64,000 nucleotides of DNA from an uncultured Clostridia bacterium (GCA_947589235.1 CANQAX010000002.1:9054-73053); one strand, 5' to 3'; positions 1 to 64,000 are shown, counted from the first letter of the stretch. Made by a program: numbers and translations. The notes: generated by a model not told the origin, from the letters alone.

Positions 1-241
1 TGATTTCGGCGATTGCGTCTTTGAGTTGTTTTATGTACGCCTCCTTTACAGTATTCCCATGTACGGGAATCGGTATTTTTTTGTGAGTTTGAGAATGTCG
101 AATCGCTACCCCGTGCCCACCGTTTCCTGTTACCTTTTCAAAACCGAAATGCTTTGCGATCAAAAAGAATTCGTCAAACGTAAAATCGTTCGGAATGGGG
201 ATGCGAAAAAACTTATCAATCAATTTTTGCGTAGTAGACAA
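1..241 (-). CDS. HicA-like type II toxin (YcfA/HicA mRNA interferase family), 3' end runs off the window
   Basis: Hand translation of the minus strand from TTG at 241, with a GGAGGAG RBS at 247-253: MSTTQKLIDKFFRIPIPNDFTFDEFFLIAKHFGFEKVTGNGGHGVAIRHSQTHKKIPIPVHGNTVKEAYIKQLKDAIAEI... The G-G-H ... IPxH ... L pattern fits HicA toxins. It is absent from the ORF track because no stop lies in the window. Confidence 0.5.
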   Translation of the reverse strand, partial: MSTTQKLIDKFFRIPIPNDFTFDEFFLIAKHFGFEKVTGNGGHGVAIRHSQTHKKIPIPVHGNTVKEAYIKQLKDAIAEI

Positions 242-364
242 ATTTTCTCCTCCCTATTGGTATCATATACGGTATTACTTATTATATGCTTTTTTATTCG
301 GGTGTCAAGCAATTTTTAGTAATTTTTATGTGAATTGCTTCAAAGATCCGTTTTTGATTATTGA

Positions 365-889
365 AAATTTATTACGAACAGGAACGGAATAGCTTTTGAT
401 GTCAACCCCGCTGCTGTTGAGCTGACAAAAAAGAAATGTGCATTTGAATGCGACAGCGCCTCCACGATACAAATAAAGCAAGGCGACGCGCGGAACCTTG
501 ACTTGCCCGATAAATCGGTGGATTTGATTTGTACTCACCCACCGTATGCCGATATTATCCATTACAGCGAGGACATCGATGGCGATCTCTCGCTCCTTCC
601 AATGAAACCATTCCTGTCCGAAATGGGGAAAGTCGCAGGTGAAAGCTATCGCGTTCTGAAGAAGGACAAGTTCTGCGCCGTCCTCATGGGCGATACCCGT
701 AAAAACGGAATGGTTCAGCCACTCGCCTTTGAAGTCATGCGGCTTTTCGAGCTCGCAGGCTTTAAGACGAAGGAGATCATCATCAAAGAACAGCACAACT
801 GCAAAACAACAGGATATTGGAAAACGAACAGCATTAAGTTCAATTTCCTGTTACTTGCGCATGAGTACTTGTTTGTATTTAAGAAATAA
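365..889 (+). pseudogene. 5'-truncated SAM-dependent DNA (N6-adenine/N4-cytosine type) methyltransferase remnant
   Basis: The open frame after the stop at 362-364 reads ...NGIAFDVNPAAVELTKKK...GDARNLDLPDKSVDLICTHPPYADIIHYSEDIDGDLS... This carries the (D/N/S)PPY catalytic motif IV. The SAM-binding motif I is missing, and only a DPF... trace survives in another frame (ORF 195..392 ends KDPFLIIENLLRTGTE*). No plausible full-length start exists. Confidence 0.55.
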
Positions 890-941
890 AGCAAACATAC
901 CAAAGATATAATTCTATTTTACGGATAAACTAATTGACCAA

Positions 942-977
942 ACAGAGAAGTCGAGAGATTTGCTCTCGACTTCTCTG
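942..977. terminator. Bidirectional stem-loop between the methyltransferase remnant and the flavoprotein gene
   Basis: ACAGAGAAGTCGAGAG-attt-GCTCTCGACTTCTCTGT is a perfect long stem followed by TTTGA. The T-tract is short on both strands. Confidence 0.5.
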
Positions 978-1071
978 TTTGACTCGCCTAAAGGTGTATT
1001 CCGAAAAAAATTTTTGATTCCCCATGGAATACGCCTCTCCGGGGCGGGTCGTTTTTTTATCGGGTGAAATT

Positions 1072-1692
1072 TTATCGGATGAAATTCGTCGAGATCCTTC
1101 GCTCGGGGGCGGGGTATCCGATCCCCTTCTCCCTTCCCGCGGCGATGCACTTCAAGAGCCACGCCGCATTGCGCGCGAGGGTGCGCATGGTCTGGAGCCC
1201 CTCGCCGTCCCGCTTGACCTCTTCGGGCGTGTTCCCATGCACCTGATTCCAATACTGCGACGAGACGACGGGCATGCCCGATATCGTAAAGTACTTGTTG
1301 AGACGGTCGAACGCGGCGGTTGCGCCCCCGCGGCGGCAGCTGACGACCGCCGCCCCGATCTTCCCCGCCATCCGACCGCCGGCGGCGTAGAAGAGTCTGT
1401 CGAGAAAGGCGGTGAGCTGTCCGCTCGGACCCGCGTAGTACACGGGCGAGCCGACGATCATGCCGTCAAACTCATCGAGACGGGAAACGATCTCGTTGAC
1501 GCCGTCCGAAAAGGCGCATTTTCCCGCCGCATGGCACGCCCCGCAGGCGATACACCCCGCAACGGGCTTGTTTCCGATCCAAAAGGTCTCGCTCTCGACG
1601 CCCTCCTCGCGGAGGGTGCGGGCAACTTCGTCGAGCGCGGTCGCGGTGCAGCCCCTCTCATGCGGGCTTCCGTTGAGAAGAAGTAGTTTCAT
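1072..1692 (-). CDS. Flavodoxin-like fold NAD(P)H-dependent FMN reductase / iron-sulfur flavoprotein family
   Basis: ORF 1072..1833 trimmed to the ATG at 1692 (GGAGGAC RBS upstream). The protein reads MKLLLLNGSPHERGCTATALDEV...GSPVYYAGPSGQLTAFLDR..., typical of the NADPH-dependent FMN reductase family. Confidence 0.85.
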   Translation of the reverse strand: MKLLLLNGSPHERGCTATALDEVARTLREEGVESETFWIGNKPVAGCIACGACHAAGKCAFSDGVNEIVSRLDEFDGMIVGSPVYYAGPSGQLTAFLDRLFYAAGGRMAGKIGAAVVSCRRGGATAAFDRLNKYFTISGMPVVSSQYWNQVHGNTPEEVKRDGEGLQTMRTLARNAAWLLKCIAAGREKGIGYPAPERRISTNFIR

Positions 1693-1741
1693 TTTGTCCT
1701 CCATGTCGCTGTTTTCGTACCCCATTTCGGCAAAACGGGCA

Positions 1742-2584
1742 TTACACCCCCCGCTGATGGAAGTAGCGGAGATAGGATTTTCTGCAATACTTGCACACCT
1801 CGTCGTCGGTGGCGGGCTCGGCGGAGAAGGCATACTTCCCGTTCACGCGCCAACCGTTGAGGAGGGAGATCTTCAAGGCGTCCTCGGGGCAGGAAAACGC
1901 GCACGCCATGCACCCGACGCACGACTTGCCGAACTTCGGCTTGCCGTCCTCCATGCGGATATTCCCCTGCGGGCAGAGCTTCGCGCAGGCGCCGCACCCG
2001 ATACATTTTTCCGTCGGCTTGAACCGGTGCCCCAAGTGCGGCATGGCGGTGTGCTCGATGCGGAGAGCGAACGAGCCCATGCGCTTGAGGGGACCGATCC
2101 TCTTCCTTGCGCCGCCGAGCGAGAGCATCTCCTCGGCATCGGAAGGAAAAGCCGTTTCCGCCGCCTTCCACATGCGCGCCGCCATCCCCTCCGAGTGGCG
2201 GAAGATGATGTTATAGGGCATGACGTAGCGGTACTCGCCGATGACGGCGTAACCCCTCTTTTTCAAGATGCGGCGGGGGGAGACGGCGGACGCGTCGTTC
2301 ATGGCGAGCGGCTCGCCCGACGTGCGAACGAGATAGGCGGGGCGCTTTCCCTTCTCCTTGGGGAGGGATTTCAAAAATTTCAGGACAGACGCGGGCGCGT
2401 TGAACGCGTGGACGGGATATCCCACCACGAAGAGATCGTACGCGCGGGCGTCGGGATAGACGGAATCGGCGCGGATGGGCACGACGTCCGCCTCATGCCC
2501 GCGGGCGCGGAAGAGCTCCGCAAGGGCGGAACAGACGCGCGCCGTGTTGCCCGTTCCCGAGAACACCGCAAAGAGCGCCTTCAT
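1742..2584 (-). CDS. Flavodoxin-like domain fused to a 2x[4Fe-4S] ferredoxin domain (EFR1-type ferredoxin)
   Basis: The N-terminus MKALFAVFSGTGNTARV is flavodoxin-like. The C-terminus carries CIGCGACAKLCP and CVGCMACAFSCP cluster motifs. An ATGA start/stop overlap with the upstream gene at 2581-2584 indicates an operon. Confidence 0.8.
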   Translation of the reverse strand: MKALFAVFSGTGNTARVCSALAELFRARGHEADVVPIRADSVYPDARAYDLFVVGYPVHAFNAPASVLKFLKSLPKEKGKRPAYLVRTSGEPLAMNDASAVSPRRILKKRGYAVIGEYRYVMPYNIIFRHSEGMAARMWKAAETAFPSDAEEMLSLGGARKRIGPLKRMGSFALRIEHTAMPHLGHRFKPTEKCIGCGACAKLCPQGNIRMEDGKPKFGKSCVGCMACAFSCPEDALKISLLNGWRVNGKYAFSAEPATDDEVCKYCRKSYLRYFHQRGV

Positions 2585-4113
2585 TTCTCCCTCCTTGCCG
2601 TCGCGTTGCCCTCTTCGTCGAATCCGTAGAGGTAGCGCTCCTCTTTCCCGTGTGAATCATACCAGACCTGCGCGTAGAAGGGCATCTTCTCCGCGAGAAG
2701 GTCGAACCGCCACGGCGCGGGCATGCAGAAGGGGCACCAGTGCCCGCCCTTCAGAACGGTGTAGGGGCTCGCCTCGAAGGTGTGCCCCTCGCAGCACCGC
2801 CATGTGAGCTTGCGGTAGACGTCCCCCTTCTCCATCTCCTCGCTCAAAAGCTCTCCGCCGCGGAAGGCAGCGGCGCCCCGCATGTCCTCCGTATCCCACT
2901 CGGAGAGCGGCTTGCTCTCGTCGTAGCCGTGATCGAGAAGGCGGGCGTTCTCCCTGTCGCGCATGGCGTCATAGTCGCCGAAGTCCCCCTTCGCGATGAG
3001 CTTGACGCCCTCCCATCTGTCGGGGAGCGCCTTCGCCGCCTCCATGCTGCCGAAGGTCGCGATGACCCTCGCCTCGTCGCCGTTCTTTACCCAGCGGTAG
3101 GGAGAATTGGGGTGATTGCGGAGCCTGCGGAAGAGAAAGAGGTCGATGAGCCCGCGGGGGACGAACTTCCCGAGCGCATACAGCTTGTGCGCCCGCCCGA
3201 TCTCCTTCCAATATTCGTGCACGTCGTCGCGCTGATAGGAGAAGAGCTCCTCGAGCTCGCCCCCGTCGTAAAACCAGAGCCCGTGGAAGTTGCGCGTCGC
3301 GAGCCACTTGGGACGGAAGAACTTTTCCGCCGAGCCGCCGATGATGCCGAACCCGTCCTTGAAGGTGTCGTAGCCCGTCTCCATGCCCTTCTTCCCCGCG
3401 CCGATGTTGTAGATCTTCTTCCAGAATCCGGGGACCTCGCCCTTCCCGTCGCGCTCGAGAATGCGGCGGATGAGATACCCGCTGTCCCGCGAGGAGACCC
3501 ACTCGAGGGGCGCGTTGAGGGCGGTGTGGAACATGAGCCCGTCCGAGATGTTGTCGTGCATCATGTTGGGGTGGAGCATCGCCGTCTGCCGCAGAACCGC
3601 CCAGCAGTCGAGCTCCGCGTCGAGGCAATACCGCTCGCCGTACAGCTTGTCCATGGCATAGTGGTCGAAGGGACTGACGAGGAGAGGGTCCCCCACCCGC
3701 CCGAAGGGGTGCTTCTCGTTGCGGTTGCCGTACAGCGCGACGGTGGAGATGTGAATGTATTTGGGCTGCGGGGACTGCGCCTTCACGGCGTTGACGATGC
3801 ACATCGCGCCCTCGCGGTTGCATTTCTCGCTCGCCTCGGGGCTCGCGTCCGAGCGGGGCGGAATGACCGCCGCCATGTGCACGACGTAGTCCGTTCCCGC
3901 GACGAGCCGTTCGCACGCGACGGGGTCATGGAGCCAGCCGCGCACGATTTGGATCTTCTCCCCGTACGCCTTCCGAAGCCGCTTGGCGAGCTTGTTGTTC
4001 TTCTTTTTCGGCGTGAGCAGGACGCGGATCCACTCCACTTCCCGCAGGGTCATGCTCTGCGCGAGCGCTTCCCTGCCCATATTCCCGCTGACGCCCGTCA
4101 TGGCGATCTTCAT
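2581..4113 (-). CDS. NAD-dependent epimerase/dehydratase (extended SDR) family protein with a long C-terminal extension
   Basis: MKIAMTGVSGNMGRE is a Rossmann GxxGxxG-type N-terminus. VVHMAAV and ...Y..DKLYGER are SDR-like motifs. The protein is 510 aa, with a GAGGGT RBS before the ATG at 4113. Confidence 0.8.
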   Translation of the reverse strand: MKIAMTGVSGNMGREALAQSMTLREVEWIRVLLTPKKKNNKLAKRLRKAYGEKIQIVRGWLHDPVACERLVAGTDYVVHMAAVIPPRSDASPEASEKCNREGAMCIVNAVKAQSPQPKYIHISTVALYGNRNEKHPFGRVGDPLLVSPFDHYAMDKLYGERYCLDAELDCWAVLRQTAMLHPNMMHDNISDGLMFHTALNAPLEWVSSRDSGYLIRRILERDGKGEVPGFWKKIYNIGAGKKGMETGYDTFKDGFGIIGGSAEKFFRPKWLATRNFHGLWFYDGGELEELFSYQRDDVHEYWKEIGRAHKLYALGKFVPRGLIDLFLFRRLRNHPNSPYRWVKNGDEARVIATFGSMEAAKALPDRWEGVKLIAKGDFGDYDAMRDRENARLLDHGYDESKPLSEWDTEDMRGAAAFRGGELLSEEMEKGDVYRKLTWRCCEGHTFEASPYTVLKGGHWCPFCMPAPWRFDLLAEKMPFYAQVWYDSHGKEERYLYGFDEEGNATARREK

Positions 4114-4144
4114 TTGTTACCCTCGTAGAACTTTTAACTGTTTT

Positions 4145-4173
4145 AGTATAGTACAATCCGCGCGGCTTGTCAA
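4145..4173 (-). promoter_or_regulatory. SigA-type promoter of the SDR/ferredoxin/flavoprotein operon
   Basis: Minus strand: TTGACA (4173-4168), 17-nt spacer, TATACT (4150-4145). This lies about 30 nt upstream of the ATG at 4113. Confidence 0.6.
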
Positions 4174-4227
4174 ACGCTGTAATGTTTTTCGGTGACATTT
4201 TCACGATTTTTTTCGGAAAAAATCTCC

Positions 4228-4242
4228 GCCCCCGCCGATTGG
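4228..4242. repeat. Left copy of the 15-bp direct repeat GCCCCCGCCGATTGG flanking the AT-rich islet
   Basis: Identical 15-mer at 4228-4242 and 6544-6558. On the minus strand the left copy is followed by GGAGATTTTTTCC. Confidence 0.85.
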
Positions 4243-4401
4243 GCGGTGTTCGTGTGGATTCGGAATCGAACGGCTTGGCAATTGTATAGACCGCTTTTTT
4301 TTGCAACAAAAGCGGGCAAAATTTCTCTTTGAGGGGAAACAGGATAAGGATTGTGGGCATTCCTGCCCCGGTCGCCCCTTAACAGGCGGGAAACCCGCTC
4401 A

Positions 4402-4530
4402 TTATTTCTTTTTCGTCGAGTTCTTCTTTTTCGCATAGTACGCGGCAATTGCCGCTTTTTGTTTTTTCCGCGCCTCCGGAGTTTTGGCTTTTACATAGCT
4501 ACTTCTCTTTTTTTCTTTATTGAAGAACAT
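4402..4530 (-). CDS. Possible 42-aa highly basic peptide
   Basis: The ATG at 4530 overlaps the end of the 4517..5287 gene. The peptide reads MFFNKEKKRSSYVKAKTPEARKKQKAAIAAYYAKKKNSTKKK*. A small hairpin GCGGGaaaCCCGC (4386-4398) follows. There is no clear RBS, so this is speculative. Confidence 0.25.
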   Translation of the reverse strand: MFFNKEKKRSSYVKAKTPEARKKQKAAIAAYYAKKKNSTKKK

Positions 4531-5287
4531 TCTGTTCGCCCTCCATGCTTACAACTGCTTCAAAGTCGCATTCGTCACAGTAAGCCTGCAATCGCTCTAT
4601 TAGTCTTTCACTCGGCTTGAATTTTTGTTTTATGAAATAGACATCCTGCATATCGTACAGCGGTGTTGCCGCGATCTTACATTCGTTGATATCATAAAAT
4701 ACGCAGTAATTTCCGAGGTCTGTCCAATATCCGTAAAAATAATCAAACGCGAATACTTTGTGTCGCTCATTTGTTTCTTTGCTTCGGAAATATAATATCC
4801 GATATTTACAGCAAGCAGTAGAAAAAATATCCAGTTCCCTGTCGAATATCAACGCTTCCCTTTTGTATAACGGAAGCATACTATATTCATTCAGCAATCC
4901 GCGGATATATACGGATACCTCTTGTGCCGTTATCATGGTCTCCGACGTTTCTATTTCATCAAAGACGGAAATGTTTTCTTTTGAAGGACGGATCCAAATG
5001 GATTCTTCCAGTTTTTCCAGATCCTCATCGTTGAAATACACCCTGTCAATGACGGTGTTTACGGCGTTATAGATATTTTCACTGTCTGTCCGATTGTATT
5101 CGGTCTTTAATATTTTTTCGATTTGGTTGCGTCGTTCTTTGCGCACTTCCACGAGCGTGGGAATGAGCTTATTCAAAAGCCCATTCTTATTTGACTTTCC
5201 GTTTTTTGTAAATTCACAGCGCAGCGCGTCGATTTCCAAAATGTTCGCCACAAAGGACGAAACCTTCACTTTGATTTTGTCTTTCAT
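4517..5287 (-). CDS. Hypothetical protein, possibly a WYL-like ligand-sensing regulator
   Basis: ORF 4517..5317 trimmed to the ATG at 5287 (GGAG RBS 8 nt upstream). It uses AT-rich codons. The C-terminal stretch YRILYFRSKETNERHKVFAFDYFYGYWTDLGNYCVFYDINECKIAATPLYDMQDVY loosely follows the WYL-domain beta pattern. No family could be assigned confidently. Confidence 0.7.
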   Translation of the reverse strand: MKDKIKVKVSSFVANILEIDALRCEFTKNGKSNKNGLLNKLIPTLVEVRKERRNQIEKILKTEYNRTDSENIYNAVNTVIDRVYFNDEDLEKLEESIWIRPSKENISVFDEIETSETMITAQEVSVYIRGLLNEYSMLPLYKREALIFDRELDIFSTACCKYRILYFRSKETNERHKVFAFDYFYGYWTDLGNYCVFYDINECKIAATPLYDMQDVYFIKQKFKPSERLIERLQAYCDECDFEAVVSMEGEQNVLQ

Positions 5288-5308
5288 TCGGTAACTCCTA
5301 TCATTCAC

Positions 5309-5337
5309 ATTATACAAACTGTCTACCCATATATCAA
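5309..5337 (-). promoter_or_regulatory. Consensus promoter for the 4517..5287 gene
   Basis: Minus strand: TTGATA (5337-5332), 17 nt, TATAAT (5314-5309). The spacer contains the repeated box GGTAGACA (TGTCTACC on the plus strand). Confidence 0.6.
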
Positions 5338-5402
5338 GAAAATATAGATAAATCGTAAATATTGTCTACCATAAAACCCGAAATACGGCAGACGGAATTT
5401 TG

Positions 5403-5431
5403 TTGAAGTGCAAGTATTTTTTTGCTATAAT
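5403..5431 (+). promoter_or_regulatory. Consensus promoter for the 5491..6485 three-gene operon
   Basis: TTGAAG (5403-5408), 17 nt, TATAAT (5426-5431). Confidence 0.6.
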
Positions 5432-5490
5432 GAAAATGTAAGCGGAGCAAGGCGCCCCTCTGCTTGACAAAATTTAAGGAAGGTATTAAA

Positions 5491-5865
5491 ATGAGTATAG
5501 TTGGTTTTTTGCTTAAGCCAAAAAAAGAAATGGCGAAAAAAAATACGAAGTATGTAAGGGTCGGTAAATACCATCTGACTTCCCATGCGCAGAACCGGAT
5601 TGTTCAAAAGGAAAGAGCAATGGACAAGATCGATGTTTTGGACAATCTGTTTACAAAACCAAACGCCATTACGCAAGTGAAATACAATAAAAACGGCAAA
5701 CCCTCATATGATCGTGTGGGCAAGAGAATTACGACAAGTATAAATCCAACAAACAACAATGTTGCGACTTGCCGACCTGTAAGTAAAAAAGAAATGAAAC
5801 AATTCGGCTTGACCGATATCGGGAAAAAAGGAGGAAAAAGGAAATATGTTAAGCGAAAGTCTTAA
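5491..5865 (+). CDS. Hypothetical basic protein, weak DUF4258 / BECR-fold RNase-toxin-like pattern
   Basis: ATG at 5491 after an AAGGAAGG RBS. The protein reads MSIVGFLLKPKKEMAKKNTKYVRVGKYHLTSHAQNRIVQKERAMDKIDVLDNLF...YDRVGKRITTSINPTNNNVATCRPVS... and ends in a lysine-rich tail. The H..HA..R ... D.L ... T.I.P...V.T pattern resembles DUF4258-type toxins, from memory only. Confidence 0.7.
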   Translation: MSIVGFLLKPKKEMAKKNTKYVRVGKYHLTSHAQNRIVQKERAMDKIDVLDNLFTKPNAITQVKYNKNGKPSYDRVGKRITTSINPTNNNVATCRPVSKKEMKQFGLTDIGKKGGKRKYVKRKS

Positions 5866-6121
5866 AAGCAGATTTACGCCGAGAGCAAAAGAGGAAGCCA
5901 AAAAACTTTTATCCGAAATGAAGATAGCGGAGTTGAACGACGACAACCTCTATGAGGTCGAAGTCGAGCTTGACACAAGGGTAAGCGGATTGGTCACGAT
6001 GAATGAATGTGAACATCAACCGATAGATCATGAGCTTTTGGACATCTACGATACACTGACGGATATTATTCTTGAGCACGAAGAAGAGATAAATTTCCTG
6101 AACAAGTTGTTTTTGGAATAA
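5846..6121 (+). CDS. Hypothetical small acidic protein
   Basis: Strong RBS AAAGGAGGAAAAAGGAAAT before the ATG at 5846. It overlaps the previous gene by 20 nt. The protein is 91 aa and rich in D/E (…NDDNLYEVEVELD…EHEEEINFLNKLFLE). Confidence 0.7.
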   Translation: MLSESLKSRFTPRAKEEAKKLLSEMKIAELNDDNLYEVEVELDTRVSGLVTMNECEHQPIDHELLDIYDTLTDIILEHEEEINFLNKLFLE

Positions 6122-6164
6122 AAGAAAAAGGGAATGGGGCGGCAAAAAAATTTCGGAGGAAATT

Positions 6165-6485
6165 ATGAAAAAAAGAAATAAAAAGACAGAACAAGAAGCG
6201 CCGCTCTTTTGCGTCAGTGAAGAAGCAATTGATTTTATTCGCACATACATCCTTCCCGTTAAACATATCGACTTTATAGACGAGGATATATTTTATGATA
6301 TTTTTGAAATTGCGGAAAGCTGGGAACTCGATATGATCGACGAAGACGGATTTGACAAAACAGATGATCCGTTTATAGAACGGGATACAATGGGAATGAA
6401 TTTCGTCTCTGAAATATCGGGGCAAGACGCCGAGCCGGATCTCGACGACCTGAACCGCCGTTTGGGATTGCGCAAAACAAATTAA
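6165..6485 (+). CDS. Hypothetical small acidic protein
   Basis: RBS GGAGGAAATT before the ATG at 6165. The protein is 106 aa and very acidic (…IDEDIFYDIFEIAESWELDMIDEDGFDKTDDPFIE…AEPDLDDL…). Confidence 0.7.
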   Translation: MKKRNKKTEQEAPLFCVSEEAIDFIRTYILPVKHIDFIDEDIFYDIFEIAESWELDMIDEDGFDKTDDPFIERDTMGMNFVSEISGQDAEPDLDDLNRRLGLRKTN

Positions 6486-6543
6486 ACAACCGGGCAAGAG
6501 CGTGTCCCGATTAAACCCTTGTCTTTATGATTCCCCATGGAAT

Positions 6544-6565
6544 GCCCCCGCCGATTGGCGGGGGC
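6544..6565. terminator. Perfect hairpin GCCCCCGCC-gatt-GGCGGGGGC; includes the right copy of the 15-bp direct repeat
   Basis: On the plus strand it is followed by AATTTTTCATTTCTTTT, which terminates the islet operon. On the minus strand it begins 6 nt after the tex stop but lacks a U-tract. Confidence 0.7.
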
Positions 6566-6571
6566 AATTTT

Positions 6572-8746
6572 TCATTTCTTTTCGGGTCTGTCCTTCCGCA
6601 TCGTGAGGGAGATGCGCCCGCGCCTCTCGTCGACGTCGAGCACGCGGACGGTGACGACGTCCCCCACCGAGAGCACCTCGGACGGGTGGCGGATATAGCG
6701 GTCGCCGATCTCGGAGATGTGCACGAGCCCGTCCTGATGGACGCCGATGTCGACGAACGCGCCGAAGTCGATGACGTTCCGCACCGTTCCCCTCAACTCC
6801 ATGCCCCTCTTCAAGTCCTTGATCTCGAGCACGTCCGTCCGCAGAACGGGCGCGGGGAGCTCGTCGCGCGGGTCCCGCCCCGGCTTCATGAGTTCGCCGA
6901 TGACGTCGTACAGCGTGGGAAGCCCTACGCCGCACTCCTTTGCCGCCCGCTCGTCCCCGTAGTCATGGAGACGCTCGCGGAGGTGACCGATTTTCCCCGC
7001 CCGCACCTCGGACATGGTATAGCCGCAGAGCGCGAGGAGCTTCTCCGCCGCCCCGTAGCTCTCGGGGTGGACGGCGGTGTTGTCGAGCACCTCTTCGCTC
7101 TCGGGCACGCGCAGGAAGCCCGCGCATTGCTCGAATGCCTTGTCCCCGAGCCCCTTCACCTTGCGGAGGGCGCGCCGCGAGCGGAAGGGACCGTTCTCCT
7201 CGCGGTACTTCACGATGTTCTCCGCGACGCTCGCGTTGAGCCCCGCAACGTGCGAGAGAAGGGGCGCGGAAGCCGTGTTGACGTCCACGCCGACGGCATT
7301 CACGCAGTCCTCCACGACGCCGCCGAGCGCCTGCGAGAGCCGCTTTTCGGGCATGTCGTGCTGATATTGCCCGACGCCGATGGACTTGGGCTCGATCTTG
7401 ACGAGCTCGGCGAGCGGGTCCTGCAGCCGCCGCGCGATGGAGACCGCGGAGCGGAGATTGACGTCGAAGTCGGGGAACTCGCGCGCCGCGAGCGGGGAAG
7501 CGGAATAGACGGACGCGCCCGCCTCGTTCACGATGATATAGGAGAGGTCGGGCAGGCGGAGGGACGAGATGAGTTCCACCGTCATGCGCTCCGTCTCGCG
7601 GCTCGCCGTGCCGTTTCCGATGGCGATGTGCTTGACGCCGTGTCTCTTGATGAGGTCGGAGAGCTTTCCGATGCACTCCCTCTTCTGCCGCTCCCCGTGG
7701 GTGGGATAGACGACCGCGGTGTCGAGCACCTTGCCCGTGCCGTCGACGACGGCGACCTTGCACCCCATGCGGTAGCCGGGGTCGAGCCCCATGGTGACGA
7801 ATCCCTTGACGGGCGGCTGCATGAGGAGGGGGCGCAGGTTGAGGGCGAACTGCCCGATCGCGCCCTCGGACGCCCGCTCGAAGAGGGCGGCGCGCACCTC
7901 GCGCTCGAGGCTCGGCTCGATGAGGCGGTCGTAGGCGTCCTCACAGCAGGCGCGGACAAAGGACGTCGCGGCGCACGGCTTTCCCACCATGCGGCGGACG
8001 GCGAGCGCGACCGCGTACTCGTGCGGGATCTCGACGCCGACGCGGAGGATTTCCTCCCGCTCCCCGCGGAATGCCGCGAGCACCTGATGCCCCGCGACGG
8101 AGGAGACGGGCGCCGAGAAGTCATAGTAGTTGCGGTAGACGGTGTCCTCGGGGTCCTTCTTCGCCGCCGAGGAGCGGAGCACGCCGTGCGCCATGGCGAA
8201 TTCGCGGAGCGATTTGCGGAGCGCCGCGTCCTCCGAGATCCGCTCGGCGATGATGTCGCCCGCGCCCGCAAGCGCCTCCTCCGCGCTCTCCACCCCCTTC
8301 TCGGGGTCGATGTAGTCCCGTGCTGCGGCAAGGGGAAGCGGGACGTCGGGCTGCTGCGCGAAGAGAAGATCGGCGAGCGGCTCCAGCCCCTTCTCCCTTG
8401 CAATCGTGGCGCGGGTGCGGCGCTTCTGCTTGTACGGGCGGTATAAATCTTCGACCTCGGCGAGCGTCGCGGCGCCGTCGATGCGGGCGGAGAGCTCTTC
8501 GGTGAGCTTCCCCTGCCCCTCGATTGCCCGCTTTACCTCGGTGCGGCGGGCTTCCAACCCGCGGAGGTACTCGAGCCGCTCGGACAGGGAACGGATGGTT
8601 TGGTCGTCCGTCGCGCCGTGCATTTCCTTGCGGTAGCGCGCAATGAAGGGGACGGTGTTCCCCTCGTCGAGCAGGGAGACGATGTTTTTGACGTGCTCCT
8701 CGCTCTTGTGAAATTCTTCGGCTAAAATCTGTACAACATTCGGCAT
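6572..8746 (-). CDS. tex: Tex-like transcription accessory protein (YqgF/HhH/S1 domains)
   Basis: ORF 6572..9016 trimmed to the ATG at 8746. The protein begins MPNVVQILAEEFHKSEEHVKNIVSLLDEGNTVPFIARYRKEMHG... and ends in an S1 domain ...GTVRNVIDFGAFVDIGVHQDGLVHISE.... Confidence 0.92.
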   Translation of the reverse strand: MPNVVQILAEEFHKSEEHVKNIVSLLDEGNTVPFIARYRKEMHGATDDQTIRSLSERLEYLRGLEARRTEVKRAIEGQGKLTEELSARIDGAATLAEVEDLYRPYKQKRRTRATIAREKGLEPLADLLFAQQPDVPLPLAAARDYIDPEKGVESAEEALAGAGDIIAERISEDAALRKSLREFAMAHGVLRSSAAKKDPEDTVYRNYYDFSAPVSSVAGHQVLAAFRGEREEILRVGVEIPHEYAVALAVRRMVGKPCAATSFVRACCEDAYDRLIEPSLEREVRAALFERASEGAIGQFALNLRPLLMQPPVKGFVTMGLDPGYRMGCKVAVVDGTGKVLDTAVVYPTHGERQKRECIGKLSDLIKRHGVKHIAIGNGTASRETERMTVELISSLRLPDLSYIIVNEAGASVYSASPLAAREFPDFDVNLRSAVSIARRLQDPLAELVKIEPKSIGVGQYQHDMPEKRLSQALGGVVEDCVNAVGVDVNTASAPLLSHVAGLNASVAENIVKYREENGPFRSRRALRKVKGLGDKAFEQCAGFLRVPESEEVLDNTAVHPESYGAAEKLLALCGYTMSEVRAGKIGHLRERLHDYGDERAAKECGVGLPTLYDVIGELMKPGRDPRDELPAPVLRTDVLEIKDLKRGMELRGTVRNVIDFGAFVDIGVHQDGLVHISEIGDRYIRHPSEVLSVGDVVTVRVLDVDERRGRISLTMRKDRPEKK

Positions 8747-8804
8747 AGTGTCCTCTTTTGCGCAAAACCGCGCGGTCTCATTATAGCACAGACCGCGCGA
8801 AAAT

Positions 8805-9536
8805 TCAAGGATCCGGAGAAAACCGCACGGTGAGAACGGGCACATGCGGCGGGTTGTTGAGGCGGAAGGGAAAGCGGCTGCTCCCAACCCCGCGCGAGAC
8901 GAGCAGGGTCGTGTTCGGCGGGAGTTGATACAGCCCCTCCGTGTAGCGGGGAAAGAGCCCCTGCCCGGGCGCGTACACCCCCCGCCCGAACAGGCGGAAC
9001 TGCCCGCCGTGCGCATGCCCCGAGACGATGAGGTCGGGCATCAGCTCCTTCGCCGCGGCGGGTGCGAGCTCGGGGCGGTGCAGAAGGAGAATGCGGTACG
9101 CCCCCTCTTCCATGGCAGGCGCCTCGCCGCCGTTCGTCGCCCCCGCAATGAGGATAACCCCGCCCTCTCTTTCGAGGCGGGCACAGCCGTTCGTGACGTT
9201 GTGAACGCCCGCGCGCTCGAGCTCCTGCAGGATACGGGCGCGGTCGGGGTGCGCCGCCTCGTGGTTTCCCTCCGCAAAATACACGGGGAAGTGCGCCGCA
9301 AGCTCGCGGAGAAAGGCGAACGCCGCGGGGGAAAGCGGACGGCGCCTGCAGACGAGGTCGCCCGAAAAGAGCACGGCGTCGGGACGGGCGCGGACAAGCG
9401 ATGAGAGGAGCTCGGCGCAATCGACGCGCTCGCGGGGAAAGTGCAGGTCGGAGAGATGCGCAAAGCGGACGGAGAGATCCCCTTCCCCCGTCTCGTACTC
9501 GACAAATTCCGCTCTCTTGTTCTCAAACAGTCTCAT
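8805..9536 (-). CDS. Metallophosphoesterase (calcineurin-like)
   Basis: Signature motifs HLSDLHF, SGDL, GNHE and GHAHGG are present. Confidence 0.85.
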   Translation of the reverse strand: MRLFENKRAEFVEYETGEGDLSVRFAHLSDLHFPRERVDCAELLSSLVRARPDAVLFSGDLVCRRRPLSPAAFAFLRELAAHFPVYFAEGNHEAAHPDRARILQELERAGVHNVTNGCARLEREGGVILIAGATNGGEAPAMEEGAYRILLLHRPELAPAAAKELMPDLIVSGHAHGGQFRLFGRGVYAPGQGLFPRYTEGLYQLPPNTTLLVSRGVGSSRFPFRLNNPPHVPVLTVRFSPDP

Positions 9537-9608
9537 AGCTCTATTGTATGCGGCTCTTTCCCGTTTTTTCGGCTTTCACTCTCGGCATTTCGGATTTTGC
9601 GCTTACCA

Positions 9609-9785
9609 TTGCGATTGCTTCCGTTCGTCGCTGCGCCTTTTCCGCACGCTTTTGCGAATGGTCCCGTTCGCCGCTGCGTCTTCTCCGCACGCTTTTGCGA
9701 TTGCTTCCGTCCGCCGCTGCGGCTTTCCCGCACGCTTTTGCGAATGGTCCCGCTCGCCGTTTCGGCTTCTCGGATTTGATATTCC
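9609..9785. repeat. Tandem array, 43-bp period, about 4 units alternating two subtypes
   Basis: TTGCGA anchors sit at 9609, 9652, 9695 and 9738. A typical unit is TTGCGATTGCTTCCGTTCGTCGCTGCGCCTTTTCCGCACGCTT. Confidence 0.85.
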
Positions 9786-9879
9786 TCTTTTTTGTACCCC
9801 ATTCCGACGTTTTTCTAACACGGGTCGGAAAAATTCCTTTTGCTTTCGTGTGAATCAAATATTCCAACCCCCTCCCCTA

Positions 9880-10303
9880 CCCCTCCCCCTTACAAAGGGG
9901 GAGGGCAAGATATGGTACCCATACCCCTCCCCCTTACGAAGGGAGAGGGCAAGATATGGTACCCTACCCCTCCCCCTTGCGAAGGGGGAGGGGTAGGGTA
10001 CCCATCGCCCCTCGTAAAGGGACAAGAAGAGACAGGAGCACACGCCCCCTCCATTGGAGGGGTGGAGCGGCGCACCATGTTCAACAGCCCAGTGGGCTGT
10101 GAACGCGCCGCGACAGGAGCGCAGGAAAGCGCGACGGGGATTCGGCGGTCCCTGCCGCCGAATCGCCCGCAAGGGCGGGGGTGGGCTGAACGCGAGCGAA
10201 TCGCGGGGTTTCCGTCATTTCGACGACGCGTAGCGGCGCACGAGCCATACGACTTGTCATTTCGACGACGCGTAGCGGCGCACGAGCGAACCGCTGGGTT
10301 TCT
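9880..10303. repeat. Cluster of GC-rich hairpin words plus partial GTCATTTCGA units
   Basis: CCCCTCCCCCTTACAAAGGGGGAGGG-type palindromes occur three times at 9885-10000. GTCATTTCGACGACGCGTAGCGGCGCACGAGC occurs at 10213 and 10256. Confidence 0.8.
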
Positions 10304-10455
10304 GTCATTTCGAGCGGAGCGGAGTATCGCATGAGCCACGGGCGAATGCGATACGGAGCGAAGTCGAGAAATCTATGCTCAAGAGTGCAGAGTGGTTTCG
10401 TTTATTCTCAATAAGGTTGAGATGTCTCGACTACGCTCGACATGACATTATTGTA
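10304..10455 (+). repeat. Copy 1 of a ~150-nt structured dispersed element
   Basis: TGTCATTTCGAGCG (10304-10317) pairs with CGCTCGACATGACA (10434-10447). GTATCGCAT pairs with ATGCGATAC (10324/10346). GTCGAGAAATCT pairs with AGATGTCTCGAC (10363/10420). Other copies lie at 26511, 26896(-), 36257 and 48535(-). Confidence 0.85.
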
Positions 10456-10543
10456 CGCCGTATCGTGACACAAGCCGCGGCGGGACGACATGACACTATT
10501 GTGCGTCGGGACGGAACACATGCCACGGCAAAACAATACGAAA

Positions 10544-10574
10544 GTGCGCCCCGAGGCGGAGCCTCGGGGCGCAC
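10544..10574 (-). terminator. Intrinsic terminator downstream of the 10720..12381 gene
   Basis: Minus strand: GTGCGCCCCGAGGC-tccg-CCTCGGGGCGCAC followed by TTTCGTATTGTTTTG. Confidence 0.65.
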
Positions 10575-10719
10575 GAAAAATCCATTCGACAATAGGAATG
10601 TTCCATTCTGTTTGGGACTTCCCATTCCGTTCAAACCCATAACCGAACGGACTGCTTTCTCAACAAACAAGGTTTCTGCCCTATTTCGTCGATTCCTTCC
10701 CAACGGTCAAGACTTACGT

Positions 10720-12381
10720 CTAAATTTCGCTGCCCGGGATCGCGTCCTCGTGGGGCACGTTCTTCTTGATGAGGCGCAGGAAGGTGACGGGGTCCACGAC
10801 GACGACGTTCTCGTTGAGCTTTTCGACCATCTCCTTCACCTGCGGGTAATCCATCGACCAGACGTGCAGGTTGACATAGGTATAGCCGTCGATTGAGGTG
10901 GCGTCCGCGGGGTACGAATTGATCTGGCTCGCGATTGCCTCGGGCGAGCTGTTCCACATCGTCGCGCGGCAGGCGACGAAGGGCTTGCCGTTCTCCGACC
11001 AGCGCACCCTGCCCGCGTCCCCAACGTAGCAATCCTGATAAGTGCAATAGAGGAACCCCTCGGCGTGCTCCATCTTCGAGTAGGCCTCGATGACCCTCTC
11101 GTTCAGTCCGTTGTCGAGGATCTTGACGACGGAGAGGTCGCATTTCTCGAGGTATTCGTCCAAGATGGAAGTGAACCGCTTGAGCTGTTCCTCGGGGTAG
11201 GTCAAGGGATAGGTATACCCGAGCCCCGAGACGCTGCACACGAAGGTGTCGCCCGCCTTGGCATTGTTGTAGGTATGGCGGAGAATGTTGGGCGCAAGGC
11301 TGTAGAGCGCGGGGCTCACCGACCAGCCCATGGGGAATCTGCCGCGCGAGGCGCCCATGTACTTGGACTGATCGAACGTCCCGCCGTACCAACACTGCAG
11401 GTTGTCGCCGTCGCTGTTCACGATGGTGATGTAGTGCTTGTTCGTGGGGTATTCCCTCTCACACGGCTCGTTGGGCTGAATGAATTCCTCCTCGCCGAAG
11501 AAGTCGGTACACGAGAACACCGTCATGTTCCTGCAATAGTCCGATGCGAGCGTGAAGCTGCCATACGTCGAGGAAAACGCGACGTCCGTGCCCTCGTCGT
11601 TCGGGCACCAGCCGTAGACGGCGCACCCCTCGCACCACTTCTGGACGTCGTTGCGGAGCTTCAGAACGTCCCGCTTCGTCCCGGGAAGGTAGTAGCAGAA
11701 GTACTTGCACGCAATGGCATAGTCGGTGAGGTCGACGAGGGTGCCCCGCTGCTGAACGAGCCCCGTGTTGTCGAGGTCGTCGCGGTAGGTATCGAAGCAT
11801 TCGCGGGCGGTCATGTTCCGCACGTCGACCTGCTCGGTCATGCCGTTGGCGTCCGCCCACTCCTTGAGGGAGACGTCCACCATCGCAAGCTGTTTCGCCC
11901 CCGCGACGGTGCGCGCGCAGTTGACCGATTGCTCGTTTTCCCTGTCGAACAGGACGTACCCGCCCGAAAAGCGTGCCAAAAAGTCGGTGCGCATGTCGTC
12001 CAAGGTGACGTCGCGGTTGTGCTTGCCGTAGTTCGCCTCGAGCTCGTTCAGCCACGTGTCGTAGGCGCCGCCCGCCTGACGGTAATACTTTGATTCGCCC
12101 GCCTGCGCGAACAGCCCCTGCACCGATTCGGCGAAGAAGAGCTGCGCCGTGGAGAGCGCCTCGCAGCGGTTGAATACGAGGAGGTCCCCCTCCGTCATGG
12201 TCATCTTCTTGAAATATCCCTGATAGTTCACGGGTTCCTCCGGTCCCGACGGCTGCTGCGGTCCCGACGGCTGTTCGGGATCGGGCGAGCCGCCCCCGCC
12301 CGCCGTCCCCCCTTCCCCGCACGAGACGGGAAGGAGAAAGAGCGCTGCGGCAAATACGAGCGCAAAAATTTTCTTGAACAT
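10720..12381 (-). CDS. GxGYxYP-family lipoprotein (putative glycan-active protein)
   Basis: Lipobox LLPVSC at the N-terminus and an SGLGYTYP motif. It is a paralogue of the next gene. A GGAGGA RBS precedes the start. Confidence 0.85.
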   Translation of the reverse strand: MFKKIFALVFAAALFLLPVSCGEGGTAGGGGSPDPEQPSGPQQPSGPEEPVNYQGYFKKMTMTEGDLLVFNRCEALSTAQLFFAESVQGLFAQAGESKYYRQAGGAYDTWLNELEANYGKHNRDVTLDDMRTDFLARFSGGYVLFDRENEQSVNCARTVAGAKQLAMVDVSLKEWADANGMTEQVDVRNMTARECFDTYRDDLDNTGLVQQRGTLVDLTDYAIACKYFCYYLPGTKRDVLKLRNDVQKWCEGCAVYGWCPNDEGTDVAFSSTYGSFTLASDYCRNMTVFSCTDFFGEEEFIQPNEPCEREYPTNKHYITIVNSDGDNLQCWYGGTFDQSKYMGASRGRFPMGWSVSPALYSLAPNILRHTYNNAKAGDTFVCSVSGLGYTYPLTYPEEQLKRFTSILDEYLEKCDLSVVKILDNGLNERVIEAYSKMEHAEGFLYCTYQDCYVGDAGRVRWSENGKPFVACRATMWNSSPEAIASQINSYPADATSIDGYTYVNLHVWSMDYPQVKEMVEKLNENVVVVDPVTFLRLIKKNVPHEDAIPGSEI

Positions 12382-12417
12382 CGTTGTCCTCCGCGGCGGA
12401 ATGCCGCCTGTCTCAAA

Positions 12418-12442
12418 GAGGGGGCGTGATGTGCGCCCCCTC
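12418..12442 (-). terminator. Stem-loop between the two GxGYxYP genes
   Basis: Minus strand: GAGGGGGCG-cacatca-CGCCCCCTC followed by TTTGAG. The U-tract is short. Confidence 0.45.
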
Positions 12443-12456
12443 CCGCTTGCCTTGGA

Positions 12457-15400
12457 TCATCCGAGGCGGAAGTACCGCATGTTGAACACTTCGCCGACGC
12501 CGTTCCAGTCATTGGCGCTGTCGCGGACCTCGAGGATGAACGTGACCTGCTTGCCGTTCAGCGAATCGATGCCGTGCTCCGCGCAGAGGGCGGAGAGGTC
12601 ATAGTTCTGCACGCCGACGTCGCCGCTCGACATCCAGTCGAAGATGACGATATATTCGCCGTCCACGTACATCGCAAGTTTCGTGTACACTCTGCCCGAG
12701 ATGTCGAGGGAGAGATTGACCTCGTCCGAATTCATCTCGATGCACTTCGCGCTCCAGCAGTTGATGTTGCCGTTGCGCTTTTCGTCGCCGCCGCCGTCCG
12801 AGGCGTCGATCTGAAGGGAGCCGCACGGGCGGAGCGTCTCATGGTCGTACGCGCCCCACGAGCAGTACTGGCTCGTCACGATCTGCTCGCCGAGCATCCA
12901 GTCCTCGGTGGAGCCGTTCTCGAACTCGTTGCTGTACGGGTCGGGGCAGACGGTATCCTCGCCCTCGACGATGGCGCGGTCGGTGACGGAGAAGCGGTCG
13001 ATGCGGACGGGCACCTCGGTGAGATTCTCGATCTTCACGGACGCCGTCTTGCCCTTGTAGTCGGCAAAGTATTGCGAGACGGGGAAGGCGAACGTCATCC
13101 AGCCCTGCCCGCGCACGATGCTGCTGCCCGTGCCCTCGACGCCCTTCATCTCGGCGCGGGAAATGACGGTCTTCTCGACGCCGTCGACGGTCAGGGAGAG
13201 CTTGAACGCAGCCGTCGTGGTCTGGTTTTCGGCCGCGGCGCGGGCGTAGAAGGAGATCCACAAATCATCCACCGCGGGGAGCGGGAACGCCGCCTTGTTC
13301 GCCGTGCCGTTGCCCGCGATCTGCATGTTCGTCTTGAAGAAGGAATATGCTTCGGGGGCGGAGGCGTCGGAGGAGCTGTACGTCACGTTGCCCGTCCAGT
13401 CCTCACACCAGAGGAGGAAGTCATTGTAGAGCGGGTCGGTCGGGATGCTCTGCGGATTCTCGCGGAGCATGTCATCGGTGATGGTATGCCCGGAGCCCGT
13501 CGCAGGCATGTTGAAGTGATCGACGGTGTCCGCCTTGTCGGTGACGTTCGCCCGCATCATGGAGACGATCCTGTCGACGGAGACGACCTCCACGTTGTCC
13601 GCGAGCATGCCGCAGATGGTGCGGATGTCGGCATAGTTGTGCGACCAAGGGTGCACGTTGATGACGGTGTAGGCGTCCATCTTGGTGATGTCGGTGCCGT
13701 CCGCCGTGTCCGCATACATGTTGACGCGTGCCGCAAGGTAGGCGGGCGTCGTGCTCCACAGCGAGTCGCGCGGGACGATGAACGGCTTGCCGTTCCTCCA
13801 ATACACGCCGCCCGAATAGGCGCCGTCGAAGTATCTGCCGCCCGTGTAGACGATTGCGCCGTCGAGGTTCTCCACGCGCGAATAGGCATCGAGCGTGTCA
13901 TAGATGCCGTTGCGGTTGTTCTCGGCGCCGATGATCGTGCCGACGTGCAAGCCCGACCGTCCGAGGTAGGTGTCGAACTTGGAAAGAAAGTCGTTCATGT
14001 ACACCGCGCTCGAGTTGTAGAAGTTGCCCGCGTCGATGTACCCCTGCCCCGAGACGGGCGCGCAGAAGTAATCGTTCTCCGTCGTGATGTCGCTGTTGTA
14101 CGCCGTGTCCATGACGAGGGGCATCATGTCCGAAAGGGAGGGCGTGATCGACCACGTGACGGGGAAGTCATCGTTCTCCCTGCCCGTCGCGTTCATGTAG
14201 ACGGTGGAGAAGATGGCGGTGTTCTGCCAATACTGCGCGTTGTCGCCGTCCGAGACGATGAACGCCACGTAGTGCTTGCCCTGCTCGGCGGGCTGCGCCC
14301 TGTCCGTGTTGGGCTGCTCGAAGCCGCCGTCGCGGCGGAACTCCTCCGCTGCGTGGAAGGTGAGGTTCATCGTGTAGTCGGTCGGCACGAGGAACTGCCC
14401 GTACTGGCTGAAGAGGGCGACGTCGCGCGTCTCGTCATAGGCATATCCCAAGATGGGGATATTCTTGGACAGGAAGGTATGGATCTGCTTCTTGAGCGTC
14501 TCGCGGATGGTGACCGAGTTGTCATAGAACACGTGAAGGTACTTGTGCATGACGCCGTAGTCGCGCATGTAGTAGTTGGTGTTTCCGTTGATCTGATAGG
14601 GCTGGTGGACGAGCCCCTCGGGCGAAAGCTCGGTGAGGCAGGCGTTGAAGAGCCAAGAATATCCCCACGTCGAGGCGGTGACGTCCATCTTTTCGACGAG
14701 CCCGAGGGCGTCGAACTCCTCCTTCTTGTCCTGCTCGACGGGAAGGAATCCCGTGATGCCCGCGAGCGTCGAGGCGACGTTGACGGAATACGTCCCCTTG
14801 CGGTAGACGATGTACCCCGGGGTATCGTAGCCGCTGCGGGGCTGCGCCTCGGTGTAGGCGGAATAGATGCCCTCGCTGTTGCTGAATCCCGTCGCGAGCG
14901 GAATGTTGCTCCCCCAAATGCCCTCGGCGTGCATGTCCGCCCAAGCGTCCTTGTAGAGCTCCACGGCTCCCGCAAGGTCGATGACTTCGCGCGTGACGCC
15001 GTATTCCTCCTCGGCGCGCTCGAGGTAGTACACGTCGGCATTCGTGCCGTTCGTCACATACCGCCCGTCGATGTACAGCGTGACCTCCTTGCGGGCGAAC
15101 AGACCCTGCATGGCGGCGAGCGTGTTGAGCTCGTCGTTGTCGCACGAGGCGTCGAGATTGAGAACGTACAGCTTCTTGTCCTCGCGGAGCTCCGTCGGCT
15201 CATAGTACGAGAAGTCGTCGTCCCCCGTCACGGGCGTATCGGGCGCGGGGCGGTAGTTGGGGTCGGGGTCCCCGCAGAGCGTGCAGAAGCCGTTGACGAA
15301 GTGATGGTTGCATTCATCGGGATTCTCGGGCGTCTGTCCGCCGGGGTTTTCGGGCGTCTGTCCGCCGGGATTCTCGGTCTCATTGCCGCCCGAGGGGTTT

Positions 15401-15486
15401 TCGTCTCCCCCCTTCGAGCACGCCGCAAATCCGAAGGCGAGCACGAGCGAGAGCGAGAGCGCCGCTACTTTCAAAATTTTTTTCAT
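12457..15486 (-). CDS. Large GxGYxYP-domain lipoprotein with C-terminal beta-sandwich (CBM-like) modules
   Basis: ORF 12457..16338 trimmed to the ATG at 15486 (AAGGAGGG RBS). The protein begins MKKILKVAALSLSLVLAFGFAAC (lipobox) followed by an NPGGQTPENPGGQTPENP linker. The core aligns by eye with the 10720 gene (…VSGQGYIDAG…). Confidence 0.85.
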   Translation of the reverse strand: MKKILKVAALSLSLVLAFGFAACSKGGDENPSGGNETENPGGQTPENPGGQTPENPDECNHHFVNGFCTLCGDPDPNYRPAPDTPVTGDDDFSYYEPTELREDKKLYVLNLDASCDNDELNTLAAMQGLFARKEVTLYIDGRYVTNGTNADVYYLERAEEEYGVTREVIDLAGAVELYKDAWADMHAEGIWGSNIPLATGFSNSEGIYSAYTEAQPRSGYDTPGYIVYRKGTYSVNVASTLAGITGFLPVEQDKKEEFDALGLVEKMDVTASTWGYSWLFNACLTELSPEGLVHQPYQINGNTNYYMRDYGVMHKYLHVFYDNSVTIRETLKKQIHTFLSKNIPILGYAYDETRDVALFSQYGQFLVPTDYTMNLTFHAAEEFRRDGGFEQPNTDRAQPAEQGKHYVAFIVSDGDNAQYWQNTAIFSTVYMNATGRENDDFPVTWSITPSLSDMMPLVMDTAYNSDITTENDYFCAPVSGQGYIDAGNFYNSSAVYMNDFLSKFDTYLGRSGLHVGTIIGAENNRNGIYDTLDAYSRVENLDGAIVYTGGRYFDGAYSGGVYWRNGKPFIVPRDSLWSTTPAYLAARVNMYADTADGTDITKMDAYTVINVHPWSHNYADIRTICGMLADNVEVVSVDRIVSMMRANVTDKADTVDHFNMPATGSGHTITDDMLRENPQSIPTDPLYNDFLLWCEDWTGNVTYSSSDASAPEAYSFFKTNMQIAGNGTANKAAFPLPAVDDLWISFYARAAAENQTTTAAFKLSLTVDGVEKTVISRAEMKGVEGTGSSIVRGQGWMTFAFPVSQYFADYKGKTASVKIENLTEVPVRIDRFSVTDRAIVEGEDTVCPDPYSNEFENGSTEDWMLGEQIVTSQYCSWGAYDHETLRPCGSLQIDASDGGGDEKRNGNINCWSAKCIEMNSDEVNLSLDISGRVYTKLAMYVDGEYIVIFDWMSSGDVGVQNYDLSALCAEHGIDSLNGKQVTFILEVRDSANDWNGVGEVFNMRYFRLG

Positions 15487-15500
15487 GGATCCCTCCTTAT

Positions 15501-16355
15501 TTACTTTAATCCGCTGATGTTGCTTTGGTTGAGGATATACTTCTGGAACACGAGGTACATCACGATGATGGGAATTGTGATGAGGATCATGCCGGCGGAA
15601 CGGACGTAGTTGTCCGCGGCGCCGCCGAACTTGGGATTGAACTGCCGCATGGCGAGCTGCAGGGTATACAGCCAGTCCGAATGCGAGGCGTCGTGCAGGA
15701 TCATCGGGAAGAGGTACTCGTTCCACGTTCCGATGAACGTGAGAATGATGTACGTCACGATGATGGGTCCCGACATGGGGAACACGATCCAGAACAGCTT
15801 CTTCACCTCTCCGCACCCGTCGAGCGAGGCTGCTTCGAGGACGCTGTCGGGAATGTTCGCCATGTACTGCCGCACGAGGAAGATCCCGAACACGTTGACG
15901 ATACCGGGAAGGATGATGCCGAGCGTGTTGGTGTTGATCCCGAAGAAGATGGTGAGCTTGTAGTTCGCGGCGAGCATGACTTCGCCGGGGATCATGAGCG
16001 TCATCATGAGCATGCCCGCGACAATGCCGCTTCCGCGGAAACGGATCTTCGCGAGGACATATCCCACGCACACAACGACGATGAGGCTCAAGAAGGTAAA
16101 CGAACAGGTGTGCAGAAGGCTGACGCCGAGCGCCTGAAAGAAGCGGGACGCTTGGATCGCCGTGCCGAAGTTCTGCATGGTGAAGTCGGCAAACCAGTAG
16201 TACACCTTGCCGATCTCGGGCAGGAATTCGGGCGAGTGGGTGGCGTCGACGAGCTTGAGCCAGAACGGGAAGCACTGCAGAAACGCCACGAGAATGAGGA
16301 ACACGTAACAGAAGGTATGGAACACGTAATCGCGCCATTTGAGCGACTTAATCAT
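15501..16355 (-). CDS. Carbohydrate ABC transporter permease (MalG-like)
   Basis: ORF 15501..16439 trimmed to the ATG at 16355 (GGAGGAG RBS). It is multi-pass, with the EAA-loop region ...LEAASLDGCGEVKKLFWIVFP.... Confidence 0.9.
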   Translation of the reverse strand: MIKSLKWRDYVFHTFCYVFLILVAFLQCFPFWLKLVDATHSPEFLPEIGKVYYWFADFTMQNFGTAIQASRFFQALGVSLLHTCSFTFLSLIVVVCVGYVLAKIRFRGSGIVAGMLMMTLMIPGEVMLAANYKLTIFFGINTNTLGIILPGIVNVFGIFLVRQYMANIPDSVLEAASLDGCGEVKKLFWIVFPMSGPIIVTYIILTFIGTWNEYLFPMILHDASHSDWLYTLQLAMRQFNPKFGGAADNYVRSAGMILITIPIIVMYLVFQKYILNQSNISGLK

Positions 16356-17277
16356 AGGACGTCTCCTCCTTGCCCGAGAGTTTTTTCTGCACGATGGAGA
16401 TCGCCAAGATGATGAAGAAGAGCACAAACGCGTACGCACAGCCCTGCCCTATCCTCATCTTTTCAAAGACGGACTTATAGATGAGGAGCATTGCCGACTG
16501 CGTCTTGTTGTTCGGACCGCCGTTCGTGACGAGCTGCATGGGACCCAACACCTTGAATCCGTCGATGAGGGAGAGCAGGGTATTGAGGAGAATGGCGTTC
16601 CGCATGAGCGGGAGCGTGATCTTCATGAAGATCTTGAAGCGGCTCGACGTCTCGAGGTACGCCGCCTCCTGATAGGTCTCGGGAATGGCGACGATCGCGG
16701 CGTAGTAGATGAGCAGCTTTTGGCAGAATCCGAAAAAGAACGGAATGACCATGAGCGCCCAAATTGCCGTATTGGGGTTCAAAAACCACTCGACGGGTCT
16801 CCCTCCGCACGCGATGATGATCTGGTTGATGATGCCGCCGTTGTCGGGCGCAAACACCGTTTGGGCGATGTCCGCGCCGACGATTGCGGAGACGAGCGAG
16901 GGCCAGAAGAGGAGCGCCAAGAACACCTTTCCTCCCCGTTTCAGGCTCTTGATGAGGAAGGCGCAAAGAAGTCCCATCACGTTGTTCCCGACGAGCATGA
17001 CGATTGTCCAGAGCGACGTGACGCCGATAGCGGACCAGAACTCCTTCGCCTGCGGCGTGTTGGAGAAGATACGGATGTAGTTGTCGAAGGAGATGAGCGT
17101 GACGCGGTCCCACGTGAAGCCGCGGCTCATGTCCGTAAAGCTGACGACGAACGCCCAAACGAAGGCAATGACGAAGAACACCGTCCACCAAAGAAGCGGG
17201 ATCCCGATGATGGAATACGCGGTGATCTCGTTCTTGTACTTCTTCTTAAAAGACGAGAATGCCGATTTCTTCTCCAT
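16348..17277 (-). CDS. Sugar ABC transporter permease (MalF-like)
   Basis: The EAA-type loop reads ...ETYQEAAYLETSSRFKIFMKITLPL.... The start was chosen at the ATG at 17277 after GGTGAGG; 17292 is also possible. Confidence 0.9.
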   Translation of the reverse strand: MEKKSAFSSFKKKYKNEITAYSIIGIPLLWWTVFFVIAFVWAFVVSFTDMSRGFTWDRVTLISFDNYIRIFSNTPQAKEFWSAIGVTSLWTIVMLVGNNVMGLLCAFLIKSLKRGGKVFLALLFWPSLVSAIVGADIAQTVFAPDNGGIINQIIIACGGRPVEWFLNPNTAIWALMVIPFFFGFCQKLLIYYAAIVAIPETYQEAAYLETSSRFKIFMKITLPLMRNAILLNTLLSLIDGFKVLGPMQLVTNGGPNNKTQSAMLLIYKSVFEKMRIGQGCAYAFVLFFIILAISIVQKKLSGKEETSYD

Positions 17278-17295
17278 GCCGTACGACCTCACCGC

Positions 17296-18645
17296 TTAAT
17301 CCATGTAAATTTCTTCGAGGACGCCCCTCACCTGCTCGTGAATGCCCGCGCACTCCTGCGCGACGCCGCTCTTGTCGGAGGGGGTCGTGTGCTGGACGAG
17401 CCCGGTCACGAAGGTGCCGAGGATCTCCTCGATGTCTGCCCAAGCGGGGCTGCCGGGGCGGACGACGGCGCTCTCGAGCTGTTCGATGAACACCTGCCAT
17501 ACATCTCCCGCATAGAACTCGTCCTGAACGCCCGTTCTGGTCGTCGGAATGAGGTTCTGCGCGGTCGAAAAGGCGAGCTGGTACTTGTCGTTCGTCGCGA
17601 CGAATTTCGCGAAGTCGGCGGCGAGCGCAGCGTTGTGGTTGGCGGTGTACCGCTCGTTGGAGATGACGAGGTCATACAGCCCTATCGTCGAGCCGTTGTT
17701 CCCGCCCTCGGTGAAGGGAATGGCGGTGGTGTAGCCGACTTCCCAGCCGTAGTTCGCCGAATACTTCGCGTAGTCCTCGATTTTCCAAGGACCCATTTCG
17801 ATGAAGCCTATCCTTCCGCTCTCGAATTTCGCCTCGCTGAACGAGCTGGGGGCATATTCGCCGAGCTCGAACATCTTGGTCGCTGCGTCGACGCATGCCT
17901 GCGAGTTGAAGAGGCTCGTCTTCATGTCCGCCGAGAGAATCCCCTCCCCGCCGCTGCGGTTGACGAAGGCGAGGTAGCTCATCGCCGCCATCGATTCGTG
18001 GTTGTTGCCCGCGGGAATGGTGATTCCATAGTAGGGGTCGCTCGCGGTCGAGGCGTCGTTGAGCGCATAGATCTGGCTGCAGAGCTCGAGGAGCTCGTCG
18101 AAGTTCTTGGGAAGGGTGACGGAATCCGCCGTCGTGTTCTGCGCCCGCGCGATGAGCGTCTTGTTGTACACCGTGACGAGCACGTTCGCGCTCATCGGGA
18201 GCCCGTACAGCTTGCCCTCATAGAAGCCGGGCTCCCAGAGGGTGTCGACAAAGGTGTCCTCGAGCTCGTCGTAGCCGACGCTCGAGAGGTTGGAGATGTA
18301 CCCGTCGAAGGCGAGCGTCTGCACGAACACGTGGTCGACGTAGGCGATGTCGGGCGCGCTGTTCCCCGTGCAGGCGAGAAGGTAGGCGGGGTAGAAGTCG
18401 GGCGTCGACTGACCGACGATCTCGATCTCCACGTCGGGATAGAGCGCGATGTAGTCCGCCTTCGCCTGCTCGATGGGCGCCATCTCCTTGGAGGAGCCCG
18501 GCCACCACACGGTGATCTTTCCGCTGTGCTCGACGAGCTCTTCGATGTCGGTATTCTGATCCCTTCCGCCGCCCACTGCGCAGCCGCAGAGGCTGAGCCC
18601 CATGACCGCGGCGAGCGCAAGGGAAATGCTCTTTGCTTTCTTCAT
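17296..18645 (-). CDS. ABC transporter extracellular solute-binding lipoprotein
   Basis: The protein begins MKKAKSISLALAAVMGLSLCGC (lipobox). It is 449 aa and adjacent to the two permease genes. An AAGGAG RBS precedes the start. Confidence 0.9.
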   Translation of the reverse strand: MKKAKSISLALAAVMGLSLCGCAVGGGRDQNTDIEELVEHSGKITVWWPGSSKEMAPIEQAKADYIALYPDVEIEIVGQSTPDFYPAYLLACTGNSAPDIAYVDHVFVQTLAFDGYISNLSSVGYDELEDTFVDTLWEPGFYEGKLYGLPMSANVLVTVYNKTLIARAQNTTADSVTLPKNFDELLELCSQIYALNDASTASDPYYGITIPAGNNHESMAAMSYLAFVNRSGGEGILSADMKTSLFNSQACVDAATKMFELGEYAPSSFSEAKFESGRIGFIEMGPWKIEDYAKYSANYGWEVGYTTAIPFTEGGNNGSTIGLYDLVISNERYTANHNAALAADFAKFVATNDKYQLAFSTAQNLIPTTRTGVQDEFYAGDVWQVFIEQLESAVVRPGSPAWADIEEILGTFVTGLVQHTTPSDKSGVAQECAGIHEQVRGVLEEIYMD

Positions 18646-18681
18646 AATTTACTCCTTATCTTGCGGCTGCCCGCAAATTTC

Positions 18682-18730
18682 GGCGGCTTCGCCGAAGCCG
18701 TTAGGGGGGAATGCTCCCGGCGAAGCCGCC
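18682..18730 (-). other. Intercistronic long stem-loop between the giant lipoprotein gene and the SBP gene
   Basis: GGCGGCTTCGCCG ... CGGCGAAGCCGCC forms a 13-bp stem, with no clear U-tract. Confidence 0.4.
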
Positions 18731-18745
18731 TCCCATCCAACCCAC

Positions 18746-21700
18746 TTATTCGCCGAGCTGAATGTACGTGATGACGCAGTGCGAACCTTGGTCCACGCCG
18801 ATGCGGATCTCGACCGTCTTGCCTGCGTATGCGGAGAGGTCATAGTAGAAGCCCTGCGGGCTGTCGTACTCGGAACCTGCCGCGGAATTGATCTCAACGG
18901 TCGTGTTGGCGCCCTCCTGCATTGCAGGGGAAGAGTTTTCCTTCGACGCTTGGATCCTCGTCTCTACGCCGCCGTCCGTGACGGAGACATACATGAGGGG
19001 ATTGGTTTCACCCTCGCGGGCAAAGATACGGACCTGCACATAGAGCCTTTCGCCGTCCTTCACCGTGATGTTACGGGAAAGGTAACCCGTGTTCTTGATA
19101 TCGGCGCCTTCGCCGACACCCTGATCCCAATCGCCGTTGACCGTCCAACCCGTGTTGGCGTCGAGAATGGCGCCCTTCTTGCCCTGTTGACCCTTCACGC
19201 CCCAAACGGTGACGCGGGCAAGGACGGTGATCTCGACGGTCGCGGTCGCCTCTTCGTGCCCCGTCATGGTGATGGTGACGACGTACTTGCCGGGAGCCGC
19301 GTCGCTCTCCGTGGTGAACGTGCCGCCCTCGACGGAGTACTTGGAGGGATCGGTCGCCTCATCGGGCTTCTCGGTGACCGCATAGGTGACCGCCTGTTCG
19401 CTCGGCGTGGTGTAGTAGTCGAGCGTGTAGCTTCCGCCCGCCTCGATGGAGACCTGCGTCGTGTTCGCCGTGACGCTGTAGCTCTTCGCCTCGATGACGA
19501 CCTTCACCTTGAATTCGACCTTATCGGTGTCGCTGCCGTAGGCGAACGCCTTGACGGTGAGGTACCCTTCGCCGTTGCCGACGGGCGTAATGACGCCGCC
19601 CTCCACGGTGAAGATGCTCTCCTTCTCCGCCTCGGCGACATACTCGAGCGCATGCCCTTCGTGCGAGTTGTTGAGCGCGGGGAACACGCCCCAAGGATAG
19701 AGCGAAGCGTGCGTGTTGTGGTCGTAGAAGGTGGTCGTCGCGAGCGTGAGCGTTTTCACTTCCTCGAGCGAACCCGTGTACTTGAGGGTGAGGGGCGCAT
19801 AGACGTTGTCCGAATAGCAGCCGCTGTCCTTATTCGCGCTGATCTCCCAGCCCTCCGTCGTAAGCGAGTTGTGCGCATACATTCTGCGGTAGGTCTCGTC
19901 GGCGATGTTGCCGTCCGTCGCCTCGATGGCGCCCTCCGCCTTCTCGCCGATGGCGATGTTCTTGAGGTACAGGTAGCCGCCCGCGGAGCTGTCCGAATCT
20001 GCGGGGAAGTTGCCGTTGTTCTGCAAGCCGCCGACGACCTCGAAGAGGATGATGACTTCCTTGCCCTCATACGCGGAGAGGTCGAGCGTGATCTTGTAGT
20101 CCTCGCTGTGCTGCTTCTGGCGGTTGGCGACCGTCGTCCACTTGAGAAGGGTATCGACGTGCCACTCCTCCGTCTCGAGATACATCACGCGGACGCGGAG
20201 GTTGGCGCTCTCGAGATACCTGTCGTCGCCGTGACCGTGCGTCTCGAAGGTGAGCCACGTATTGCCCGCCTCCACCTTGACCTTGTTGTAGCCGATGTTC
20301 ACGGGCACATCGCTGTTGGCGACCGTGACATGGCTTTCAAGCTGCATCTGATTTCCGTCGAAGTTGACCTTCGCGTTGCCGTGGCGGATGTCATCGGGTG
20401 CGACCGTCGCGAACACGAACTTGTGGTAGGCGTCCGAATTGTTCCAGCCCGTGCTTTCGTCCACGCCCATGAGGGCGGCGAACGTCTTGGTGACGAGGGT
20501 GTCCTCGACGAAGGAGGTGGACTCGTCGAACGCCTCGACCGTCACGGTGAACGTGATGGCAAGGTCGGCGTTGTCCGTCGGGGTGATGGTGACGGTCGTC
20601 GTGCCGGCGCCGACAATGGTGAGCTTCCCGCCGTCTACGGAGAGAACGTCCGCCGTTCCGAAGGTCACGTCATACGTCTTGACGGAGGCATCCTCGTTGT
20701 ACGAGAAGGAGAGCTGAATTTCGGGGTCGGTGTATCTGCCGTTTGCGTCGTAGGTGAGTTTGAACTCGGAGCCGTTAAGCTCTTCGAGCGCAAGTTCCCT
20801 TCCGCCGTACTCCGCCTTCGCGGTGAACTCGGTGAGTTCATGGTATTCTTGGACGGTGAGGGTGAACGTTGCGGTCGCCTCATCGTTGTCCGTCGAGGTG
20901 ACGGTGACGGTGTACTCGCCGACGGGCGCATCCGCGTCGATGGTGATGAGCCCTGTTGCGGAGACGTGCACCTTGCCCTCGCCGCCCTCGACTTCCGTCG
21001 TGACCGCGTAGGTGACTTCCTTATGGGAAGCGTTCGCGGGCTGCACCGTGACGTTCAACTGGTACTCGCCCTTCTGTCCGACGGTCGCAGCATTGGGCTC
21101 TACCGTGACGCCCGTGACCGCCGTGTAGCCGTTGATCCACGCGCCCTTGAAGTGGAGCTCGCAGTTGTTGTTCTGTTCGTTCTGACCCGCCTGAATGATG
21201 AGGGCGCCCGTCTTGCCGCGGAGCGACTCGACGTCGTATTCCACGTATGGCTTGCCGTCGTCATTCGGCTTGCTCTTGTCGACCCAACCGTTCGAGAGGT
21301 CGGTCTCCTCTCCCGTCTCGCCGTCCACGAAGAGGACGCGGTACTTGCCCTGCGTCTTGTCGTTGTTGCCGAGGCTCATCGTGATGGTGGTTGCCTGATC
21401 GGGAACGGTCACCTTCGCCCAGACGAGCGCGAGCACGGTATCGGGGGAGGACTTGCTCTGCGTCTCGATACAGATGCCGTAGACGCGGTTGGTCTCGCCG
21501 AGATAGAAGAACTTCTGATTGCCGTCAATGCCGTCGGGGTCGATGGTCCTGTTCATGACGAGGTGCCATGCCTCGAACATGCCCTTGCGCTGGTTCCAGA
21601 TATCGTCCGTCCAGTCGCTCGGGTTGTTGTTGTCAAATCCCCAGTTGCAGACGGTGTCCGCCGTAGCATTGTCGTACTCCGACTTGAGCACGCCCTCGGC

Positions 21701-22885
21701 GATGGTGTCGTTGACGGTCACTTTAATTTTAATGGAAGCCTCTGCCGCGGAATTGGTGACGGTGATCTCCGCCGTGCCCGCCTTCGCCGCGACCCAAGAG
21801 CCGTCGGGATTGAGGGTGAACACTTCCCCGTCGGTCGAGGAGATGACCCAGCTCGTGCTCGTCGCGTCCGCGGGAACGGGCGTCATGGTGACGGTGTAGA
21901 GGCTCGGGAAGTACGTCGCATTGAGCGGCTTCTGATAGCCGCCGCGTTCCTGCCCGTCGAGGAGAGCCTGCCCGCGCGCGGAGATGCCGTTCGTCATGTC
22001 CCAAGTCGTGCCCTTTGCCGTTTCAAAGACATAGTCGAAGCCGTCCTCATCCGATTCGGTGAGGTTGGTCTCGATGCCCGTGAGCGCCTTATATTCGGTG
22101 ACGGTCACGCGGATATAGAACACGTAGTCGCCCGCCGTCGAGGTCGCCTGCACGACAAAATCGCCCGCCTCTTCCGATTCGAGCGTGAGCGTGGTATTTT
22201 CCTGCGTTGCGGTGAGCGCGGCATCGGGCGTCTCGGTAAAGACCCCTTCCTCGAGCGTTCCCACAAGGTAGGTGAATGTATTGACCGCGCCGTTCGGCTG
22301 AACGACGATGTTGTGCGTCGAAGTAGCCGCCGTCGAGAAGGTCACGGCGTACGGGGTCTCCGCGGTGCCGTCACCCGACTGCGTATTCGAGATGATGACA
22401 TTCTCGGGCACGACAGGCAGGGAACCGGGATCGGCGGTGACCGTCACGTTGAGAGTGAGGTCGTTCGCCTTGCCGTTCTCCTCCGAGAGCGTGATGACGG
22501 CATTGCCCGCCGAGACCGCCTCAACGGAGAGGGTGCTCTCGGTAGCCGTCGCCGTCGCGACCGCGGGCGCGGAGCTTTCCGCCGTCAGGGTATAATCGGT
22601 GAGTGTCCCGACGACGATGGTATATTCTCTGTGTCCGCCCTCTTCGAGCGAGAGACTATAAGATCCGTCCCCCCCCGCTGTTTCCCCTGCAAGACGAAGG
22701 GTCACCTTGGTCGGGGTATCGGGATCGGAAGGCGTCTGTCCGCCCGGGTTATCGGGATCGGAAGGCGTCTGTCCGCCGGGGTTTTCGGAATCGGGCGCGG
22801 GCGTCTCTTCGCCGCCGCAGGCAACCGCCATTCCGAGCAGCGCCGCAAACAATGCGGGCAGTAAAAACAGTTTCCACTTTTTCAT
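18746..22885 (-). CDS. Giant cell-surface lipoprotein with repeated Ig-like (Big_2-like) domains and a C-terminal beta-sandwich module
   Basis: ORF 18746..22951 trimmed to the ATG at 22885 (AAGGAGAAAAATT RBS). The protein begins MKKWKLFLLPALFAALLGMAVAC (lipobox) followed by an NPGGQTPSDPDNPGGQTPSDP linker. It contains many ...TVTVT..-type repeated beta-rich segments. Confidence 0.85.
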   Translation of the reverse strand: MKKWKLFLLPALFAALLGMAVACGGEETPAPDSENPGGQTPSDPDNPGGQTPSDPDTPTKVTLRLAGETAGGDGSYSLSLEEGGHREYTIVVGTLTDYTLTAESSAPAVATATATESTLSVEAVSAGNAVITLSEENGKANDLTLNVTVTADPGSLPVVPENVIISNTQSGDGTAETPYAVTFSTAATSTHNIVVQPNGAVNTFTYLVGTLEEGVFTETPDAALTATQENTTLTLESEEAGDFVVQATSTAGDYVFYIRVTVTEYKALTGIETNLTESDEDGFDYVFETAKGTTWDMTNGISARGQALLDGQERGGYQKPLNATYFPSLYTVTMTPVPADATSTSWVISSTDGEVFTLNPDGSWVAAKAGTAEITVTNSAAEASIKIKVTVNDTIAEGVLKSEYDNATADTVCNWGFDNNNPSDWTDDIWNQRKGMFEAWHLVMNRTIDPDGIDGNQKFFYLGETNRVYGICIETQSKSSPDTVLALVWAKVTVPDQATTITMSLGNNDKTQGKYRVLFVDGETGEETDLSNGWVDKSKPNDDGKPYVEYDVESLRGKTGALIIQAGQNEQNNNCELHFKGAWINGYTAVTGVTVEPNAATVGQKGEYQLNVTVQPANASHKEVTYAVTTEVEGGEGKVHVSATGLITIDADAPVGEYTVTVTSTDNDEATATFTLTVQEYHELTEFTAKAEYGGRELALEELNGSEFKLTYDANGRYTDPEIQLSFSYNEDASVKTYDVTFGTADVLSVDGGKLTIVGAGTTTVTITPTDNADLAITFTVTVEAFDESTSFVEDTLVTKTFAALMGVDESTGWNNSDAYHKFVFATVAPDDIRHGNAKVNFDGNQMQLESHVTVANSDVPVNIGYNKVKVEAGNTWLTFETHGHGDDRYLESANLRVRVMYLETEEWHVDTLLKWTTVANRQKQHSEDYKITLDLSAYEGKEVIILFEVVGGLQNNGNFPADSDSSAGGYLYLKNIAIGEKAEGAIEATDGNIADETYRRMYAHNSLTTEGWEISANKDSGCYSDNVYAPLTLKYTGSLEEVKTLTLATTTFYDHNTHASLYPWGVFPALNNSHEGHALEYVAEAEKESIFTVEGGVITPVGNGEGYLTVKAFAYGSDTDKVEFKVKVVIEAKSYSVTANTTQVSIEAGGSYTLDYYTTPSEQAVTYAVTEKPDEATDPSKYSVEGGTFTTESDAAPGKYVVTITMTGHEEATATVEITVLARVTVWGVKGQQGKKGAILDANTGWTVNGDWDQGVGEGADIKNTGYLSRNITVKDGERLYVQVRIFAREGETNPLMYVSVTDGGVETRIQASKENSSPAMQEGANTTVEINSAAGSEYDSPQGFYYDLSAYAGKTVEIRIGVDQGSHCVITYIQLGE

Positions 22886-23036
22886 AATTTTTCTCCTTAT
22901 TTTCTTGATGAGTTGTGCCAAGTTCCCCCTACCGAATATCTTGCCCCGCATTCCTCCTTTTCTTTCTTAAAATATTTGGGTGCGGCAGAAGGTGACCTTT
23001 CGCCGATATCTCCGATCCGACTGTTTGGAAAATCGG

Positions 23037-23200
23037 TTTTCTGACTTTTCCCGAAAAGGGGCGCTCGACTTGCACTGAATGTTTTTCCAAGCGCCCCTTG
23101 TGGTTTTCGGCGGACCTCCCTGCCCGCTGCGGCGCCCCTCATTCGGGCGCCGAAAATGGAAAACCGATTTTCTTAAACCTATCATAACACCGATTTTTCC
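23037..23200. promoter_or_regulatory. Three LacI-type operator-like palindromes in the promoter and leader of the lipoprotein/ABC operon
   Basis: GGAAAATCGGTTTTC (23037-23051), GGAAAACCGATTTTC (23158-23172) and CACCGATTTTTCC (23188-23200). The consensus is GGAAAAnCGnTTTTCC with a central CG. Confidence 0.5.
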
Positions 23201-23209
23201 ATTTGTCAA
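23181..23209 (-). promoter_or_regulatory. SigA-type promoter of the lipoprotein/ABC/GxGYxYP operon
   Basis: Minus strand: TTGACA (23209-23204), 17 nt, TATGAT (23186-23181). The spacer contains one operator-like half-palindrome. Confidence 0.55.
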
Positions 23210-23312
23210 TACTTTTCGGAAAAAAAGATGAAAATTTTTTCCGATTTTTTTCACGTCATGCAAGAATTTGCCCCGACGGGAAGAAAAAACGGAACAAATT
23301 CACGATTTCTGT

Positions 23313-24242
23313 TTACAAAGTGTAATAATCCGCGAACACGTGCTTGGGCTCCGTGTCCCCCTCGCATGCGGAAACGAGCATTTCCATCGCCCGTTCGCCG
23401 AGTTTGCTGTAATCCTGCCGCGCGTATTCCCAGTGGACCTCGTTCTCGTCGTCCTCGCCGAGGGAATACAGGGCGAAGTCCTTCCCGGGCTCCGTGCCGC
23501 TTTCCTTTGCCGCGCGGTAGATGCTTGCGGCGATCTTCCCGTCCGAGGCGATGTACGCGGCGCCGCACTCGGGCGGACGCTCGACGAGCTCGTCGGGATA
23601 GCAGACGGTGCCCTCCGCCCCTTCGAGTTCGGAAATTGCTCTCCCGAACCCCTCGGCGCGGTCGACGGAGATGGTCTTGTTGCGCTCGCTGTTGACGAGG
23701 CGGAACTTCCTCCACCCCCTTCCGTACAGGCGCTTCACGACGTCGGAGAGCATCTTGACGTTGTCGATGTCGACGTAGCTCATGTCCCCGCTCGCGGGGT
23801 GCCCGATGACGACGCACGGGATCATCTGTTCCTCCATCTGGCGGATACGGCTGTCGTCGACGAGGGGGGTCATGAGAATGGCGCCGTCGATGGGCGCGCG
23901 GTCCCGCTTGAGCATGGATTTCGCCTCCTGCGCGTCCAGTCCGCTGTACACGAGCAGGTGCCTGCCCGAGCGCGCCGCCGTCTTGAGGCAGGCGACGATG
24001 AGCGGCGTATAGAACCCCCTGTAGTTGGATGTGCTGTCCTGCTCGAGCACGAGCGCGAGAATTTTACTGTTCCCGTGCGAGAGCGAGGAGGCATAGAAGT
24101 TGGGCTGAAAGTCAAGCTCCTTGCACGCGTCCATGATTTTCTGCTTGAGCTCGGGGCTGACGTACTTCTTCCCCGTGAGGGCGTTGGAGACGGTGGACTT
24201 CGCCACGTTGCAATGCTTTGCGACGTCGTTGATGGTGATCAT
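23313..24242 (-). CDS. LacI-family transcriptional regulator
   Basis: ORF 23313..24476 trimmed to the ATG at 24242 (GGAGAAAAAGG RBS). The protein begins MITINDVAKHCNVAKSTVSNALTGKKYVSPELKQKIMDACKELDFQPN..., a LacI HTH. An ATGA overlap joins it to the GH92 stop. Confidence 0.9.
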   Translation of the reverse strand: MITINDVAKHCNVAKSTVSNALTGKKYVSPELKQKIMDACKELDFQPNFYASSLSHGNSKILALVLEQDSTSNYRGFYTPLIVACLKTAARSGRHLLVYSGLDAQEAKSMLKRDRAPIDGAILMTPLVDDSRIRQMEEQMIPCVVIGHPASGDMSYVDIDNVKMLSDVVKRLYGRGWRKFRLVNSERNKTISVDRAEGFGRAISELEGAEGTVCYPDELVERPPECGAAYIASDGKIAASIYRAAKESGTEPGKDFALYSLGEDDENEVHWEYARQDYSKLGERAMEMLVSACEGDTEPKHVFADYYTL

Positions 24243-26296
24243 GCCTTTTTCTCCTTCTTCCGTCCGATCAGTTCGGACAGGTCGCCGCCGCGCATCACGT
24301 CGGCATAGGCGACATGGCTGTTCATGCGCTCCGCATCGTAGCGGGCGCGGTCGATGACGAGTTCGTTTCCGTTCGAGAGCTTCACCGTCATGCGGCGGAA
24401 GAGCGGAACGCTCGTCGTGAAGTCGGGGCGGGAGGGACACATCTGGTACAGCCCCATCGAGGAGAGCAGATACCACGAGGAGAGCGAGCCGTTGTCCTCG
24501 TCCCCCGGTAATCCCTCGAACCCGTCCGAAAACAGCGCGGAGAGCTCCTCGACGAGCTCCGCCGTCCGCTTCACGTCGCCGAGTTCGCTATACAGGTAGG
24601 GAATATGGAAGGAGGGCTGGTTGGAGATCGCGCACTGCGAGCCCTCGACCGCCATCTCGCTCATCTCGTGGATCTCCGCGCCGTAGCTTCCCACGTCGTA
24701 ATAGACGGGCGCGGCGAGGAGTTCGTCGAGCTTTTCGCGAAGCTTGCCCCCGTAGAGCGCATCGAGCCCCGCGACGTCGTGATAGACGGAGAAGGAGCTC
24801 TGCCACGCCGAACCCTCGGTGTAGTCAAACCCCCAGCGGTAGCTATCGAAGGGCTCCTTGCGGAAGTTGCCCGCCTCGTCCTTCCCGCGCATGAATCCCG
24901 TCGCGGGGTCGAAGAGGTTGCGGTAGTTGCGCGCATAGCCGTAGTACCGCTCGGCGATGTCCTTCTTTCCGAGCTTTTCCGCCGCCCGCGCGATACAGTA
25001 GTCCCCATAGCAGCAGTCGAGGGTCTCGTTGACGCTCTCCTTTGCCGACGGATACGGGATATAGCCGTATTTGCGGTACTGTTCGAGGCAGACCCGCCCC
25101 GTCGCGGGGTCGTCCGAGGGGACTTCCCCGTCCTTCAGCATGGCGGAGAACATCTCCTCCGCGAGCCCCTTCGGGACGAGTTCCTTGACGACGGCGTCGG
25201 CGAGCACCGCCTCGATGAGGTTGCCCGGCATGCAGCCGACGTTGGCGGGGCTCAACCACTTGGGGAGCCACCCGCTCTCGCGGTAGTAGTTCAGAAATCC
25301 CTCCGCCATCTCCGCATACAGCGGGGCGTCCATGAGGGAAAGGTACGGGAAGAGGGTGCGGTAGGTATCCCAGAACCCGTTGTCGGCATACATCACGCCC
25401 TCGGCGGGCTCGCCCGTCTGCATGTTGAGGTGCACCGCGCGCCCCGCTTCGTCCAATTCATAGAAGCGGCGGGGCCACAGGAAGGCATGGAACATGCAGG
25501 TATAGAACACCGCCTTGCGATGTTCGTCCCCGTCCTCGATCTGCACGCGGGAGAGGTAGCGCTCCCACTCCTCCCTCGCGCTGTCGCGGAGCTCTTCCAG
25601 GGAATGCTCCCCGATCTCGCGCCGATAGTTGAGCTTTGCCTGTTCCTCGGAGAGGAAGGAAGTCGCAAGCCCGAACTCGACCCGCTTGGACGAAAAGAGC
25701 AGGGAGACGGCGTTCTTGCCGAATGCCGCCGTGAAGGGCACATCGAGGCGAACCGCGAAGTATTCGCGCAGCTCGCCGCAGGGAACGGGATTGGCGGACG
25801 AGGTCGTGTACCCCGTCACCCAGCCGCCATTCGAGAGGACGAACTCCGTCCTGTCGTCGCCGATGAGGTTGACGCGGTTTTCGCCCTCCTCCGAAAAGAC
25901 AAAGCGGATCTTCGCCCCAGAGTTCACGGGCGCGAGCTCGAAGGTGTAGCGGTCGCGGTAGACGTATCCGCGCTGATACGCGGGCTCGAGGATACAGCCG
26001 CGTGCATCGAAGGCGCTCCACCGCTCGTCCTCGCCGAAAAACAGCTTGCCGCGCTGCCCCGTGATGACGAGGTTGCCGTATTCCCCCATCCAAGGCGAGG
26101 GTCTGTGCGTGAGGCGGATGCCCTCGAAACTCTTGGAATGCGGGGAATAGAACCAGCGGTCGCCCGATTTTTCGTTCTGTATGGTGAAGGACGCCATCCC
26201 GTGCGGAACGGCAGTAAGAGGCAGGACGTTCCCGTTGGAAAACCTGCGCGTGTTGAACGTCCCGAGCCGTGTGTTGACATAGCGGTAATTGCCCAT
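24239..26296 (-). CDS. Glycoside hydrolase family 92 (alpha-mannosidase-like)
   Basis: The protein begins MGNYRYVNTRLGTFNTRRFSNGNVLPLTAVPHGMASFTIQ... The protein is 685 aa. The GN..P....P.GM N-terminal signature and overall layout fit GH92. Confidence 0.85.
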   Translation of the reverse strand: MGNYRYVNTRLGTFNTRRFSNGNVLPLTAVPHGMASFTIQNEKSGDRWFYSPHSKSFEGIRLTHRPSPWMGEYGNLVITGQRGKLFFGEDERWSAFDARGCILEPAYQRGYVYRDRYTFELAPVNSGAKIRFVFSEEGENRVNLIGDDRTEFVLSNGGWVTGYTTSSANPVPCGELREYFAVRLDVPFTAAFGKNAVSLLFSSKRVEFGLATSFLSEEQAKLNYRREIGEHSLEELRDSAREEWERYLSRVQIEDGDEHRKAVFYTCMFHAFLWPRRFYELDEAGRAVHLNMQTGEPAEGVMYADNGFWDTYRTLFPYLSLMDAPLYAEMAEGFLNYYRESGWLPKWLSPANVGCMPGNLIEAVLADAVVKELVPKGLAEEMFSAMLKDGEVPSDDPATGRVCLEQYRKYGYIPYPSAKESVNETLDCCYGDYCIARAAEKLGKKDIAERYYGYARNYRNLFDPATGFMRGKDEAGNFRKEPFDSYRWGFDYTEGSAWQSSFSVYHDVAGLDALYGGKLREKLDELLAAPVYYDVGSYGAEIHEMSEMAVEGSQCAISNQPSFHIPYLYSELGDVKRTAELVEELSALFSDGFEGLPGDEDNGSLSSWYLLSSMGLYQMCPSRPDFTTSVPLFRRMTVKLSNGNELVIDRARYDAERMNSHVAYADVMRGGDLSELIGRKKEKKA

Positions 26297-26325
26297 ATTT
26301 TTCCTGCCTATCCTGATTTGCCTTC

Positions 26326-26354
26326 ATTATAGCTTGGAAAAACGGTTTTGTCAA
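26326..26354 (-). promoter_or_regulatory. Perfect-consensus promoter of the GH92-lacI operon
   Basis: Minus strand: TTGACA (26354-26349), 17 nt, TATAAT (26331-26326). An operator-like sequence fills the spacer. Confidence 0.65.
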
Positions 26355-26373
26355 TAGAAAAAACGGTTTTTTT
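26336..26373. promoter_or_regulatory. Two LacI-type operator-like palindromes overlapping the GH92 promoter
   Basis: GGAAAAACGGTTTTG (26336-26350) and AGAAAAAACGGTTTTTTT (26357-26373). Confidence 0.5.
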
Positions 26374-26510
26374 GCGATAAATTTTTCGTTTTGTACTTTT
26401 TGTGTGAACTTTGAACAAACGGGGGGAACTTTTCCGCCCTCCCCTTTCCGCCCCGCCCCCTTCGGGGGCGACATGACACGATTGTGCGGCGGAGCGGAAG
26501 CCGCACAGGT

Positions 26511-26693
26511 TGTCATTTCGAGCGGAGCGGAGTATCGCACGAGCCGTAGGCGAAGTAGCGGAGCGGAGTATCGCACGAGCATTGGGCGAATGCGCTACGA
26601 AGCGAAGTCGAGAAATCTATGCTCAATAAGGCAGAAATCGACTTTGTAATAAGGTTGAGATGTCTCGACTACGCTCGACATGACATTATTGTA
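26511..26693 (+). repeat. Copy 2 of the structured dispersed element (with an internal duplication of the GGAGCGGAGTATCGCACGAGC segment)
   Basis: It has the same module order as 10304-10455. Confidence 0.85.
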
Positions 26694-26895
26694 TGGCTCG
26701 TTGCGACACTTGCTGCGGCGGGTGGGCACCTCATACCGAGCCCCAAAGGGGCGAGCGTATCTGTGAGCATAAGATTCGCTCGGCTCCTTGCGGAGCATAC
26801 TTCGCGCAGAGCGCTCGTGCCGCCTTACGGCGGGGCGGTATGAGGTTCGTTGCCCCCCTCCACCGGAGGGGGGGGCGTGTGTCGCGACCCGCTGC

Positions 26896-27042
26896 ATAAT
26901 AGTGTCATGTCGAGCGTAGTCGAGACATCTATTCCTTATTAGCAAAGACATTCTCTGCATTATTGAGCATAGATTTCTCGACTTCGCTTCGTAGCGCATT
27001 CGCCCGTGGCTCATGCGCTACTCCGCTCCGCTCGAAATGACA
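26896..27042 (-). repeat. Copy 3 of the structured dispersed element, inverted relative to copy 2
   Basis: The reverse complement reads GTCATTTCGAGCGGAGCGGAGTAGCGCATGAGCCACGGGCGAATGCGCTACGAAGCGAAGTCGAGAAATCT... Confidence 0.85.
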
Positions 27043-27202
27043 GCCTGTGCGGCTCGTGCGCGCCGAAAGGGGTGTAATAGCGGTGAGGCAAGCCTTCCCC
27101 CCTCGGGGGGAAGGTGTCCCGAAGGGACGGATGAGGGACAGAAAAACCCGCCGAAATGCGCCAATGGGGTGCAAAAATCCCCCCGCAGCATTCCGCTGCG
27201 GG

Positions 27203-27336
27203 AGGATTTGCGATGACCTTACTTCTCTTCCGCTGTCCCCTCAATTTCCGACTGCGCGTCCGAATCGGGGGGATCCGCGATGACCTTATTTTCCTTCCGT
27301 GGTCTCCTCGATTTCCGACTGCGTGTCCGAGCCGTC
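27203..27336. repeat. 67-bp tandem duplication covering the 3' end of the symporter-like gene
   Basis: GCGATGACC anchors sit at 27210 and 27277. The two copies are roughly 85% identical by eye. The distal copy encodes ...SEIEGTAEEK* versus the genic ...SEIEETTEGK*. Confidence 0.8.
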
Positions 27337-28347
27337 GGTGCCTTCCGAAGCGTCCAAAACATCGGAACCTTCCAAGGCTTCCGAGCCTCCCGAACCTTCC
27401 TCCGCTCCGTCGCCAGATGATGAAAGCACGCCTTCCGAACCGTCCGGCACCGCCTGTTTTCGCTTCCTTCGCTTGAAGATCTTCGTGCGGAACAGAATAA
27501 GCGTGAATACAACAAACGCAACAAACAATACGGCAAAGGTTATGATGGATTCAACGAGCCCCTTCGGACAATACCCCAAGAAGAGCAGCAGCCCCCCGCC
27601 GAAGGCGATGGCGGGCAGACCCGAATACACCATGTTCGCGGAGGCGGGCGTCTCGAGCTTGGGGTCGATTTCGCGTAAAAGGATCATGCCGTTGCTCGCC
27701 GTGCCCGTGAGCATCCCGAACATCGAGATGAACCCCTCGTGTTCGTATCCCTTATAGATGTGGTTGGAGACGAGGCGGATGTAGGCGAACGTCGTTCCGC
27801 CCGCGAAGCCGTAGTCGTTCTCGAAGAGCTTGCCGTAGTTGAGAGCCTGTCCCGTGCCCTGCCCGAAGCCGAGCGCGAGCAACACGCCGCCCGCCGCGAA
27901 GGAGAATCCGCCCGCGACGACGAGGAGAATGGTGATGCCGATGCCGAGCATCGCCTGCATGGAATAGACGCCACCCTGAAGGACGCTCGATTCGAGCACC
28001 GCCTTTATGGTGGTCCGCCTGTTGCCGCCCGTCTTTTTGAGCGCCGTCGCGATGAACCCGAGCGCGAGGCAATGATAGGTGATGATCTCCATGAGATCGT
28101 TGTTGATGAAGTTGTTGACGGCGGGAATGAGCTTCAGGAGGAGGACGACGGTCCCGCCGAGGAGGGCGGACGGAATGAGGCTCTTCCGCAGGAAGGGAAT
28201 GGCGCGGCGCAGAATGTTCCCGAAGAGGAGCGCCGCGATGAGAATGAAGATCTGGACGAGCGCGGTCCACACCGAATCCTCCGCAAAGGACGCGACGGTG
28301 AGAAGGTTGGAAAGGTCAGCGCCCGCTCGGATCGAGGTTGAGCCCAT
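27286..28347 (-). CDS. Sodium/glutamate symporter (GltS/ESS) family protein, unusually short, with an acidic low-complexity tail
   Basis: ATG at 28347 after an AAGGAGGTGA RBS. The N-terminal half follows GltS (…LFGNILRRAIPFLRKSLIPSALLGG… GFGQGTGQALNYGKLFENDYGF…). It then jumps to the C-terminal GltS region (…FGMLTGTASNGMILLREIDP…), so the middle appears to be missing. Confidence 0.75.
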   Translation of the reverse strand: MGSTSIRAGADLSNLLTVASFAEDSVWTALVQIFILIAALLFGNILRRAIPFLRKSLIPSALLGGTVVLLLKLIPAVNNFINNDLMEIITYHCLALGFIATALKKTGGNRRTTIKAVLESSVLQGGVYSMQAMLGIGITILLVVAGGFSFAAGGVLLALGFGQGTGQALNYGKLFENDYGFAGGTTFAYIRLVSNHIYKGYEHEGFISMFGMLTGTASNGMILLREIDPKLETPASANMVYSGLPAIAFGGGLLLFLGYCPKGLVESIITFAVLFVAFVVFTLILFRTKIFKRRKRKQAVPDGSEGVLSSSGDGAEEGSGGSEALEGSDVLDASEGTDGSDTQSEIEETTEGK

Positions 28348-29515
28348 AATATTTGTCACCTCCTTTTCTTGCGATTTGTTCGCAGACGCGGTTGAAAAAC
28401 AGGAGATATTTGATGCCGTTGAACCGTTCATCCCCTACGACGATGTAGGACCTGTCCCCCGCATTGAACGAAAATTTGTCGCCGTCATTCGCGCTTCCGC
28501 CGAAGATCTCCGACGTCGAAATGCTCCACTCCCCCACCGAGAGCCGCTCCTTGGTGAGGGCGAGCTTCCCCTCCGCAACGAGCACGCGCTCCTGCGCCGT
28601 CTTGTCGAAGAGGCGGACGCTCTCGTCCGAGCAGAGAATTTCCCGTCTATTGATATCGAACTCCCGCACGTAGCGGAGCTGCATTTCGTACCAGTCGACG
28701 AGCTTGCCGAACGGAAAAGCGGGGTCTACAGACGTCAGGCGGAGATCCTCGCCGTAGGTTGCGGTAAGTCCGCACTCTTTGCAGGAAATTTCGTTCCCGC
28801 GGGAGACGAGAGTGTCCTGCGCGCCGCACTTGGGGCAGACGAAGAGCTCGCGCTCGAGGTATTCCGCGCGATTCTTTGAACGGTACAATTCGCCGCTCTC
28901 CGAATCGACGACCCTGAGCCCCGAGACGATCTCCTCGTACAGTTCGTCATCGCTCATCGCATTGAGCCGCTCGACGGAGATGATCTCCCTGATCCCGCCC
29001 GTATACTTCCCCTTGCGGATCCCCTTTCCCCAGCGCGGCTGTACGCCGTATCCGCCGCGGAAATTGTATAAAATGACGGGGAGCTTGAGAAGCCGCACGA
29101 GCTTGACGACCGAGCGCTCGATGTGGAAACAGCTGTCGTTCCATTGACGGTTGCCCTCGGGGAAGATGGCGACCGTTCCGCCCTCCTTCGCCACCGCACA
29201 CAGCGTGCGGATGCAGGAGATGTCCACCGTCCCCTTCCGTATCTTGATGATCCCGAAGGCATAGAAGAGAAAGCGGATATACCACTTGCGCGACCAGAGC
29301 GCGTTGCTCGCCACGAAGTAGATGGGGCGGCGGATCGTGATGTCGACGAAGGCGGGATCGAGAAAGCTCTGATGATTGGAGAGAATGAGATAGTTCTGCT
29401 TTTTGTCGAGCTTCGCCTTCTTTGTCTTGAAATGATATCTGCGTGCCAAGATCCGCACGACGGGGCGCAATGCGGGGAAATAAAATTTATGTCGGAATTT
29501 GACGTATTTCTTCAT
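28316..29515 (-). CDS. Lysophospholipid (1-acyl-sn-glycerol-3-phosphate type) acyltransferase family protein with a zinc-ribbon-containing C-terminal domain
   Basis: Contains the NHQSFLD (HX4D) and FPEGNR motifs, plus CPKCG...CKECG. The start was chosen at the ATG at 29515 (MKKYVKF...). Confidence 0.85.
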   Translation of the reverse strand: MKKYVKFRHKFYFPALRPVVRILARRYHFKTKKAKLDKKQNYLILSNHQSFLDPAFVDITIRRPIYFVASNALWSRKWYIRFLFYAFGIIKIRKGTVDISCIRTLCAVAKEGGTVAIFPEGNRQWNDSCFHIERSVVKLVRLLKLPVILYNFRGGYGVQPRWGKGIRKGKYTGGIREIISVERLNAMSDDELYEEIVSGLRVVDSESGELYRSKNRAEYLERELFVCPKCGAQDTLVSRGNEISCKECGLTATYGEDLRLTSVDPAFPFGKLVDWYEMQLRYVREFDINRREILCSDESVRLFDKTAQERVLVAEGKLALTKERLSVGEWSISTSEIFGGSANDGDKFSFNAGDRSYIVVGDERFNGIKYLLFFNRVCEQIARKGGDKYYGLNLDPSGR

Positions 29516-29780
29516 TTCCCCCTCCGAGTATATCAATTATATCATACTTTTTGTCAAAAAAACAAACAACCGCCGATAACGCGATCGTGAGCGATGAAGC
29601 GCAGAAAAAAGAGCCTGACCTCATGCGAGATTCCCCTCGTTTCCGTCAAATTGACCTTTTTAACGATGAAACGGCATAACAGGAAGATTGTCGGGCGGCT
29701 CGGCAGCCGCCCCGTCTTTTCGGCGGGTTCCCCGTTCGGCTTTCGCGGAGAAAGACCCCCTTTGTGGGCACAGGAAAAGG

Positions 29781-29806
29781 GCTTATCCCGTGAAGGAATA
29801 AGCCCC
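29781..29806 (-). terminator. Possible intrinsic terminator
   Basis: Minus strand: GGGCTTAT-tccttcacggg-ATAAGCCC followed by TTTTCC. Confidence 0.35.
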
Positions 29807-29841
29807 GAACCACAATGTTGTGTTTTGATTTTGAACGGCTG

Positions 29842-29958
29842 CTATTTCGCCGCCCTCGGATTATTTAACCAACCCGCAAGCGGAATGCGCTCCGTGAATG
29901 CCATATCGTAGAAGCTCGCTCCCTCCGCCCAAAATTTTTCGCCAATGACGTTCTTCAT
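29842..29958 (-). CDS. Possible 38-aa remnant ORF
   Basis: The ORF reads MKNVIGEKFWAEGASFYDMAFTERIPLAGWLNNPRAAK*. It looks like the N-terminus of a larger enzyme. It has no RBS and is followed by the 29781-29806 hairpin. Confidence 0.2.
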   Translation of the reverse strand: MKNVIGEKFWAEGASFYDMAFTERIPLAGWLNNPRAAK

Positions 29959-30192
29959 CGGGGAGAAATCAAGCGCCCCGCTTTCGTTTTTTAATTTCCG
30001 CCGTCACACCCGTTCCCAGCGATTTGATTGCACCGAAACGCAATTCCCACTACTATCTTGATAATTTTTTTCTATAAAAAATGCACCAATAAAATCCTGC
30101 CGAACTTTTTGGAACGCATCCGAATAATCAACCGAAAGGCATCGTGTTTATCCTGTTTCCCCGTCGACCCCCAAATCGGAAACCGCCGAGGA

Positions 30193-32682
30193 TCAAGAAA
30201 CCGCGGATCCAAATTCGAGAGAAGTCATCAATCCCGACATGATTGCCGCCTCTTTTTCCGGACAAATGCACGCCAATATATTTGCCAAAGTGTTGATTAC
30301 TCTATCGATATATGCCCCGGGGCTCTTACGATACAATTCGATGTACAATAGGATAGAATCAGTATAACTTTTCAACGCCTCACTTGTTTTGTTAAATTTC
30401 AGGTACGCATCGCCGAAATGATTGCACGTGCGGGCAAGTTCATTGGAAAAGGAAAACTGCTTATATATTTGCTTGGCAGCGAGATAATTTTCCTCTGCGC
30501 CATTCAGTTCCCTCTTTTGGACAAACAACTCGGCAAAAAGACAATGGATCGCCGCGAGTTCCGCATCCGAACTTTGACCTGCGAATGACAAAATTCTCCG
30601 TTGCATCCGCGCTCCTTCTTTGAGAAATTGTTCTGCTCGATTGAGATCCCCCGTCTGCAAATACAGTTCGGCAAGATTTTTATACGCTTCGACAACGCTC
30701 CTTTCGTTTGCTTCCGGATTTTGCTGTGCCATTTTTTGCCGTATCTTCAATGATTGCAAACACCACGCTTCGATCATGTCCGTATCTATCTTCTTACGAT
30801 AATACGAAAAATCCGTGATTGGAGGATCCTCCTTGTCGAAAACCGCAGCGTCGATTTTTTTGCTACATGCTGCAAACTTTTTCGCATCCTTCTCGTCCCC
30901 GTAATTTGTGTACTCGCGTGACAAGATTTCGCATATCAATTTCAACAGCGACGCAAACGCTTGGGCTTTGTCTCGCTTTGTTTTATGCTGCATGAGCGCG
31001 TAACGCAATTTGAACGCCTCGACAAAATAGCGATCCTTTTGCCTATGCGATAAAATCGCGCAATTGATATGCGCCAATCTGGCACTGATATCGGCCACAT
31101 ATTTTTCATAATCGGCATGCGTTTTTATGAGAATGTTGCATACATCGAGCGCTTCTTTCAGCAAATCTTCCGCCTCGCGGTGCCGATTCGTTTGATAATA
31201 CAGTTCCGCAAGCCAAATATTGATGTCCGCCTTTTTGATCTGCTTTTCATCGGTCTCATCAGCAAAATCGTAAATTATCAATGCGTCGCGGTATAACGCT
31301 TCCGCACGCGCATGCCGATTGAGACAATAATATACTTTGGCGAGATCGATACATGAATCCGCATAGTCGAATTTGAAACTCGAATCTGCTTGAGACAATT
31401 CCCTTCTTATCTGTACGCAACGCGACAAGATATTATCTGCTTCTTGGTATTTGCCGAGTTTATAATATGCCAACCCGCAAAGATTTTCGGCATCTCCTTT
31501 GCGCCTTTTCCCATTGATATCGTCCGTTTTGAAAAACAAATCGAGTGAAAGACAAACCGAGATGCACTTTTCATACTGCGTCTGTTGAAATAAAAATAAC
31601 GCATATTCATACATAACTTTTTTGGGCATCTGCGGGCGGTTTTCGACTTGCTCCACCGCTTTGATATAATTTGCATGAACCTCGTCCCAACGCGCCTGCG
31701 CTTTTAGCGCAAGAATTCGCATACGGTATTCTTCTACGATTGCAATTCTTTCTCCGATAACATTTTTTTCCATCTCATCCAATTCTGCCACGTTGTTCTC
31801 AATATCCGCAACATTCAGCGCTTCGAGAACTCCGTCATAATCGCCAGAATCGAAACACTTGATTGCTTTTCTTATATTATCCGAAATCGCTTTACCGCTT
31901 GTTGTGAGCGATACGATGCTGTTTCCGATATCCAAGATATTCCCCGCCAGTTCATCAATATCTGCTTTCAATCTATCCCTTTCTTTTGCCGCTTTGCTCA
32001 ATTCGCGGTATACTTTGTAATTCCCCTCATCCGCCGCATACATTGCCTGTAATCTTTGGCTATTTTCCACCGCCTTCGTATAGTTCTCCCAAAGTTCGGT
32101 ATATTCTGCATTCTCGGCAAAAAGCGGGATGCGCCCCACCGGGATGATGCTGCTATCGGCGCACACAATAGCGTTGTCCTTCACGGTTATATCGGCTTTT
32201 ACAAAACCGTGCACCTGTAATTGAGTAATGATCCCCAATTTCAATGAATCAATATGCGAGTACTCCCTGTGATAGTGCAACAGTTCCTCATCGATCATGC
32301 GCATTACATTTTTGATTTCTTCGGAGGGGTCCTCATCTGCCGTCGTTTTTTTGAAATATACTACGATCTTCGGCTTGTTGCAAATTCGATTGGAATCGAG
32401 CGCGATCTTAAGTTCGTGAAATGTAACCTCTCCCACCTTATGCCAAAAAATAACGAAGCACATGTCCGAGCCTTGAATGAGTTCATCTAACGATGCTTGC
32501 GATCCTTCAATGCGAATTGAGTGATCCATCGTATCGCTTTCACATTTGTACAACTTGATAAAGATCCCGGATTCTTGATAGATATTGTTCAGTTGGTTGA
32601 TAAAATCGCCTATCGCAAGACGATCATATTCCAAATCCGTGATGGAAGATGCCAAGAAAAATGTTACGGTTTTTTTATCCAT
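30193..32682 (-). CDS. TIR-like/DUF4062-like N-terminal domain + coiled coil + multi-TPR protein (829 aa) in an AT-rich island
   Basis: ORF 30193..32781 trimmed to the ATG at 32682. The N-terminus is MDKKTVTFFLASSITDLEYDRLAIGDFINQL...IKLYKCES...CFVIFWHKVGEVTFHELKIAL...KPKIVVYFKK. A coiled-coil stretch follows (…KAAKERDRLKADIDELAGN…). There are at least 6 TPR-like units (LAYYKLGKYQEADNIL, LAKVYYCLNRHARAEALY, LAELYYQTNRHREAEDLL, LAELYLQTGDLNRAEQFL ...). Confidence 0.85.
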   Translation of the reverse strand: MDKKTVTFFLASSITDLEYDRLAIGDFINQLNNIYQESGIFIKLYKCESDTMDHSIRIEGSQASLDELIQGSDMCFVIFWHKVGEVTFHELKIALDSNRICNKPKIVVYFKKTTADEDPSEEIKNVMRMIDEELLHYHREYSHIDSLKLGIITQLQVHGFVKADITVKDNAIVCADSSIIPVGRIPLFAENAEYTELWENYTKAVENSQRLQAMYAADEGNYKVYRELSKAAKERDRLKADIDELAGNILDIGNSIVSLTTSGKAISDNIRKAIKCFDSGDYDGVLEALNVADIENNVAELDEMEKNVIGERIAIVEEYRMRILALKAQARWDEVHANYIKAVEQVENRPQMPKKVMYEYALFLFQQTQYEKCISVCLSLDLFFKTDDINGKRRKGDAENLCGLAYYKLGKYQEADNILSRCVQIRRELSQADSSFKFDYADSCIDLAKVYYCLNRHARAEALYRDALIIYDFADETDEKQIKKADINIWLAELYYQTNRHREAEDLLKEALDVCNILIKTHADYEKYVADISARLAHINCAILSHRQKDRYFVEAFKLRYALMQHKTKRDKAQAFASLLKLICEILSREYTNYGDEKDAKKFAACSKKIDAAVFDKEDPPITDFSYYRKKIDTDMIEAWCLQSLKIRQKMAQQNPEANERSVVEAYKNLAELYLQTGDLNRAEQFLKEGARMQRRILSFAGQSSDAELAAIHCLFAELFVQKRELNGAEENYLAAKQIYKQFSFSNELARTCNHFGDAYLKFNKTSEALKSYTDSILLYIELYRKSPGAYIDRVINTLANILACICPEKEAAIMSGLMTSLEFGSAVS

Positions 32683-32698
32683 ATCTCTCTTTTGTGTA

Positions 32699-32735
32699 AA
32701 AAGAGGCCGTTTCCTTTCGGAACGGCCTCTTTTCT
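32699..32735. terminator. ppdK intrinsic terminator (bidirectional A-tract/T-tract hairpin)
   Basis: AAAAGAGGCCGTT-tcctttcg-GAACGGCCTCTTTT. Confidence 0.85.
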
Positions 32736-32740
32736 CTTGT

Positions 32741-35386
32741 TTACTTCCTCGGGTTCTTGATGTTCGCCTGTGCCGCGGCAAGTCTCGCGATGGGAACTCT
32801 GAACGGCGAGCAGGAGACGTAGTTGAGCCCGATCTGGTGGCAGAACTCGATGGACGAAGGATCGCCGCCGTGTTCGCCGCAGATGCCCGTGTGCAGCTTT
32901 CTGTTCGCCTTCTTGCCCATTTTCACCGCCATCTCCATGAGCTTGCCGACGCCCGTCGTGTCCAATCTTGCGAACGGGTCGCTCTCGTAGATCTTGTTCG
33001 CATAGTAGGCGGGAAGGAACTTGCCCGCGTCGTCGCGCGAGAACCCGAAGGTCATCTGCGTGAGGTCGTTGGTGCCGAAGCAGAAGAAATCCGCTTCCTT
33101 CGCGATCTCGTTTGCGGTGAGCGCCGCGCGCGGGATCTCGATCATCGTGCCGACTTCGTACTTGATCTTCTTGTGCTTGGACTTGATGACCTCTTCCGCG
33201 GTCTTCACGACGATGTCCTTGACGAACTTGAATTCCTTGACTTCGCCGGTGAGCGGGATCATGATCTCGGGGACGAGCTTCCAATCCTTGTGGCGCTTCG
33301 CGACGGCGATGGCGGCCTTCATGACCGCCTTGGTCTGCATGACGGCGATCTCGGGATAGGTGACGCAGAGACGGCAGCCGCGGTGACCCATCATCGGGTT
33401 GAACTCGTGCAGGTCGGCGATGATCTGCTTGATCTGCGCGACGCTCTTCTTCTGCGCCTTGGCGAGCGCCTCGATGTCCGCCTCCTCGGTGGGAACGAAC
33501 TCATGGAGCGGCGGGTCGAGGAAGCGGATGGTGACGGGCTGACCCTGAAGCGCCTCGAAGAGACCCTCGAAGTCCGCCTGCTGCATGGGCTCGATCTTGG
33601 CGAGCGCCTTCTCCCTCTCCTCGACGGTGTCCGCGCAGATCATCTCGCGGAAGGCGCCGATCCTTGCGGGGTCGAAGAACATGTGCTCGGTACGGCAGAG
33701 ACCGATGCCCTGCGCGCCGAACGCCGCCGCCTGCTTCGCATCCTTGGGGGTATCCGCATTGGTGCGGACGCCGAGCGCCTTATACTTGTCGGCGAGCGCC
33801 ATGATCCTGCCGAAGTAGCCCGAGTTGGGATCTGCGGGAACGGTGGGAATGATGCAGTCGTAGATGTTGCCCGTCGAGCCGTCGAGGGAGATGCCGTCGC
33901 CCTCGTGATACGTCTTTCCCTTCAGGGTGAAGCACTTGTTCTCCTCATCCATCTTGATGTCGCCGCAGCCCGAGACGCAGCAGGTGCCCATGCCGCGCGC
34001 GACGACCGCCGCGTGCGAGGTCTGTCCGCCGCGCACGGTGAGAATGCCCTGTGCGAACTTCATGCCCTCGATGTCCTCGGGGGAAGTCTCCAAGCGGACG
34101 AGGACGACCTTCTTGCCCGCCTTGCCTTCACGGACGGCGTCCTCCGCGGTAAACACGATGGTACCCGCAGCCGCGCCGGGGGAAGCCGCAATGCCCTTGC
34201 CGACGACGTCGTTCTTGTCCGCTTCCTTCAGAGCCTTCGGGTCGAACTGCGGGTGAAGGAGCATGTCGAGGGACTTGGCATCGATCTGCATGAGGGCTTC
34301 CTGTTCGGTGATCATGCCCTCGTCGATGAGGTCGCACGCGATCTTGATGGCAGCCGCCGCCGTGCGCTTGCCGTTGCGGGTCTGGAGCATGTAGAGCTTC
34401 TCGTTCTCGACGGTGAACTCCATGTCCTGCATGTCGCGGTAGTGATTTTCGAGGATCTTGCACACCTCTTGGAACTGCTCGTAGACCTTCGGGAACACCT
34501 TCGCCATCTGCGCGATGGGCATGGGGGTGCGGACGCCCGCAACGACGTCCTCGCCCTGTGCGTTGGTGAGGAACTCACCCATGAGCCCCTTCTCGCCCGT
34601 GGCGGGATTGCGGGTGAACGCGACGCCGGTGCCGCAATTGTCGCCCATGTTGCCGAACGCCATCATCTGCACGTTGACCGCGGTGCCCCACGAATAGGGA
34701 ATGTCGTGGTCCATGCGGTAGACGTTGGCGCGGGGGTTGTCCCACGAACGGAACACCGCCTTGATCGCCTCGAAGAGCTGTTCCTTGGGGTCGGACGGGA
34801 AGTCCTTGCCGAGCTGCTTTCTGTATTCCGCCTTGAACTGGTTGGCGAGGGCTTTCAAATCGTCCGCATTGAGCTCGACGTCCTGCTTGACCCCCTTCTT
34901 TTCCTTCATCTCGTCGATGAGCTTTTCAAAGTATTTCTTGCCGACTTCCATGACGACGTCGGAGAACATCTGGATGAAGCGGCGGTAGCAGTCCCACGCC
35001 CAGCGGGGATTGTTCGACTTCTTCGCGATGACCTCGACGACTTCCTCGTTGAGACCGAGGTTGAGGATGGTATCCATCATGCCGGGCATGGAAGCTCTCG
35101 CGCCCGAGCGGACGGAGACGAGGAGCGGGTTTTCCCTGTCGCCGAACTTCTTGCCGGTGATGTGCTCCATCTTGTCGATATATTCCATGATCTCGGCTTG
35201 GATCTCGGGATTGATCTGCCTGCCGTCCTCATAGTACTGCGTGCACGCCTCCGTGGAGATCGTGAAGCCCTGCGGGACGGGGAGACCGATGTTCGTCATC
35301 TCCGCGAGGTTCGCACCCTTTCCGCCGAGAAGCTCTCTCATGTTCGCGTTGCCTTCGGTGAAAAGGTAACAATACTTCTTTGCCAT
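32741..35386 (-). CDS. ppdK: Pyruvate, phosphate dikinase
   Basis: The protein begins MAKKYCYLFTEGNANMRELLGGKGANLAEMTNIGLPVPQGFTI... It contains ...GGQTSHAAVVARGMG... (the phospho-His region). It is 881 aa, with an AGGAGGAA RBS. Confidence 0.95.
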   Translation of the reverse strand: MAKKYCYLFTEGNANMRELLGGKGANLAEMTNIGLPVPQGFTISTEACTQYYEDGRQINPEIQAEIMEYIDKMEHITGKKFGDRENPLLVSVRSGARASMPGMMDTILNLGLNEEVVEVIAKKSNNPRWAWDCYRRFIQMFSDVVMEVGKKYFEKLIDEMKEKKGVKQDVELNADDLKALANQFKAEYRKQLGKDFPSDPKEQLFEAIKAVFRSWDNPRANVYRMDHDIPYSWGTAVNVQMMAFGNMGDNCGTGVAFTRNPATGEKGLMGEFLTNAQGEDVVAGVRTPMPIAQMAKVFPKVYEQFQEVCKILENHYRDMQDMEFTVENEKLYMLQTRNGKRTAAAAIKIACDLIDEGMITEQEALMQIDAKSLDMLLHPQFDPKALKEADKNDVVGKGIAASPGAAAGTIVFTAEDAVREGKAGKKVVLVRLETSPEDIEGMKFAQGILTVRGGQTSHAAVVARGMGTCCVSGCGDIKMDEENKCFTLKGKTYHEGDGISLDGSTGNIYDCIIPTVPADPNSGYFGRIMALADKYKALGVRTNADTPKDAKQAAAFGAQGIGLCRTEHMFFDPARIGAFREMICADTVEEREKALAKIEPMQQADFEGLFEALQGQPVTIRFLDPPLHEFVPTEEADIEALAKAQKKSVAQIKQIIADLHEFNPMMGHRGCRLCVTYPEIAVMQTKAVMKAAIAVAKRHKDWKLVPEIMIPLTGEVKEFKFVKDIVVKTAEEVIKSKHKKIKYEVGTMIEIPRAALTANEIAKEADFFCFGTNDLTQMTFGFSRDDAGKFLPAYYANKIYESDPFARLDTTGVGKLMEMAVKMGKKANRKLHTGICGEHGGDPSSIEFCHQIGLNYVSCSPFRVPIARLAAAQANIKNPRK

Positions 35387-35427
35387 GTAAATTCCTCCTG
35401 AAAGATTTCGTTTATTGACCGAAACCC

Positions 35428-35456
35428 ATTGTACAACAAATCGGTAAAAATTTCAA
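35428..35456 (-). promoter_or_regulatory. Promoter of ppdK
   Basis: Minus strand: TTGAAA (35456-35451), 17 nt, TACAAT (35433-35428). Confidence 0.55.
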
Positions 35457-35501
35457 GCCTTTCGCGGGAGAAAATCGGCAAAAGCGGCGCATTTTTTGCA
35501 T

Positions 35502-35533
35502 AAAAAAGGGCGGTCCGCCCTCTGGGACCGCCC
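35502..35533 (-). terminator. Intrinsic terminator of the 35563..36030 lipoprotein gene
   Basis: Minus strand: GGGCGGTCC-cagagggc-GGACCGCCC followed by TTTTTTAT. Confidence 0.75.
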
Positions 35534-35562
35534 GCCGGCTGAAAGATTCGCGCGTTTCCGCA

Positions 35563-36030
35563 CTATGCCGCAATAAAATTGAAGGTGAACGTCACGTTGC
35601 TCATGACGGGATTGTCCGTGAACGTCTCCTCCATGACGATGGCAAAGCCGTCCTCCGTCTTTTGTCCGTAGTACGAGATACTGCCGACACCCCCGAAGGA
35701 CGAGAATGCCGAACTGAGCTGCTCCATATACTCGCCCGCAAGGACGTACTTGTCTCCGTCCTTCGTGTAGGTCATGGCATTTTCCATGTCGCCGATCTTC
35801 CAGACGATCTTGCCGTCCTTGACCTCGAGCGTGCTGTCCTTATAGGTGGTATTGTACATCGTTTCGAGCGAAGTGATCGCCGAGGCGGTCGATCCCGACT
35901 GCAGATCGGTCGTCACCTTCGTTTCCTTGAAGGTGTATTTCGTGCCCGCGCTTTCCCCGCATGCGGCGAGCGCAAGGCAGAAGATGACCGCCGCAAAGAC
36001 GGCGAAAAAGTATTTCAACGCTTTTTTCAT
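35563..36030 (-). CDS. Small lipoprotein, function unknown
   Basis: ORF 35563..36138 trimmed to the ATG at 36030 (AAGGAGAAAAATC RBS). The protein begins MKKALKYFFAVFAAVIFCLALAAC (lipobox). Confidence 0.75.
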   Translation of the reverse strand: MKKALKYFFAVFAAVIFCLALAACGESAGTKYTFKETKVTTDLQSGSTASAITSLETMYNTTYKDSTLEVKDGKIVWKIGDMENAMTYTKDGDKYVLAGEYMEQLSSAFSSFGGVGSISYYGQKTEDGFAIVMEETFTDNPVMSNVTFTFNFIAA

Positions 36031-36256
36031 GATTTTTCTCCTTATGTGTCGATTGGTCTCCCCGCGGCGCCGGCACGAACGCACGGAACCCCTGCTTCCC
36101 ATTATAGCCGCCCCCCCCCCGTTGTCAAGCATTTTCAACAGAATGTGGAAATTTTTGATCCTGACGCTTGGGAAGAATGCGGCAAACGCCTGACGCGAGC
36201 GAATCGCGGGTGACTGTCATTTCGACCGAAGTGAGCGGCGCACGAGCCGCAAGGAC

Positions 36257-36405
36257 TGTCATTTCGAGCGGAGCGGAGTAGCGCACGAGCAATGGGCGAG
36301 TGCGGTACGGAGCGAAGTCGAGAAATCTACGGCAAAATAATGCAGAGTTCGACTTCGTCAATAAGGAATAGATGTCTCGACTACGCTCGACATGACATTA
36401 TTGTA
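36257..36405 (+). repeat. Copy 4 of the structured dispersed element
   Basis: It has the same modules as the other copies. The inner hairpin here is GTAGCGCAC ... GTGCGGTAC. Confidence 0.85.
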
Positions 36406-36558
36406 CGGCGTGGCGGTATGAGGCGCACGCGCTCGCGCCACCTTCCCCTTCCCGAGGAAGGGTAAGGCTAAAATAAGGAAGAGGGCGCGAACGCCCGCAT
36501 ATAACAAAAGGCTTCCCCCTTCACACAAGGGGGAAGCTGTCCCCGCAAGGGGACTGAT

Positions 36559-36690
36559 GGGGATTGGTAAATATGCTCCCATCCCCATCCGTCACGGCTT
36601 GCACCGTGCCACCTTCCCCTTCCCGAGGAAGGGTAAGGCTTTCGCTCGTTTCCTCGCACAAATTCTTTTCCCCGAAAAGATTTTGTGCGA
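36559..36690. repeat. 132-nt repeat, near-identical to 62747-62878, abutting the 3' end of the MATE gene
   Basis: GGGGATTGGTAAATATGCTCCCATCCCCATCCGTC...CCACCTTCCCCTTCCCGAGGAAGGGTAAGGCTTTC... followed by the hairpin GCACAAATTCTTTTC-ccc-GAAAAGATTTTGTGC (36656-36688). Confidence 0.85.
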
Positions 36691-36696
36691 AATATT

Positions 36697-38118
36697 TCAC
36701 GCCGCGTGGGCGACGGGGGTGTCGCCGGGAGTGCGTCTGTTCCGCCGCCGATGCGCGTACGTCACCGCAAAGTAGGTGACGAGCAAAAACACGTCCGCGA
36801 ACAGCCACGCGGTGGCGTTCGAGAAGCAGAAACCGTCGAATCCCCAATACCGCACGAACACGAAGGCGGTGAGGCTCCTGCCCGCAAGCTCGGTCACGCC
36901 CGAGAAGGTGGTGACGAAGCTCTTCCCCATTCCCTGCAGCGTGTTGCGGAAGATGAAGATGATGCCGAGGAGAAGATAGGCGGAACTCTGCACGAGCAAA
37001 TACTCCCGCCCGTAGCCGAGGATCTCCTCGTAGTGGAGGGAGACCGTCTCGCTCGATTCGGACACGAGGAACAGCCGCATGAGCGGTCGGCTGAGCCCGA
37101 AGCAGAACGCAAATCCGATCACCGCGGCGGCGGCGGTGTATACCATGCCCACGACGATGCCCTTCCTGATCCTGCCGTACTCGCCCGCGCCCGTGTTCTG
37201 CCCGACGTATGTTGCCATGGCGACGCCGAGCGAGGCAAAGGACTGGTTGGCGAGGTTGTCGATCTTGCTCGCGGCGACGTAGGCTGTCACCGCGCCGGGA
37301 TAGGCGGCGTCGAGCCCGTTGAGCGCCGTCTGCTGGATGACGGAGCCGATCGCGGTGATGGAGAACTGCAATGCCATCGGGAGCCCGAGCGCAAGCAGCG
37401 CGCCCGCGAGCGAAAAGCTCCACTTCGTATCCGAGCGGTGCAAGCGGAGTTCGGGATAGCGCACGAACATATACACAAAGCACGCGGCGCCCGAGATGAG
37501 CTGGCTCAACACCGTCGCGAGGGCGGCGCCGTGGTAGTGCATGCCGCACCCGACGATGAACGCGAAGTCGAGCCCGACGTTCAGAACAGCTGCGAAGATG
37601 AGGAAGAAGAGCGGCGTTCGGCTGTCCCCCACGGCGCGGAGAATATTCGCGCCGAGGTTGTAGAGGACGGAGGAGCCGATCCCCGCGAAGATGACGAAGA
37701 GATAGCTCTCCGCATAGCGGAAGTACCGCTCGGGCGTGTTCATGAGGCGGAGAAGGGGGGCGGTGCAGGGCAAGAAGATCGCGGTGAGCACGACGGTGAG
37801 CACGGCGCCGAGCACGATGCTCATGAAGATGGAGCGGCGCATGCCCTCTCCGTCCCCCGCGCCGTACCGCTGGGCGACGCGCACGCCGAAGCCCGTCGTG
37901 AGCCCGTTGACGAACCCGAGCACGAAGAAAGTGAGTGCGCCCGTGAGCCCCACTCCCGTGAAGGCGTCGGCGCTCACCGTCCTTCCGACGATGAGGGTAT
38001 CCGCCATGTTGTAGAGCTGCTGGAAGACGCACCCGAAAAAGATGGGGAGCGCAAACAGAAGGATGAGTTTATAGGGATTTCCCTTGGTCAATTCTTTCAT
38101 GGGACTGCCTGTCGCCAT
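36697..38118 (-). CDS. MATE family efflux transporter
   Basis: The N-terminus reads ...KGNPYKLILLFALPIFFGCVFQQLYNMADTLIVGR... The protein has 12-TM character and is 473 aa. The alternative start at 38100 is also possible. Confidence 0.9.
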   Translation of the reverse strand: MATGSPMKELTKGNPYKLILLFALPIFFGCVFQQLYNMADTLIVGRTVSADAFTGVGLTGALTFFVLGFVNGLTTGFGVRVAQRYGAGDGEGMRRSIFMSIVLGAVLTVVLTAIFLPCTAPLLRLMNTPERYFRYAESYLFVIFAGIGSSVLYNLGANILRAVGDSRTPLFFLIFAAVLNVGLDFAFIVGCGMHYHGAALATVLSQLISGAACFVYMFVRYPELRLHRSDTKWSFSLAGALLALGLPMALQFSITAIGSVIQQTALNGLDAAYPGAVTAYVAASKIDNLANQSFASLGVAMATYVGQNTGAGEYGRIRKGIVVGMVYTAAAAVIGFAFCFGLSRPLMRLFLVSESSETVSLHYEEILGYGREYLLVQSSAYLLLGIIFIFRNTLQGMGKSFVTTFSGVTELAGRSLTAFVFVRYWGFDGFCFSNATAWLFADVFLLVTYFAVTYAHRRRNRRTPGDTPVAHAA

Positions 38119-38252
38119 GATATTATATTCTCCGTCCGAAAAAACGCAAGCGTTTTGAGGGGGGTCTTTTCGGAATGCGCGGAATGAAAACCGTTGACAT
38201 CTTTTCCCGTTTATGGTAAAATCCGAATAGAGAACAAAACGTGAGGTATGTT

Positions 38253-38702
38253 ATGATCGAATATTCGCTGAAAGCGCTCTCCGCGGACGAGCTCTCCTTC
38301 AAGGTGAACCCCGTGCAGATCCCGCAGGGCACCAAGCTCGCCATCAAGCCCTTCTTCTCCCGCCGCATCCGTCAGGCGAACGAGAATCCCGCCATCCACG
38401 TCGTCATGCTCGAGTGCAAGATAGAGGGAACGGAGCAGGAACCCTCCCCCTACCGCATTCTGTGCCGCTTCGTGGGCGTGTTTGAGGTGAAGAACATGAA
38501 CACGGATGAGGACAGGCGCATCTTCGCCGTCAACGCGACGGAGACCATCTTCCCCTACCTCCGCGCCGCCATTGCCAACCTCACCGCCGACGCGCTCGTG
38601 AGCCCGCTGCAGCTTCCCGCCGTCTCGGGCGCGACGCTCTTCCCCGACGACCGCGGCGCAAACCAGTACACGCTGAACTTCGACCCCAAGACCATCAACT
38701 GA
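38253..38702 (+). CDS. SecB-like chaperone family protein
   Basis: ATG at 38253 after GTGAGGT. The segment ...IFPYLRAAIANLTADALVSPLQLPAV... resembles the SecB core motif (LFPYAREAISDLV..GGFPPL.L). Confidence 0.6.
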   Translation: MIEYSLKALSADELSFKVNPVQIPQGTKLAIKPFFSRRIRQANENPAIHVVMLECKIEGTEQEPSPYRILCRFVGVFEVKNMNTDEDRRIFAVNATETIFPYLRAAIANLTADALVSPLQLPAVSGATLFPDDRGANQYTLNFDPKTIN

Positions 38703-38715
38703 TCCAAAGAATACG

Positions 38716-38757
38716 AAGCCGCCCGAACGCTCGGCGTTCGGGCGGCTTTCCCTATTT
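38716..38757. terminator. Bidirectional terminator between convergent genes
   Basis: AAGCCGCCCGAACG-ctcg-GCGTTCGGGCGGCTT followed by TCCCTATTTT. Confidence 0.75.
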
Positions 38758-38765
38758 TCAACCTT

Positions 38766-39653
38766 TCAGCCGCGCAGGTTGCTCTCGAAGAAGGTAAGGA
38801 CGGTGCCCCACTTCTTCGCGCGGTCTTTCTTCTCGTTCAGAAATTCGTGGCGGGAGTGCTCGAACAGCACGAGGGAGACGTTCTTCATGCCCGCCTTCTC
38901 CGTATAGTAGCGGTACAGCTTCTTCACGCCCTTCCCCGCCTCGCCGACGGGGTCCTCCGCGCCCGAGACGAGGAGAACGGGCAAGTCTCTTTTCAGCCCC
39001 GAGGCGTACTTTTTGGTATACAGCGACTTGAGCCCGCGGAAGAAGTCGCGGTAAAAGCGGTTGGAGCAGGTGAACCCGCTCAAGGGGTCGGCGGCATACG
39101 CGGCGTTGTTTTCGGCGTCCGCCGAGAGCCACTGCCCGTCCTCGAATTTCTTTGCATACGCCCCGAAGGACAGTTTTTCGATGAGCTTTGCGGGCTTCTT
39201 CTCCCCCTTCAGGTGCGAGACGACGGAGCCGAGATACACCTCGAAGTCCTTCTTGTAGTTGCTCCCCGCGATGACGGCGCCGTCTATGAGCGAGGAATAC
39301 GTCCCGAGAAAGCTCTGCGTGAGGAAGGAGCCGTACGAAAAGCCGAACAGAAAAAGCGGAATGTTACCGTAACGCGCGCGGAGGAGCTTTGCAAGTTCCG
39401 CCTCGTCGCGCACGGTGTCCCTGAACATGTCGCCCGCGCACCAGCCGAGCGTATCAATGTCCGTCCTTCCGTGCCCGCGGTGGTCGTCCGCCGCGACGAG
39501 ATACCCGTTTTCGTTGAGAAAGCGGGCGAACGCATCGTACCGCGCAGCGTGTTCGGTCATGCCGTGGACGATCTGCACGATCCCCTTCGGCGCCGCGACG
39601 TCCGTCCACTCATGGACGAAGATCTTCTTTCCGTCAAAGCTCGAAAATTCCAT
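38766..39653 (-). CDS. Alpha/beta hydrolase (lysophospholipase / monoacylglycerol lipase-like)
   Basis: ORF trimmed to the ATG at 39653. The protein contains MEFSSFDGKKIFVHEWT...GIVQIVHGMTEHAARY...HRGHGRT... and GFSYGS (a GxSxG nucleophile elbow). Confidence 0.85.
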   Translation of the reverse strand: MEFSSFDGKKIFVHEWTDVAAPKGIVQIVHGMTEHAARYDAFARFLNENGYLVAADDHRGHGRTDIDTLGWCAGDMFRDTVRDEAELAKLLRARYGNIPLFLFGFSYGSFLTQSFLGTYSSLIDGAVIAGSNYKKDFEVYLGSVVSHLKGEKKPAKLIEKLSFGAYAKKFEDGQWLSADAENNAAYAADPLSGFTCSNRFYRDFFRGLKSLYTKKYASGLKRDLPVLLVSGAEDPVGEAGKGVKKLYRYYTEKAGMKNVSLVLFEHSRHEFLNEKKDRAKKWGTVLTFFESNLRG

Positions 39654-39769
39654 GGTTTCTCCCCTTTTTTGACCCCATTGCGGGAATTCTTTCCTCTGTT
39701 CCCTGTTTTCTCCCCCTTGACCGAGCCGCCGCCGCATGATAGAATGGACTGCTGCACAAGGAGGTAGCC

Positions 39770-40576
39770 ATGAAAAAACTTTGTTTGGGAATTGCCCTCG
39801 CGCTCTCCGTTCTCTCCCTCTGCGGCTGTACGGGGAAGGGCGAGCCGAACGTCTCCTTTCAAGAGCTCCCCGCGGAACTTCCCGCGGAACCCCTGCCCGA
39901 ACCCGAGCCGCTTCCCTCGGAGCCCGAGCCCCTGCCCGAGCCGCAAGAGCATGAGGCGGAATACCTCGTCTCGCGGGCGGACGGGCTCAACATCCGCACG
40001 GGCGCGGGGACGGAATATCCCGTCCTCGGACAGGCGGAGCGGGGCGTCCTTCTCCGCTCTCTCGGCACCGAAAACGGCTGGCACCGCACCGAGTTCCGCG
40101 GAAAGACGGCGTATGTGAGCGCCGCCTATACGGATACCCTCCGCCTTCCCGCCGCCTCGGAAGAGGTCGAGCGCGTCATCGAGGAGGGCTTCCGCCTTCT
40201 CGGTACCCCCTACGTGTACGGCGCCGTCCGCTTCCACGACGGAAGGGGCAACAGGACCTCCGCGTTCACGGAGGAGGCGTTCGACTGCTCTTCCCTCATG
40301 CAATACGTCTTTTACCGCGGCGCGGGCGTGCTCCTCGGCGTGACGACCCGCACGCAGGTCGTGCAGGGGGAGCGGCGGGAAGAGCCCGAGCGCGGCGATC
40401 TCCTCTTTTTCACCAACGCCGCGCGGTGCAATAGAAGCGGCATCGAGCGGGTCGGGCATGTCGCGCTGTACCTCGGTGGCGGGTACATTCTGCACACTTC
40501 CTCCGACTATGCCAAGGCGGAGCGGCTCTCCGAGGCGAGAATGCGCTACTTCCTCGAGGCGAGGCGGGTGCTCTGA
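39770..40576 (+). CDS. Lipoprotein with SH3-like and NlpC/P60 (C40 peptidase) domains
   Basis: The lipobox is LSLCGC, followed by a Pro/Glu linker. The SH3b-like stretch is LNIRTGAGTEYPVLGQAERG. The P60 core includes FDCSSLMQYVF ... GHVALYLG. Confidence 0.85.
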   Translation: MKKLCLGIALALSVLSLCGCTGKGEPNVSFQELPAELPAEPLPEPEPLPSEPEPLPEPQEHEAEYLVSRADGLNIRTGAGTEYPVLGQAERGVLLRSLGTENGWHRTEFRGKTAYVSAAYTDTLRLPAASEEVERVIEEGFRLLGTPYVYGAVRFHDGRGNRTSAFTEEAFDCSSLMQYVFYRGAGVLLGVTTRTQVVQGERREEPERGDLLFFTNAARCNRSGIERVGHVALYLGGGYILHTSSDYAKAERLSEARMRYFLEARRVL

Positions 40577-40836
40577 AGAATTTCATCCATCGCCCCGCGG
40601 AGCGACCGCTTGACGTCCTCATAGCTCTGCGAGGGGTGCGCCTCGTACAGCTTCCTCTCCCCGTAGAAGAGGGTGGGAACATACCAATAGTCGTACTTCG
40701 CCGCGATGTCGGGTCGGCGGCTCTCCTCCACCCATTCGATGGGGACTTCCACCCCCTCCGCGGCAAGTTCGCGGAGGGCGCGCCGCGCATAGCGGCAATA
40801 CGGACAGTCCTCGAGATAGAACAAAATTGCCTTCAT
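40546..40836 (-). CDS. Glutaredoxin/thioredoxin-fold protein (CPYC)
   Basis: Only the last 96 aa of ORF 40546..41256 are credible: MKAILFYLEDCPYCRYARRALREL... An ATGA overlap joins it to the rsmA stop. Confidence 0.7.
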   Translation of the reverse strand: MKAILFYLEDCPYCRYARRALRELAAEGVEVPIEWVEESRRPDIAAKYDYWYVPTLFYGERKLYEAHPSQSYEDVKRSLRGAMDEILQSTRLASRK

Positions 40837-41630
40837 ATCCCCTCCGTCATGACGTCGGCAAGGCGCGCAAAGCCTTCGGGCGAGAGGGTCTCCCCCCGCG
40901 CTCCCTCTGCGACGCCCGCCGCGGCGAGCCATTCCCTCGCGCGCTCCCGCGGAACGCGGAAGCCGTTCATGAGGTTGTTTTCGAGCGTCTTGCGGCGGCT
41001 CGAGAAGGCGCACCGCACGACGGCGCGGTACATTCCCGCGTCGCGGACGGAAACGCCGCCGCCGAATTCGATGCGGACGACCGCCGAATCGACGTTCGGG
41101 CGGGGGGTAAACATCGTCCGCGGGACCTTCCGCGTGATGCGCGCCCTTCCCTTCAGGGCGATCGCCGCGGTGATGGAGCCGTATTCGGGCGTCCCCTCCC
41201 GCGCACAGAAGCGGGCGGCGACCTCCTCCTGCACCATCACGGTGAGCCCGCGGCACATCTTCGCCTCCTCGAGGAAGCGAAGGACGACGGGCGTCGTGAT
41301 GTAGTAGGGAAGGTTGGCGACGACAACATATTCGCCGAGTTCCCTCTCCGCCGCCGCGAGGTCCTCTCGGAGAAAGTCGCGGAACACGAGGGTGACGTTC
41401 CCCGCCGTCTTTGCCATTTCCTCGAGGACGGGGCGGAGGGTGCCGTCTATCTCATAGGCGACGACCTTCTCCGCCCGCCGCGCGAGCGCCCGCGTGAGCG
41501 CGCCCGCGCCCGCGCCCACTTCGAGCACGGTGCCGCCGTCTACGCCCGCGTCCCGCACGATGGCGTCGAGCAGATTCTCGTCGGAGAGAAAGTTCTGCCC
41601 GAATTTCTTTTTGAAACGGAATGGTTCCAT
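40833..41630 (-). CDS. rsmA: 16S rRNA (adenine1518/1519-N6)-dimethyltransferase
   Basis: MEPFRFKKKFGQNFLSDENLLDAIV...VLEVGAGAGALT...VVANLPYYITTP. Confidence 0.9.
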   Translation of the reverse strand: MEPFRFKKKFGQNFLSDENLLDAIVRDAGVDGGTVLEVGAGAGALTRALARRAEKVVAYEIDGTLRPVLEEMAKTAGNVTLVFRDFLREDLAAAERELGEYVVVANLPYYITTPVVLRFLEEAKMCRGLTVMVQEEVAARFCAREGTPEYGSITAAIALKGRARITRKVPRTMFTPRPNVDSAVVRIEFGGGVSVRDAGMYRAVVRCAFSSRRKTLENNLMNGFRVPRERAREWLAAAGVAEGARGETLSPEGFARLADVMTEGI

Positions 41631-41712
41631 GAATTTCCCCGCAAAAAAGCGCACATGCTTGGGGGGAGGGAACTGCCCTCCTCACCAAAGAACGAGCCGC
41701 CCCGGGCGGCTC

Positions 41713-42306
41713 TTACTCTATCATCGGGCGGACGCGGAGCGGAATGCCAACCCCGTCCGCGATCTCCCTGCAGAGGCGCACGTTCTCTTCCCCGATGCAG
41801 TCGACGACGGAAAACCACACGTTGAGCCCCGCTTCCCTGCAATCGCGGGCGAAGGCGAGCATGCCCTCGTACGCCCCCTCGATCTGCGGGCGGCAGATCT
41901 TTTCGTAGTCCGCGCGGCGGGGAGCGTTTAAGGAGACGTTCACGCCGTCCATCTTCCCCTTCAAATCGGGCGCGATGTTCCGCCCCGCGAGAAGGGAGCC
42001 GTGCCCGTTGGTGTTGAGGCGGGTCCTTCCGCCGTGCGCGTGGACGTAGTCACAAATTTCGAGCATATCGGAGAGCCGCTCGGTGGGCTCGCCGAAGCCG
42101 CAGAACACGATCTCGGAGTAATTTCGGGGGTCGCCGATCTCGCTTTCTATCTGCGCCGCGGTCGGCTCTTCCCCCTTGAGCCAGAGGGCATACCCCTCGT
42201 ACGTCTCCTTCCCGTTGCGCACGCAGAAGGTGCAGCGGTTGGTGCAGCGGTTGGTGAGGTTGATGTAGAGATTTTCTCCGATGGAATAGGTATAGGTATC
42301 TTTCAT
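41713..42306 (-). CDS. TatD-associated radical SAM protein
   Basis: The CTNRCTFC (CxxxCxxC) motif lies near the N-terminus. The protein is 197 aa. An ATGA overlap joins it to tatD. Confidence 0.85.
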   Translation of the reverse strand: MKDTYTYSIGENLYINLTNRCTNRCTFCVRNGKETYEGYALWLKGEEPTAAQIESEIGDPRNYSEIVFCGFGEPTERLSDMLEICDYVHAHGGRTRLNTNGHGSLLAGRNIAPDLKGKMDGVNVSLNAPRRADYEKICRPQIEGAYEGMLAFARDCREAGLNVWFSVVDCIGEENVRLCREIADGVGIPLRVRPMIE

Positions 42307-43058
42307 ACAAGTTTCGGAAAGAGCCGCGCGGCGTTCGCCCTCACGGCTTCGATGATCTCATAGAGGGTGACGCCCTTGATCTCCGCCAGCCGTTCCGCGA
42401 TGACGGGAATGTTCGCGGGCGTGTTCTTCTCCCCGCGGAAGGGGGAAAGGTAGGGGCTGTCCGTCTCGGTGAAGATACGCTCCATGGGGCAGAGCTTCAC
42501 CGCCTCGACGGCGCGCCGCGCGTTCTTGAAACACACGACGCCGCCGAAGGAAAAGCAGGCGCCGAGCTCGGCGAAGTCGTCGAAATTTTCCGCGCCGTAC
42601 GAATAGCAGTGCATGAGCACCCCCTTCGTGCGCCCGTAGTGCTCGCGGAGAATGGCGAGCGTGTCGGCACAGGCGTCGCGGGAGTGGACCTCGACGGGGA
42701 GCCCGAGCTCCTCCGCGGCATTCAGCTGCGCCTCGAACGCCGCCCGCTGCGCCCGCTTGTCGGGGTCGGGATAGTGATAGTCGAGCCCGATCTCCCCCAC
42801 GGCGACGCATTTCTTGTCCGCCGCCCGCTCCTCGATCTCCTCCACGTCCCTCTGCCCGAAGGAGCGGAGTTCGGAGGGGTGCACGCCCACGGTGAAGAAC
42901 GCACCCTCGTGCGCCTCGCAAAAGGAAGCGTGCCATGCGGCGTGTTCCAAGGTGTCGGCGGCGAGGACGACGGTCCGCACGCCCGCAGCCTTGATCTTCT
43001 CCCATTCGGCGGGAAAATCGTACCCCTCCCCCGCAAAATGGGCGTGAATGTCGATCAT
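42303..43058 (-). CDS. tatD: TatD family metal-dependent hydrolase/DNase
   Basis: The protein begins MIDIHAHF and contains ...GEIGLDYHY...HSRDA.... An ATGA overlap joins it to the metG stop. Confidence 0.9.
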   Translation of the reverse strand: MIDIHAHFAGEGYDFPAEWEKIKAAGVRTVVLAADTLEHAAWHASFCEAHEGAFFTVGVHPSELRSFGQRDVEEIEERAADKKCVAVGEIGLDYHYPDPDKRAQRAAFEAQLNAAEELGLPVEVHSRDACADTLAILREHYGRTKGVLMHCYSYGAENFDDFAELGACFSFGGVVCFKNARRAVEAVKLCPMERIFTETDSPYLSPFRGEKNTPANIPVIAERLAEIKGVTLYEIIEAVRANAARLFPKLV

Positions 43059-45037
43059 CGGACGGTCGCCCCGCTGTCCACCGCGCGCTCGGGCGAGACG
43101 AGGGAGAGCCTCCCCTCCCCGTCCTCGGCGCAGAGGATCATGCCCTCCGAAAGCACGCCGCAGAGCTTGACGGGCTTCAAGTTGGTCACGACGACGACCT
43201 TCTTCCCCACCATCTCCTCGGGCGTGTAGAACTTCGCGATGCCCGAGACGACCGAGCGGGTCTCGCTCCCGATTTTCACCGTCTCGTGCAGGAGCTTTTC
43301 GCTCTTTTTGACCCTTTCGCAGGCGACGACTTCGCCCACCTTCAGCTCGAGCTTCGTGAAATCGTCAAAGGAAATTTCGGGCTTTGCCGCGGGCTTTTCC
43401 GCCTCGGGTGCGGACATGGTAGCGGGTTTTTCCGCCTCGGGCGCGGACATGGTGGCGGGTTTTTTCGCCGCGACGAGCTTTTCGAGCTCCGCGAGCTCCT
43501 TCTTGAGGTCGATGCGCGGGAAGAGCGGCGGCGTCTTTACAAACGGCGTCCCCGCCTTCAGACCGCCGAACGCGAGGCTGTCGAACCCGTCGGCTTCTCT
43601 CCCCATTCCCGCGAGGACGGCACCCGCCGCGCGCGGAAGGAAGGGCTTCAATAGAACTGCGCAGATACGGCAGGTCTCGGCGAGGTTGTAGAGGACCGCG
43701 GCGAGGCGTTCCCGCTTCTCGGGGTCGCGCGCGAGCAGCCACGGGGTCGTCTCGTCGATGTACTTATTCGCCCGCGCGACGACCGCGAAGATGTCCGCGA
43801 GCGCATCGGGCGCGTTGAGGGCGTCCATATCCGCCTCGACCTTTCCGAACGCCGCACCGCAGAGGGCGATGAGTTCCCCGTCGGGACCCTCCTCTCTCCC
43901 GCGCGGGGGGACGGTCCCCCCGAAGTTCTGCCCGATCATCGCCTGCGTGCGCGAGACGAGATTGCCGAGGTCGTTCGCGAGGTCGGCATTGATCCTGCCG
44001 ATGAACTTTTCGTTGGTGTATTCGCCGTCCGAGCCGAAGGGGATCTCGCGGAGAAGATAGTACCGCACCGCGTCGGAGCCGTATCGCTTTACGAGCTCGT
44101 ACGGGTCGGTGAGCTCGGGGCGGGCATTCTGCTTGGATTTCGAGAGCTTGTCGCCGCCGATGAGCAGCCACCCGTGCCCGTAAATGCGTTCGGGAAGGGG
44201 CAGCCCCAGCGCCATCAGAATGGCGGGCCAGATGATGGCATGGAAGCGCACGATCTCCTTCCCGACCATGTGCAAATCGGCGCTCCAATAGCGGCGGAAG
44301 AGGGTGTCGTCCTCCGAGCCGTACCCGAGCGCGGTGATGTAGTTGCAGAGGGCATCGATCCACACGTATGCGGTGTGCCTCTCGTCGAAGGGGAGCGGAA
44401 CCCCCCACTTCACCGTCGTGCGGGAGACGGAGAGGTCGTTGAGCCCCGCCTTCAGGAAGTTGTTCACCATCTCGTTCACGCGGGACTTCGGCTGCAGGAA
44501 CTCGGGGTGTTTCTCGTAGTGTTCGAGGAGCGCGGGCGCATACTTCGACAGGCGGAAGAAGTAGCTTTCTTCCTTTTGCAGAGTGACTTCCCTGCCGCAG
44601 TCGGGACACTTGCCGTCCTTCAGCTGGCTCTCCGTCCAGAACGATTCGCACGGGGTGCAATAGTAGCCCGTGTATTCCGACTTGTAGATGTCGCCACTCT
44701 CATACAATTTTTGATAGATCGCCTGCACGCTCTTGATATGGTCGGCGTCCGTCGTGCGGATGAAGCGGCTGTATTCCACGTCGAGGAGCCGCCACATGTC
44801 CTTGAGCTCGGAGACGAGCGGGTCGATGAACTGCATGGGCGTGATGTTCCGCTTCTGCGCTTCCCGCTCGACCTTCTGCCCGTGTTCATCCGTCCCCGTG
44901 AGGAAAAAGACGTCCTCGCCCTTCATTCTGTGAAAGCGGGCGAGCGCGTCGCAGATGACCGTCGTGTAGCAATGCCCGATGTGCCAGTTGCCGCTCGGGT
45001 AATAGATGGGGGTCGTGATATAATACTTCTTTGCCAT
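43055..45037 (-). CDS. metG: Methionine--tRNA ligase with a C-terminal tRNA-binding domain
   Basis: ORF trimmed to the ATG at 45037. The protein reads MAKKYYITTPIYYPSGNWHIGHCYTT (HIGH motif) ... KLSKSK (KMSKS-type motif) ... ending in a Trbp111-like domain. Confidence 0.95.
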   Translation of the reverse strand: MAKKYYITTPIYYPSGNWHIGHCYTTVICDALARFHRMKGEDVFFLTGTDEHGQKVEREAQKRNITPMQFIDPLVSELKDMWRLLDVEYSRFIRTTDADHIKSVQAIYQKLYESGDIYKSEYTGYYCTPCESFWTESQLKDGKCPDCGREVTLQKEESYFFRLSKYAPALLEHYEKHPEFLQPKSRVNEMVNNFLKAGLNDLSVSRTTVKWGVPLPFDERHTAYVWIDALCNYITALGYGSEDDTLFRRYWSADLHMVGKEIVRFHAIIWPAILMALGLPLPERIYGHGWLLIGGDKLSKSKQNARPELTDPYELVKRYGSDAVRYYLLREIPFGSDGEYTNEKFIGRINADLANDLGNLVSRTQAMIGQNFGGTVPPRGREEGPDGELIALCGAAFGKVEADMDALNAPDALADIFAVVARANKYIDETTPWLLARDPEKRERLAAVLYNLAETCRICAVLLKPFLPRAAGAVLAGMGREADGFDSLAFGGLKAGTPFVKTPPLFPRIDLKKELAELEKLVAAKKPATMSAPEAEKPATMSAPEAEKPAAKPEISFDDFTKLELKVGEVVACERVKKSEKLLHETVKIGSETRSVVSGIAKFYTPEEMVGKKVVVVTNLKPVKLCGVLSEGMILCAEDGEGRLSLVSPERAVDSGATVR

Positions 45038-45058
45038 GGTGTACCTCTCGTTTCCCCT

Positions 45059-45086
45059 ATTATAGCGCACTTTCCCGCAAAAGTAA
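45059..45086 (-). promoter_or_regulatory. Probable metG promoter
   Basis: Minus strand: TTACTT (45086-45081), 16 nt, TATAAT (45064-45059), about 22 nt before the ATG. Confidence 0.45.
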
Positions 45087-45159
45087 AATTATTTCGGGGA
45101 ACTGCTCCCGCAAATGTGAAGCGCTTCCCCCGCAAAATAAAATAATTTCGGGAAAACAC

Positions 45160-45188
45160 TTGCAAAAATTCCCCTCGGGTGATAGAAT
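45160..45188 (+). promoter_or_regulatory. Promoter driving the structured leader of the LRR surface-protein gene
   Basis: TTGCAA (45160-45165), 17 nt, TAGAAT (45183-45188). Confidence 0.6.
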
Positions 45189-45194
45189 GAGAAC

Positions 45195-45282
45195 TGCGAC
45201 ACAATAAAATACTAACCATATAAAAGATACATTGGCGTCGGTGTATCCTTATTACCTTATATGGTTAGTTGATTGTGTCGCA
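45195..45282 (+). ncRNA. About 88-nt extended nested hairpin in the 5' leader (unclassified cis-regulatory RNA candidate)
   Basis: TGCGACACAAT (45195-45205) pairs with ATTGTGTCGCA (45272-45282). ACTAACCATATAA pairs with TTATATGGTTAGT. GATACA pairs with TGTATC at the tip. Confidence 0.45.
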
Positions 45283-45304
45283 ACAATTCGGGGATACTCG
45301 AAGC

Positions 45305-45336
45305 GGGCGCCTCGAATTGAGGCGTCCTTATTTTTT
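45305..45336 (+). terminator. Leader intrinsic terminator (attenuator) 8 nt upstream of the RBS
   Basis: GGGCGCCTC-gaatt-GAGGCGTCC followed by TTATTTTTT. The RBS AAAGGAGGAA lies at 45344-45353. Confidence 0.65.
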
Positions 45337-45358
45337 GCCCGCGAAAGGAGGAACAGCT

Positions 45359-48214
45359 ATGAAAAAGAAACTTTTACTTGTCCTGCTGACGCTTGTCGCC
45401 TCGCTGTGTCTCTGCTTCGGGCTCGCCGCATGCGGAGGATTCAAGACAGAGGGCACATATTATCTCTTTGAAGACGAAGAATACGATAAAAGCACATATT
45501 TCATTCTCAAAAAGGGAAAATGGACGGACGAAAACGGCGCATCGGGTGAATATGAAATCGACGGAGATACGATCACTTTCTATTCCAACTTGTTCGGACA
45601 GAGAATGGAACTCACGAGCGGGACGATCAAGGACGGCGTTCTCACGATGGGCGGCGTGTTCGGCGACGCAATCTATGCACAGGAGGGTGCGGCACACGTG
45701 CACGAATACGGCGATTGGGTCACGCAGACTCCCTCGACGTGCACGGAATACGGCACGGAAGTCCTCATCTGTAAGACATGCGGAAAATATCAAAGCCGTC
45801 CGCTTCCTCTTGCTCCGCACCCCTACGGCAAATGGGAGATTACCATTTCCCCGACTTGTACCGAAGTGGGAGAAGAAAAGCATACCTGCACCGTCTGTTC
45901 CCATGAAGAAACCAGAGTAGCGAATCCGCTCGGGCATGAATTTACTGTGGAGAACAGGTGCATTCGCCATGAAAACTGCGGTACGGAATGGGAGTACACC
46001 GAAGGTCTCGAATACGACCTTGATACAGAAACAGACACCTACAAGGTGAAGGGGATCGGCACGGCAAGCGGCGACATTGCGATTCCCTACGGCTATAAAG
46101 GGAAATTCGTGACCTCGATTGGAGATTGGGCGTTCAATAGTTGTGGCGTAATTACAAGTGTTGAAATTCCCGACAGCATCACCTCGATTGGGAATTATGC
46201 GTTCGCTTATTGTGTCAGACTTACGAGCGTAACGATTGGAAACGGCGTGACCTCGATTGGATATCAGGCGTTCTATGATTGCGACGGACTTACGAGCATT
46301 ACCATTCCCGACAGCGTGACTTCGATTAAACGCGAGGTGTTCCGTGATTGCAGCGCGCTTGAAAGCGTCACGATTGGAAACGGCGTGACCTCGATTGGAA
46401 ATAGTGCGTTCTCGGGTTGCAGCGGGCTTACAAGCATTTTGATCCCCGACAGTGTGACCTCGATTGGAAGTAGTGCGTTCTCTGGTTGCAGCAGGCTTGA
46501 AAGCATTACGGTTGCGACGGGAAATCTGAATTACAGCAGTCAAGACGGAATTTTGTATAACAAGGCAAAGACGGAAATTGTGCACGTCCCGAAAGCAATC
46601 AAGGGCAGTATCGCCATTCCCGACGGTGTGACCTCGATTGGAAGTTCTGCGTTCTCTGGTCGCGATGGACTAACGAGCGTTACCATTCCCGATAGTGTGA
46701 CCTCCATTGGAAGTCGTGCGTTCCGTGATTGCAGCGCGCTTGAAAGCGTGACGATTGGAAACGGCGTGACCTCGATGGGAGATGATGCGTTCGAGGGTTG
46801 CAACGGACTTACGAAAATTCGTATTGCAGACCTTGCGGCATGGTGCAGGATCAATTTCGGGAACGAGGATGCCAATCCTCTCCGTTGTGCACATCATCTG
46901 TACTTGGACGAAAATGAAATAAGGAACCTTGTCATTCCAAACGAAGTTACGGAAATCAAGAGATGTGCATTCTCTGGTTGCGACGGACTTACAAGTGTTA
47001 CGATCCCCGACAGCGTGACCTCGATTGGAGAGTATGCGTTCCGGGGCTGCACCAAACTTACGAGTGTTTCCATTCCCAACAGCGTGACCTCGATTGGAAG
47101 ATTTGCGTTCCGGGGCTGCACCAAACTTACGAGTGTTTCCATTCCCAACAGCGTGACCTCGATTGGAGATTATGCTTTCTCTGGTTGCAGTGGACTGACG
47201 AGCATTGAAATTCCCAGCAGTGTGACCTCGATTGGAGATTATGCGTTCCGTAATTGCAGCGAGCTTACGAGTATTACAATTCCCGACAGTGTAACATCGA
47301 TTGGAGAGCGCATGTTCGAGGGTTGCAGTAGGCTTACGAGCGTAATAATTGGAAACGGCGTGACCTCGATTGGAGATTATGCTTTCTCTGGTTGCAGTGG
47401 ACTGACGAGCGTGACGATTGGAAGCGGCGTGACCTCGATTGGAAGTAGTGCGTTCAGTGGTCGTAGCGGACTTGAAAGCATTACGGTTGCAATGGGAAAT
47501 CCGAATTATAGCAGTCAAGGCGGAATTTTGTATAACAAAGCAAAAACGGAAATTGTGTACGTCCCGAAAGCAATCAAGGGCAGTATCGCCATTCCCGACG
47601 GTGTGACCTCGATTGGAAGTTCTGCGTTCTCTGGTCGCGATGGACTAACGAGCGTTACCATTCCCGATAGTGTGACCTCCATTGGAAGTCGTGCGTTCCG
47701 TGATTGCAGCGCGCTTGAAAGCGTGACGATTGGAAACGGCGTGACCTCGATGGGAGATTGGGCGTTCAAGGACTGCACTGGGCTTGAAAGCGTCATTTGG
47801 AATGCGGAAAATTGTACAACGGCAGGGAGTTACAGCTATCCGATTTTTAAGGGTTGCACAAATTTTAGGACAGTGACATTTGGTGAGACTGTCAAAACAA
47901 TTCCCGCTTATGCGTTCAAGGGTTGCACCGAGCTTACGAACATTGCAATTCCCGATAGTGTGACATCAATTGGAAGTGAGGCGTTCAGTGATTGCACCGG
48001 ACTTACAAGTATTACAATCCCCGACAGCGTCACTTCTATTGTATATGCGGCATTCTCGGGTTGCAGCGGACTTACCGACATTCAATTCGAGGGCACAGTA
48101 GCAAAATGGAATGCGATTGAGAAAGGAGTGGCTTGGGACGGTGGCACAGGCAATTACACTGTTACTTGTACGGACGGAACGATAAAATGGGACGGGACTG
48201 TGACGTATTTTTAA
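45359..48214 (+). CDS. BspA-like leucine-rich-repeat (LRR_5-type) surface lipoprotein
   Basis: ORF 45269..48214 trimmed to the ATG at 45359. The protein begins MKKKLLLVLLTLVASLCLCFGLAAC (lipobox). A Cys-rich segment (TCTEYG...CKTCG...) follows. After that come more than 25 units of ...LTSVTIPDSVTSIG..AF.GC..... Confidence 0.9.
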   Translation: MKKKLLLVLLTLVASLCLCFGLAACGGFKTEGTYYLFEDEEYDKSTYFILKKGKWTDENGASGEYEIDGDTITFYSNLFGQRMELTSGTIKDGVLTMGGVFGDAIYAQEGAAHVHEYGDWVTQTPSTCTEYGTEVLICKTCGKYQSRPLPLAPHPYGKWEITISPTCTEVGEEKHTCTVCSHEETRVANPLGHEFTVENRCIRHENCGTEWEYTEGLEYDLDTETDTYKVKGIGTASGDIAIPYGYKGKFVTSIGDWAFNSCGVITSVEIPDSITSIGNYAFAYCVRLTSVTIGNGVTSIGYQAFYDCDGLTSITIPDSVTSIKREVFRDCSALESVTIGNGVTSIGNSAFSGCSGLTSILIPDSVTSIGSSAFSGCSRLESITVATGNLNYSSQDGILYNKAKTEIVHVPKAIKGSIAIPDGVTSIGSSAFSGRDGLTSVTIPDSVTSIGSRAFRDCSALESVTIGNGVTSMGDDAFEGCNGLTKIRIADLAAWCRINFGNEDANPLRCAHHLYLDENEIRNLVIPNEVTEIKRCAFSGCDGLTSVTIPDSVTSIGEYAFRGCTKLTSVSIPNSVTSIGRFAFRGCTKLTSVSIPNSVTSIGDYAFSGCSGLTSIEIPSSVTSIGDYAFRNCSELTSITIPDSVTSIGERMFEGCSRLTSVIIGNGVTSIGDYAFSGCSGLTSVTIGSGVTSIGSSAFSGRSGLESITVAMGNPNYSSQGGILYNKAKTEIVYVPKAIKGSIAIPDGVTSIGSSAFSGRDGLTSVTIPDSVTSIGSRAFRDCSALESVTIGNGVTSMGDWAFKDCTGLESVIWNAENCTTAGSYSYPIFKGCTNFRTVTFGETVKTIPAYAFKGCTELTNIAIPDSVTSIGSEAFSDCTGLTSITIPDSVTSIVYAAFSGCSGLTDIQFEGTVAKWNAIEKGVAWDGGTGNYTVTCTDGTIKWDGTVTYF
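46496..46783 (+). repeat. Intragenic 288-bp duplication, copy 1
   Basis: It is near-identical to 47471-47758, with the last ~190 bp identical by eye. The offset is 975 bp (in frame). Confidence 0.85.
47471..47758 (+). repeat. Intragenic 288-bp duplication, copy 2
   Basis: See 46496-46783. Confidence 0.85.
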
Positions 48215-48240
48215 GTAAAGCGGGATTGGTGTGCTATGCT

Positions 48241-48270
48241 CTCCGTGTCGCGCCATAGCGCGACACGGAG
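48241..48270 (+). terminator. Perfect 13-bp stem-loop just after the LRR gene
   Basis: CTCCGTGTCGCGC-cata-GCGCGACACGGAG, with no U-tract. Confidence 0.4.
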
Positions 48271-48534
48271 AATGAGGCTATGAAGGACCCCCCATCCTCT
48301 CCCCTCTCTGCAAACAGAGAGGGGAGAGGATGGGGGGTGATTTTTTGCCGCCGTGTTATATCCAACCCCCTCCCCCACCCCTCCCCCTTACAAAGGGAGA
48401 GGGTAAAAAGAGGCGAGGCGTCATTTGTATGCCCACCCCCGCCCTTGCGGGCACCCCCCCCCACGGGAGGGGGCTCCGTGCGCCGCTCTACCCTCCGCAG
48501 AAAGAGGGTAGGGGAGTGGATTAATGAAACGGCA

Positions 48535-48682
48535 TACAATAGTGTCATGTCGAGCGTAGTCGAGACATCTCAACCTTATTATCAAAGTTGATTCCTGCGT
48601 TATTCAGCATAGATTTCTCGACTTCGCTCCGTAGCGCATTCGCCAATTGCTCATGCGCTACTCCGCTCCGCTCGAAATGACA
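48535..48682 (-). repeat. Copy 5 of the structured dispersed element
   Basis: The reverse complement reads GTCATTTCGAGCGGAGCGGAGTAGCGCATGAGCAATTGGCGAATGCGCTACGGAGCGAAGTCGAGAAATCT... Confidence 0.85.
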
Positions 48683-48799
48683 GAACCCCGCAATTCGCTC
48701 GCATTATACCTTGCCCACCCCCTTCCCCCTCCGCGGGAGGGGGCAGATGATTGGGCAATATCAATCATATTCGGGCGGGGGTGGGGCATACGATTGGGT

Positions 48800-49360
48800 A
48801 TGAACTTCGTCTTTGCGCTCGTATTTTTGCTGTCGGGCGCGATGTTCCTCGTCCGCGACCCCGAGGGCTTTTTGCCCGCTCTCCTCTCGGGGGGAGAAAA
48901 GGCAGCCGCGCTCTCCCTCGCCCTACTCGCCTCGTACTGCGTCTGGCTCGGGTTCTTTCGGGTACTCGAGGAGACGGGGCTTGCGGGGAAGCTCTCCCGC
49001 GCCCTCTTCCCCGCGGCGAAGCGTCTGTTCCGCTCGGACGACAGGGAAGCCCTCACCCTCGCGTGCGAAAATCTCTCGGCGAACTTCTTGGGGCTCCCGG
49101 GGGCGCCGACGCCGCTCGGCAAGCGGGCGGTCGAAAAGTTCTGTGCGGCGAAGAACGGCTATGCCGCCGACGTCCTCTTCGTGCTCAACGCCACGAGCGT
49201 GCAATTGCTCCCCACCACCGTCATCGCGCTCCGCGCCGCGGCGGGCTCCTCGTCCCCCGCGGATATTCTCCTTCCCACCCTTCTTTCGACCCTCATTTCC
49301 ACCCTCTTGGGGCTCCTTTTCCTGCGCCTTCTCTCGCCGAAGAGGGGAAAATTCGCGTGA
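48800..49360 (+). CDS. spmA: Spore maturation protein A (nucleoside-recognition/Gate domain)
   Basis: ORF 48647..49360 trimmed to the ATG at 48800, because the upstream part is repeat-derived. The protein contains MNFVFALVFLLSGAMFL...GLPGAPTPLG.... Confidence 0.75.
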   Translation: MNFVFALVFLLSGAMFLVRDPEGFLPALLSGGEKAAALSLALLASYCVWLGFFRVLEETGLAGKLSRALFPAAKRLFRSDDREALTLACENLSANFLGLPGAPTPLGKRAVEKFCAAKNGYAADVLFVLNATSVQLLPTTVIALRAAAGSSSPADILLPTLLSTLISTLLGLLFLRLLSPKRGKFA

Positions 49361-49869
49361 AGTACGCCGCGCTCGTCATTCCCGTCCTCTTCCTCGCCCT
49401 CTTCGTGTATGCCGCCGTGCGGAGGGTGAAGCTGTACGACTGCTTCACGGACGGCGTGAAGGGAGCGATCCCCCTCGTCCTCTCCCTCTTCCCCTATCTT
49501 GCCGCCGTGCTCATGCTCTCGGAGCTGTTCGAGGGGAGCGGGCTCTCCGCCCTTCTCACCGAGGCGATCTCCCCCGCCCTCCGCGCCGTCGGGGTCCCGC
49601 CCGAGATCGCGAAGCTCCTCCTCGTGAAGCCCTTCTCGGGGAGCGGTTCGACGGCGCTCCTCTCCGAGATCTTCTCCGTCCACGGAGCGGACAGCTACAT
49701 CGGGCGGTGCGCCGCCGTGTGCTACGGCTCGAGCGAGACGGTATTCTACATCTCCGCCGTGTACTTTGCGGGCATACGGCGCAAGACGCCCGCAAAGGCA
49801 ATCGCCGTATCCCTGCTCGCAAACCTGCTCGGCGCGGTGTTCGGGTGCCTTTTTTGCCGTTTTTTGTAA
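49357..49869 (+). CDS. spmB: Spore maturation protein B
   Basis: The GTG at 49357 overlaps the spmA stop (GTGA) after AGAGGGGA. The protein contains VKYAALVIPVLFLALF...KPFSGSGSTALLSEIF.... Confidence 0.75.
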   Translation: MKYAALVIPVLFLALFVYAAVRRVKLYDCFTDGVKGAIPLVLSLFPYLAAVLMLSELFEGSGLSALLTEAISPALRAVGVPPEIAKLLLVKPFSGSGSTALLSEIFSVHGADSYIGRCAAVCYGSSETVFYISAVYFAGIRRKTPAKAIAVSLLANLLGAVFGCLFCRFL

Positions 49870-49983
49870 AAATAACAAAAGTGTGAATTTATAACATCCG
49901 CATTCGGGCGAACTTTTTGATTGTCACAGGGAAATGAACGGAAAGCGAGAAAAAAATTTTTTCGGAAAATCCGCCCTCATTTG

Positions 49984-50012
49984 TTGCATTTGTGCGGGGA
50001 AAACTCTATAAT
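49984..50012 (+). promoter_or_regulatory. Orphan consensus promoter in the spmB / O-antigen-ligase intergenic region
   Basis: TTGCAT (49984-49989), 17 nt, TATAAT (50007-50012). Confidence 0.5.
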
Positions 50013-50018
50013 GATGGC

Positions 50019-50115
50019 ATAAAAAAGATGCGGCAAGCCGCACCGGAAAACAGCTCATAATTTTCCCCCTTATCATATAGTAAACCCCCTCGGAGCGCAA
50101 GTTTCGGGGGGGTTT
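50019..50115 (+). ncRNA. Candidate ~95-nt small RNA (promoter to terminator, no ORF)
   Basis: It runs from the predicted TSS to the hairpin at 50085-50112. An internal hairpin TGCGGC-aa-GCCGCA is present, and no coding potential is visible. Confidence 0.3.
50082..50115. terminator. Bidirectional terminator
   Basis: AAACCCCCTCGG-agcgcaagtt-TCGGGGGGGTTT. It abuts the stop codon of the minus-strand gene at 50114. Confidence 0.7.
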
Positions 50116-51541
50116 ACTTGTTCCGCTTTTTTGTCTTCCATCGAGCGGGCGGGGCGGGGTCGGAGCGTTCCGCCGCGGCGAGAATGGCGCCGTACATGAG
50201 CCCCGGTCCGATGGAGAAGAAGTGGACGTCCACAAAGCTCGTGAGGATCATCGCGAGGATGACGAGCGCCGCGAAGACCTTCTCCGCATTCGGGCGGCGG
50301 AAGAGGACGATGCACGTCTCCGCGCGGTGCAGAAGGTACATGAGGAGCGCGAACACGCCGCCCGTCGAGAGAAGCTGGACGTAGGTGTTGTGCGCAAAGC
50401 TCGGGAAGGCGAAGCCCTCGGAGATGAGTTCCCCCCTCGTCCCGTAAAATCCCGCGCCGAAGAGGGGCCATTCGCGGAAGGTCGCAATGCACGTCTTCCA
50501 GATCTCAAAGCGACCGTTGCTGTCCAGCCCGACCGAAAAGACGGACTCGAACAGCACGTCGACATAGTCGCGGAGGACGTAGAACATGCCCGAGAAGAAG
50601 AACAGCGCGAGCGCGAACACGACGAGGTTCTTCATGCGGGCGAGCCCCTTCTTCCCGAATACCGAGACGAGCATGCACGCGATGAACACGACAAAGCCGA
50701 ACATGATGGAGCCGCGGCTCTGCGTGAAGAGCAGCCCGAGCGCGAAGAGGCATTCCAAGATGACGAATGCCCAGCCGTGGCGGGAACGGACGGAAAAATA
50801 GCACGCGGCGGGAATGCACATGCACACCACGCACCCGAGATTGTTGTACGTCGCCCAGCCCGTGAAGAGCGCATAGCGGTTCACCGTGCCGTTCACGAAC
50901 ACGTCGGGTTGGGTGTACATGTCCGCGATCTGCCCGAGGAGCGCGACGCCGATGACGAGGAACACGGCAGGCACGTACCACCGCTTTGCCCTCTCCCAAT
51001 CCACCGCATAGAAGAAGTAGAAATACATCACGCACAGCGAGAAGATCTCAAGCAAGCCGAACAGAATGGCGCCCGAGGTATAGAACGGGCTGAACGCCCC
51101 GCCGAGCACGTAGGCGATACCGAGCGCGGCGAAGCCGAATAAAAGGCGGGGAAAACCCCTCTTCTTCGAGAAAATGCAAAAGACGGCGAGCCTTCCGACG
51201 AGCAAGATCACCGCCGCGGCGGCGAGGAAGGCGACCTGCGTGAAGAATGCGGGGTCGAAAAAAGCGGTCTGTTCGGGGAAGTGTTCGGGATTGTTCTCGG
51301 GCGAGACCGTCATGTAGCAGCACAGAATGACGGGAAGCACCCCGAGCGCATCATCCGCAAACAGCAGGCAGACCGCGGCAAACACGAAATAGAGATAGTA
51401 GACGGGCAGCTCCCACGAGAACAGCTCGGCGGCGAGCATGAGCGCCGCTACGATGCAGAGGTAGGGAACGGAACGAAAAAAAGCGTCCACGGTGCGGACG
51501 AAACGCGAGTTCCCGAGTTGTGGAAAGACTGCCGACAACAT
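50114..51541 (-). CDS. O-antigen ligase/polymerase (Wzy_C) family membrane protein
   Basis: A polytopic protein of 475 aa. Motifs include ...LFTQSRGSIMFG..., ...NGRFEIWKTCIATFREWPLFGAGF... and ...FAHNTYVQLLSTGGVFAL.... Confidence 0.8.
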   Translation of the reverse strand: MLSAVFPQLGNSRFVRTVDAFFRSVPYLCIVAALMLAAELFSWELPVYYLYFVFAAVCLLFADDALGVLPVILCCYMTVSPENNPEHFPEQTAFFDPAFFTQVAFLAAAAVILLVGRLAVFCIFSKKRGFPRLLFGFAALGIAYVLGGAFSPFYTSGAILFGLLEIFSLCVMYFYFFYAVDWERAKRWYVPAVFLVIGVALLGQIADMYTQPDVFVNGTVNRYALFTGWATYNNLGCVVCMCIPAACYFSVRSRHGWAFVILECLFALGLLFTQSRGSIMFGFVVFIACMLVSVFGKKGLARMKNLVVFALALFFFSGMFYVLRDYVDVLFESVFSVGLDSNGRFEIWKTCIATFREWPLFGAGFYGTRGELISEGFAFPSFAHNTYVQLLSTGGVFALLMYLLHRAETCIVLFRRPNAEKVFAALVILAMILTSFVDVHFFSIGPGLMYGAILAAAERSDPAPPARWKTKKRNK

Positions 51542-51549
51542 ACACCGAG

Positions 51550-51578
51550 ATTATACCAGTTTCGCCAAGCGTTTGCAA
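51550..51578 (-). promoter_or_regulatory. Consensus promoter placed for a leaderless or near-leaderless transcript of the 50114..51541 gene
   Basis: Minus strand: TTGCAA (51578-51573), 17 nt, TATAAT (51555-51550). The ATG at 51541 lies only 8 nt after the -10 box. Confidence 0.5.
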
Positions 51579-51617
51579 CCGCTTTCGCCGTTATTGTCGA
51601 AATTTTCCGATTTATTT

Positions 51618-52418
51618 TTACAGGTCGAGGGCGTCGCGGTACAGCTCGCTCTTGGAGACGCCGCGGTCGCGGGCGGCGAGCTTGAGCGCCTCCTTCTTGT
51701 CGTATCCCTCCCCCATATAGTGCAGCACGTGTTCGCGGGGAGAGAGCGCGTTGAGCGGGTTTTCCTCCTCCCCTCCCCCGACGACGAGCACGTATTCCCC
51801 GCGCTTTTCGCCCGCGAGCCCCTCGCGGAGGGTGAAAAAAACGCGCTCCTCGTGCACCTTGGTGATCTCGCGGACGGCGCAGGCGGGGCGGTCGCCGAGC
51901 GCCTCGAAAAGCGCCGAGACGTACTCGTCCGCGTCCTGCGGGGCGCAGTGCAGAAGGAGCGTTTCGCCCGAATGGGCAAAGCGGGATAAAAGGGCGATTT
52001 TTTCGCTCTGCTTTTCGGGCAGAAATCCGAGAAAGGTGAACCTGCCCGAGGGGAATGCCGAGAGCACGAGCGCGCACAGGGCGGCGTTCGCGCCCGGCAG
52101 GACGGTGTACGGCTCGCCCGCCTCGGTCAGAATGCGGCAGACCTCCCGCCCGGGGTCGCTCACGGCGGGCATGCCCGCGTCCGAGACGACGCACACCCGC
52201 TTCCCCTCCCGCGAAAGGGAGAGGATCTTCTCCGCCGCCGCCCTCTCGTTGAACTTGTGGCAGCTGCGGAGGGGCTTGGAAATGCCGTACGCCGAGAGGA
52301 GCTTGAGCGTGTGGCGGGTGTCCTCGCAGAAGATGACGTCCGCCGCCTTGAGCTCTTCGAGCGCGCGGAGGGTGATGTCCTTCAGATTCCCGATGGGGGT
52401 CGCGGCAAAACAGATCAT
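51618..52418 (-). CDS. rsmI: 16S rRNA (cytidine1402-2'-O)-methyltransferase
   Basis: MICFAATPIGNLKDITLRALEELKAADVIFCEDTRHT...SDAGMPAVSDPG.... Confidence 0.9.
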   Translation of the reverse strand: MICFAATPIGNLKDITLRALEELKAADVIFCEDTRHTLKLLSAYGISKPLRSCHKFNERAAAEKILSLSREGKRVCVVSDAGMPAVSDPGREVCRILTEAGEPYTVLPGANAALCALVLSAFPSGRFTFLGFLPEKQSEKIALLSRFAHSGETLLLHCAPQDADEYVSALFEALGDRPACAVREITKVHEERVFFTLREGLAGEKRGEYVLVVGGGEEENPLNALSPREHVLHYMGEGYDKKEALKLAARDRGVSKSELYRDALDL

Positions 52419-53083
52419 CTCTTCACCTCGTTATAGCATTCGGGGAGAATGTCGGTGCCCGGCTTCCCGCCCTTGACGGCGACGACGAGCACGCCGTACG
52501 GCTTGTGCCCCCTCTTGCCCGCAATGAAGCGGACGCTCTTGGGCTCGAGCGCGCTCGCGTGCAGGGTATACAGCACCTCGGCGAGGCGGTCGGCACGGTG
52601 CACGAGGGCGAACCTTCCGCCGAATTTGAGGCACCGCGCGGCGGAAGAGCAGAGCTCGGGGAGGGTGAGCGTCATCTCCTTGCAGCAGGGCGCCTCCCCG
52701 CCCTCCCGCGCGAATCCGCCCCTTTCGTAGGGGGGATTGCACAGAATGAGGGAAAAATATTCGGTGTAACGGGCGGGAATGTCCTGCACGCGCACGTTTT
52801 CGACCGAAAAGACGCCGCCGAGCCCGTTGAGCTCGACCGTCTCGGCGCTCATGCGGGCAAACTCCTCTTCCATCTCGAAGAGGACGACTTCCTTTATGCC
52901 CGTGTTCTCGGCGTAGAAGTGGATTCCGACGATGCCGCTCCCCGAACAGAAGTCGGCGACGCGCTCCCCCCTCTTCGCGCGGACGGCGCGCGCAAGCAGT
53001 ACCGAATCGGACGTGAAGCGGTACAGCTCGGTATCCTGTATGATTTGATAGCCCCCGACGAGGAGCTGTTCGGTGACGCGCAT
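52415..53083 (-). CDS. tRNA1(Val) (adenine37-N6)-methyltransferase-like (YabB/YfiC/TrmN6 family)
   Basis: ORF 52415..53296 trimmed to the ATG at 53083. Motifs include ...DFCSGSGIVG... and ...LILCNPPY.... An ATGA overlap joins it to rsmI. Confidence 0.8.
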   Translation of the reverse strand: MRVTEQLLVGGYQIIQDTELYRFTSDSVLLARAVRAKRGERVADFCSGSGIVGIHFYAENTGIKEVVLFEMEEEFARMSAETVELNGLGGVFSVENVRVQDIPARYTEYFSLILCNPPYERGGFAREGGEAPCCKEMTLTLPELCSSAARCLKFGGRFALVHRADRLAEVLYTLHASALEPKSVRFIAGKRGHKPYGVLVVAVKGGKPGTDILPECYNEVKR

Positions 53084-53120
53084 GAACAAAAAAGAGCGCT
53101 TCCGCGCTCTCCTTTGCAGG

Positions 53121-53288
53121 TCACTCCGCCGTGATGGCACCCACGGGGCAACCGTCCTCGCACGCGCCGCAGTCGATGCAGGCGTCGGGATCGACGACGT
53201 AGGGCGAACCTTCCGTGATCGCACCGACGGGGCAGGTGGCAGCGCAAGCGCCGCAGGCGACGCAGGCGTCCGAAATGGTATGAGCCAT
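53121..53288 (-). CDS. 2x[4Fe-4S] ferredoxin (55 aa)
   Basis: It is below the ORF-track cutoff, so it was translated by hand: MAHTISDACVACGACAATCPVGAITEGSPYVVDPDACIDCGACEDGCPVGAITAE*. A GGGAGG RBS precedes it. Confidence 0.85.
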   Translation of the reverse strand: MAHTISDACVACGACAATCPVGAITEGSPYVVDPDACIDCGACEDGCPVGAITAE

Positions 53289-53374
53289 AGTAACAACCTC
53301 CCGATCTTTCGATTTTATCCGTATTATATCACAACTTTGTCCGTTCGTAAAGGCTTTTTGCCCTCTTTTTCGGG

Positions 53375-54388
53375 CTAATTTTTCCCGCCCTTGCCGCCGC
53401 CCCTTCTATGGTTCCTGTTCCCGCGGTCGGGCCTCTTTCCGCGCTCCCCCTCCGCCTTGGGCTGCTGCGGGCGCGCGTTCTGCCCCTGCTGCGGCTTCTG
53501 CGGCTTCTCGGAAACGTCCGAGACGGGCTCTTCCGCGATGTCCTCGCCCTCGTCGTCGGGCTCCTCCTTTTCCCGCTCCTCGCCGCGGCGGGGCTCGATG
53601 TCCGCCACGGGGAAATCGCGGTAGACGAGCGCGCCGTCCCGCTCGATCTTCACGCGGACCTCGAGCTTGAGCATGTTGCACGCCATGACGACGCCCTTGC
53701 CCTCGGGCGTTGCGACGGTGGCGCCGATCTTGGGCATCTGCTTGCAGACGGAGGCATAGTACTCGTTTTCATAGGAGAGACAGCACATGAGCCTGCCGCA
53801 CAGCCCCGAAATTTTGCCGGGATTGAGGGAGAGCCCCTGATTTTTCGCCATCTTGATGCTCACCTTGCGGAACTCGGGCATGCAGCCGGAGCAGCAGCAT
53901 TCCCGCCCGCAGGGGGCGATGCCGCCGAGGATCTTCGTCTCGTCCCGCGCGCCGACCTGACGGAGCTCGATGCGCATGTGAAAGACGGATGCGAGGTCCT
54001 TGACGAGCTCGCGGAAGTCCACCCTTCCCTCCGCGGAGAAGGTAAAGATGACCTTGTTGCCGTCGAAGGAGAACTCGCAGTCGATGAGCTTCATCTCGAG
54101 CCCGTGCTTCTCGATCTTCTCGCGGCAGATGTTCATCGCTTCCTTCCGCCGCTCGCGGGCGCGGGCGACGAGCTCCTCGTCCCGCTCGTTCGCAATGCGG
54201 ACGACGGGCTTTAAGGGCGGCGTGATCTCCTCGTCGGCGACCTCGCGGGCGGGGTCTGCGACGATCCCGTATTCGAGCCCGCGCGCCGTCTCGACGATGA
54301 CCGCCTGCCCCCGCGAGAGGGCGAGATCCCCCGCCTCGAAGTAGTACGGTTTGCTGTTCTTGAATTTGACTACGACAACCTTTGCCAT
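53375..54388 (-). CDS. ricT: PSP1-domain protein (RicT/YaaT, stage 0 sporulation)
   Basis: ORF trimmed to the ATG at 54388. The protein begins MAKVVVVKFKNSKPYYFEAGDL... and contains ...CGRECCCSGCM...CGRLMCCLSYE.... It ends in a basic/acidic low-complexity tail. Confidence 0.85.
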   Translation of the reverse strand: MAKVVVVKFKNSKPYYFEAGDLALSRGQAVIVETARGLEYGIVADPAREVADEEITPPLKPVVRIANERDEELVARARERRKEAMNICREKIEKHGLEMKLIDCEFSFDGNKVIFTFSAEGRVDFRELVKDLASVFHMRIELRQVGARDETKILGGIAPCGRECCCSGCMPEFRKVSIKMAKNQGLSLNPGKISGLCGRLMCCLSYENEYYASVCKQMPKIGATVATPEGKGVVMACNMLKLEVRVKIERDGALVYRDFPVADIEPRRGEEREKEEPDDEGEDIAEEPVSDVSEKPQKPQQGQNARPQQPKAEGERGKRPDRGNRNHRRGGGKGGKN

Positions 54389-55305
54389 CTCTCTTTCTCC
54401 TTGCCGATCCCGATCGCGAGCGCGAGCGCGCACTGCGAGAGGTTCGCGTTGAAAACGGTCTCCCGTTCCGCCCTGTCCGTGAGGGCGAGCGCCTCAACGA
54501 TTGCGCCCGCGGGGTATTCCCGTGCAAGCCGCGCCGTCTCTGCGCCCTTCCGCGCCGCGTATTTCCCCTGCCCTTCCTTTTGAAAGAGCATGTCCCGAAG
54601 GACCTGCCTTATCGCGGCGAAAAATGCCTGTTTATCCGTCTTGTCGTTGAGCTCGCGGCACAGCCGTTCGACGTCCTCTCCCGAAAGGAACCGCTCGGCG
54701 AGGCGAAAGCTCTCGCCGCCGCCCGAGAGCAGCTTTTCCGCCGTCGAAAAGACGCCGCCGCATGCCGCCGCCGCTTCGTCTGCACCCGCAGAATCGGGGT
54801 GCATGCGCCGCAGCGCCCGCGCCACCTCTTCCTCGGGGAAGGGGGGCTCGGTGAGGAGCTCCGTCCGCGAGCGCACCGTGGGCAGGACGGCGTGCGGATT
54901 GGTCGTCCCGATCAGAAAATACACGCCATCGGGGGGTTCCTCGAGCACCTTCAAGAGCTTGTTCTGCACGAGCGCCGTCGCGTTCTGGAAGGCGTCGAGG
55001 ACGAACAGCTTCTTCTTCCCCTCCACGGGGCGGAGCGTGCTCTCCTCAAGCACCCGCTCGCACGCCTCGACGGTGAACTTCCCCCCTTCCTCGGGGAGAA
55101 ACACGCAGTCCGAATAGCTCCCATTCTCGATGAGGCGGGCTTCCCGCTCCCCCGCGAGGAAGAACGCCTTGGCGCACTCCCGCAGAAGGGGGCGAAGATA
55201 CGCCCCGTCGGGGAACGCCACGAGCACGGCGTGCGCCGACCTGCCCGCGCGCGCGTCGGCGAGCAGGCTCTTGTAGGCGTTCGTGGCGTGCAGGAGCGCT
55301 TCCAT
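54370..55305 (-). CDS. holB: DNA polymerase III subunit delta'
   Basis: The segment ...KLLKVLEEPPDGVYFLIGTTNPHAVLPTVRSRTE... fits holB, and the gene's position upstream of ricT matches Bacillus. Confidence 0.85.
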   Translation of the reverse strand: MEALLHATNAYKSLLADARAGRSAHAVLVAFPDGAYLRPLLRECAKAFFLAGEREARLIENGSYSDCVFLPEEGGKFTVEACERVLEESTLRPVEGKKKLFVLDAFQNATALVQNKLLKVLEEPPDGVYFLIGTTNPHAVLPTVRSRTELLTEPPFPEEEVARALRRMHPDSAGADEAAAACGGVFSTAEKLLSGGGESFRLAERFLSGEDVERLCRELNDKTDKQAFFAAIRQVLRDMLFQKEGQGKYAARKGAETARLAREYPAGAIVEALALTDRAERETVFNANLSQCALALAIGIGKEKERWQRLS

Positions 55306-55306
55306 G

Positions 55307-56347
55307 CTATTCCTCCGAATAGAGGGGAACGGCGCCCTCCGCGGCGTCCTCCCCGACTTCCCCCCGCGGGAGCCCCTTCAAGAGGCGGGAAAGGAGCTTC
55401 AACTCCCGCTCCTTCGTGCAGGGGGAAAGATAGAACATGAGATAGTTTCCGTCGTTGAATTCGGGATATACGCCCCTCTCTTCGAGCGCACGCTGTGCGG
55501 CGTCCGCTTCCCTTCCGAAGGGCACGACGATCTTGCTCCAATCGTCGTTTGCAAGGGCGCCGACCTCCCGCTTGCACCGCTCCGCCGCCCGCTCGATCCT
55601 CTCGTTCCGCGGATACTTCACGGCGTATTCGACGCTTGCGAGGATGGGATAGGAGGGCGACGTCGTGCGGAAGGTGCGGACCCCTTTTCGGAGCGCCGCC
55701 GCCCACGCTTCGCTCTTTGCGGAGACGACCGCCCCCTGCGTGAGCGCGGGCAGCGACTTGTGTACGCCGTCCACCCAGAGGTCGGCATAGCGCCCCGCAT
55801 AGGTCTCGGTGAAATGCAGGTGGGAGCCGTGCGCGCCGTCCACGGCGAGGGGGATGTTTCCGCACAGCTCCCTTGCAAGGGAGAGCGGCGCGAAGTAGCC
55901 GTAGTAGTCGGGCGAGGTGAGAAGGAGCGCTTCCGCCCCCGAAGAGAGGGCGGTACGGATCCCCTCCTCATCGGGCTGCAATGGGATCCCCGCACGCAGT
56001 TTTTGCGGAATGGGTACGGATTTTATGCCCAAGAGCTCGCAGGCGAGGCGCACGCTCCTGTGCGATGCCGAGGGAACGGCGACCGACGTTATCCCCCTCT
56101 CCTTTAAGGCGTAGAACATCGAAAAGACGCCCGACGTGCTCCCGTCCGTGAGGAAAAAACTCGCCGCCGCGCCCAAAATTTTTGCGGCGTCCCGCTCCGC
56201 CGCCCCGATGACCCCGTGCGGCGAGAGCAGACTGTCCGAATAGGAGAGCTCGGTGATGTCCGCGCCCGCGCGCTTGTGCCCGGGCGTGTGGAAGGAGATG
56301 TGCCTGCCCTGCCTGCGGAGCATCTCCGCGATGTGAAGCCCCCTCAT
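55307..56347 (-). CDS. PLP-dependent Orn/Lys/Arg decarboxylase family protein (YaaO-like, short)
   Basis: MRGLHIAEMLRRQGRHISFHTPGHKR...FLTDGSTSG...DGVHKSLPALTQG.... Confidence 0.8.
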   Translation of the reverse strand: MRGLHIAEMLRRQGRHISFHTPGHKRAGADITELSYSDSLLSPHGVIGAAERDAAKILGAAASFFLTDGSTSGVFSMFYALKERGITSVAVPSASHRSVRLACELLGIKSVPIPQKLRAGIPLQPDEEGIRTALSSGAEALLLTSPDYYGYFAPLSLARELCGNIPLAVDGAHGSHLHFTETYAGRYADLWVDGVHKSLPALTQGAVVSAKSEAWAAALRKGVRTFRTTSPSYPILASVEYAVKYPRNERIERAAERCKREVGALANDDWSKIVVPFGREADAAQRALEERGVYPEFNDGNYLMFYLSPCTKERELKLLSRLLKGLPRGEVGEDAAEGAVPLYSEE

Positions 56348-57294
56348 GCGTACGTCTCGAGGAAGTACCGAAGGAGAGTGAGGACCTCATACTTGTTGTC
56401 CTCGGAGTGCTCGCGGTTGTTGTAGATGAGAAGGACGAGGTCGTCCACGGCGGCCCTGCCGTCCTTTTGGTAGCTGTACAGCTTGGTGAGCGTCGAGAGC
56501 TTTCCGAGCCCGATCCCCACGGCATGGGTATAGCCGTACTCGCGCTCCTCGCCCGTCGCGGGGTCGACGCTCGTATAGGACGATCTGTATTCGACGACGG
56601 AGAGTTTCCCCGCGCCGAATCCGTTGTCGCGGACGAAGAGATAGTCCTCGCGGAGCTTTTGAAGGCGCTCCGTCTCCAAGCGGACGCCCTCCTCCTTCTT
56701 CGCCGCCGAGCGGAACCGCCTGTCCTTGCCGTTGCGCGAGAGGAAGTACTCGCGCACCTTCGCGGCGTCGGGGACGTCGTTCGTCTCCCAATTTTCGCCG
56801 AAGAAGCGGGCAAAGTACGCCTCGCACGACGCGAGGTATTCGTCGATGTAGTAGAACAGCCCGCAGTGCTCCTCGGTGGAGCCGGGATATTCCAAGGCAA
56901 AGTCGCTGATGAGGTGCGCGAACGGCGTCACGGCGCCCTCTTCCTCCGAGGCGGTGTAGTCGGCGACGATCATCACCGTGCCCTCGAGGACGCTCCTTCT
57001 GGTCTGGAAGAGCATCTGTCCGTCCGAGGAATCGGGAAAGTCCTCCTCGTTCGCCTCGAGAATGTCGTAGGAGAACATCGTCTCGAGCTTGTCGTTGAAG
57101 GGGAGAAGGTCCCCTCCCGTGTTGAGCCCGCCGAAGGTGTGCACGATGAACTTCTGCTCGGCGGAGGGGCGGGCGCCGATCATCGTAAACAGCACGACAA
57201 TGGCGACGACCGCCGCCGCTATCGTGACGAGGATCTTCAGCCAGTCGTAGGAAAGCAGGTTTCCCAATCTCTGTTTTGTGATTTTAGCGTCCAA
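56344..57294 (-). CDS. Hypothetical membrane-anchored protein
   Basis: TTG start after an AAGAGG RBS. It has a single N-terminal TM segment (WLKILVTIAAAVVAIVVLFTMIG). An ATGA overlap joins it to the downstream gene. Confidence 0.65.
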   Translation of the reverse strand: MDAKITKQRLGNLLSYDWLKILVTIAAAVVAIVVLFTMIGARPSAEQKFIVHTFGGLNTGGDLLPFNDKLETMFSYDILEANEEDFPDSSDGQMLFQTRRSVLEGTVMIVADYTASEEEGAVTPFAHLISDFALEYPGSTEEHCGLFYYIDEYLASCEAYFARFFGENWETNDVPDAAKVREYFLSRNGKDRRFRSAAKKEEGVRLETERLQKLREDYLFVRDNGFGAGKLSVVEYRSSYTSVDPATGEEREYGYTHAVGIGLGKLSTLTKLYSYQKDGRAAVDDLVLLIYNNREHSEDNKYEVLTLLRYFLETYA

Positions 57295-57322
57295 ACGGTG
57301 CCTCTTGCGGGCAAATCGCCCC

Positions 57323-58807
57323 TTATTTCTTCGGTTTCATGGTGGGGAACAGCAATACGTCGCGGATGCTCGCGCTGTCGGTGAGGAGCATCACGAGGCG
57401 GTCCACGCCGAGCCCGAGCCCGCCCGTGGGGGGCATGCCGTGCTCGAGGGCGTCCAAGAAGTCCTCGTCCACCTGCGCGTTCGCCCCCGCCGCCCGCTTG
57501 CGGCGCGCCTGTTCCTCCATGCGCGCGCGCTGGTCCACGGGGTCGTTGAGTTCGGAGAACGCGTTGCCCATCTCCATGCCCATCATGAAGTACTCGAACC
57601 GCTCCGTCATCGTGGGATCGGACGGCTTGCGCTTGGCGAGCGGCGAGATCTCGACGGGGTAGTCATAGATGAACGTGGGTTGGATGAGCTTGTCCTCGGC
57701 AAATTCGTCGAAGAAGGCGGCGAGAATGTGCCCCTTGGTGTCCTTCCCCTTCTCGAGCTCGACGCCGTGCTCCCTTGCGGCGGCACGCGCCTCCTCGTCC
57801 GAGGAGATCTCCGAAAAGTCCACGCCCGAATACTTCTTCACCGCCTCGGTCATGGTGAGCTTTTCCCAGTGCGAGAAGTCGAGCTCGACGCCCTGATAGA
57901 CGACGCGCGTCCCCCCGCATGCCTTCTCCGCGACAAAGCGGTACAGCGCCTCGACGAAGTCCATCATCTCGTGATAGTCGACATAGGCGCGGTAGATTTC
58001 GACGGTCGTGAACTCGGGATTGTGGCGGGAGTCCATGCCCTCGTTGCGGAAGATGCGCCCCATCTCGTACACCTTCTCGTACCCGCCGACGATGAGCCGC
58101 TTTAAGTACAGCTCCGTCTCGATGCGCAGGTACATGTCGAGGTCGAGGGCGTTGTGGTGGGTGCGGAAGGGGCGGGCGTCCGCGCCGATCTCGAGGGGCA
58201 GAAGAATGGGCGTATCCGCCTCGAGGAAGCCCTGCCCGTCCAAAAATTCGCGGATCCCGCGGAGAATGGCGGCGCGCTTGACGAAGGTCTTGCGCACGTC
58301 CTCGTTCATGATGAGGTCGAGGTGGCGGAGACGGTACTTCGTGTCCTGATTCTGCAACCCGTTGTACTTTTCGGGGAGCGGCATGAGCGCCTTCGAGAGC
58401 ATCTCGAGCGAGGTCGCGTGCACGGTCACTTCCCCCGTCTGCGTGCGGAATACGTACCCCTTCACGCCGACGATGTCGCCGATGTCGTAGTCCTTCTTGT
58501 ACGAGGCGTACTCCTCCTCGCCGACGTCCTGACGGGTGACGTAGATCTGGAGCTGCCCCTCGCCGTCCTGAATGTGCGAGAAGGACGCCTTGCCCATGAT
58601 GCGGCGGGACATCATGCGCCCCGCGACGCACACTTCCTTTCCCTCGAACAAATCGAAGTTCTCCTTCACCTGCGCCGAGCGCGCGGAGACGGGGAACTGC
58701 GTCTTGGTATAGGGATCTTTCCCCTCGGCGACGAGCTTGGCGAGCTTTTCGCGGCGGACCTTCGCCTGCTCGATGAGCTCCTCGGCAGGATTTGCGGTTT
58801 CTTCCAT
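57323..58807 (-). CDS. lysS: Lysine--tRNA ligase (class II)
   Basis: Motifs include ...FLEADTPILLP..., ...RIFRNEGMDSRHNPEFTTVE... and ...GLGLGVDRLVMLLT.... The start is at the ATG at 58807, 7 nt after GAGG. Confidence 0.95.
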   Translation of the reverse strand: MEETANPAEELIEQAKVRREKLAKLVAEGKDPYTKTQFPVSARSAQVKENFDLFEGKEVCVAGRMMSRRIMGKASFSHIQDGEGQLQIYVTRQDVGEEEYASYKKDYDIGDIVGVKGYVFRTQTGEVTVHATSLEMLSKALMPLPEKYNGLQNQDTKYRLRHLDLIMNEDVRKTFVKRAAILRGIREFLDGQGFLEADTPILLPLEIGADARPFRTHHNALDLDMYLRIETELYLKRLIVGGYEKVYEMGRIFRNEGMDSRHNPEFTTVEIYRAYVDYHEMMDFVEALYRFVAEKACGGTRVVYQGVELDFSHWEKLTMTEAVKKYSGVDFSEISSDEEARAAAREHGVELEKGKDTKGHILAAFFDEFAEDKLIQPTFIYDYPVEISPLAKRKPSDPTMTERFEYFMMGMEMGNAFSELNDPVDQRARMEEQARRKRAAGANAQVDEDFLDALEHGMPPTGGLGLGVDRLVMLLTDSASIRDVLLFPTMKPKK

Positions 58808-58815
58808 CGTTGACC

Positions 58816-59322
58816 TCAATTGTCGATCTTCACGATCTCGAGGTAGGATTCGCCGTGCGGCGCCTTGACGTACACGACATCCCCCTCGCGGTGCCCGAGG
58901 AGCGCCTTCCCCACGGGCGATTCGTTGGAGATGATGATCTCCTCGTCGGTGATCTTCACTTCCGTCGTGCCGCGGATGGCGTACTGCTCCGTCTCGTTCG
59001 GGTCGTCGGGAACGAACTTGTCGCCGACTTTCTTGCCGCGGCGGACGGTAATTTTGAGCCCGACGCGGACCTCGGACGTGTCGCCCGCCTCATGCGCGAC
59101 GACCGCGTTCTTGATCTGGTATTCAAGCTCGCCGATCTCGCTCTCGTTCGCGGTCTGCTCGTTGCGCGCCGCGTCGTACTCGGCATTCTCGGAGAGGTCG
59201 CCGTGGCTGCGCGCCTCCTGAATGCGCCCGATGATCTCCGCGCGCTTCACCTTGGTCAGATAGTCGAGGCGCTTGACCGCTTCCTCGTACCCCTGCTTGG
59301 TCATGATGATTTTTTCTGCCAT
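58816..59322 (-). CDS. greA: Transcription elongation factor GreA
   Basis: ORF trimmed to the ATG at 59322. The protein reads MAEKIIMTKQGYEEAVKRLDYL...HGDLSENAEYDAAR...SPVGKALLG.... Confidence 0.95.
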   Translation of the reverse strand: MAEKIIMTKQGYEEAVKRLDYLTKVKRAEIIGRIQEARSHGDLSENAEYDAARNEQTANESEIGELEYQIKNAVVAHEAGDTSEVRVGLKITVRRGKKVGDKFVPDDPNETEQYAIRGTTEVKITDEEIIISNESPVGKALLGHREGDVVYVKAPHGESYLEIVKIDN

Positions 59323-59447
59323 CTTATACCCCTTTTCGCGCCCGATTGCGCGGTTTTTATAAATGATACCGTGATTCCGCACGGGCGGAGATCACGGCAC
59401 CTCGTTTTTCGTACCCTATTATACACGAGCGCGCGGCGTTTGTCAAC

Positions 59448-60641
59448 TTACTTTCCGCCGCCCGACCCATTTTTCATGCACTTTTTGACGAATCTGTCCA
59501 TTCGCTCGACCGCCTCGCACAGCTCGTCCATGCCCGTCGCGTACGAGCAGCGGATGTGCCGCTCCCCGCACCCGCCGAATGCGCTCCCGGGGACGACCGC
59601 GACCTTCTCTTCGAGGAGCAGCCGCTCGGCGAACTCGTCGCCCGAAAGGCGGGTGCATTCGACCGACGGGAACACGTAGAACGCCCCGCGCGGCTCGAAG
59701 CAGTCCAGCCCCATGCGCCCGAACTCCGCCGTAAGGAAGCGCCGCCGCCTGTCGTACTCGCGGACCATCTTCCCGATCCCCGAAAAGCCGTCCTCGAACC
59801 CGCCCGCAAGCGCGGCGATCGCGGCATGCTGGGAGACGCGCGGCGCGCACAGGGCAGTGTATTGGTGAATGCGGAGCATGGCGGAGTCGATCTCCCCGGG
59901 CGCGCAGACGAACCCGATGCGCCAGCCCGTCATCGCGAACGCCTTGGAGAACCCGCCGATGAGCACGGTGCGCTCCTTCGCCCCGGGAAGGGCGGCAAAC
60001 GAGGCATGCCGCGCGCCGTAGGTGAGTTCGGCGTAGATCTCGTCCGATATGACGAGCAGATCGTGCCGCTCGATGACGGGAAGAAGGGCGAGGAGCTCCT
60101 CTCTCGTCATCACGGCGCCCGTCGGGTTGTTCGGATAGGCGAGAATGACCGCCTTGGTGTGGGGCGTCACCGCCGCCTCGAGCCGCTCCGGGGTGAGAAT
60201 GAACCCCTCCTCATGGAAACAGGGCACGGAGACGGGCGTTCCCCCGCACAGCGAGACGATGGGCGAATAGGAGACATAGGCGGGGTCGGGCATGAGGATC
60301 TCGTCCCCCTCCCCGCAGACGGCGCGGAGGGCAAGGTCGATGCCCTCGCTCGCCCCGACCGTGACGATGATCCGCTCGGGGGGATAGTCCGCCCCGAACC
60401 GCTCCATAAGATACCGCGAGATGAGCGCGCGGAGCTCGGGGAGCCCGCGGTTCCCCGTGTATTGGGTGTATCCCTTTTGCAGGGAGCGGATGCCCGCGCT
60501 CCTCACTTCCCACGGGGTGACGAAGTCAGGCTCGCCCACGCCGAGGGAGATGGCGCCCTCCATCGTCCCGAGAAGGTCGAAATATTTGCGGATCCCGCTC
60601 GGCTTGAGCGCGCGCGCCCGCTCGTTCAGAAAGCTCCTCAT
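59448..60641 (-). CDS. Class I/II pyridoxal-phosphate-dependent aminotransferase
   Basis: Motifs include ...YPNNPTGAV..., ...SFSKAFAMTGWRIG... and ...RCSYA.... Confidence 0.9.
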   Translation of the reverse strand: MRSFLNERARALKPSGIRKYFDLLGTMEGAISLGVGEPDFVTPWEVRSAGIRSLQKGYTQYTGNRGLPELRALISRYLMERFGADYPPERIIVTVGASEGIDLALRAVCGEGDEILMPDPAYVSYSPIVSLCGGTPVSVPCFHEEGFILTPERLEAAVTPHTKAVILAYPNNPTGAVMTREELLALLPVIERHDLLVISDEIYAELTYGARHASFAALPGAKERTVLIGGFSKAFAMTGWRIGFVCAPGEIDSAMLRIHQYTALCAPRVSQHAAIAALAGGFEDGFSGIGKMVREYDRRRRFLTAEFGRMGLDCFEPRGAFYVFPSVECTRLSGDEFAERLLLEEKVAVVPGSAFGGCGERHIRCSYATGMDELCEAVERMDRFVKKCMKNGSGGGK

Positions 60642-61126
60642 GCCTGTACGGGGAGCCTGCGCGGACGCTCCCGCTTGGTGAGGGCGCCCTCGATCTTGTA
60701 CTTTTTGAGAATGAAGTGCGTCGCCGTCGACAGCACGCAGTCGATGGTGGAGATGTACTCCGAGATGAACCGCGCGACCGAGCGCACCGACTTCGCCTCG
60801 ACGATGACGAGGAAATCGTACGCCCCGCTCATGAGGTACAGCGTCTTGACTTCCTCGTGCCCCGCGATCTCCGCGGCAATGCCGTCGAAGCCAGACCCGC
60901 TCTGCGGCGTGACCTTCACCTCGATGAGCGCCTCGACGCGCTCGTCCTCTTCCTCGTCCGAAACCGTGATGGCGGTGTACTTGACGATGGTCCCGCGGCG
61001 CTCCATGGCGCGGATCGCATCCTCCGTCTCCTCGGGCGAGACGCCGAGCATCTCCGCAATGCGCGACGACGGCGCTCGGCAGTCCTCCTCCAAAATTTCA
61101 AGAATGTTGCGTTCGAGTTCCTTCAT
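60638..61126 (-). CDS. Lrp/AsnC family transcriptional regulator
   Basis: Only the last 162 aa of ORF 60638..61459 are credible: MKELERNILEILEEDCRAPSSRIAEMLGVSPEETEDAIRAMERRGTIVKY... An ATGA overlap joins it to the aminotransferase start. Confidence 0.9.
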   Translation of the reverse strand: MKELERNILEILEEDCRAPSSRIAEMLGVSPEETEDAIRAMERRGTIVKYTAITVSDEEEDERVEALIEVKVTPQSGSGFDGIAAEIAGHEEVKTLYLMSGAYDFLVIVEAKSVRSVARFISEYISTIDCVLSTATHFILKKYKIEGALTKRERPRRLPVQA

Positions 61127-61158
61127 ATCCCCCTCCCGTTTTGTTTTCTTTCTCTTTA

Positions 61159-61810
61159 TCTCCCGTGCAGGCTTCCTTTCTTCTCGGAAGCCGCCGATTC
61201 GCTGTGCAAGACCGCCGAATCCCACTGCGTAAGACCGCCGCGCGGATTTTCTCCCCCGAAACAACAAGCACCCTTCTCTCGGGTTCCTCTCTCCGTCTCC
61301 CGTTCGGGTTTCCTTTCTTCTCGGGAGCCGCCGATTCGCTCTGCAAGACCGCCGCGCGGATTTTCTCCCCCGAGACAACAAGCAACCTTCTCTCGGGTTC
61401 CTCTCCCGTCTCCCGTCCGGGTTTCCCTTCTTCTCGGGAGCCGCCGATTCGCTGTACAAGACCGCCGAATCCCACTACACGACCGCCGCGCGGATGCTCT
61501 CCCCCGAGACAACAAGCGCGTCTCACTCGGGATCCTCTCTCCGTCTCCCGTGCGGGTTTCTTTCTTCTCGGGAACTGCCAACACGCTCTGCAAGACCGCC
61601 GAATCCCACTACACGACCGCCGCGCGGATTTTCTCCCCCGAGACAACAAGCACGTCTCACTCGGGTTCCTTTCTCTTTATCTCCCGTGCGGGTTTCTTTC
61701 TTCTCGGGAGCCGCCGATTCGCTCTATATGACCGCCGCGCGGATTTTCTCCCCCGAGACATTGAGCAACCTTCTCTCGGGTTCTCTCTCTGTCTCCCGTT
61801 TATCTCCCCT
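61159..61810. repeat. Tandem array of five 112-137-bp units
   Basis: TCTCCCGT anchors sit at 61159, 61296, 61409, 61544, 61680 and 61792. The units differ by presence or absence of a 24-nt GAATCCCACT..GACCGCC module. Confidence 0.9.
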
Positions 61811-61845
61811 ATTGTACCGCTTTCGCGCGACCTTGTCAAATCTTC

Positions 61846-61874
61846 TTGCATTTTCGCGCGACATTTTGTATAAT
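61846..61874 (+). promoter_or_regulatory. Consensus promoter placed for a leaderless transcript of the 61881 gene
   Basis: TTGCAT (61846-61851), 17 nt, TATAAT (61869-61874). The ATG at 61881 lies 6 nt after the -10 box, and there is no RBS. Confidence 0.55.
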
Positions 61875-61880
61875 ACAGGT

Positions 61881-62138
61881 ATGTTCCGCATCTGGGCAAA
61901 AGTCCTCACCGAGGACAAGATCGTAAAACAGACCGTGTATGAAGGGGAGGGCGCCTTCGCCTATTCTTCCTTTTTCCGCTATCTCGCCGAAATTTGCGAC
62001 ATGCTCGACGTGCCCACGCCCGTCCTTCTGAAGCCGCATATCCTGCAATATGCGAAATTCCGTCACGTCGTGTTCCGCCCCCGCGACTTCATCGAAGACC
62101 CGGGATTCGACAAGCTCATTCTCGAAAATATTTCGTGA
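61881..62138 (+). CDS. Hypothetical 85-aa protein
   Basis: Only the tail of ORF 61494..62138 lies outside the repeats: MFRIWAKVLTEDKIVKQTVYEGEGAFAYSSFFRYLAEICDMLDVPTPVLLKPHILQYAKFRHVVFRPRDFIEDPGFDKLILENIS. Confidence 0.6.
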   Translation: MFRIWAKVLTEDKIVKQTVYEGEGAFAYSSFFRYLAEICDMLDVPTPVLLKPHILQYAKFRHVVFRPRDFIEDPGFDKLILENIS

Positions 62139-62221
62139 ATGAATTTCGGAGCTGCATGAACACGGTCCGACCCGATTGGAATCACAGCACGGTTTCATTT
62201 TCACCCGAATAAAGCCACCTC

Positions 62222-62384
62222 TTGACCCGACGAGAAACGACGTGCGGCTTGAAGTTGACCTACTTGAAGCCGACTTGACCCGACGAGAAGCGACGTACGA
62301 CTTAAAGTTGACAGGAAAGGAATCAATTCTTAACTTGATTTTGACCCGACCGAAGTTGTATCCGACCCGATTCCGACCCGATTG
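62222..62384. repeat. Iteron-like direct repeats
   Basis: TTGACCCGACGAGAAACGACGTGCGGCTTGAAGTTGAC (62222-62259) and TTGACCCGACGAGAAGCGACGTACGACTTAAAGTTGAC (62274-62311). TTGACCCGACCGAAGTTG follows at 62341. CCGACCCGATT occurs three times. Confidence 0.75.
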
Positions 62385-62394
62385 AAATCATATC

Positions 62395-62880
62395 CCAACC
62401 TGAATTTTTGCAACATGGGGTGCGAAAACGCCCCTTTTTTTGCCTTCCCCCCTCGGGGGGAAGGTGTCCCGAAGGGACGGATGAGGGGCACGACGACACG
62501 CAGTAAGGCAGCAAGAGTGAGTAACCTCATACCGTGCCGCCTTACGGCGGGGCGACATGCCACTATTATGCGGCGGGTTGGAGCAAACGCCCCTCCCCCC
62601 CCCGCCCTTACGGGCACCCCCTCCGATGGAGGGGGCTCTGTCTCGTCGCTCCACCCAACAGTGGTGGGGCAAAAAAAGGAAGAGGGCGCGAACGCCCTCT
62701 TATAAAATAATTGTGCGCGGAGCAGGCTCCGCCGTTGGGCGGTGGTGGGGATTGGTAAATATGCTCCCATCCCCATCCGTCGCGGCTTACGCCGTGCCAC
62801 CTTCCCCTTCCCAAGGAAGGGTAAGGCTTTCACCTCTTTCCTCACGGAAATTCTTTTCCCCGAAAAGAATTTCGTGAACT
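62395..62880. repeat. Mosaic of repeat words shared with 27095-27140, 26815-26880 and 36476-36690
   Basis: CCCCCCTCGGGGGGAAGGTGTCCCGAAGGGACGGATGAGGG occurs at 62448 and 27098. The 132-nt block 62747-62878 matches 36559-36690. Confidence 0.85.
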
Positions 62881-62883
62881 AAC

Positions 62884-63318
62884 CTACTCCCCCTTCAGCG
62901 GGTCGGAGGCGGCGATCTTGGCGGAGAGGCGCACGAAAGCGGCGGCGTCCTCTTCGCCGATGTTCTCGATGATGGAATGGACCATCGCGAGCGTCTTTTC
63001 GTGGACCTTCATGTACTCGGTAAAGTCGAGCGGGCGGACGAGCGTCGTGCGCTTGTCCTTCCCGTCGAGCCGTTCGACATACCCCTTTTTGACGAGCGCG
63101 TCGAGCGTGCGGTTCACCAAAGATTTGAGCATGTGTGTCTCGGCAACAAGCTCCTTAAAGGACACGATCCCGACGCCGTCCTCCTGATACCGATGATAGA
63201 TCATCAGCATGACGGTCGCCTCGTTGTAGATCATGCCCTTCGGGATCCGCGTGTTCTTCAGAAGCCCCGTAAGATTGATCCATGCGCGAATACATTGTTC
63301 TTCGAGTTCATGTTTCAT
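62884..63318 (-). CDS. MarR family transcriptional regulator
   Basis: The winged-helix segment reads ...SFKELVAETHMLKSLVNRTLDALVKKGYVERLDGKDKRTTLVRPL.... The protein is 144 aa. Confidence 0.85.
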   Translation of the reverse strand: MKHELEEQCIRAWINLTGLLKNTRIPKGMIYNEATVMLMIYHRYQEDGVGIVSFKELVAETHMLKSLVNRTLDALVKKGYVERLDGKDKRTTLVRPLDFTEYMKVHEKTLAMVHSIIENIGEEDAAAFVRLSAKIAASDPLKGE

Positions 63319-63423
63319 ATAATAATCCTATTTGTGAACTATTAACTATATTTTAACAGAAAATCCAAGATATGTCAAGCTAAAATGAACACTTTTTGAA
63401 ATAATTATTAAAAAAATGTTAGG

Positions 63424-63452
63424 TTGCTTTTTCGGGAAGGATATGCTATAAT
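63424..63452 (+). promoter_or_regulatory. Consensus promoter of the DUF4250-like gene
   Basis: TTGCTT (63424-63429), 17 nt, TATAAT (63447-63452). Confidence 0.6.
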
Positions 63453-63470
63453 AACATTCGGAGGAAAGAA

Positions 63471-63650
63471 ATGCTGCCGACCGATTTCGACATGCTCATC
63501 GGGTACTGTAACATGAAGCTGCGCGACTTCTATCCCTCGCTCGAGGCGCTGTGCGACGGCGAGGACATCGGGCAGGAAGAGCTCCTCGAGCGCTTCCGCG
63601 CGCACGGATACGAGTACGACCCGCAGACCAACCGCTTTGTCTCGCGGTAG
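63471..63650 (+). CDS. DUF4250-like small protein (59 aa)
   Basis: It is below the ORF-track cutoff. A GGAGGAAAGAA RBS precedes it. The protein reads MLPTDFDMLIGYCNMKLRDFYPSLEALCDGEDIGQEELLERFRAHGYEYDPQTNRFVSR*. Confidence 0.7.
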   Translation: MLPTDFDMLIGYCNMKLRDFYPSLEALCDGEDIGQEELLERFRAHGYEYDPQTNRFVSR

Positions 63651-63704
63651 CTATCAACATTTCAACCGTGGAATTGTGGAATTCTGTGGATAGGGAGGAG
63701 AACG

Positions 63705-63905
63705 GTGACCGAATACGACCTCATGCGCCTCTTTTCGCAGTTTGAGGAGTTCGACATCGGGGATTTTTCGCCCGAGGAGCTCGCCGCCTACTGCGCGTAC
63801 GCCGAGCGGGAGGAGAAACCCCTCTCCCCCGCCGACTGGAAGGCACAATATTTCGACTTCTATGACGATGTGAAGGACAAGTCCCTCAAAAAACAGGACT
63901 GGTGA
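63705..63905 (+). CDS. Hypothetical small acidic protein
   Basis: GTG start after a GGGAGGAGAACG RBS. The protein is 66 aa. Confidence 0.5.
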   Translation: MTEYDLMRLFSQFEEFDIGDFSPEELAAYCAYAEREEKPLSPADWKAQYFDFYDDVKDKSLKKQDW

Positions 63906-63909
63906 ACGG

Positions 63910-64000
63910 ATGAAGTACCGCTGTATCATCTTCGACGCCGACGACACCCTCGTCGACTATCGCAAGGACGCCGTCCGCGCCTTCCGCGCCGCGCTCCGCA
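63910..64000 (+). CDS. HAD-superfamily hydrolase, N-terminal fragment (continues past the window)
   Basis: MKYRCIIFDADDTLVDYRKDAVRAFRAALR... carries the DxDxT motif I. Confidence 0.6.
   Translation, partial: MKYRCIIFDADDTLVDYRKDAVRAFRAALR

Follow-up and report, generated by a model that had tools for sequence, protein, structure and literature searches.

Why do two separate AT-rich islands in the genome of an uncultured Clostridia bacterium end with the same 16-nt word? In the 64,000 nt of DNA analysed here (the window), a 16-mer search found exact copies of TGATTCCCCATGGAAT at 1015-1030 and at 6528-6543, as a sequence-only reading of this DNA had claimed. Its description of the surroundings was also accurate: the GC profile steps from ~35-45% to ~65% at both copies, and a hairpin resembling a terminator comes after each of them (1032-1046 and 6543-6566). 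That reading had in addition called a chance recurrence very unlikely. The repeat is real, but the statistical argument was overstated. Matches with up to three mismatches are expected 0.30 times in the window, and none of 100 shuffles reached three matches (the third site, at 11325-11340 on the minus strand, has three mismatches). However, the window holds 77 repeated blocks of at least 16 nt, about 13 of which are isolated 16-18-mers that appear to recur by chance. The significance of the 16-mer therefore lies in its position and its conservation in other genomes, not in recurrence alone. The organism's own assembly (99 contigs, 1,520,027 nt) contains two exact copies, none with one or two mismatches, and seven with three. 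With only these two copies in 1.52 Mb, both bordering islands, a generic REP or dispersed repeat word is excluded.

The first copy lies at the right end of the first island (island 1), for which the following features were delineated:

1-1040, plus strand: right part of island 1 (empty-site contig, Pfam, GC profile)
2-241, minus strand: hicA toxin gene (L001 9043-9294; first codons left of the window; Pfam HicA_toxin, E=6.2e-5, under the curated cut-off)
503-889, plus strand: truncated N6/N4 DNA methylase fragment of 128 aa (Pfam N6_N4_Mtase, E=8.6e-7, profile positions 1-106 of 221)
937-983, no strand: subterminal perfect hairpin of the right end (..AAGTCGAGAG..CTCTCGACTT..; fold and comparison)
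984-1014, plus strand: conserved subterminal right-end region (GACTCGCCTAAAGGTGTATTCCGA..; found in the 23 aligned right ends of relatives, a few of them with 1-2 substitutions)
1015-1030, plus strand: 16-mer copy 1, the right-end core and proposed element (P) half-site of attR (alignment to related ends)
1031-1040, plus strand: right-end inner arm and loop remnant (ACGCCTCTCC), the last 10 nt of the insert (empty-site boundary; homologous to ACACCC plus loop in relatives)
1041-1058, plus strand: host 3' arm GGGGCGGGTCG and T-run, terminator of a GDSL-lipase gene (empty site, hairpin-arm comparison)

The whole insert comprises 4266 nt (C2:5828-10093) and starts 3.2 kb outside the window. It carries a D12 Dam-like methylase, a DpnI-family protein, a 130-aa ORF, HicB, HicA, and the methylase fragment; the HicA/methylase cargo named previously was thus confirmed by Pfam, together with HicB as the neighbour of hicA (E=1.1e-12). 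A hairpin related to that at 937-983 is similarly placed in elements of G005 and G018, and 16-mer copy 1 repeats the left-end core in inverted orientation. Strains that are ~99.3% identical differ in whether they carry island 1: metagenome contigs in runs X1 and X5, with 14 differences from the own genome over 2013 flanking nt, join C2:5827 to C2:10094 (window 1041), with GGAGA in between. The empty-site allele lacks the 16-mer and forms a single hairpin, CGACCCGCCCC-GGAGA-GGGGCGGGTCG-TTTTTTT, whose 5' arm CGACCCGCCCC is found at C2:5817-5827, on the opposite side of island 1. The 16-mer, taken earlier for the right edge of the island, is thus located at the composition step, but the true edge of the insert is window position 1040, 10 nt further. 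The GGAGA loop of this allele reads as the reverse complement of TCTCC, the loop at the right junction, and because of this inversion the allele does not directly show the ancestral attB.

The second copy closes a smaller island, the islet, with these features:

4228-4242, plus strand: left direct repeat, consisting of the host 5' arm GCCCCCGCC, the loop GATT, and GG (repeat and arm comparison)
4243-4308, plus strand: islet left end (module 1, degenerate), with the core GTGTGGATTCGGAATC at 4252-4267 (aligned to the island 1 left end and relatives)
4309-4404, plus strand: module 2 of the islet, ~95 nt conserved, with a central hairpin and a GAAA-loop hairpin (comparison with relatives)
4402-5287, minus strand: cargo, a 41-aa lysine-rich ORF (4402-4530) and a 256-aa ORF (4517-5287) of no known family
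5491-6485, plus strand: cargo, three ORFs (5491-5865, 5846-6121, 6165-6485) of no known family
6486-6527, plus strand: subterminal right-end region (..GCGTGTCCCGATTAAA..), a weaker form of the family consensus (alignment)
6528-6543, plus strand: 16-mer copy 2, the islet right-end core (match and alignment)
6544-6575, plus strand: perfect hairpin GCCCCCGCC-GATT-GGCGGGGGC followed by AATTTTTC, which is both the right direct repeat and the terminator that follows the Tex gene (hairpin analysis)
6572-9016, minus strand: Tex gene, right neighbour of the islet

The direct repeat reported to abut copy 2 (GCCCCCGCCGATTGG, at 4228-4242 and 6544-6558) was found, as was the weaker relative of the 16-mer near the islet's left end (GGATTCGGAATC, 4256-4267), which recurs at the left end of island 1. 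The islet proteins had no match at E<=0.01 in Pfam, PADLOC, PHROGs, or NCBIfam, and the best ESM Atlas score of the 256-aa protein (0.82) was under the usable level. This protein is, however, identical at 228 of 255 positions (89%) to one in an element of another genome (G138:C13), which carries the islet cargo at another terminator. The genes flanking the islet are adjacent in G071 and G054, the only two of 11 relatives compared that keep the neighbouring gene. The exact empty site was not obtained from the orthologous Tex-downstream loci of 11 relatives, because these are too diverged (78-85% identity, 201-nt Tex anchor), and the 15 listed of 55 joints on metagenome contigs did not include one that skips the islet.

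The ends of the two islands are homologous. The left ends align over ~100 columns, from a TGGATTCGGAAT core through the common motif ..TTTGAGGGGAAAC.GGATAAG, and the right ends have the exact 16-mer in common. Among 130 genomes of the genus, the left end was matched in 58 and the right end in 43, both counts including the own genome (42 of 129 without it, for the right end). When 23 related right ends were aligned, 18 read TGATTCCCTATGGAAT, one had the own genome's exact form, and four differed at 1-2 positions; in each of them, the conserved sequence stops at the 16-mer. A pattern scan of species representatives yielded 49 loci, 43 of which have a right-end context (35 passed a strict subterminal test for GGTGTATTCCGA or GGTGTATCCCGA, the remainder being judged by eye); the other six are in unrelated phyla, with ~9 chance matches estimated. 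At all 43, the 16-mer closes the conserved element sequence and unrelated DNA lies beyond, and the element side is lower in GC at 33 of 36 right ends. These results bear out the proposal that both islands belong to one family of elements, of which the 16-mer is the terminal motif. The family consensus ends are imperfect inverted repeats (right GATTCCCTATGGA, left TCCATAGGGATTC); in the own genome, this symmetry is weak (only ~9-10 nt), because the left cores CAATATGGATTCGGAAT and CGTGTGGATTCGGAAT differ from the consensus CCATAGGGATTCTATGAAT. An origin unrelated to mobility, as a chance repeat or as a host palindrome with a regulatory or terminator-associated role, would fit the partly palindromic sequence of the 16-mer (ATTCC..GGAAT) and the other 16-18-mers that recur in the window. 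Such an origin is already contradicted by the restriction of the two copies to island borders, by the 43 terminal positions, and by the empty-site allele, and is extremely unlikely.

Into what do these elements insert? All nine complete elements are flanked by inverted arms of 7-18 nt that together make up one host hairpin split by the element, at nine different host hairpins, and the 43 right ends have 43 different flanks, a feature of multi-targeting. These flanks share a profile in fixed register: W-rich at positions 2-5, G-rich at 6-11, and a T-run at 14-21; a T-run of at least 5 nt within 45 nt of the right end was observed for 31 of the 43. Thus, the family inserts in terminator hairpins. 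For the 32 nt that follow the motif, the minimum free energy (-4.15) was no different from that of a GC-rich control (-4.92), and it was therefore dropped as evidence.

Direct repeats of 10-15 nt flank four of the nine complete elements, namely island 1 (10 nt, or 16 with one mismatch), the islet (15), G138:C6 (12), and G059:C8 (14). They could be read as target-site duplications left by a transposase with long staggered cuts, with the 16-mer as its binding site in a terminal repeat. Against this reading, the junctions share at most 6 nt in the other five elements, including both that encode a recombinase (see below), the repeat length is variable, and every repeat falls on one arm of the host hairpin. 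Furthermore, no transposase gene is linked to the ends, as opposed to a recombinase gene at 15 of 30 loci, so that a staggered-cut mechanism is very improbable. A serine recombinase crosses over at 2 bp, which does not generate direct repeats of 10-15 nt. No single crossover dinucleotide was found by inspection of the nine junction pairs: TC is compatible with G048 and island 1 and GA with the islet, but no dinucleotide suits all nine.

The recombinase gene in question encodes a large serine recombinase (LSR) of the DUF4368 type, with the Pfam domains Resolvase, Recombinase, Zn_ribbon_recom, and DUF4368. Of 30 related left-end loci, 15 have this gene immediately next to the left end, and the 15 enzymes are 80-100% identical to one another. 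Two complete LSR-bearing elements with both ends were found, G048:C1 (4.9 kb) and G138:C1 (11.6 kb). Of the "recombinase or nuclease" to which the ends had been attributed, the enzyme associated with them is therefore the former and not the latter. ORF and Pfam searches detected no LSR in island 1 or the islet. In the own assembly, tblastn found only the last 35 codons of an LSR gene at the start of a contig (C47:3-107), beside a left end of a different subtype.

Taken together, the 16-mer is very probably the right-terminus core of a family of small integrative elements (~1.7 to 12 kb), the complete members of which are moved by the DUF4368-type LSR. Both islands are members without a recombinase gene. 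The cargo of the family is mostly made up of genes for restriction-modification, toxin-antitoxin, and abortive-infection systems. In an excised circle, the right end (..GATTCCCTATGGAATACACCC) would be joined to the left end (GGCGGGTGTCCATAGGGATTC..), creating a dyad-symmetric attP. Integrated copies are located between the two arms of a host intrinsic-terminator hairpin, with the host 5' arm to their left and the host 3' arm with the T-run to their right. The LSR presumably binds the 16-mer as an att half-site, and the crossover may take place within the hairpin loop. A circular joint (right-end core, 0-28 nt, left-end core) was found in none of the metagenome contigs, a collection that may not hold the family, and in none of the 130 genus genomes; this search covered assembled contigs, and assemblies rarely keep such forms. 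Counting against this explanation are the absence of an LSR from both islands, the lack of an LSR match in three of five genomes with LSR-less elements, the degenerate left cores, the 10-15-nt flanking repeats of four of the nine elements, the missing circular junction, and the inverted empty-site loop.

Both islands keep both att ends but no recombinase, a feature of non-autonomous, cis-mobilizable elements (CIMEs). Are they still mobile? Alternatively, they could be immobile relics that lost the recombinase gene in place and whose shared ends are now beyond the action of any recombinase. Degeneration is indeed visible: besides the altered left cores, the central hairpin is gone from module 2 of island 1, and a 0.5-kb derivative in another genome (G144:C7) retains only ~200 nt of the LSR 3' end. 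Among five genomes with LSR-less elements, moreover, no LSR match at E<=1e-20 was found in G018, G130, and G059, while G005 has only a 115-aa fragment of the same LSR type and distant LSRs. Such a relic status is nevertheless rather unlikely, because the LSR-less architecture of module 1 plus module 2 is present at ~11 different loci (including two in G018 and three in G138), derived left-end changes (TGGATTCGGAAT) are common to both islands despite their different sites, the islet cargo is found at a second locus in G138 with 89% amino acid identity, and island 1 is polymorphic among nearly identical strains. The many loci, the polymorphism, and the second cargo locus indirectly suggest that members lacking the LSR may be mobilised in trans. 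Module 2 was found in recombinase-less elements and is absent from the LSR-bearing G048 element. In module 2 and the left ends (L001; L002-L005, L007), Rfam detected nothing at E<=1 beyond the tRNA and sub-threshold noise. RNAalifold on 15 copies predicted the central hairpin and the GAAA-loop hairpin, but a double compensatory change supports only one of the 17 pairs, which does not establish a structured RNA.

A more far-reaching reading, which we consider unlikely, would combine several of these observations. The LSR would recognize the shape of a terminator, that is, the pattern of a C-rich arm, a loop, a G-rich arm, and a T-run, and not one particular sequence. Once the element is in place, its inner att arms would be rewritten to match the host arm, e.g., by template switching within the imperfect palindrome. 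Such rewriting would re-create a functional terminator to the left and to the right and leave both the 10-15-nt pseudo target duplications of four of the nine elements and the inverted empty-site loop. The LSR-less module 2 cassettes would be a self-standing parasitic lineage that spreads defence genes via the LSR of its relatives.

Clostridial elements moved by large serine recombinases include Tn4451/Tn4453 (TnpX) and Tn5397 (TndX). Judged by its domains (Resolvase, Recombinase, zinc ribbon, DUF4368), not by sequence comparison, the family LSR resembles TnpX and TndX, and the elements likewise have many insertion sites, one recombinase gene at one end, and short imperfect inverted ends. Unlike those elements, both islands lack a recombinase, and the family targets intrinsic-terminator hairpins in fixed register; no description of such targeting by an LSR was found in the literature. 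A multi-targeting LSR clade is described of which 63% have DUF4368 and which includes TndX-like enzymes (PMC10083194), and a central GA dinucleotide is reported for TndX targets (PMC4430133). The islands can also be compared with recombinase-less elements of other origin. Described CIMEs derive from tyrosine-integrase ICEs and occupy one specific site, often in tandem with an ICE. Like them, the islands retain both ends without a recombinase, but the family enzyme is a serine recombinase, the copies are dispersed, and the LSR-less form has its own conserved module 2. The ccr-less SCC-like cassettes of staphylococci have no recombinase, conserved terminal repeats with direct repeats, and restriction-modification cargo, and are thought to be moved by Ccr large serine recombinases from another cassette. 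The LSR-less members share with them the lack of a recombinase, the conserved ends, and restriction-modification cargo; however, SCC elements insert at one site only, located at the 3' end of a particular gene, whereas the family elements are found at many sites. In addition, the family LSR is not a Ccr enzyme, because its scores are far under the Ccr cut-offs (CcrB 107 bits, cut-off 900; CcrC 92.5, cut-off 900; CcrA 68, cut-off 700). MITEs are non-coding, depend on a DDE transposase, and generate target duplications of fixed length. The islands resemble them as non-autonomous derivatives retaining the terminal inverted repeats of an autonomous element, but in this family each element has 2-5 genes and the linked enzyme is a serine recombinase. 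In the definition of CIMEs, attL and attR are kept and the integration genes are lost (PMC5704250).

What was an unexplained repeated word now defines a family of mobile elements whose ends are mapped, for which a candidate enzyme is at hand, and whose targets follow a rule, i.e., terminator hairpins in fixed register. Insertion between the arms of a terminator spares genes and may keep termination working on both sides, which would explain how small defence cassettes spread at low cost in compact gut genomes. Examples of such cargo in the family are restriction-modification, HicAB, AbiE, and SIR2-STAND systems. The recombinase-less members suggest that serine-recombinase elements spawn non-autonomous derivatives, as DDE transposons do. 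Multi-targeting LSRs are of practical interest as integration tools (PMC10083194), and an LSR family whose target motif is defined and structured, and for which 43 natural sites are available, offers a ready data set on target choice.

The 16-mer TGATTCCCCATGGAAT occurs as two exact copies in the window. The sequence-only reading had placed it at the ends of both AT-rich islands, and at each copy the GC content indeed steps from about 35–45% to about 65%, with a terminator-like hairpin next to it.

Features of the two islands and of the 16-mer (positions in the window)
1015-1030: 16-mer, copy 1, right end of island 1 (the HicA/methylase island)
1032-1046: terminator-like hairpin after copy 1
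4228-4242: direct repeat GCCCCCGCCGATTGG, left of the islet
4243-4308: left end of the islet (module 1)
4309-4404: module 2, ..AAGTGGGCA..AGCAGGATAAGGA-hairpin-TCGCCCCTCAACAAGCGGGAAACCCGC
6528-6543: 16-mer, copy 2, right end of the islet
6543-6566: terminator-like hairpin after copy 2
6544-6558: direct repeat GCCCCCGCCGATTGG, right of the islet
11325-11340, minus strand: third 16-mer-like site, 3 mismatches

The same reading considered a repeated 16-mer very unlikely by chance, which was too strong, as about 13 of the 77 repeated blocks of at least 16 nt in the window are isolated 16–18-mers in GC-rich coding DNA. For sites with up to 3 mismatches, 0.30 were expected in the window, and none of 100 shuffles gave three. 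The window corresponds to C2:9054-73053 of the source assembly. Across the whole assembly (99 contigs, 1,520,027 nt, 60.7% GC), the only exact copies are the two in the window, no site has 1–2 mismatches, and seven unrelated-looking sites have 3 mismatches. The weight of the observation comes from where the copies lie and from their conservation in other genomes rather than from recurrence alone.

Island 1 extends leftward past the window and spans about C2:5828-10093 on the source contig C2 (locus L001), with a GDSL-lipase gene on one side and an FMN-reductase gene on the other. Its left end and that of the islet can be aligned along about 100 columns, which begin at the TGGATTCGGAAT core and extend through a shared ..TTTGAGGGGAAAC.GGATAAG motif. 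The supposed weaker relative of the 16-mer, GGATTCGGAATC, proved to be this left-end core and is present in both islands; the left cores of this genome are degenerate. The left-end alignment and the right-end 16-mer together show that both islands represent one element family. The flanking repeats of island 1, CCTCTTCGGGGCGGGT and CCTCTCCGGGGCGGGT, are unrelated to the pair around the islet. Farther left, beyond a tRNA-Ser gene (L001 4402-4493, minus strand), a second low-GC block (L001 1-4493) reaches the contig end. Its genes code for an HsdM-type methylase, a Fic protein, a TIR+methyltransferase fusion and a HAD_SAK_2 protein, and a further island probably occupies this tRNA site.

Within the genus, 3 of 24 other genomes matched the left end of the islet, and among 16 genomes belonging to other families of the order none did. 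A more typical left end, taken from the related genome G018, matched 58 of 130 genus genomes (E<=1e-3, own genome included, some matches short and partial), and the last 108 nt of island 1 matched 43 of the 130 (E<=0.01, own genome included). The 23 aligned right ends of relatives read ..GACTCGCCCAAAGGTGTATTCCGATA..TTTTyT-TGATTCCCTATGGAATAC-(A/G)CCC, followed by unrelated DNA; 18 have TGATTCCCTATGGAAT, one has the exact CCCC form of the own genome, and four have 1–2 differences. A pattern scan with TGATTCCCYATGGAAYRCNCC of 185,579 genomes, each representing a different species, returned 49 loci, with an estimated 9 or so chance hits. Right-end context was found at 43 loci (35 by a strict subterminal-motif test, the remaining 8 by eye); the other six belong to unrelated phyla and have no such context. 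By title, 42 of the 43 come from uncultured Clostridia MAGs. The remaining one, L133, comes from an Acetatifactor MAG, and may reflect spread of the family to another lineage. GC is lower on the element side in 33 of the 36 right ends with enough flank, and a T-run of at least 5 lies within 45 nt in 31 of the 43. In the own genome (G000), a 3-mismatch relative of the 16-mer at C79:4312-4327 (GTGATTCCCCGCGGAAAAC) is followed by a T-run and preceded by CCGAAAAAAACTTTT, which resembles the subterminal region of island 1; this site could be a solo right end that has degenerated.

No two of the 43 right flanks are the same, but they follow one register after ..ACACC: position 1 is C (42 of 43), positions 2–5 are A/T-rich, positions 6–11 are G-rich, and a T-run occupies positions 14–21 (33–39 of the 43 at positions 14–16). 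A fixed register with differing flanks implies that the target is a pattern, namely a C-rich arm, a loop, a G-rich arm and a T-run. Moreover, mutually inverted arms of 7–18 nt are present in the left and right flanks of all nine complete elements (island 1, the islet, G005:C39, G018:C11, G048:C1, G138:C1, G138:C6, G138:C13 and G059:C8). G048 is the plainest example, with CCATGAAAAAAGCGGACC in the left flank and GGTCCGCTTTTTTCATGG in the right flank: these are the two arms of a single bidirectional terminator that the element splits. The inner arms of the element, ACACCC and GGCGGGTGT, mimic the target pattern. No description of terminator-loop targeting by a serine recombinase was found in a literature search that covered few subscription journals, which is weak evidence of novelty.

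Insertion was assessed by comparing contigs of public gut-metagenome runs with C2:5000-16600. An empty site of island 1 is present in a 2158-nt contig of run X1 (depth 17.9) and in a contig of run X5 (depth 3.9) from the same study. These contigs join the left flank, up to C2:5827, to the right flank, from C2:10094, with GGAGA in between and 4266 nt skipped, and they differ from the C2 flanks at 14 of 2013 nt. The empty allele, CGACCCGCCCC-GGAGA-GGGGCGGGTCG-TTTTTTT, is a single hairpin, and its joint places the end of the island 1 insert at 1040, 10 nt beyond the 16-mer. In the occupied allele (L137 828-5095, C2:5827-10094), the 3' arm comes after TCTCC, of which the loop GGAGA is the exact reverse complement; this suggests a hairpin-loop inversion between strains that are about 99.3% identical; with such an inversion, the empty allele is not a direct view of the ancestral attB. 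At L137 5017 (window 963), a contig of run X1 matches no more of island 1 than the final ~80 nt, which begin at the subterminal hairpin, and carries different sequence upstream, so that another element with the right end of island 1 was present in that sample.

Both islet junctions are bridged by contigs of runs X1 and X2, from two studies, and no joint skipping the islet was among the metagenome-contig joints listed. About 150–200 nt separate the neighbouring epimerase-family and Tex genes of the related genomes G071 and G054, so that the islet is an insertion too. The left-side cargo of the islet recurs in the G138:C13 element at a different terminator, with a 256-aa protein identical at 228 of 255 positions and about 90% DNA identity across the first 1.3 kb. 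For comparison, a 441-nt stretch of the Tex 3' end is 71–84% identical in the 51 other genomes of the genus that matched it in full, a draw that did not include G138.

Direct repeats of 10–15 nt flank four of the nine complete elements, both islands included, and the other five share at most 6 nt. In all four, the repeat overlies an arm of the hairpin, and one of the two junctions has a perfect hairpin. A duplication mechanism is the rival account of these repeats. Our best guess is that they arose when the inner arm of the element became complementary to the host arm: already host-arm-like, it could have been made fully complementary by template switching in an imperfect palindrome or, alternatively, by selection for termination.

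The left end comes in two architectures. At 15 of 30 left-end loci it adjoins the 3' end of a large serine recombinase (LSR) gene, which supports the proposed link between a recombinase and these ends; 13 loci have no LSR gene within 1.5 kb, and two are cut by contig ends. The LSR genes are 80–100% identical among themselves and match Resolvase (3.7e-15), Recombinase (2.5e-23), Zn_ribbon_recom (1.1e-13) and DUF4368 (1.4e-25) in Pfam. NCBIfam matches to XisF, CcrA, CcrB and CcrC fell far under the cut-offs. Across the family, the consensus right end GATTCCCTATGGA and left end TCCATAGGGATTC are inverted repeats of each other, and the two joined in a circle would form a dyad-symmetric site. The attP sites of serine integrases are dyad-symmetric. 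No junction of right end to left end was found in metagenome contigs or the 130 genus genomes. DUF4368 is reported by Durrant et al. (PMC10083194) for 63% of a multi-targeting LSR clade that includes TndX-like enzymes; TndX targets have a central GA, according to PMC4430133.

Complete LSR elements, and cargo of members lacking the LSR
G048:C1: complete LSR element, both ends, 4.9 kb; also AbiEi/AbiEii
G138:C1: complete LSR element, both ends, 11.6 kb; HpaII-type restriction-modification system, second C5 methylase, SIR2-STAND protein
G005: type I specificity subunit, methylase
G018: EcoRI-type methylase, GmrSD/HNH nuclease
G059 and G138:C6: esterases (BD-FAE/alpha-beta hydrolase); TetR regulator also in G059
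Island 1: Dam-like D12 methylase, DpnI-family protein, HicB, HicA, methylase fragment
Islet: five ORFs of no known family

The LSR is absent from both islands, and tblastn of the own genome recovered no more of it than the final 35 codons, at C47:3-107, which run off the contig edge and lie beside a left end of another subtype. Among five genomes with LSR-less elements, a full cognate LSR is present in G138 alone; a 115-aa fragment remains in G005, and G018, G130 and G059 gave no match at E<=1e-20. These genomes are MAGs, from which repeated mobile genes are often missing. In a ~0.5-kb derivative at G144:C7:41150-41900 (L138), about 200 nt of the LSR 3' end lie between the left end and a degenerate right end (GTAGATTCCCTATCAAATACACCC); this derivative is a deletion intermediate toward a non-autonomous element and illustrates one way in which the LSR is lost. 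The LSR-less members, with ends kept and recombinase gone, fit the definition of CIMEs, described in PMC5704250 as elements that retain att sites without an integrase. For dispersed LSR-less derivatives of serine-recombinase elements, the literature covered, with few subscription journals, gave only this concept and unrelated papers.

Module 1 is followed by the conserved, ~95-nt module 2 in 9 of the 13 LSR-less left-end loci (the islet counted among the 13), as well as in island 1 and the islet. Copies also lie in L034, L043, L052 and L011, and module 2 stands without a left end at four loci. Its stem varies among copies with pairing kept by eye (GATTG/CAATC versus GAAGTTG/CAACTTC); RNAalifold found a double change in only 1 of 17 pairs, and no Rfam family matched. 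At L031 (G064:C51), the AATAAGCGGTTTGGCG segment of module 1 is internally duplicated.

In island 1, left of the window, the D12 methylase gene (Pfam 3.2e-58) is located immediately upstream of the gene for the DpnI-family protein (1.2e-76), with which it overlaps (L001 6072-7797). DpnI cleaves methylated GATC. One of the two is probably of different specificity, because GATC methylation would make the pair self-harming.

Several families of short GC-rich dispersed repeats occur at 9600-10500, 26500-27100, 36190-36700, 48290-48850 and 62220-62850, sharing blocks of 16–48 nt. They look like REP-type elements; in relatives, the spacer downstream of Tex is filled with similar sequences. At 46100-48050 and 61150-61770, the presence of internal repeats as long as 104 nt (46631/47606) and of a 17–34-nt repeat cluster points to a gene that contains repeats and to a region of tandem repeats.

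Altogether, the observation holds and the interpretation given by the sequence-only reading is supported. The results support the identification of the 16-mer as the right-end core of a terminator-targeting element family linked to a DUF4368-type LSR, and of island 1 and the islet as LSR-less members of that family. We infer that the LSR would bind the 16-mer and would have moved these two copies.

What the first reader, a model, noticed from the sequence alone, without database searches (positions are those of the whole stretch)
4228..6558. A 2.3-kb AT-rich islet bracketed by a perfect 15-bp direct repeat sits inside the tex terminator
The 15-mer GCCCCCGCCGATTGG occurs at 4228-4242 and again at 6544-6558. 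Everything between is AT-rich: 21/60 G+C at 4741-4800 versus 42/60 at 6601-6660, by hand count.

The junctions read as follows on the minus strand (tex sense):
- The right copy completes the perfect hairpin GCCCCCGCC-AATC-GGCGGGGGC 6 nt after the tex stop. It is followed by non-U sequence (ATTCCATGGGGAATC...).
- The left copy is followed by GGAGATTTTTTCC.

Deleting 4243-6557 in silico rebuilds a textbook intrinsic terminator for tex. Just beyond it lies the intact SDR-operon promoter (4145-4173).

This is the signature of a site-specific insertion with target or att duplication. No integrase, transposase or recombinase is encoded in the islet or anywhere else in the window.
Basis: partly seen in the sequence, partly recalled or inferred. 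Interest (0 to 1): 0.8.

Follow-up and report, generated by a model that had tools for sequence, protein, structure and literature searches.

The report
Recombinase-less gene cassette in tex terminator
A 2.3-kb AT-rich block of five small genes has been inserted into the transcription-terminator hairpin behind the housekeeping gene tex; it belongs to an apparently undescribed family of cassettes that carry no enzyme for moving themselves yet sit beside terminator hairpins at many different places in related gut bacteria.

Summary
GCCCCCGCCGATTGG occurs exactly twice (4228-4242, 6544-6558). It brackets 2.3 kb of 40% G+C inside flanks of 64-67% G+C.

It is an insertion. Eleven related genomes keep tex, then the SDR gene, separated by a 28-525 bp spacer (one of 1.5 kb), and none has the islet genes.

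The same module turns up as a ~2-kb AT-rich islet in at least ten other chromosomal contexts. It consists of a ~255-aa protein with an RHH-WYL fold, a 43-aa basic peptide, and a divergent operon of small proteins. Between two genome pairs it is more conserved (84% nt) than tex (76%).

In the window's subfamily the islet ends carry an inverted terminal motif, GAWTCCCYATGRA-ACACC, usually followed by an outward-facing terminator hairpin. The same motif ends a second islet at 1016-1030.

An independent insertion behind leuS (L112) has a different perfect 15-bp repeat, again the loop plus distal arm of the local terminator. The repeat is therefore copied from the target, not a conserved att core. 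Four other copies show only inverted repeats.

No recombinase is encoded in the islet. My best reading is a non-autonomous, terminator-associated mobile cassette. How it moves is unresolved, and no empty site was found in the same species.

The parts
4145..4173 (-). SDR-operon promoter (TTGACA-17-TATACT). This is host sequence just outside the islet.
   Evidence: Consensus scan scores 11/12. The same promoter, with an upstream TGTCAT..GTTACAG motif, is conserved in the tex-SDR spacers of relatives.
4215..4227 (-). Host U-tract of the original tex terminator (GGAGAUUUUUUCC on the minus strand).
   Evidence: Sequence. In the in-silico empty site it follows the 10-bp stem.
4228..4242 (.). Left copy of the 15-bp direct repeat. 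On the minus strand it is the loop plus 3' arm of the hairpin. It is preceded by the element-like arm ACACCGC, which makes a weak hybrid hairpin.
4243..4261 (-). Terminal inverted motif at the end nearest the 43-aa gene (minus strand, read outward: GAATCCACACGAACACCGC).
   Evidence: Motif scan gives 3 hits in the window against 0.19 expected. It aligns with the ends of L081, L100, L112 and L118.
4262..4401 (-). Conserved subterminal non-coding stretch (~140 nt here; ~160 nt when the terminal motif at 4243-4261 is included). Function unknown.
   Evidence: 73-75% identical to L081-L084 and L100 over 149-165 nt. No Rfam family matched and there is no convincing consensus structure.
4402..4530 (-). 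ORF for a 42-aa highly basic peptide. It overlaps the end of the WYL gene and is conserved next to it in every locus (43-45 aa in relatives).
   Evidence: ORF list. A gene of 43-45 aa is called at this position in L081-L118. Coding sequence is conserved in the alignment.
4517..5287 (-). 256-aa protein with an RHH-like N-terminus and a WYL-like C-terminal domain. Predicted regulator, not a recombinase.
   Evidence: At least 288 homologues (the 120 best listed are 66-100% identical; full-length ones reach 91%), none with a Pfam domain. AlphaFold2 model has pLDDT 83. Foldseek top hit is 6OAW (E = 8.5e-7), deposited as a CRISPR Cas-related protein, which I recognise as WYL1; then DriD, BrxR, CapW and PafBC.
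5288..5490 (.). Divergent promoter region with two conserved GGTAGACA repeats, which may be an operator.
   Evidence: Promoter-like sites at 5337-5309 (-) and at 5464-5492 and 5403-5431 (+). The repeats are conserved across loci in the alignment.
5491..5865 (+). 124-aa conserved basic protein (133 aa if the TTG start at 5464 is used). Invariant residues fall in H-A-Q-N-R and S-Y-x-R-x-G-K...T-T-x-I-N-P. Possible toxin or effector.
   Evidence: 141 homologues, none with a Pfam domain. Alignment A2. AlphaFold2 model has pLDDT 89, but the fold search was lost. Only one homologue hits DUF4258, weakly (E = 0.013).
5846..6121 (+). 91-aa acidic protein of unknown function.
   Evidence: ORF list. Homologous genes are present in L085, L107 and L112. 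No family hits.
6165..6485 (+). 106-aa acidic protein of unknown function.
   Evidence: ORF list. A 106-aa gene sits at the same position in L081, L083, L088 and L100. No family hits.
6529..6543 (+). Terminal inverted motif at the tex-proximal end (GATTCCCCATGGAAT, read outward). It is itself a small hairpin.
6544..6565 (.). Intact 9-10 bp G+C hairpin. Its first 15 nt are the right copy of the direct repeat. On the + strand it is followed by a U-rich tract, so it can terminate the islet's + strand operon. In the tex sense it lacks a U-tract.
   Evidence: (terminator-like site at 6543-6566, + strand).
6572..8746 (-). tex (the host gene whose terminator is occupied).
   Evidence: Pfam domains Tex_N, Tex_central_region, Tex_YqgF, HHH_3, HHH_9 and S1. 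74-77% amino-acid identity to the closest Tex proteins in MAGs labelled uncultured Clostridia or Candidatus Gallimonas.
1016..1058 (+). End of a second AT-rich islet (window 1 to ~1030). It has the same GATTCCCCATGGAAT motif, then a G+C-rich imperfect inverted repeat and a T-run, 14 nt before the stop of a convergent FMN-reductase-like gene.
   Evidence: The ~60 nt before the motif are 80% identical to the L100 and L081 ends. Cargo is a 5'-truncated N6/N4 methyltransferase (E = 2e-6) and a HicA-like protein (E = 6e-5, below Pfam's cut-off). Folding of this stretch is not better than shuffles.

Best explanation
The islet is one copy of a family of ~2-kb mobile cassettes that cannot move on their own.

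**Composition.** It carries a predicted RHH-WYL regulator with a 43-aa basic peptide. Divergently transcribed from these is an operon of two or three small proteins. Its ends carry an inverted terminal motif, GAWTCCCYATGRA-ACACC(CGCC).

**What is shown.** It landed in the G+C-rich hairpin of the tex terminator. The loop and distal arm of that hairpin (15 bp) are now present on both sides. An intact hairpin abuts tex and one end of the cassette. The other end contributes its own C-rich terminal arm to a second, hybrid hairpin in front of the original U-tract and the SDR promoter. Both cassette operons therefore still run into a stem-loop, and the SDR promoter stays shielded.

**What is inferred.** Movement must depend on something encoded elsewhere. 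I rank the candidates as follows:
1. A transposase acting in trans that recognises the inverted ends and makes a long staggered cut in hairpin targets.
2. Short-homology recombination or replication template switching between the cassette's terminal hairpin arms and similar terminator arms.

**What the cargo does.** Most likely it is a WYL-controlled toxin, addiction or defence module. That would explain why the cassette persists once inserted. This part is inference only.
For: **It is an insertion**
- Tex, the SDR gene and the flavodoxin-like gene are syntenic in 10 relatives, and an eleventh (L004) shows tex-SDR before its contig ends. The tex-SDR spacer is 28-525 bp in ten of them and 1546 bp in L007. 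In most it holds a terminator hairpin with a T-run followed by the conserved promoter.
- tblastn finds none of the five islet proteins in 80 tex loci.
- The reconstructed 142-nt empty spacer of the window has the same layout.

**It is a mobile unit**
- The same gene module appears as an AT-rich islet behind rplQ, near spoVG, beside yjeF and pemK, next to yafQ-relB, between yunB and spoVAC, behind dnaJ, behind leuS, between a peptidase M20 gene and a MatE gene, and beside degV.
- Islet nucleotide identity is 84.1% and 83.7%, against 76.6% and 75.5% for tex, in the same two genome pairs.

**The ends**
- Outward-read ends align to one motif. Nine or ten of the thirteen ends aligned continue into a loop, a G-rich arm and a T-run.
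- Inverted terminal repeats are significant in L081, L100 and L118 (1 of 1000 shuffles each) and in L114 (6 of 1000).
- The motif occurs 3 times in the window against 0.19 expected. All three are at islet edges.

**The repeat is copied from the target**
- L112 carries a perfect 15-bp repeat with a different sequence, TTTCAGGCGGTTTTT. It is made of the leuS terminator's loop, 3' arm and T's, with 0 of 1000 shuffles reaching it.
- The hairpin loops are in direct orientation in the window, L112 and L081.
- L101 has an 11-nt direct repeat of a spoVAC terminator arm.

**No recombinase, and where it is found**
- No recombinase is encoded in the islet.
- The module is absent from plasmid, phage and IMG/VR collections.

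**Precedents**
- RM units flanked by inverted repeats with an 8-bp target duplication and no transposase (PMC2853133).
- Mobile insertion cassettes (PMC3913671, PMC4337579).
Against: - No empty tex-SDR site was found in the same species. All three assemblies of this species that I saw are filled, so recent mobility is not shown.
- Four of six complete copies (L081, L100, L118, L114) have no direct repeat outside the inverted ends.
- In the window the inverted motif is weak by itself, roughly 9 of 13 positions by eye.
- A 15-bp duplication is long for a transposase.
- In both repeat-flanked copies, the copy of the repeat next to the 'short' end also resembles the canonical terminal arm (GCCCCCGCC against ACACCCGCC; AAAAACCGCC against GAAAAACAC). 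The border between element and target therefore cannot be fixed from sequence alone.
- The function of the cargo is inferred from one fold match and from gene arrangement only.
Confidence: 0.6

Rival explanations
1. Both hairpins belong to the element. The cassette is capped at each end by its own outward-facing terminator as part of a long terminal inverted repeat, as in L081. Because the stems are palindromic, two inverted copies also read as direct copies. The 15-nt identity would then come from gene conversion or recombination between the two palindromic ends, with no target duplication. On this reading, the terminator that reappears on in-silico deletion is a trivial consequence of deleting between two copies of one hairpin.
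For: - Nine or ten of the thirteen aligned ends have a hairpin whose inner arm is the conserved ACACC(CGCC) tail of the terminal motif.
- In L081 the two ends are alike through arm, second arm and T-run in inverted orientation (1 of 1000 shuffles).
- L118 has such a hairpin next to a divergent gene, where no host terminator is expected.
- The window's tex-side arm GCCCCCGCC differs from the canonical ACACCCGCC at only 2 of 9 positions.
Against: - The loops are direct, not inverted, in the window (AATC in both) and in L112 (TTTCA in both).
- The hairpin stem and loop sequences differ from site to site, while the rest of the element is 84% identical.
- Most of the eleven relatives have a G+C-rich terminator hairpin with a T-run at this position behind tex.
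- The U-tract and promoter beyond the left copy are host sequence.
- The hybrid hairpin pairs poorly, which is not what a maintained element terminator should look like.
Confidence: 0.2
2. Site-specific integration by a tyrosine or serine recombinase encoded elsewhere. This would be a cis-mobilisable, satellite-type element. The 15-mer would be the att core shared by attL and attR.
For: - A perfect short direct repeat brackets the islet and the islet has no integrase.
- Large serine recombinase genes lie next to family members in L118 and L103.
Against: - The bracketing repeat differs completely between independent insertions: CCAATCGGCGGGGGC, TTTCAGGCGGTTTTT and AAACGCTCGCT.
- Four copies have no direct repeat.
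- Insertion sites are behind many unrelated genes.
- An attP whose core matched each new target would have to be rebuilt at every move.
Confidence: 0.07
3. There is no dedicated mobility system. The module spreads between genomes on incoming DNA. It is fixed by host recombination or replication template switching at short homologies between G+C-rich terminator stems (CCGCC/GGCGG). The duplication and the chimeric hairpin are by-products of this. It would be akin to the 'insertion with long target duplication' described for RM genes.
For: - Both junctions in the window and in L112 fall inside hairpin arms that resemble the element's terminal arm. One hairpin is chimeric, with an indel at the arm-loop border.
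- The target stems all contain CCGCC/GGCGG or ACACCC/GGGTGT.
- Repeat length and presence vary: 15, 15, 11, a 68-nt imperfect repeat in L088, or none.
- L102 shows another small module added between two terminators without any duplication.
- A precedent is described in PMC2853133.
Against: - A conserved inverted terminal motif that extends inward beyond the hairpin arm (GAWTCCCYATGRA) is not needed by this model. It suggests a protein-binding site.
- The homologies are only 5-10 bp.
- Two independent repeats of exactly 15 bp would be a coincidence.
Confidence: 0.13

Closest known systems
Mobile insertion cassettes (MICs) and cargo-carrying MITE-like elements, such as MIC231 of Bacillus cereus (from my own knowledge), the qnrD and qnrS2 mics (PMC3913671) and Tn3-derived MICs of Xanthomonas (PMC4337579)
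   Same: Short unit bounded by imperfect inverted terminal repeats. It carries passenger genes and no transposase, and is found at different sites. A target-derived direct repeat is present at some copies.
   Different: - No cognate transposase or autonomous relative is known.
- The duplication is 15 bp, longer than usual, and is absent at most copies.
- The ends merge into terminator hairpins, and insertions sit in or next to intrinsic terminators.
- So far the element is found only on chromosomes of uncultured Clostridia, not on plasmids.
Transposon-like RM units and 'insertion with long target duplication' (Furuta, Abe and Kobayashi 2010, PMC2853133)
   Same: Compact units of selfish or defence-type genes with no mobility gene. 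[quoted passage not shown] They were recognised by genome comparison. The window's second islet carries a methyltransferase remnant and a HicA-like gene.
   Different: - The cargo here is not an RM system.
- The duplication (15 bp) lies between their two classes (8 bp, and more than 30 bp).
- That paper does not mention terminators at all.
WYL-domain regulators of defence and stress modules (BrxR, CapW, DriD, PafBC) and the protein of PDB entry 6OAW, which I recognise as WYL1, the RHH-WYL accessory protein of Cas13d
   Same: The predicted fold of the 256-aa protein: an RHH-like N-terminus plus a WYL-like beta-barrel domain. It sits head-to-head with a small operon and a repeated operator-like motif.
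   Different: - There is no detectable sequence similarity (Pfam WYL is not hit).
- No BREX, CBASS or CRISPR genes lie nearby.
- The regulated genes are uncharacterised proteins of 91-124 aa.
Mobile elements that target palindromes or terminators: group IIC introns, which insert after intrinsic terminators, and IS1397, ISKpn1 and IS110-family elements, which insert in REP palindromes (from my own knowledge)
   Same: Insertion in or next to a G+C-rich stem-loop downstream of genes, a site that does little harm to the host.
   Different: No reverse transcriptase, intron RNA or transposase is present. Rfam finds nothing. Those elements are autonomous.

Membership tests
Non-autonomous inverted-repeat cassette (MIC / cargo MITE) | Terminal inverted repeats | tested here: met
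   The family-wide motif is GAWTCCCYATGRA-ACACC. Inverted repeats are significant in L081, L100, L118 and L114. In the window the match between the two ends is weak, roughly 9 of 13 positions by eye, but both ends match the family motif.
Non-autonomous inverted-repeat cassette (MIC / cargo MITE) | Target-site duplication of fixed length flanking the inverted repeats | tested here: inconclusive
   The window and L112 each have 15 bp, perfect and target-derived. L101 has 11 bp. L081, L100, L118 and L114 have none. No empty sites were available.
Non-autonomous inverted-repeat cassette (MIC / cargo MITE) | No transposase inside, with passenger genes present | tested here: met
   Five ORFs have no Pfam, PHROG or PADLOC recombinase hit. 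The largest protein has a WYL-regulator fold.
Non-autonomous inverted-repeat cassette (MIC / cargo MITE) | A cognate autonomous element with the same ends that supplies a transposase in trans | not testable with these tools
   Nothing with this motif other than islet ends was found in the window or in the 118 loci (1.48 Mb). The rest of the source genome is not available.
Integrase-mobilised island or cis-mobilisable element (att-flanked) | Identical att core at the junctions of independent insertions | tested here: not met
   The repeat sequences differ between the window, L112 and L101 and are absent elsewhere. Among the 118 loci the 15-mer occurs only in the same-species contigs L110 and L111.
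Integrase-mobilised island or cis-mobilisable element (att-flanked) | An integrase in the element or adjacent to it | tested here: not met
   None is in the islet. Serine recombinases near L118 and L103 belong to neighbouring insertions.
Integron gene cassette | An attC site, no promoter of its own, and location in an array next to intI/attI | tested here: not met
   The islet has its own divergent promoters. It is a single unit between housekeeping genes, and no IntI-like gene was seen in any locus. The R/L box consensus was judged only by eye.
Group IIC intron (inserts after terminators) | Intron RNA domains and a reverse transcriptase ORF | tested here: not met
   Rfam at E <= 1 returned only two sub-threshold hits on the hairpin itself. 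There is no RT domain.
Insertion with long target duplication (Nobusato/Furuta) | Target duplication longer than 30 bp, no other mobile-element features, shown against an empty site | tested here: not met
   The duplication is 15 bp (19 with an indel). Inverted terminal motifs are present. The empty site is known only from other genera. The criteria are taken from PMC2853133.
WYL-domain regulator | WYL (Sm-like beta-barrel) domain joined to a DNA-binding domain | tested here: met
   AlphaFold2 model has pLDDT 83 and pTM 0.79. Foldseek gives probability 1.0 to 6OAW, DriD and BrxR. This is met at fold level only, because Pfam WYL is not hit.
Toxin-antitoxin or defence cassette (cargo) | A recognisable toxin or effector with a cognate neutraliser | tested here: inconclusive
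   There are no PADLOC or Pfam hits. One of 28 homologues of the 124-aa protein weakly hits DUF4258 (E = 0.013). The fold search of its model was lost.

The most novel reading that the evidence does not exclude
These cassettes may use a previously undescribed way of moving, in which the terminal arm of the element mimics one arm of an intrinsic-terminator stem. On this reading the element is directed into terminator hairpins by that short complementarity, either by a structure-recognising enzyme supplied in trans or by the replication and recombination machinery alone. The hairpin is rebuilt on both sides, so the insertion is transcriptionally insulated and nearly harmless. If so, terminators would be a general landing pad for recombinase-less defence or addiction cassettes in high-G+C gut Clostridia.
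Probability: 0.2. Interest if true: 0.85.

Novelty: new variant of a known kind. Interest (0 to 1): 0.6.

Why it matters
How small toxin-antitoxin, restriction-modification and defence modules move between genomes without any mobility gene is a long-standing loose end.

This family gives that question something concrete to work with:
- a defined terminal motif;
- a defined class of landing site, namely terminator hairpins;
- at least ten independent insertions;
- two cases with an exact target-derived duplication.

A survey of matched filled and empty sites, or a mobilisation assay, could therefore settle the mechanism.

The family also adds an uncharacterised RHH-WYL regulator family (about 265 clusters at 50% identity) and its conserved small partners as candidates for a new defence or addiction system in uncultured gut Clostridia.

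For genome annotation, it shows that AT-rich islets wedged into terminators can be recognised as units even when they encode no recombinase.

Tried and rejected
**Exact-sequence look-ups**
- The window's SDR protein and its 257-aa islet protein are not on record.
L110 and L111 are filled.

**Collection scans**
- The metagenome scan with the WYL alignment gave only 11 loci, mostly short.
- The IMG/VR scan found none.
- tblastn against plasmids and phages found nothing.

**Annotation of the five islet proteins**
- Pfam, PHROGs and PADLOC gave nothing.
- Profile searches against PDB sequences gave nothing credible.
- Per-member Pfam scans of both alignments gave only noise plus one weak DUF4258 hit.
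- An NCBIfam scan failed on a coordinate error and was not repeated.
- The fold search of the 124-aa model was lost on the server and the model could not be recovered.

**RNA**
- Rfam on 3900-6900 returned only sub-threshold hits to the hairpin itself.
- RNAalifold on the conserved ~160-nt subterminal stretch found no supported structure.

**Explanations considered and rejected**
- Chance repeat.
- A genome-wide repeat word. The 15-mer occurs twice in the window and otherwise only in same-species contigs. The 9-mer arm occurs 5 times against 1.8 expected, three of them in this feature.
- Loss of ancestral genes in all relatives, which is contradicted by composition, the different contexts and the identity excess.
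- Integron cassette, group II intron and a prophage remnant.

**Other dead ends**
- I looked for a short target duplication just outside the inverted ends in L100, L118 and L114 and found none.
- I looked for a relative to act as an empty-site proxy for the second islet. Only one distant hit (L022) turned up, and it was not informative.
- A literature search for elements with terminator targeting and inverted repeats returned nothing relevant.

Full report
**1.

GCCCCCGCCGATTGG occurs at 4228-4242 and 6544-6558 and nowhere else in the window. Allowing 2 mismatches there are 4 matches against 0.44 expected, and no shuffle of 100 reached 4. Two of the four are the exact copies, one is the other arm of the same hairpin, and one is an unrelated site at 63825. 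The repeat finder lists the pair independently.

A shuffle test on the two junction segments gives 0 of 1000. Every other 15-mer repeated at 1-5 kb spacing lies inside a repeat-protein gene at 45-48 kb.

The enclosed 2.3 kb is 40.2% G+C, against 63.9% and 66.8% on either side.

The junction details are also as described:
- tex, with its full set of Pfam domains, stops at 6572-6574.
- A 9-10 bp G+C stem follows after 6 nt. It folds at -24 kcal/mol (z = -3.9) and has no U-tract in the tex sense.
- On the + strand the same stem is followed by a U-rich tract. It is called a terminator for the islet's own rightward genes.
- The left copy is followed on the minus strand by GGAGATTTTTTCC and then by the SDR promoter, TTGACA-17-TATACT.
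- Deleting 4243-6557 rebuilds the stem plus a U-run (-27.5 kcal/mol). There are 5 nt between stem and U-run, so 'textbook' is slightly generous.

Two refinements:
- With one indel the repeat extends to 19 nt.
- The copy on the SDR side is a hybrid that pairs over only about 5 bp (ACACCGCC-CAATC-GGCGGGGGC).

**2. It is an insertion**

A scan of one genome per species with the Tex protein found its closest relatives at 74-77% amino-acid identity. They are MAGs from rabbit, chicken and ruminant gut, labelled uncultured Clostridia or Candidatus Gallimonas.

In ten of them tex is followed by the SDR gene and the flavodoxin-like gene, as in the window. An eleventh (L004) shows tex-SDR before its contig ends. 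The tex-SDR spacer is 28-525 bp in ten of them and 1546 bp in L007. In most it holds a G+C-rich hairpin with a T-run, followed by a conserved TGTCAT...GTTACAGGGTTGACA...TATACT promoter region.

The window's spacer is 2458 nt. With the islet and one repeat copy removed it is 142 nt and has exactly that layout. None of the five islet proteins is encoded anywhere in the 80 tex loci.

**3. The islet is a recurrent unit**

The 256-aa protein has at least 288 homologues. The 120 best listed are 66-100% identical, full-length ones reach 91%, and none has a Pfam domain. An exhaustive profile search finds only about 265 clusters at 50% identity.

Wherever a long contig was available, the gene sits in the same module:
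- a 43-45-aa basic peptide gene overlaps its end;
- a head-to-head operon of two or three small genes lies across a conserved promoter region that contains two GGTAGACA repeats.

The module is always an AT-rich patch of about 2 kb in a G+C-richer chromosome, and its neighbours differ each time:

| Locus | Neighbouring genes |
|---|---|
| L081-L084 | end of the rpoA-rplQ operon |
| L085-L087 | 2-hydroxyacid dehydrogenase and spoVG |
| L088 | yjeF and pemK |
| L100 | pemK and yafQ-relB |
| L101-L106 | yunB and spoVAC |
| L107-L109 | dnaJ |
| L112 | leuS |
| L113-L117 | a peptidase M20 gene and a MatE gene |
| L118 | degV and a serine-recombinase island |

For two MAGs both the tex locus and the islet are available. 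The islet is 84.1% and 83.7% identical in nucleotides to the window's islet, while tex is only 76.6% and 75.5% identical. The islets therefore share a more recent ancestor than their hosts do.

The module was not found in plasmid, phage or IMG/VR collections.

**4. What it encodes**

None of the five ORFs hits Pfam, PHROGs or PADLOC.

*The 256-aa protein.* The AlphaFold2 model (pLDDT 83, pTM 0.79) matches PDB entry 6OAW best (E = 8.5e-7). That entry is deposited as 'a CRISPR Cas-related protein', and I recognise it as WYL1, the RHH-WYL accessory protein of Cas13d. The next matches are the WYL regulators DriD, BrxR, CapW and PafBC. This is the fold of a nucleic-acid-sensing regulator, not of a recombinase.

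*The 124-aa protein.* It is well conserved, with 141 homologues and invariant residues in H-A-Q-N-R and S-Y-x-R-x-G-K...T-T-x-I-N-P. It models confidently (pLDDT 89). The structure comparison was lost, and the only family hint is one weak DUF4258 hit.

*The 91-aa and 106-aa proteins.* Both are acidic and have no relatives of known function.

Calling the cargo a WYL-controlled toxin, addiction or defence module is inference from fold and gene arrangement only.

**5. The ends**

I read each end outward. The ends of the window islet, L081, L100, L112 and L118 align to one motif: GAWTCCCYATGRA, a few bases, then ACACC(CGCC). L114 has a more divergent version. At nine or ten of the thirteen ends aligned this runs on into a loop, a G-rich arm complementary to the C-rich tail, and a T-run. 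That is an outward-facing intrinsic terminator.

Inverted terminal repeats are significant in L081, L100 and L118 (1 of 1000 shuffles each) and in L114 (6 of 1000).

In the window the motif occurs three times against 0.19 expected:
- at the two islet ends (6529-6541 on the + strand, 4249-4261 on the - strand);
- at 1016-1028.

The third site is the right edge of another AT-rich islet, which the window cuts at its start. There it is followed by a G+C-rich imperfect inverted repeat, a T-run and the stop of a convergent FMN-reductase-like gene. Folding of that stretch is not better than shuffles. The ~60 nt before the motif are 80% identical to the L100 and L081 ends.

The cargo of this second islet is different: a 5'-truncated N6/N4 methyltransferase and a HicA-like protein. 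The ends are therefore a portable feature shared by islets with different contents.

**6. What the direct repeat is**

L112 is the key comparison. Its islet lies immediately after the leuS terminator, AACCGCC-GAATTTCA-GGCGGTT-TTTTT. It is bracketed by a perfect 15-nt direct repeat, TTTCAGGCGGTTTTT (4785-4799 and 7058-7072; 0 of 1000 shuffles).

As in the window, the order is:
1. the host gene;
2. the intact hairpin;
3. the islet;
4. a second copy of the loop and distal arm, preceded by an element-like C-rich arm (CACCCCCGC).

The islet is in the opposite orientation relative to the host gene.

The two repeats have the same length and unrelated sequences, and each is made from the local terminator. 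That is what a target duplication looks like. It is not what a conserved att core looks like.

Two weaker observations point the same way:
- L101 has an 11-nt direct repeat of an arm of the spoVAC terminator.
- The hairpin loops of L081 are also closer in direct than in inverted orientation.

**7. What remains ambiguous**

L081, L100, L118 and L114 have no direct repeat. In L081 the two hairpins are inverted copies, down to an asymmetric GCC bulge and the T-run.

In both repeat-flanked copies, the repeat copy next to the 'short' end also resembles the canonical terminal arm:
- GCCCCCGCC against ACACCCGCC;
- AAAAACCGCC against GAAAAACAC.

The sequence can therefore be read in three ways:
- a 15-bp staggered-cut duplication;
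- an insertion into the loop with a 4-5 bp duplication plus an element arm that matches the target stem;
- recombination or template switching between similar hairpin arms.

All three imply that the element end and the target stem resemble each other, which may itself be part of the mechanism.

A fourth reading is that both hairpins belong to the element and were homogenised afterwards. Against this: the loops are direct, most relatives have a G+C-rich terminator hairpin at this position behind tex, and the U-tract and promoter beyond the left copy are host sequence. I could not exclude it without an empty site from the same species.

All three assemblies of this species that I saw are filled, so there is no evidence of current mobility.

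**8. Comparison with what is known**

The closest concepts are two:
- mobile insertion cassettes and cargo-carrying MITE-like elements, which have inverted ends, passenger genes and no transposase (PMC3913671, PMC4337579);
- the 'transposon-like' restriction-modification units, and the 'insertion with long target duplication', described by Furuta and colleagues (PMC2853133).

The family differs from both in four ways. The transposase is unknown. The duplication is long and inconsistent. The ends merge into terminators. The landing sites are terminator hairpins.

It fails the defining tests for an att-flanked island, an integron cassette and a group IIC intron.

I found no description of this family in the sources searched, but that search was limited.

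**9. Verdict**

This is a real feature and a real insertion. The 'att' alternative is not supported.

The result is a new family of non-autonomous cassettes associated with terminators. I rate that as a new variant of a known kind. The mechanism is open and interesting, and it could be settled with matched empty sites or a mobilisation assay.

Noticed in passing
window 1-1075: A second AT-rich islet (41% G+C), cut by the start of the window. It carries a HicA-like gene (minus strand, start near 241, running off the window), a 5'-truncated N6/N4 DNA methyltransferase (383-889, no start codon before the TTG at 503; the motif I region upstream appears frameshifted) and a terminator-like hairpin at 944-975. 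It ends with the same GATTCCCCATGGAAT motif (1016-1030), then a G+C-rich imperfect inverted repeat and a T-run, in front of the stop (1072) of a convergent FMN-reductase-like gene.
   Followed up: partly
window 4174-4205 (minus strand), and the tex-SDR spacers of L007, L009, L015, L016, L017, L018, L019 and L027: A motif TGTCAT(A)...N...GTTACAG(G)GTTGACA lies just upstream of and overlapping the -35 box of the SDR-operon promoter. It is conserved across genera, so it may be an operator for an unknown regulator.
   Followed up: no
window 5300-5380 (minus strand), and the same position in L081-L118: Two copies of GGTAGACA about 40 nt apart flank the promoter of the WYL gene. They are conserved in every family member aligned and are a candidate binding site for the RHH-WYL protein.
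   Followed up: no
window 9609-10530: A 1-kb intergenic stretch is filled with several different tandem repeats (periods of 43/86, 44, 42 and 48 nt, 1.9-3.7 copies). Some are G+C-rich palindromic units of the CCCCTTCGGGG type. Similar REP-like units fill the tex-SDR spacers of L008 and L017 and the left flank of L081 and L083.
   Followed up: partly
window 30193-32781 (minus strand): An AT-rich (43-47% G+C) gene for an 862-aa protein with many TPR repeats and an uncharacterised N-terminal domain, set in a 60% G+C neighbourhood. It is possibly another acquired gene. No terminal motif of the islet family lies nearby.
   Followed up: partly
window 45269-48214 (+ strand): A lower-G+C gene for a 981-aa protein with a predicted signal or lipoprotein leader and many near-identical ~23-aa repeats (leucine-rich, 'IPDSVTSIG'). 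It accounts for all the other repeated 15-mers in the window.
   Followed up: no
L102 5920-6595 compared with L101 5920-5935: Within one species, one strain has an extra 660-bp module (a 73-aa HTH_19 protein plus a 101-aa membrane-like protein) between the islet's terminator and the spoVAC terminator. It replaces 14 nt and has no visible duplication. This is a second example of small modules accumulating between terminators.
   Followed up: partly
L088 4328-4395 and 6282-6350: A 68-nt imperfect direct repeat (about 80% identical). The right copy is part of the islet's conserved subterminal non-coding stretch, and the left copy lies outside the other end. It looks like the remnant of an earlier or tandem copy at the same site.
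   Followed up: no
L107 4063-4077 and 5960-5974: A 15-nt direct repeat (14 of 15), GTCGAAAAAGGTWTC, brackets the islet. The right copy lies inside the last codons of dnaJ. An inverted pair (CTGGCAAAGATAAATATC and GATATTTCACTTTGCAAG) lies inside the repeats. Its meaning is unclear.
   Followed up: partly
L118 4949-8219 and L103 7595-10414: Large serine recombinase genes lie directly next to family members. In L118 there are also an OLD-family nuclease and AAA proteins. In L103 two recombinase genes interrupt spoVAD. In L118 the adjacent islet end has the terminal motif but no hairpin.
   Followed up: no
L100 3815-4085: The 270-nt AT-rich spacer between a pemK-like gene and the islet end contains about five copies of GATTTGACA(Y) / GTTTGA(W)A. 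Their function is unknown.
   Followed up: no
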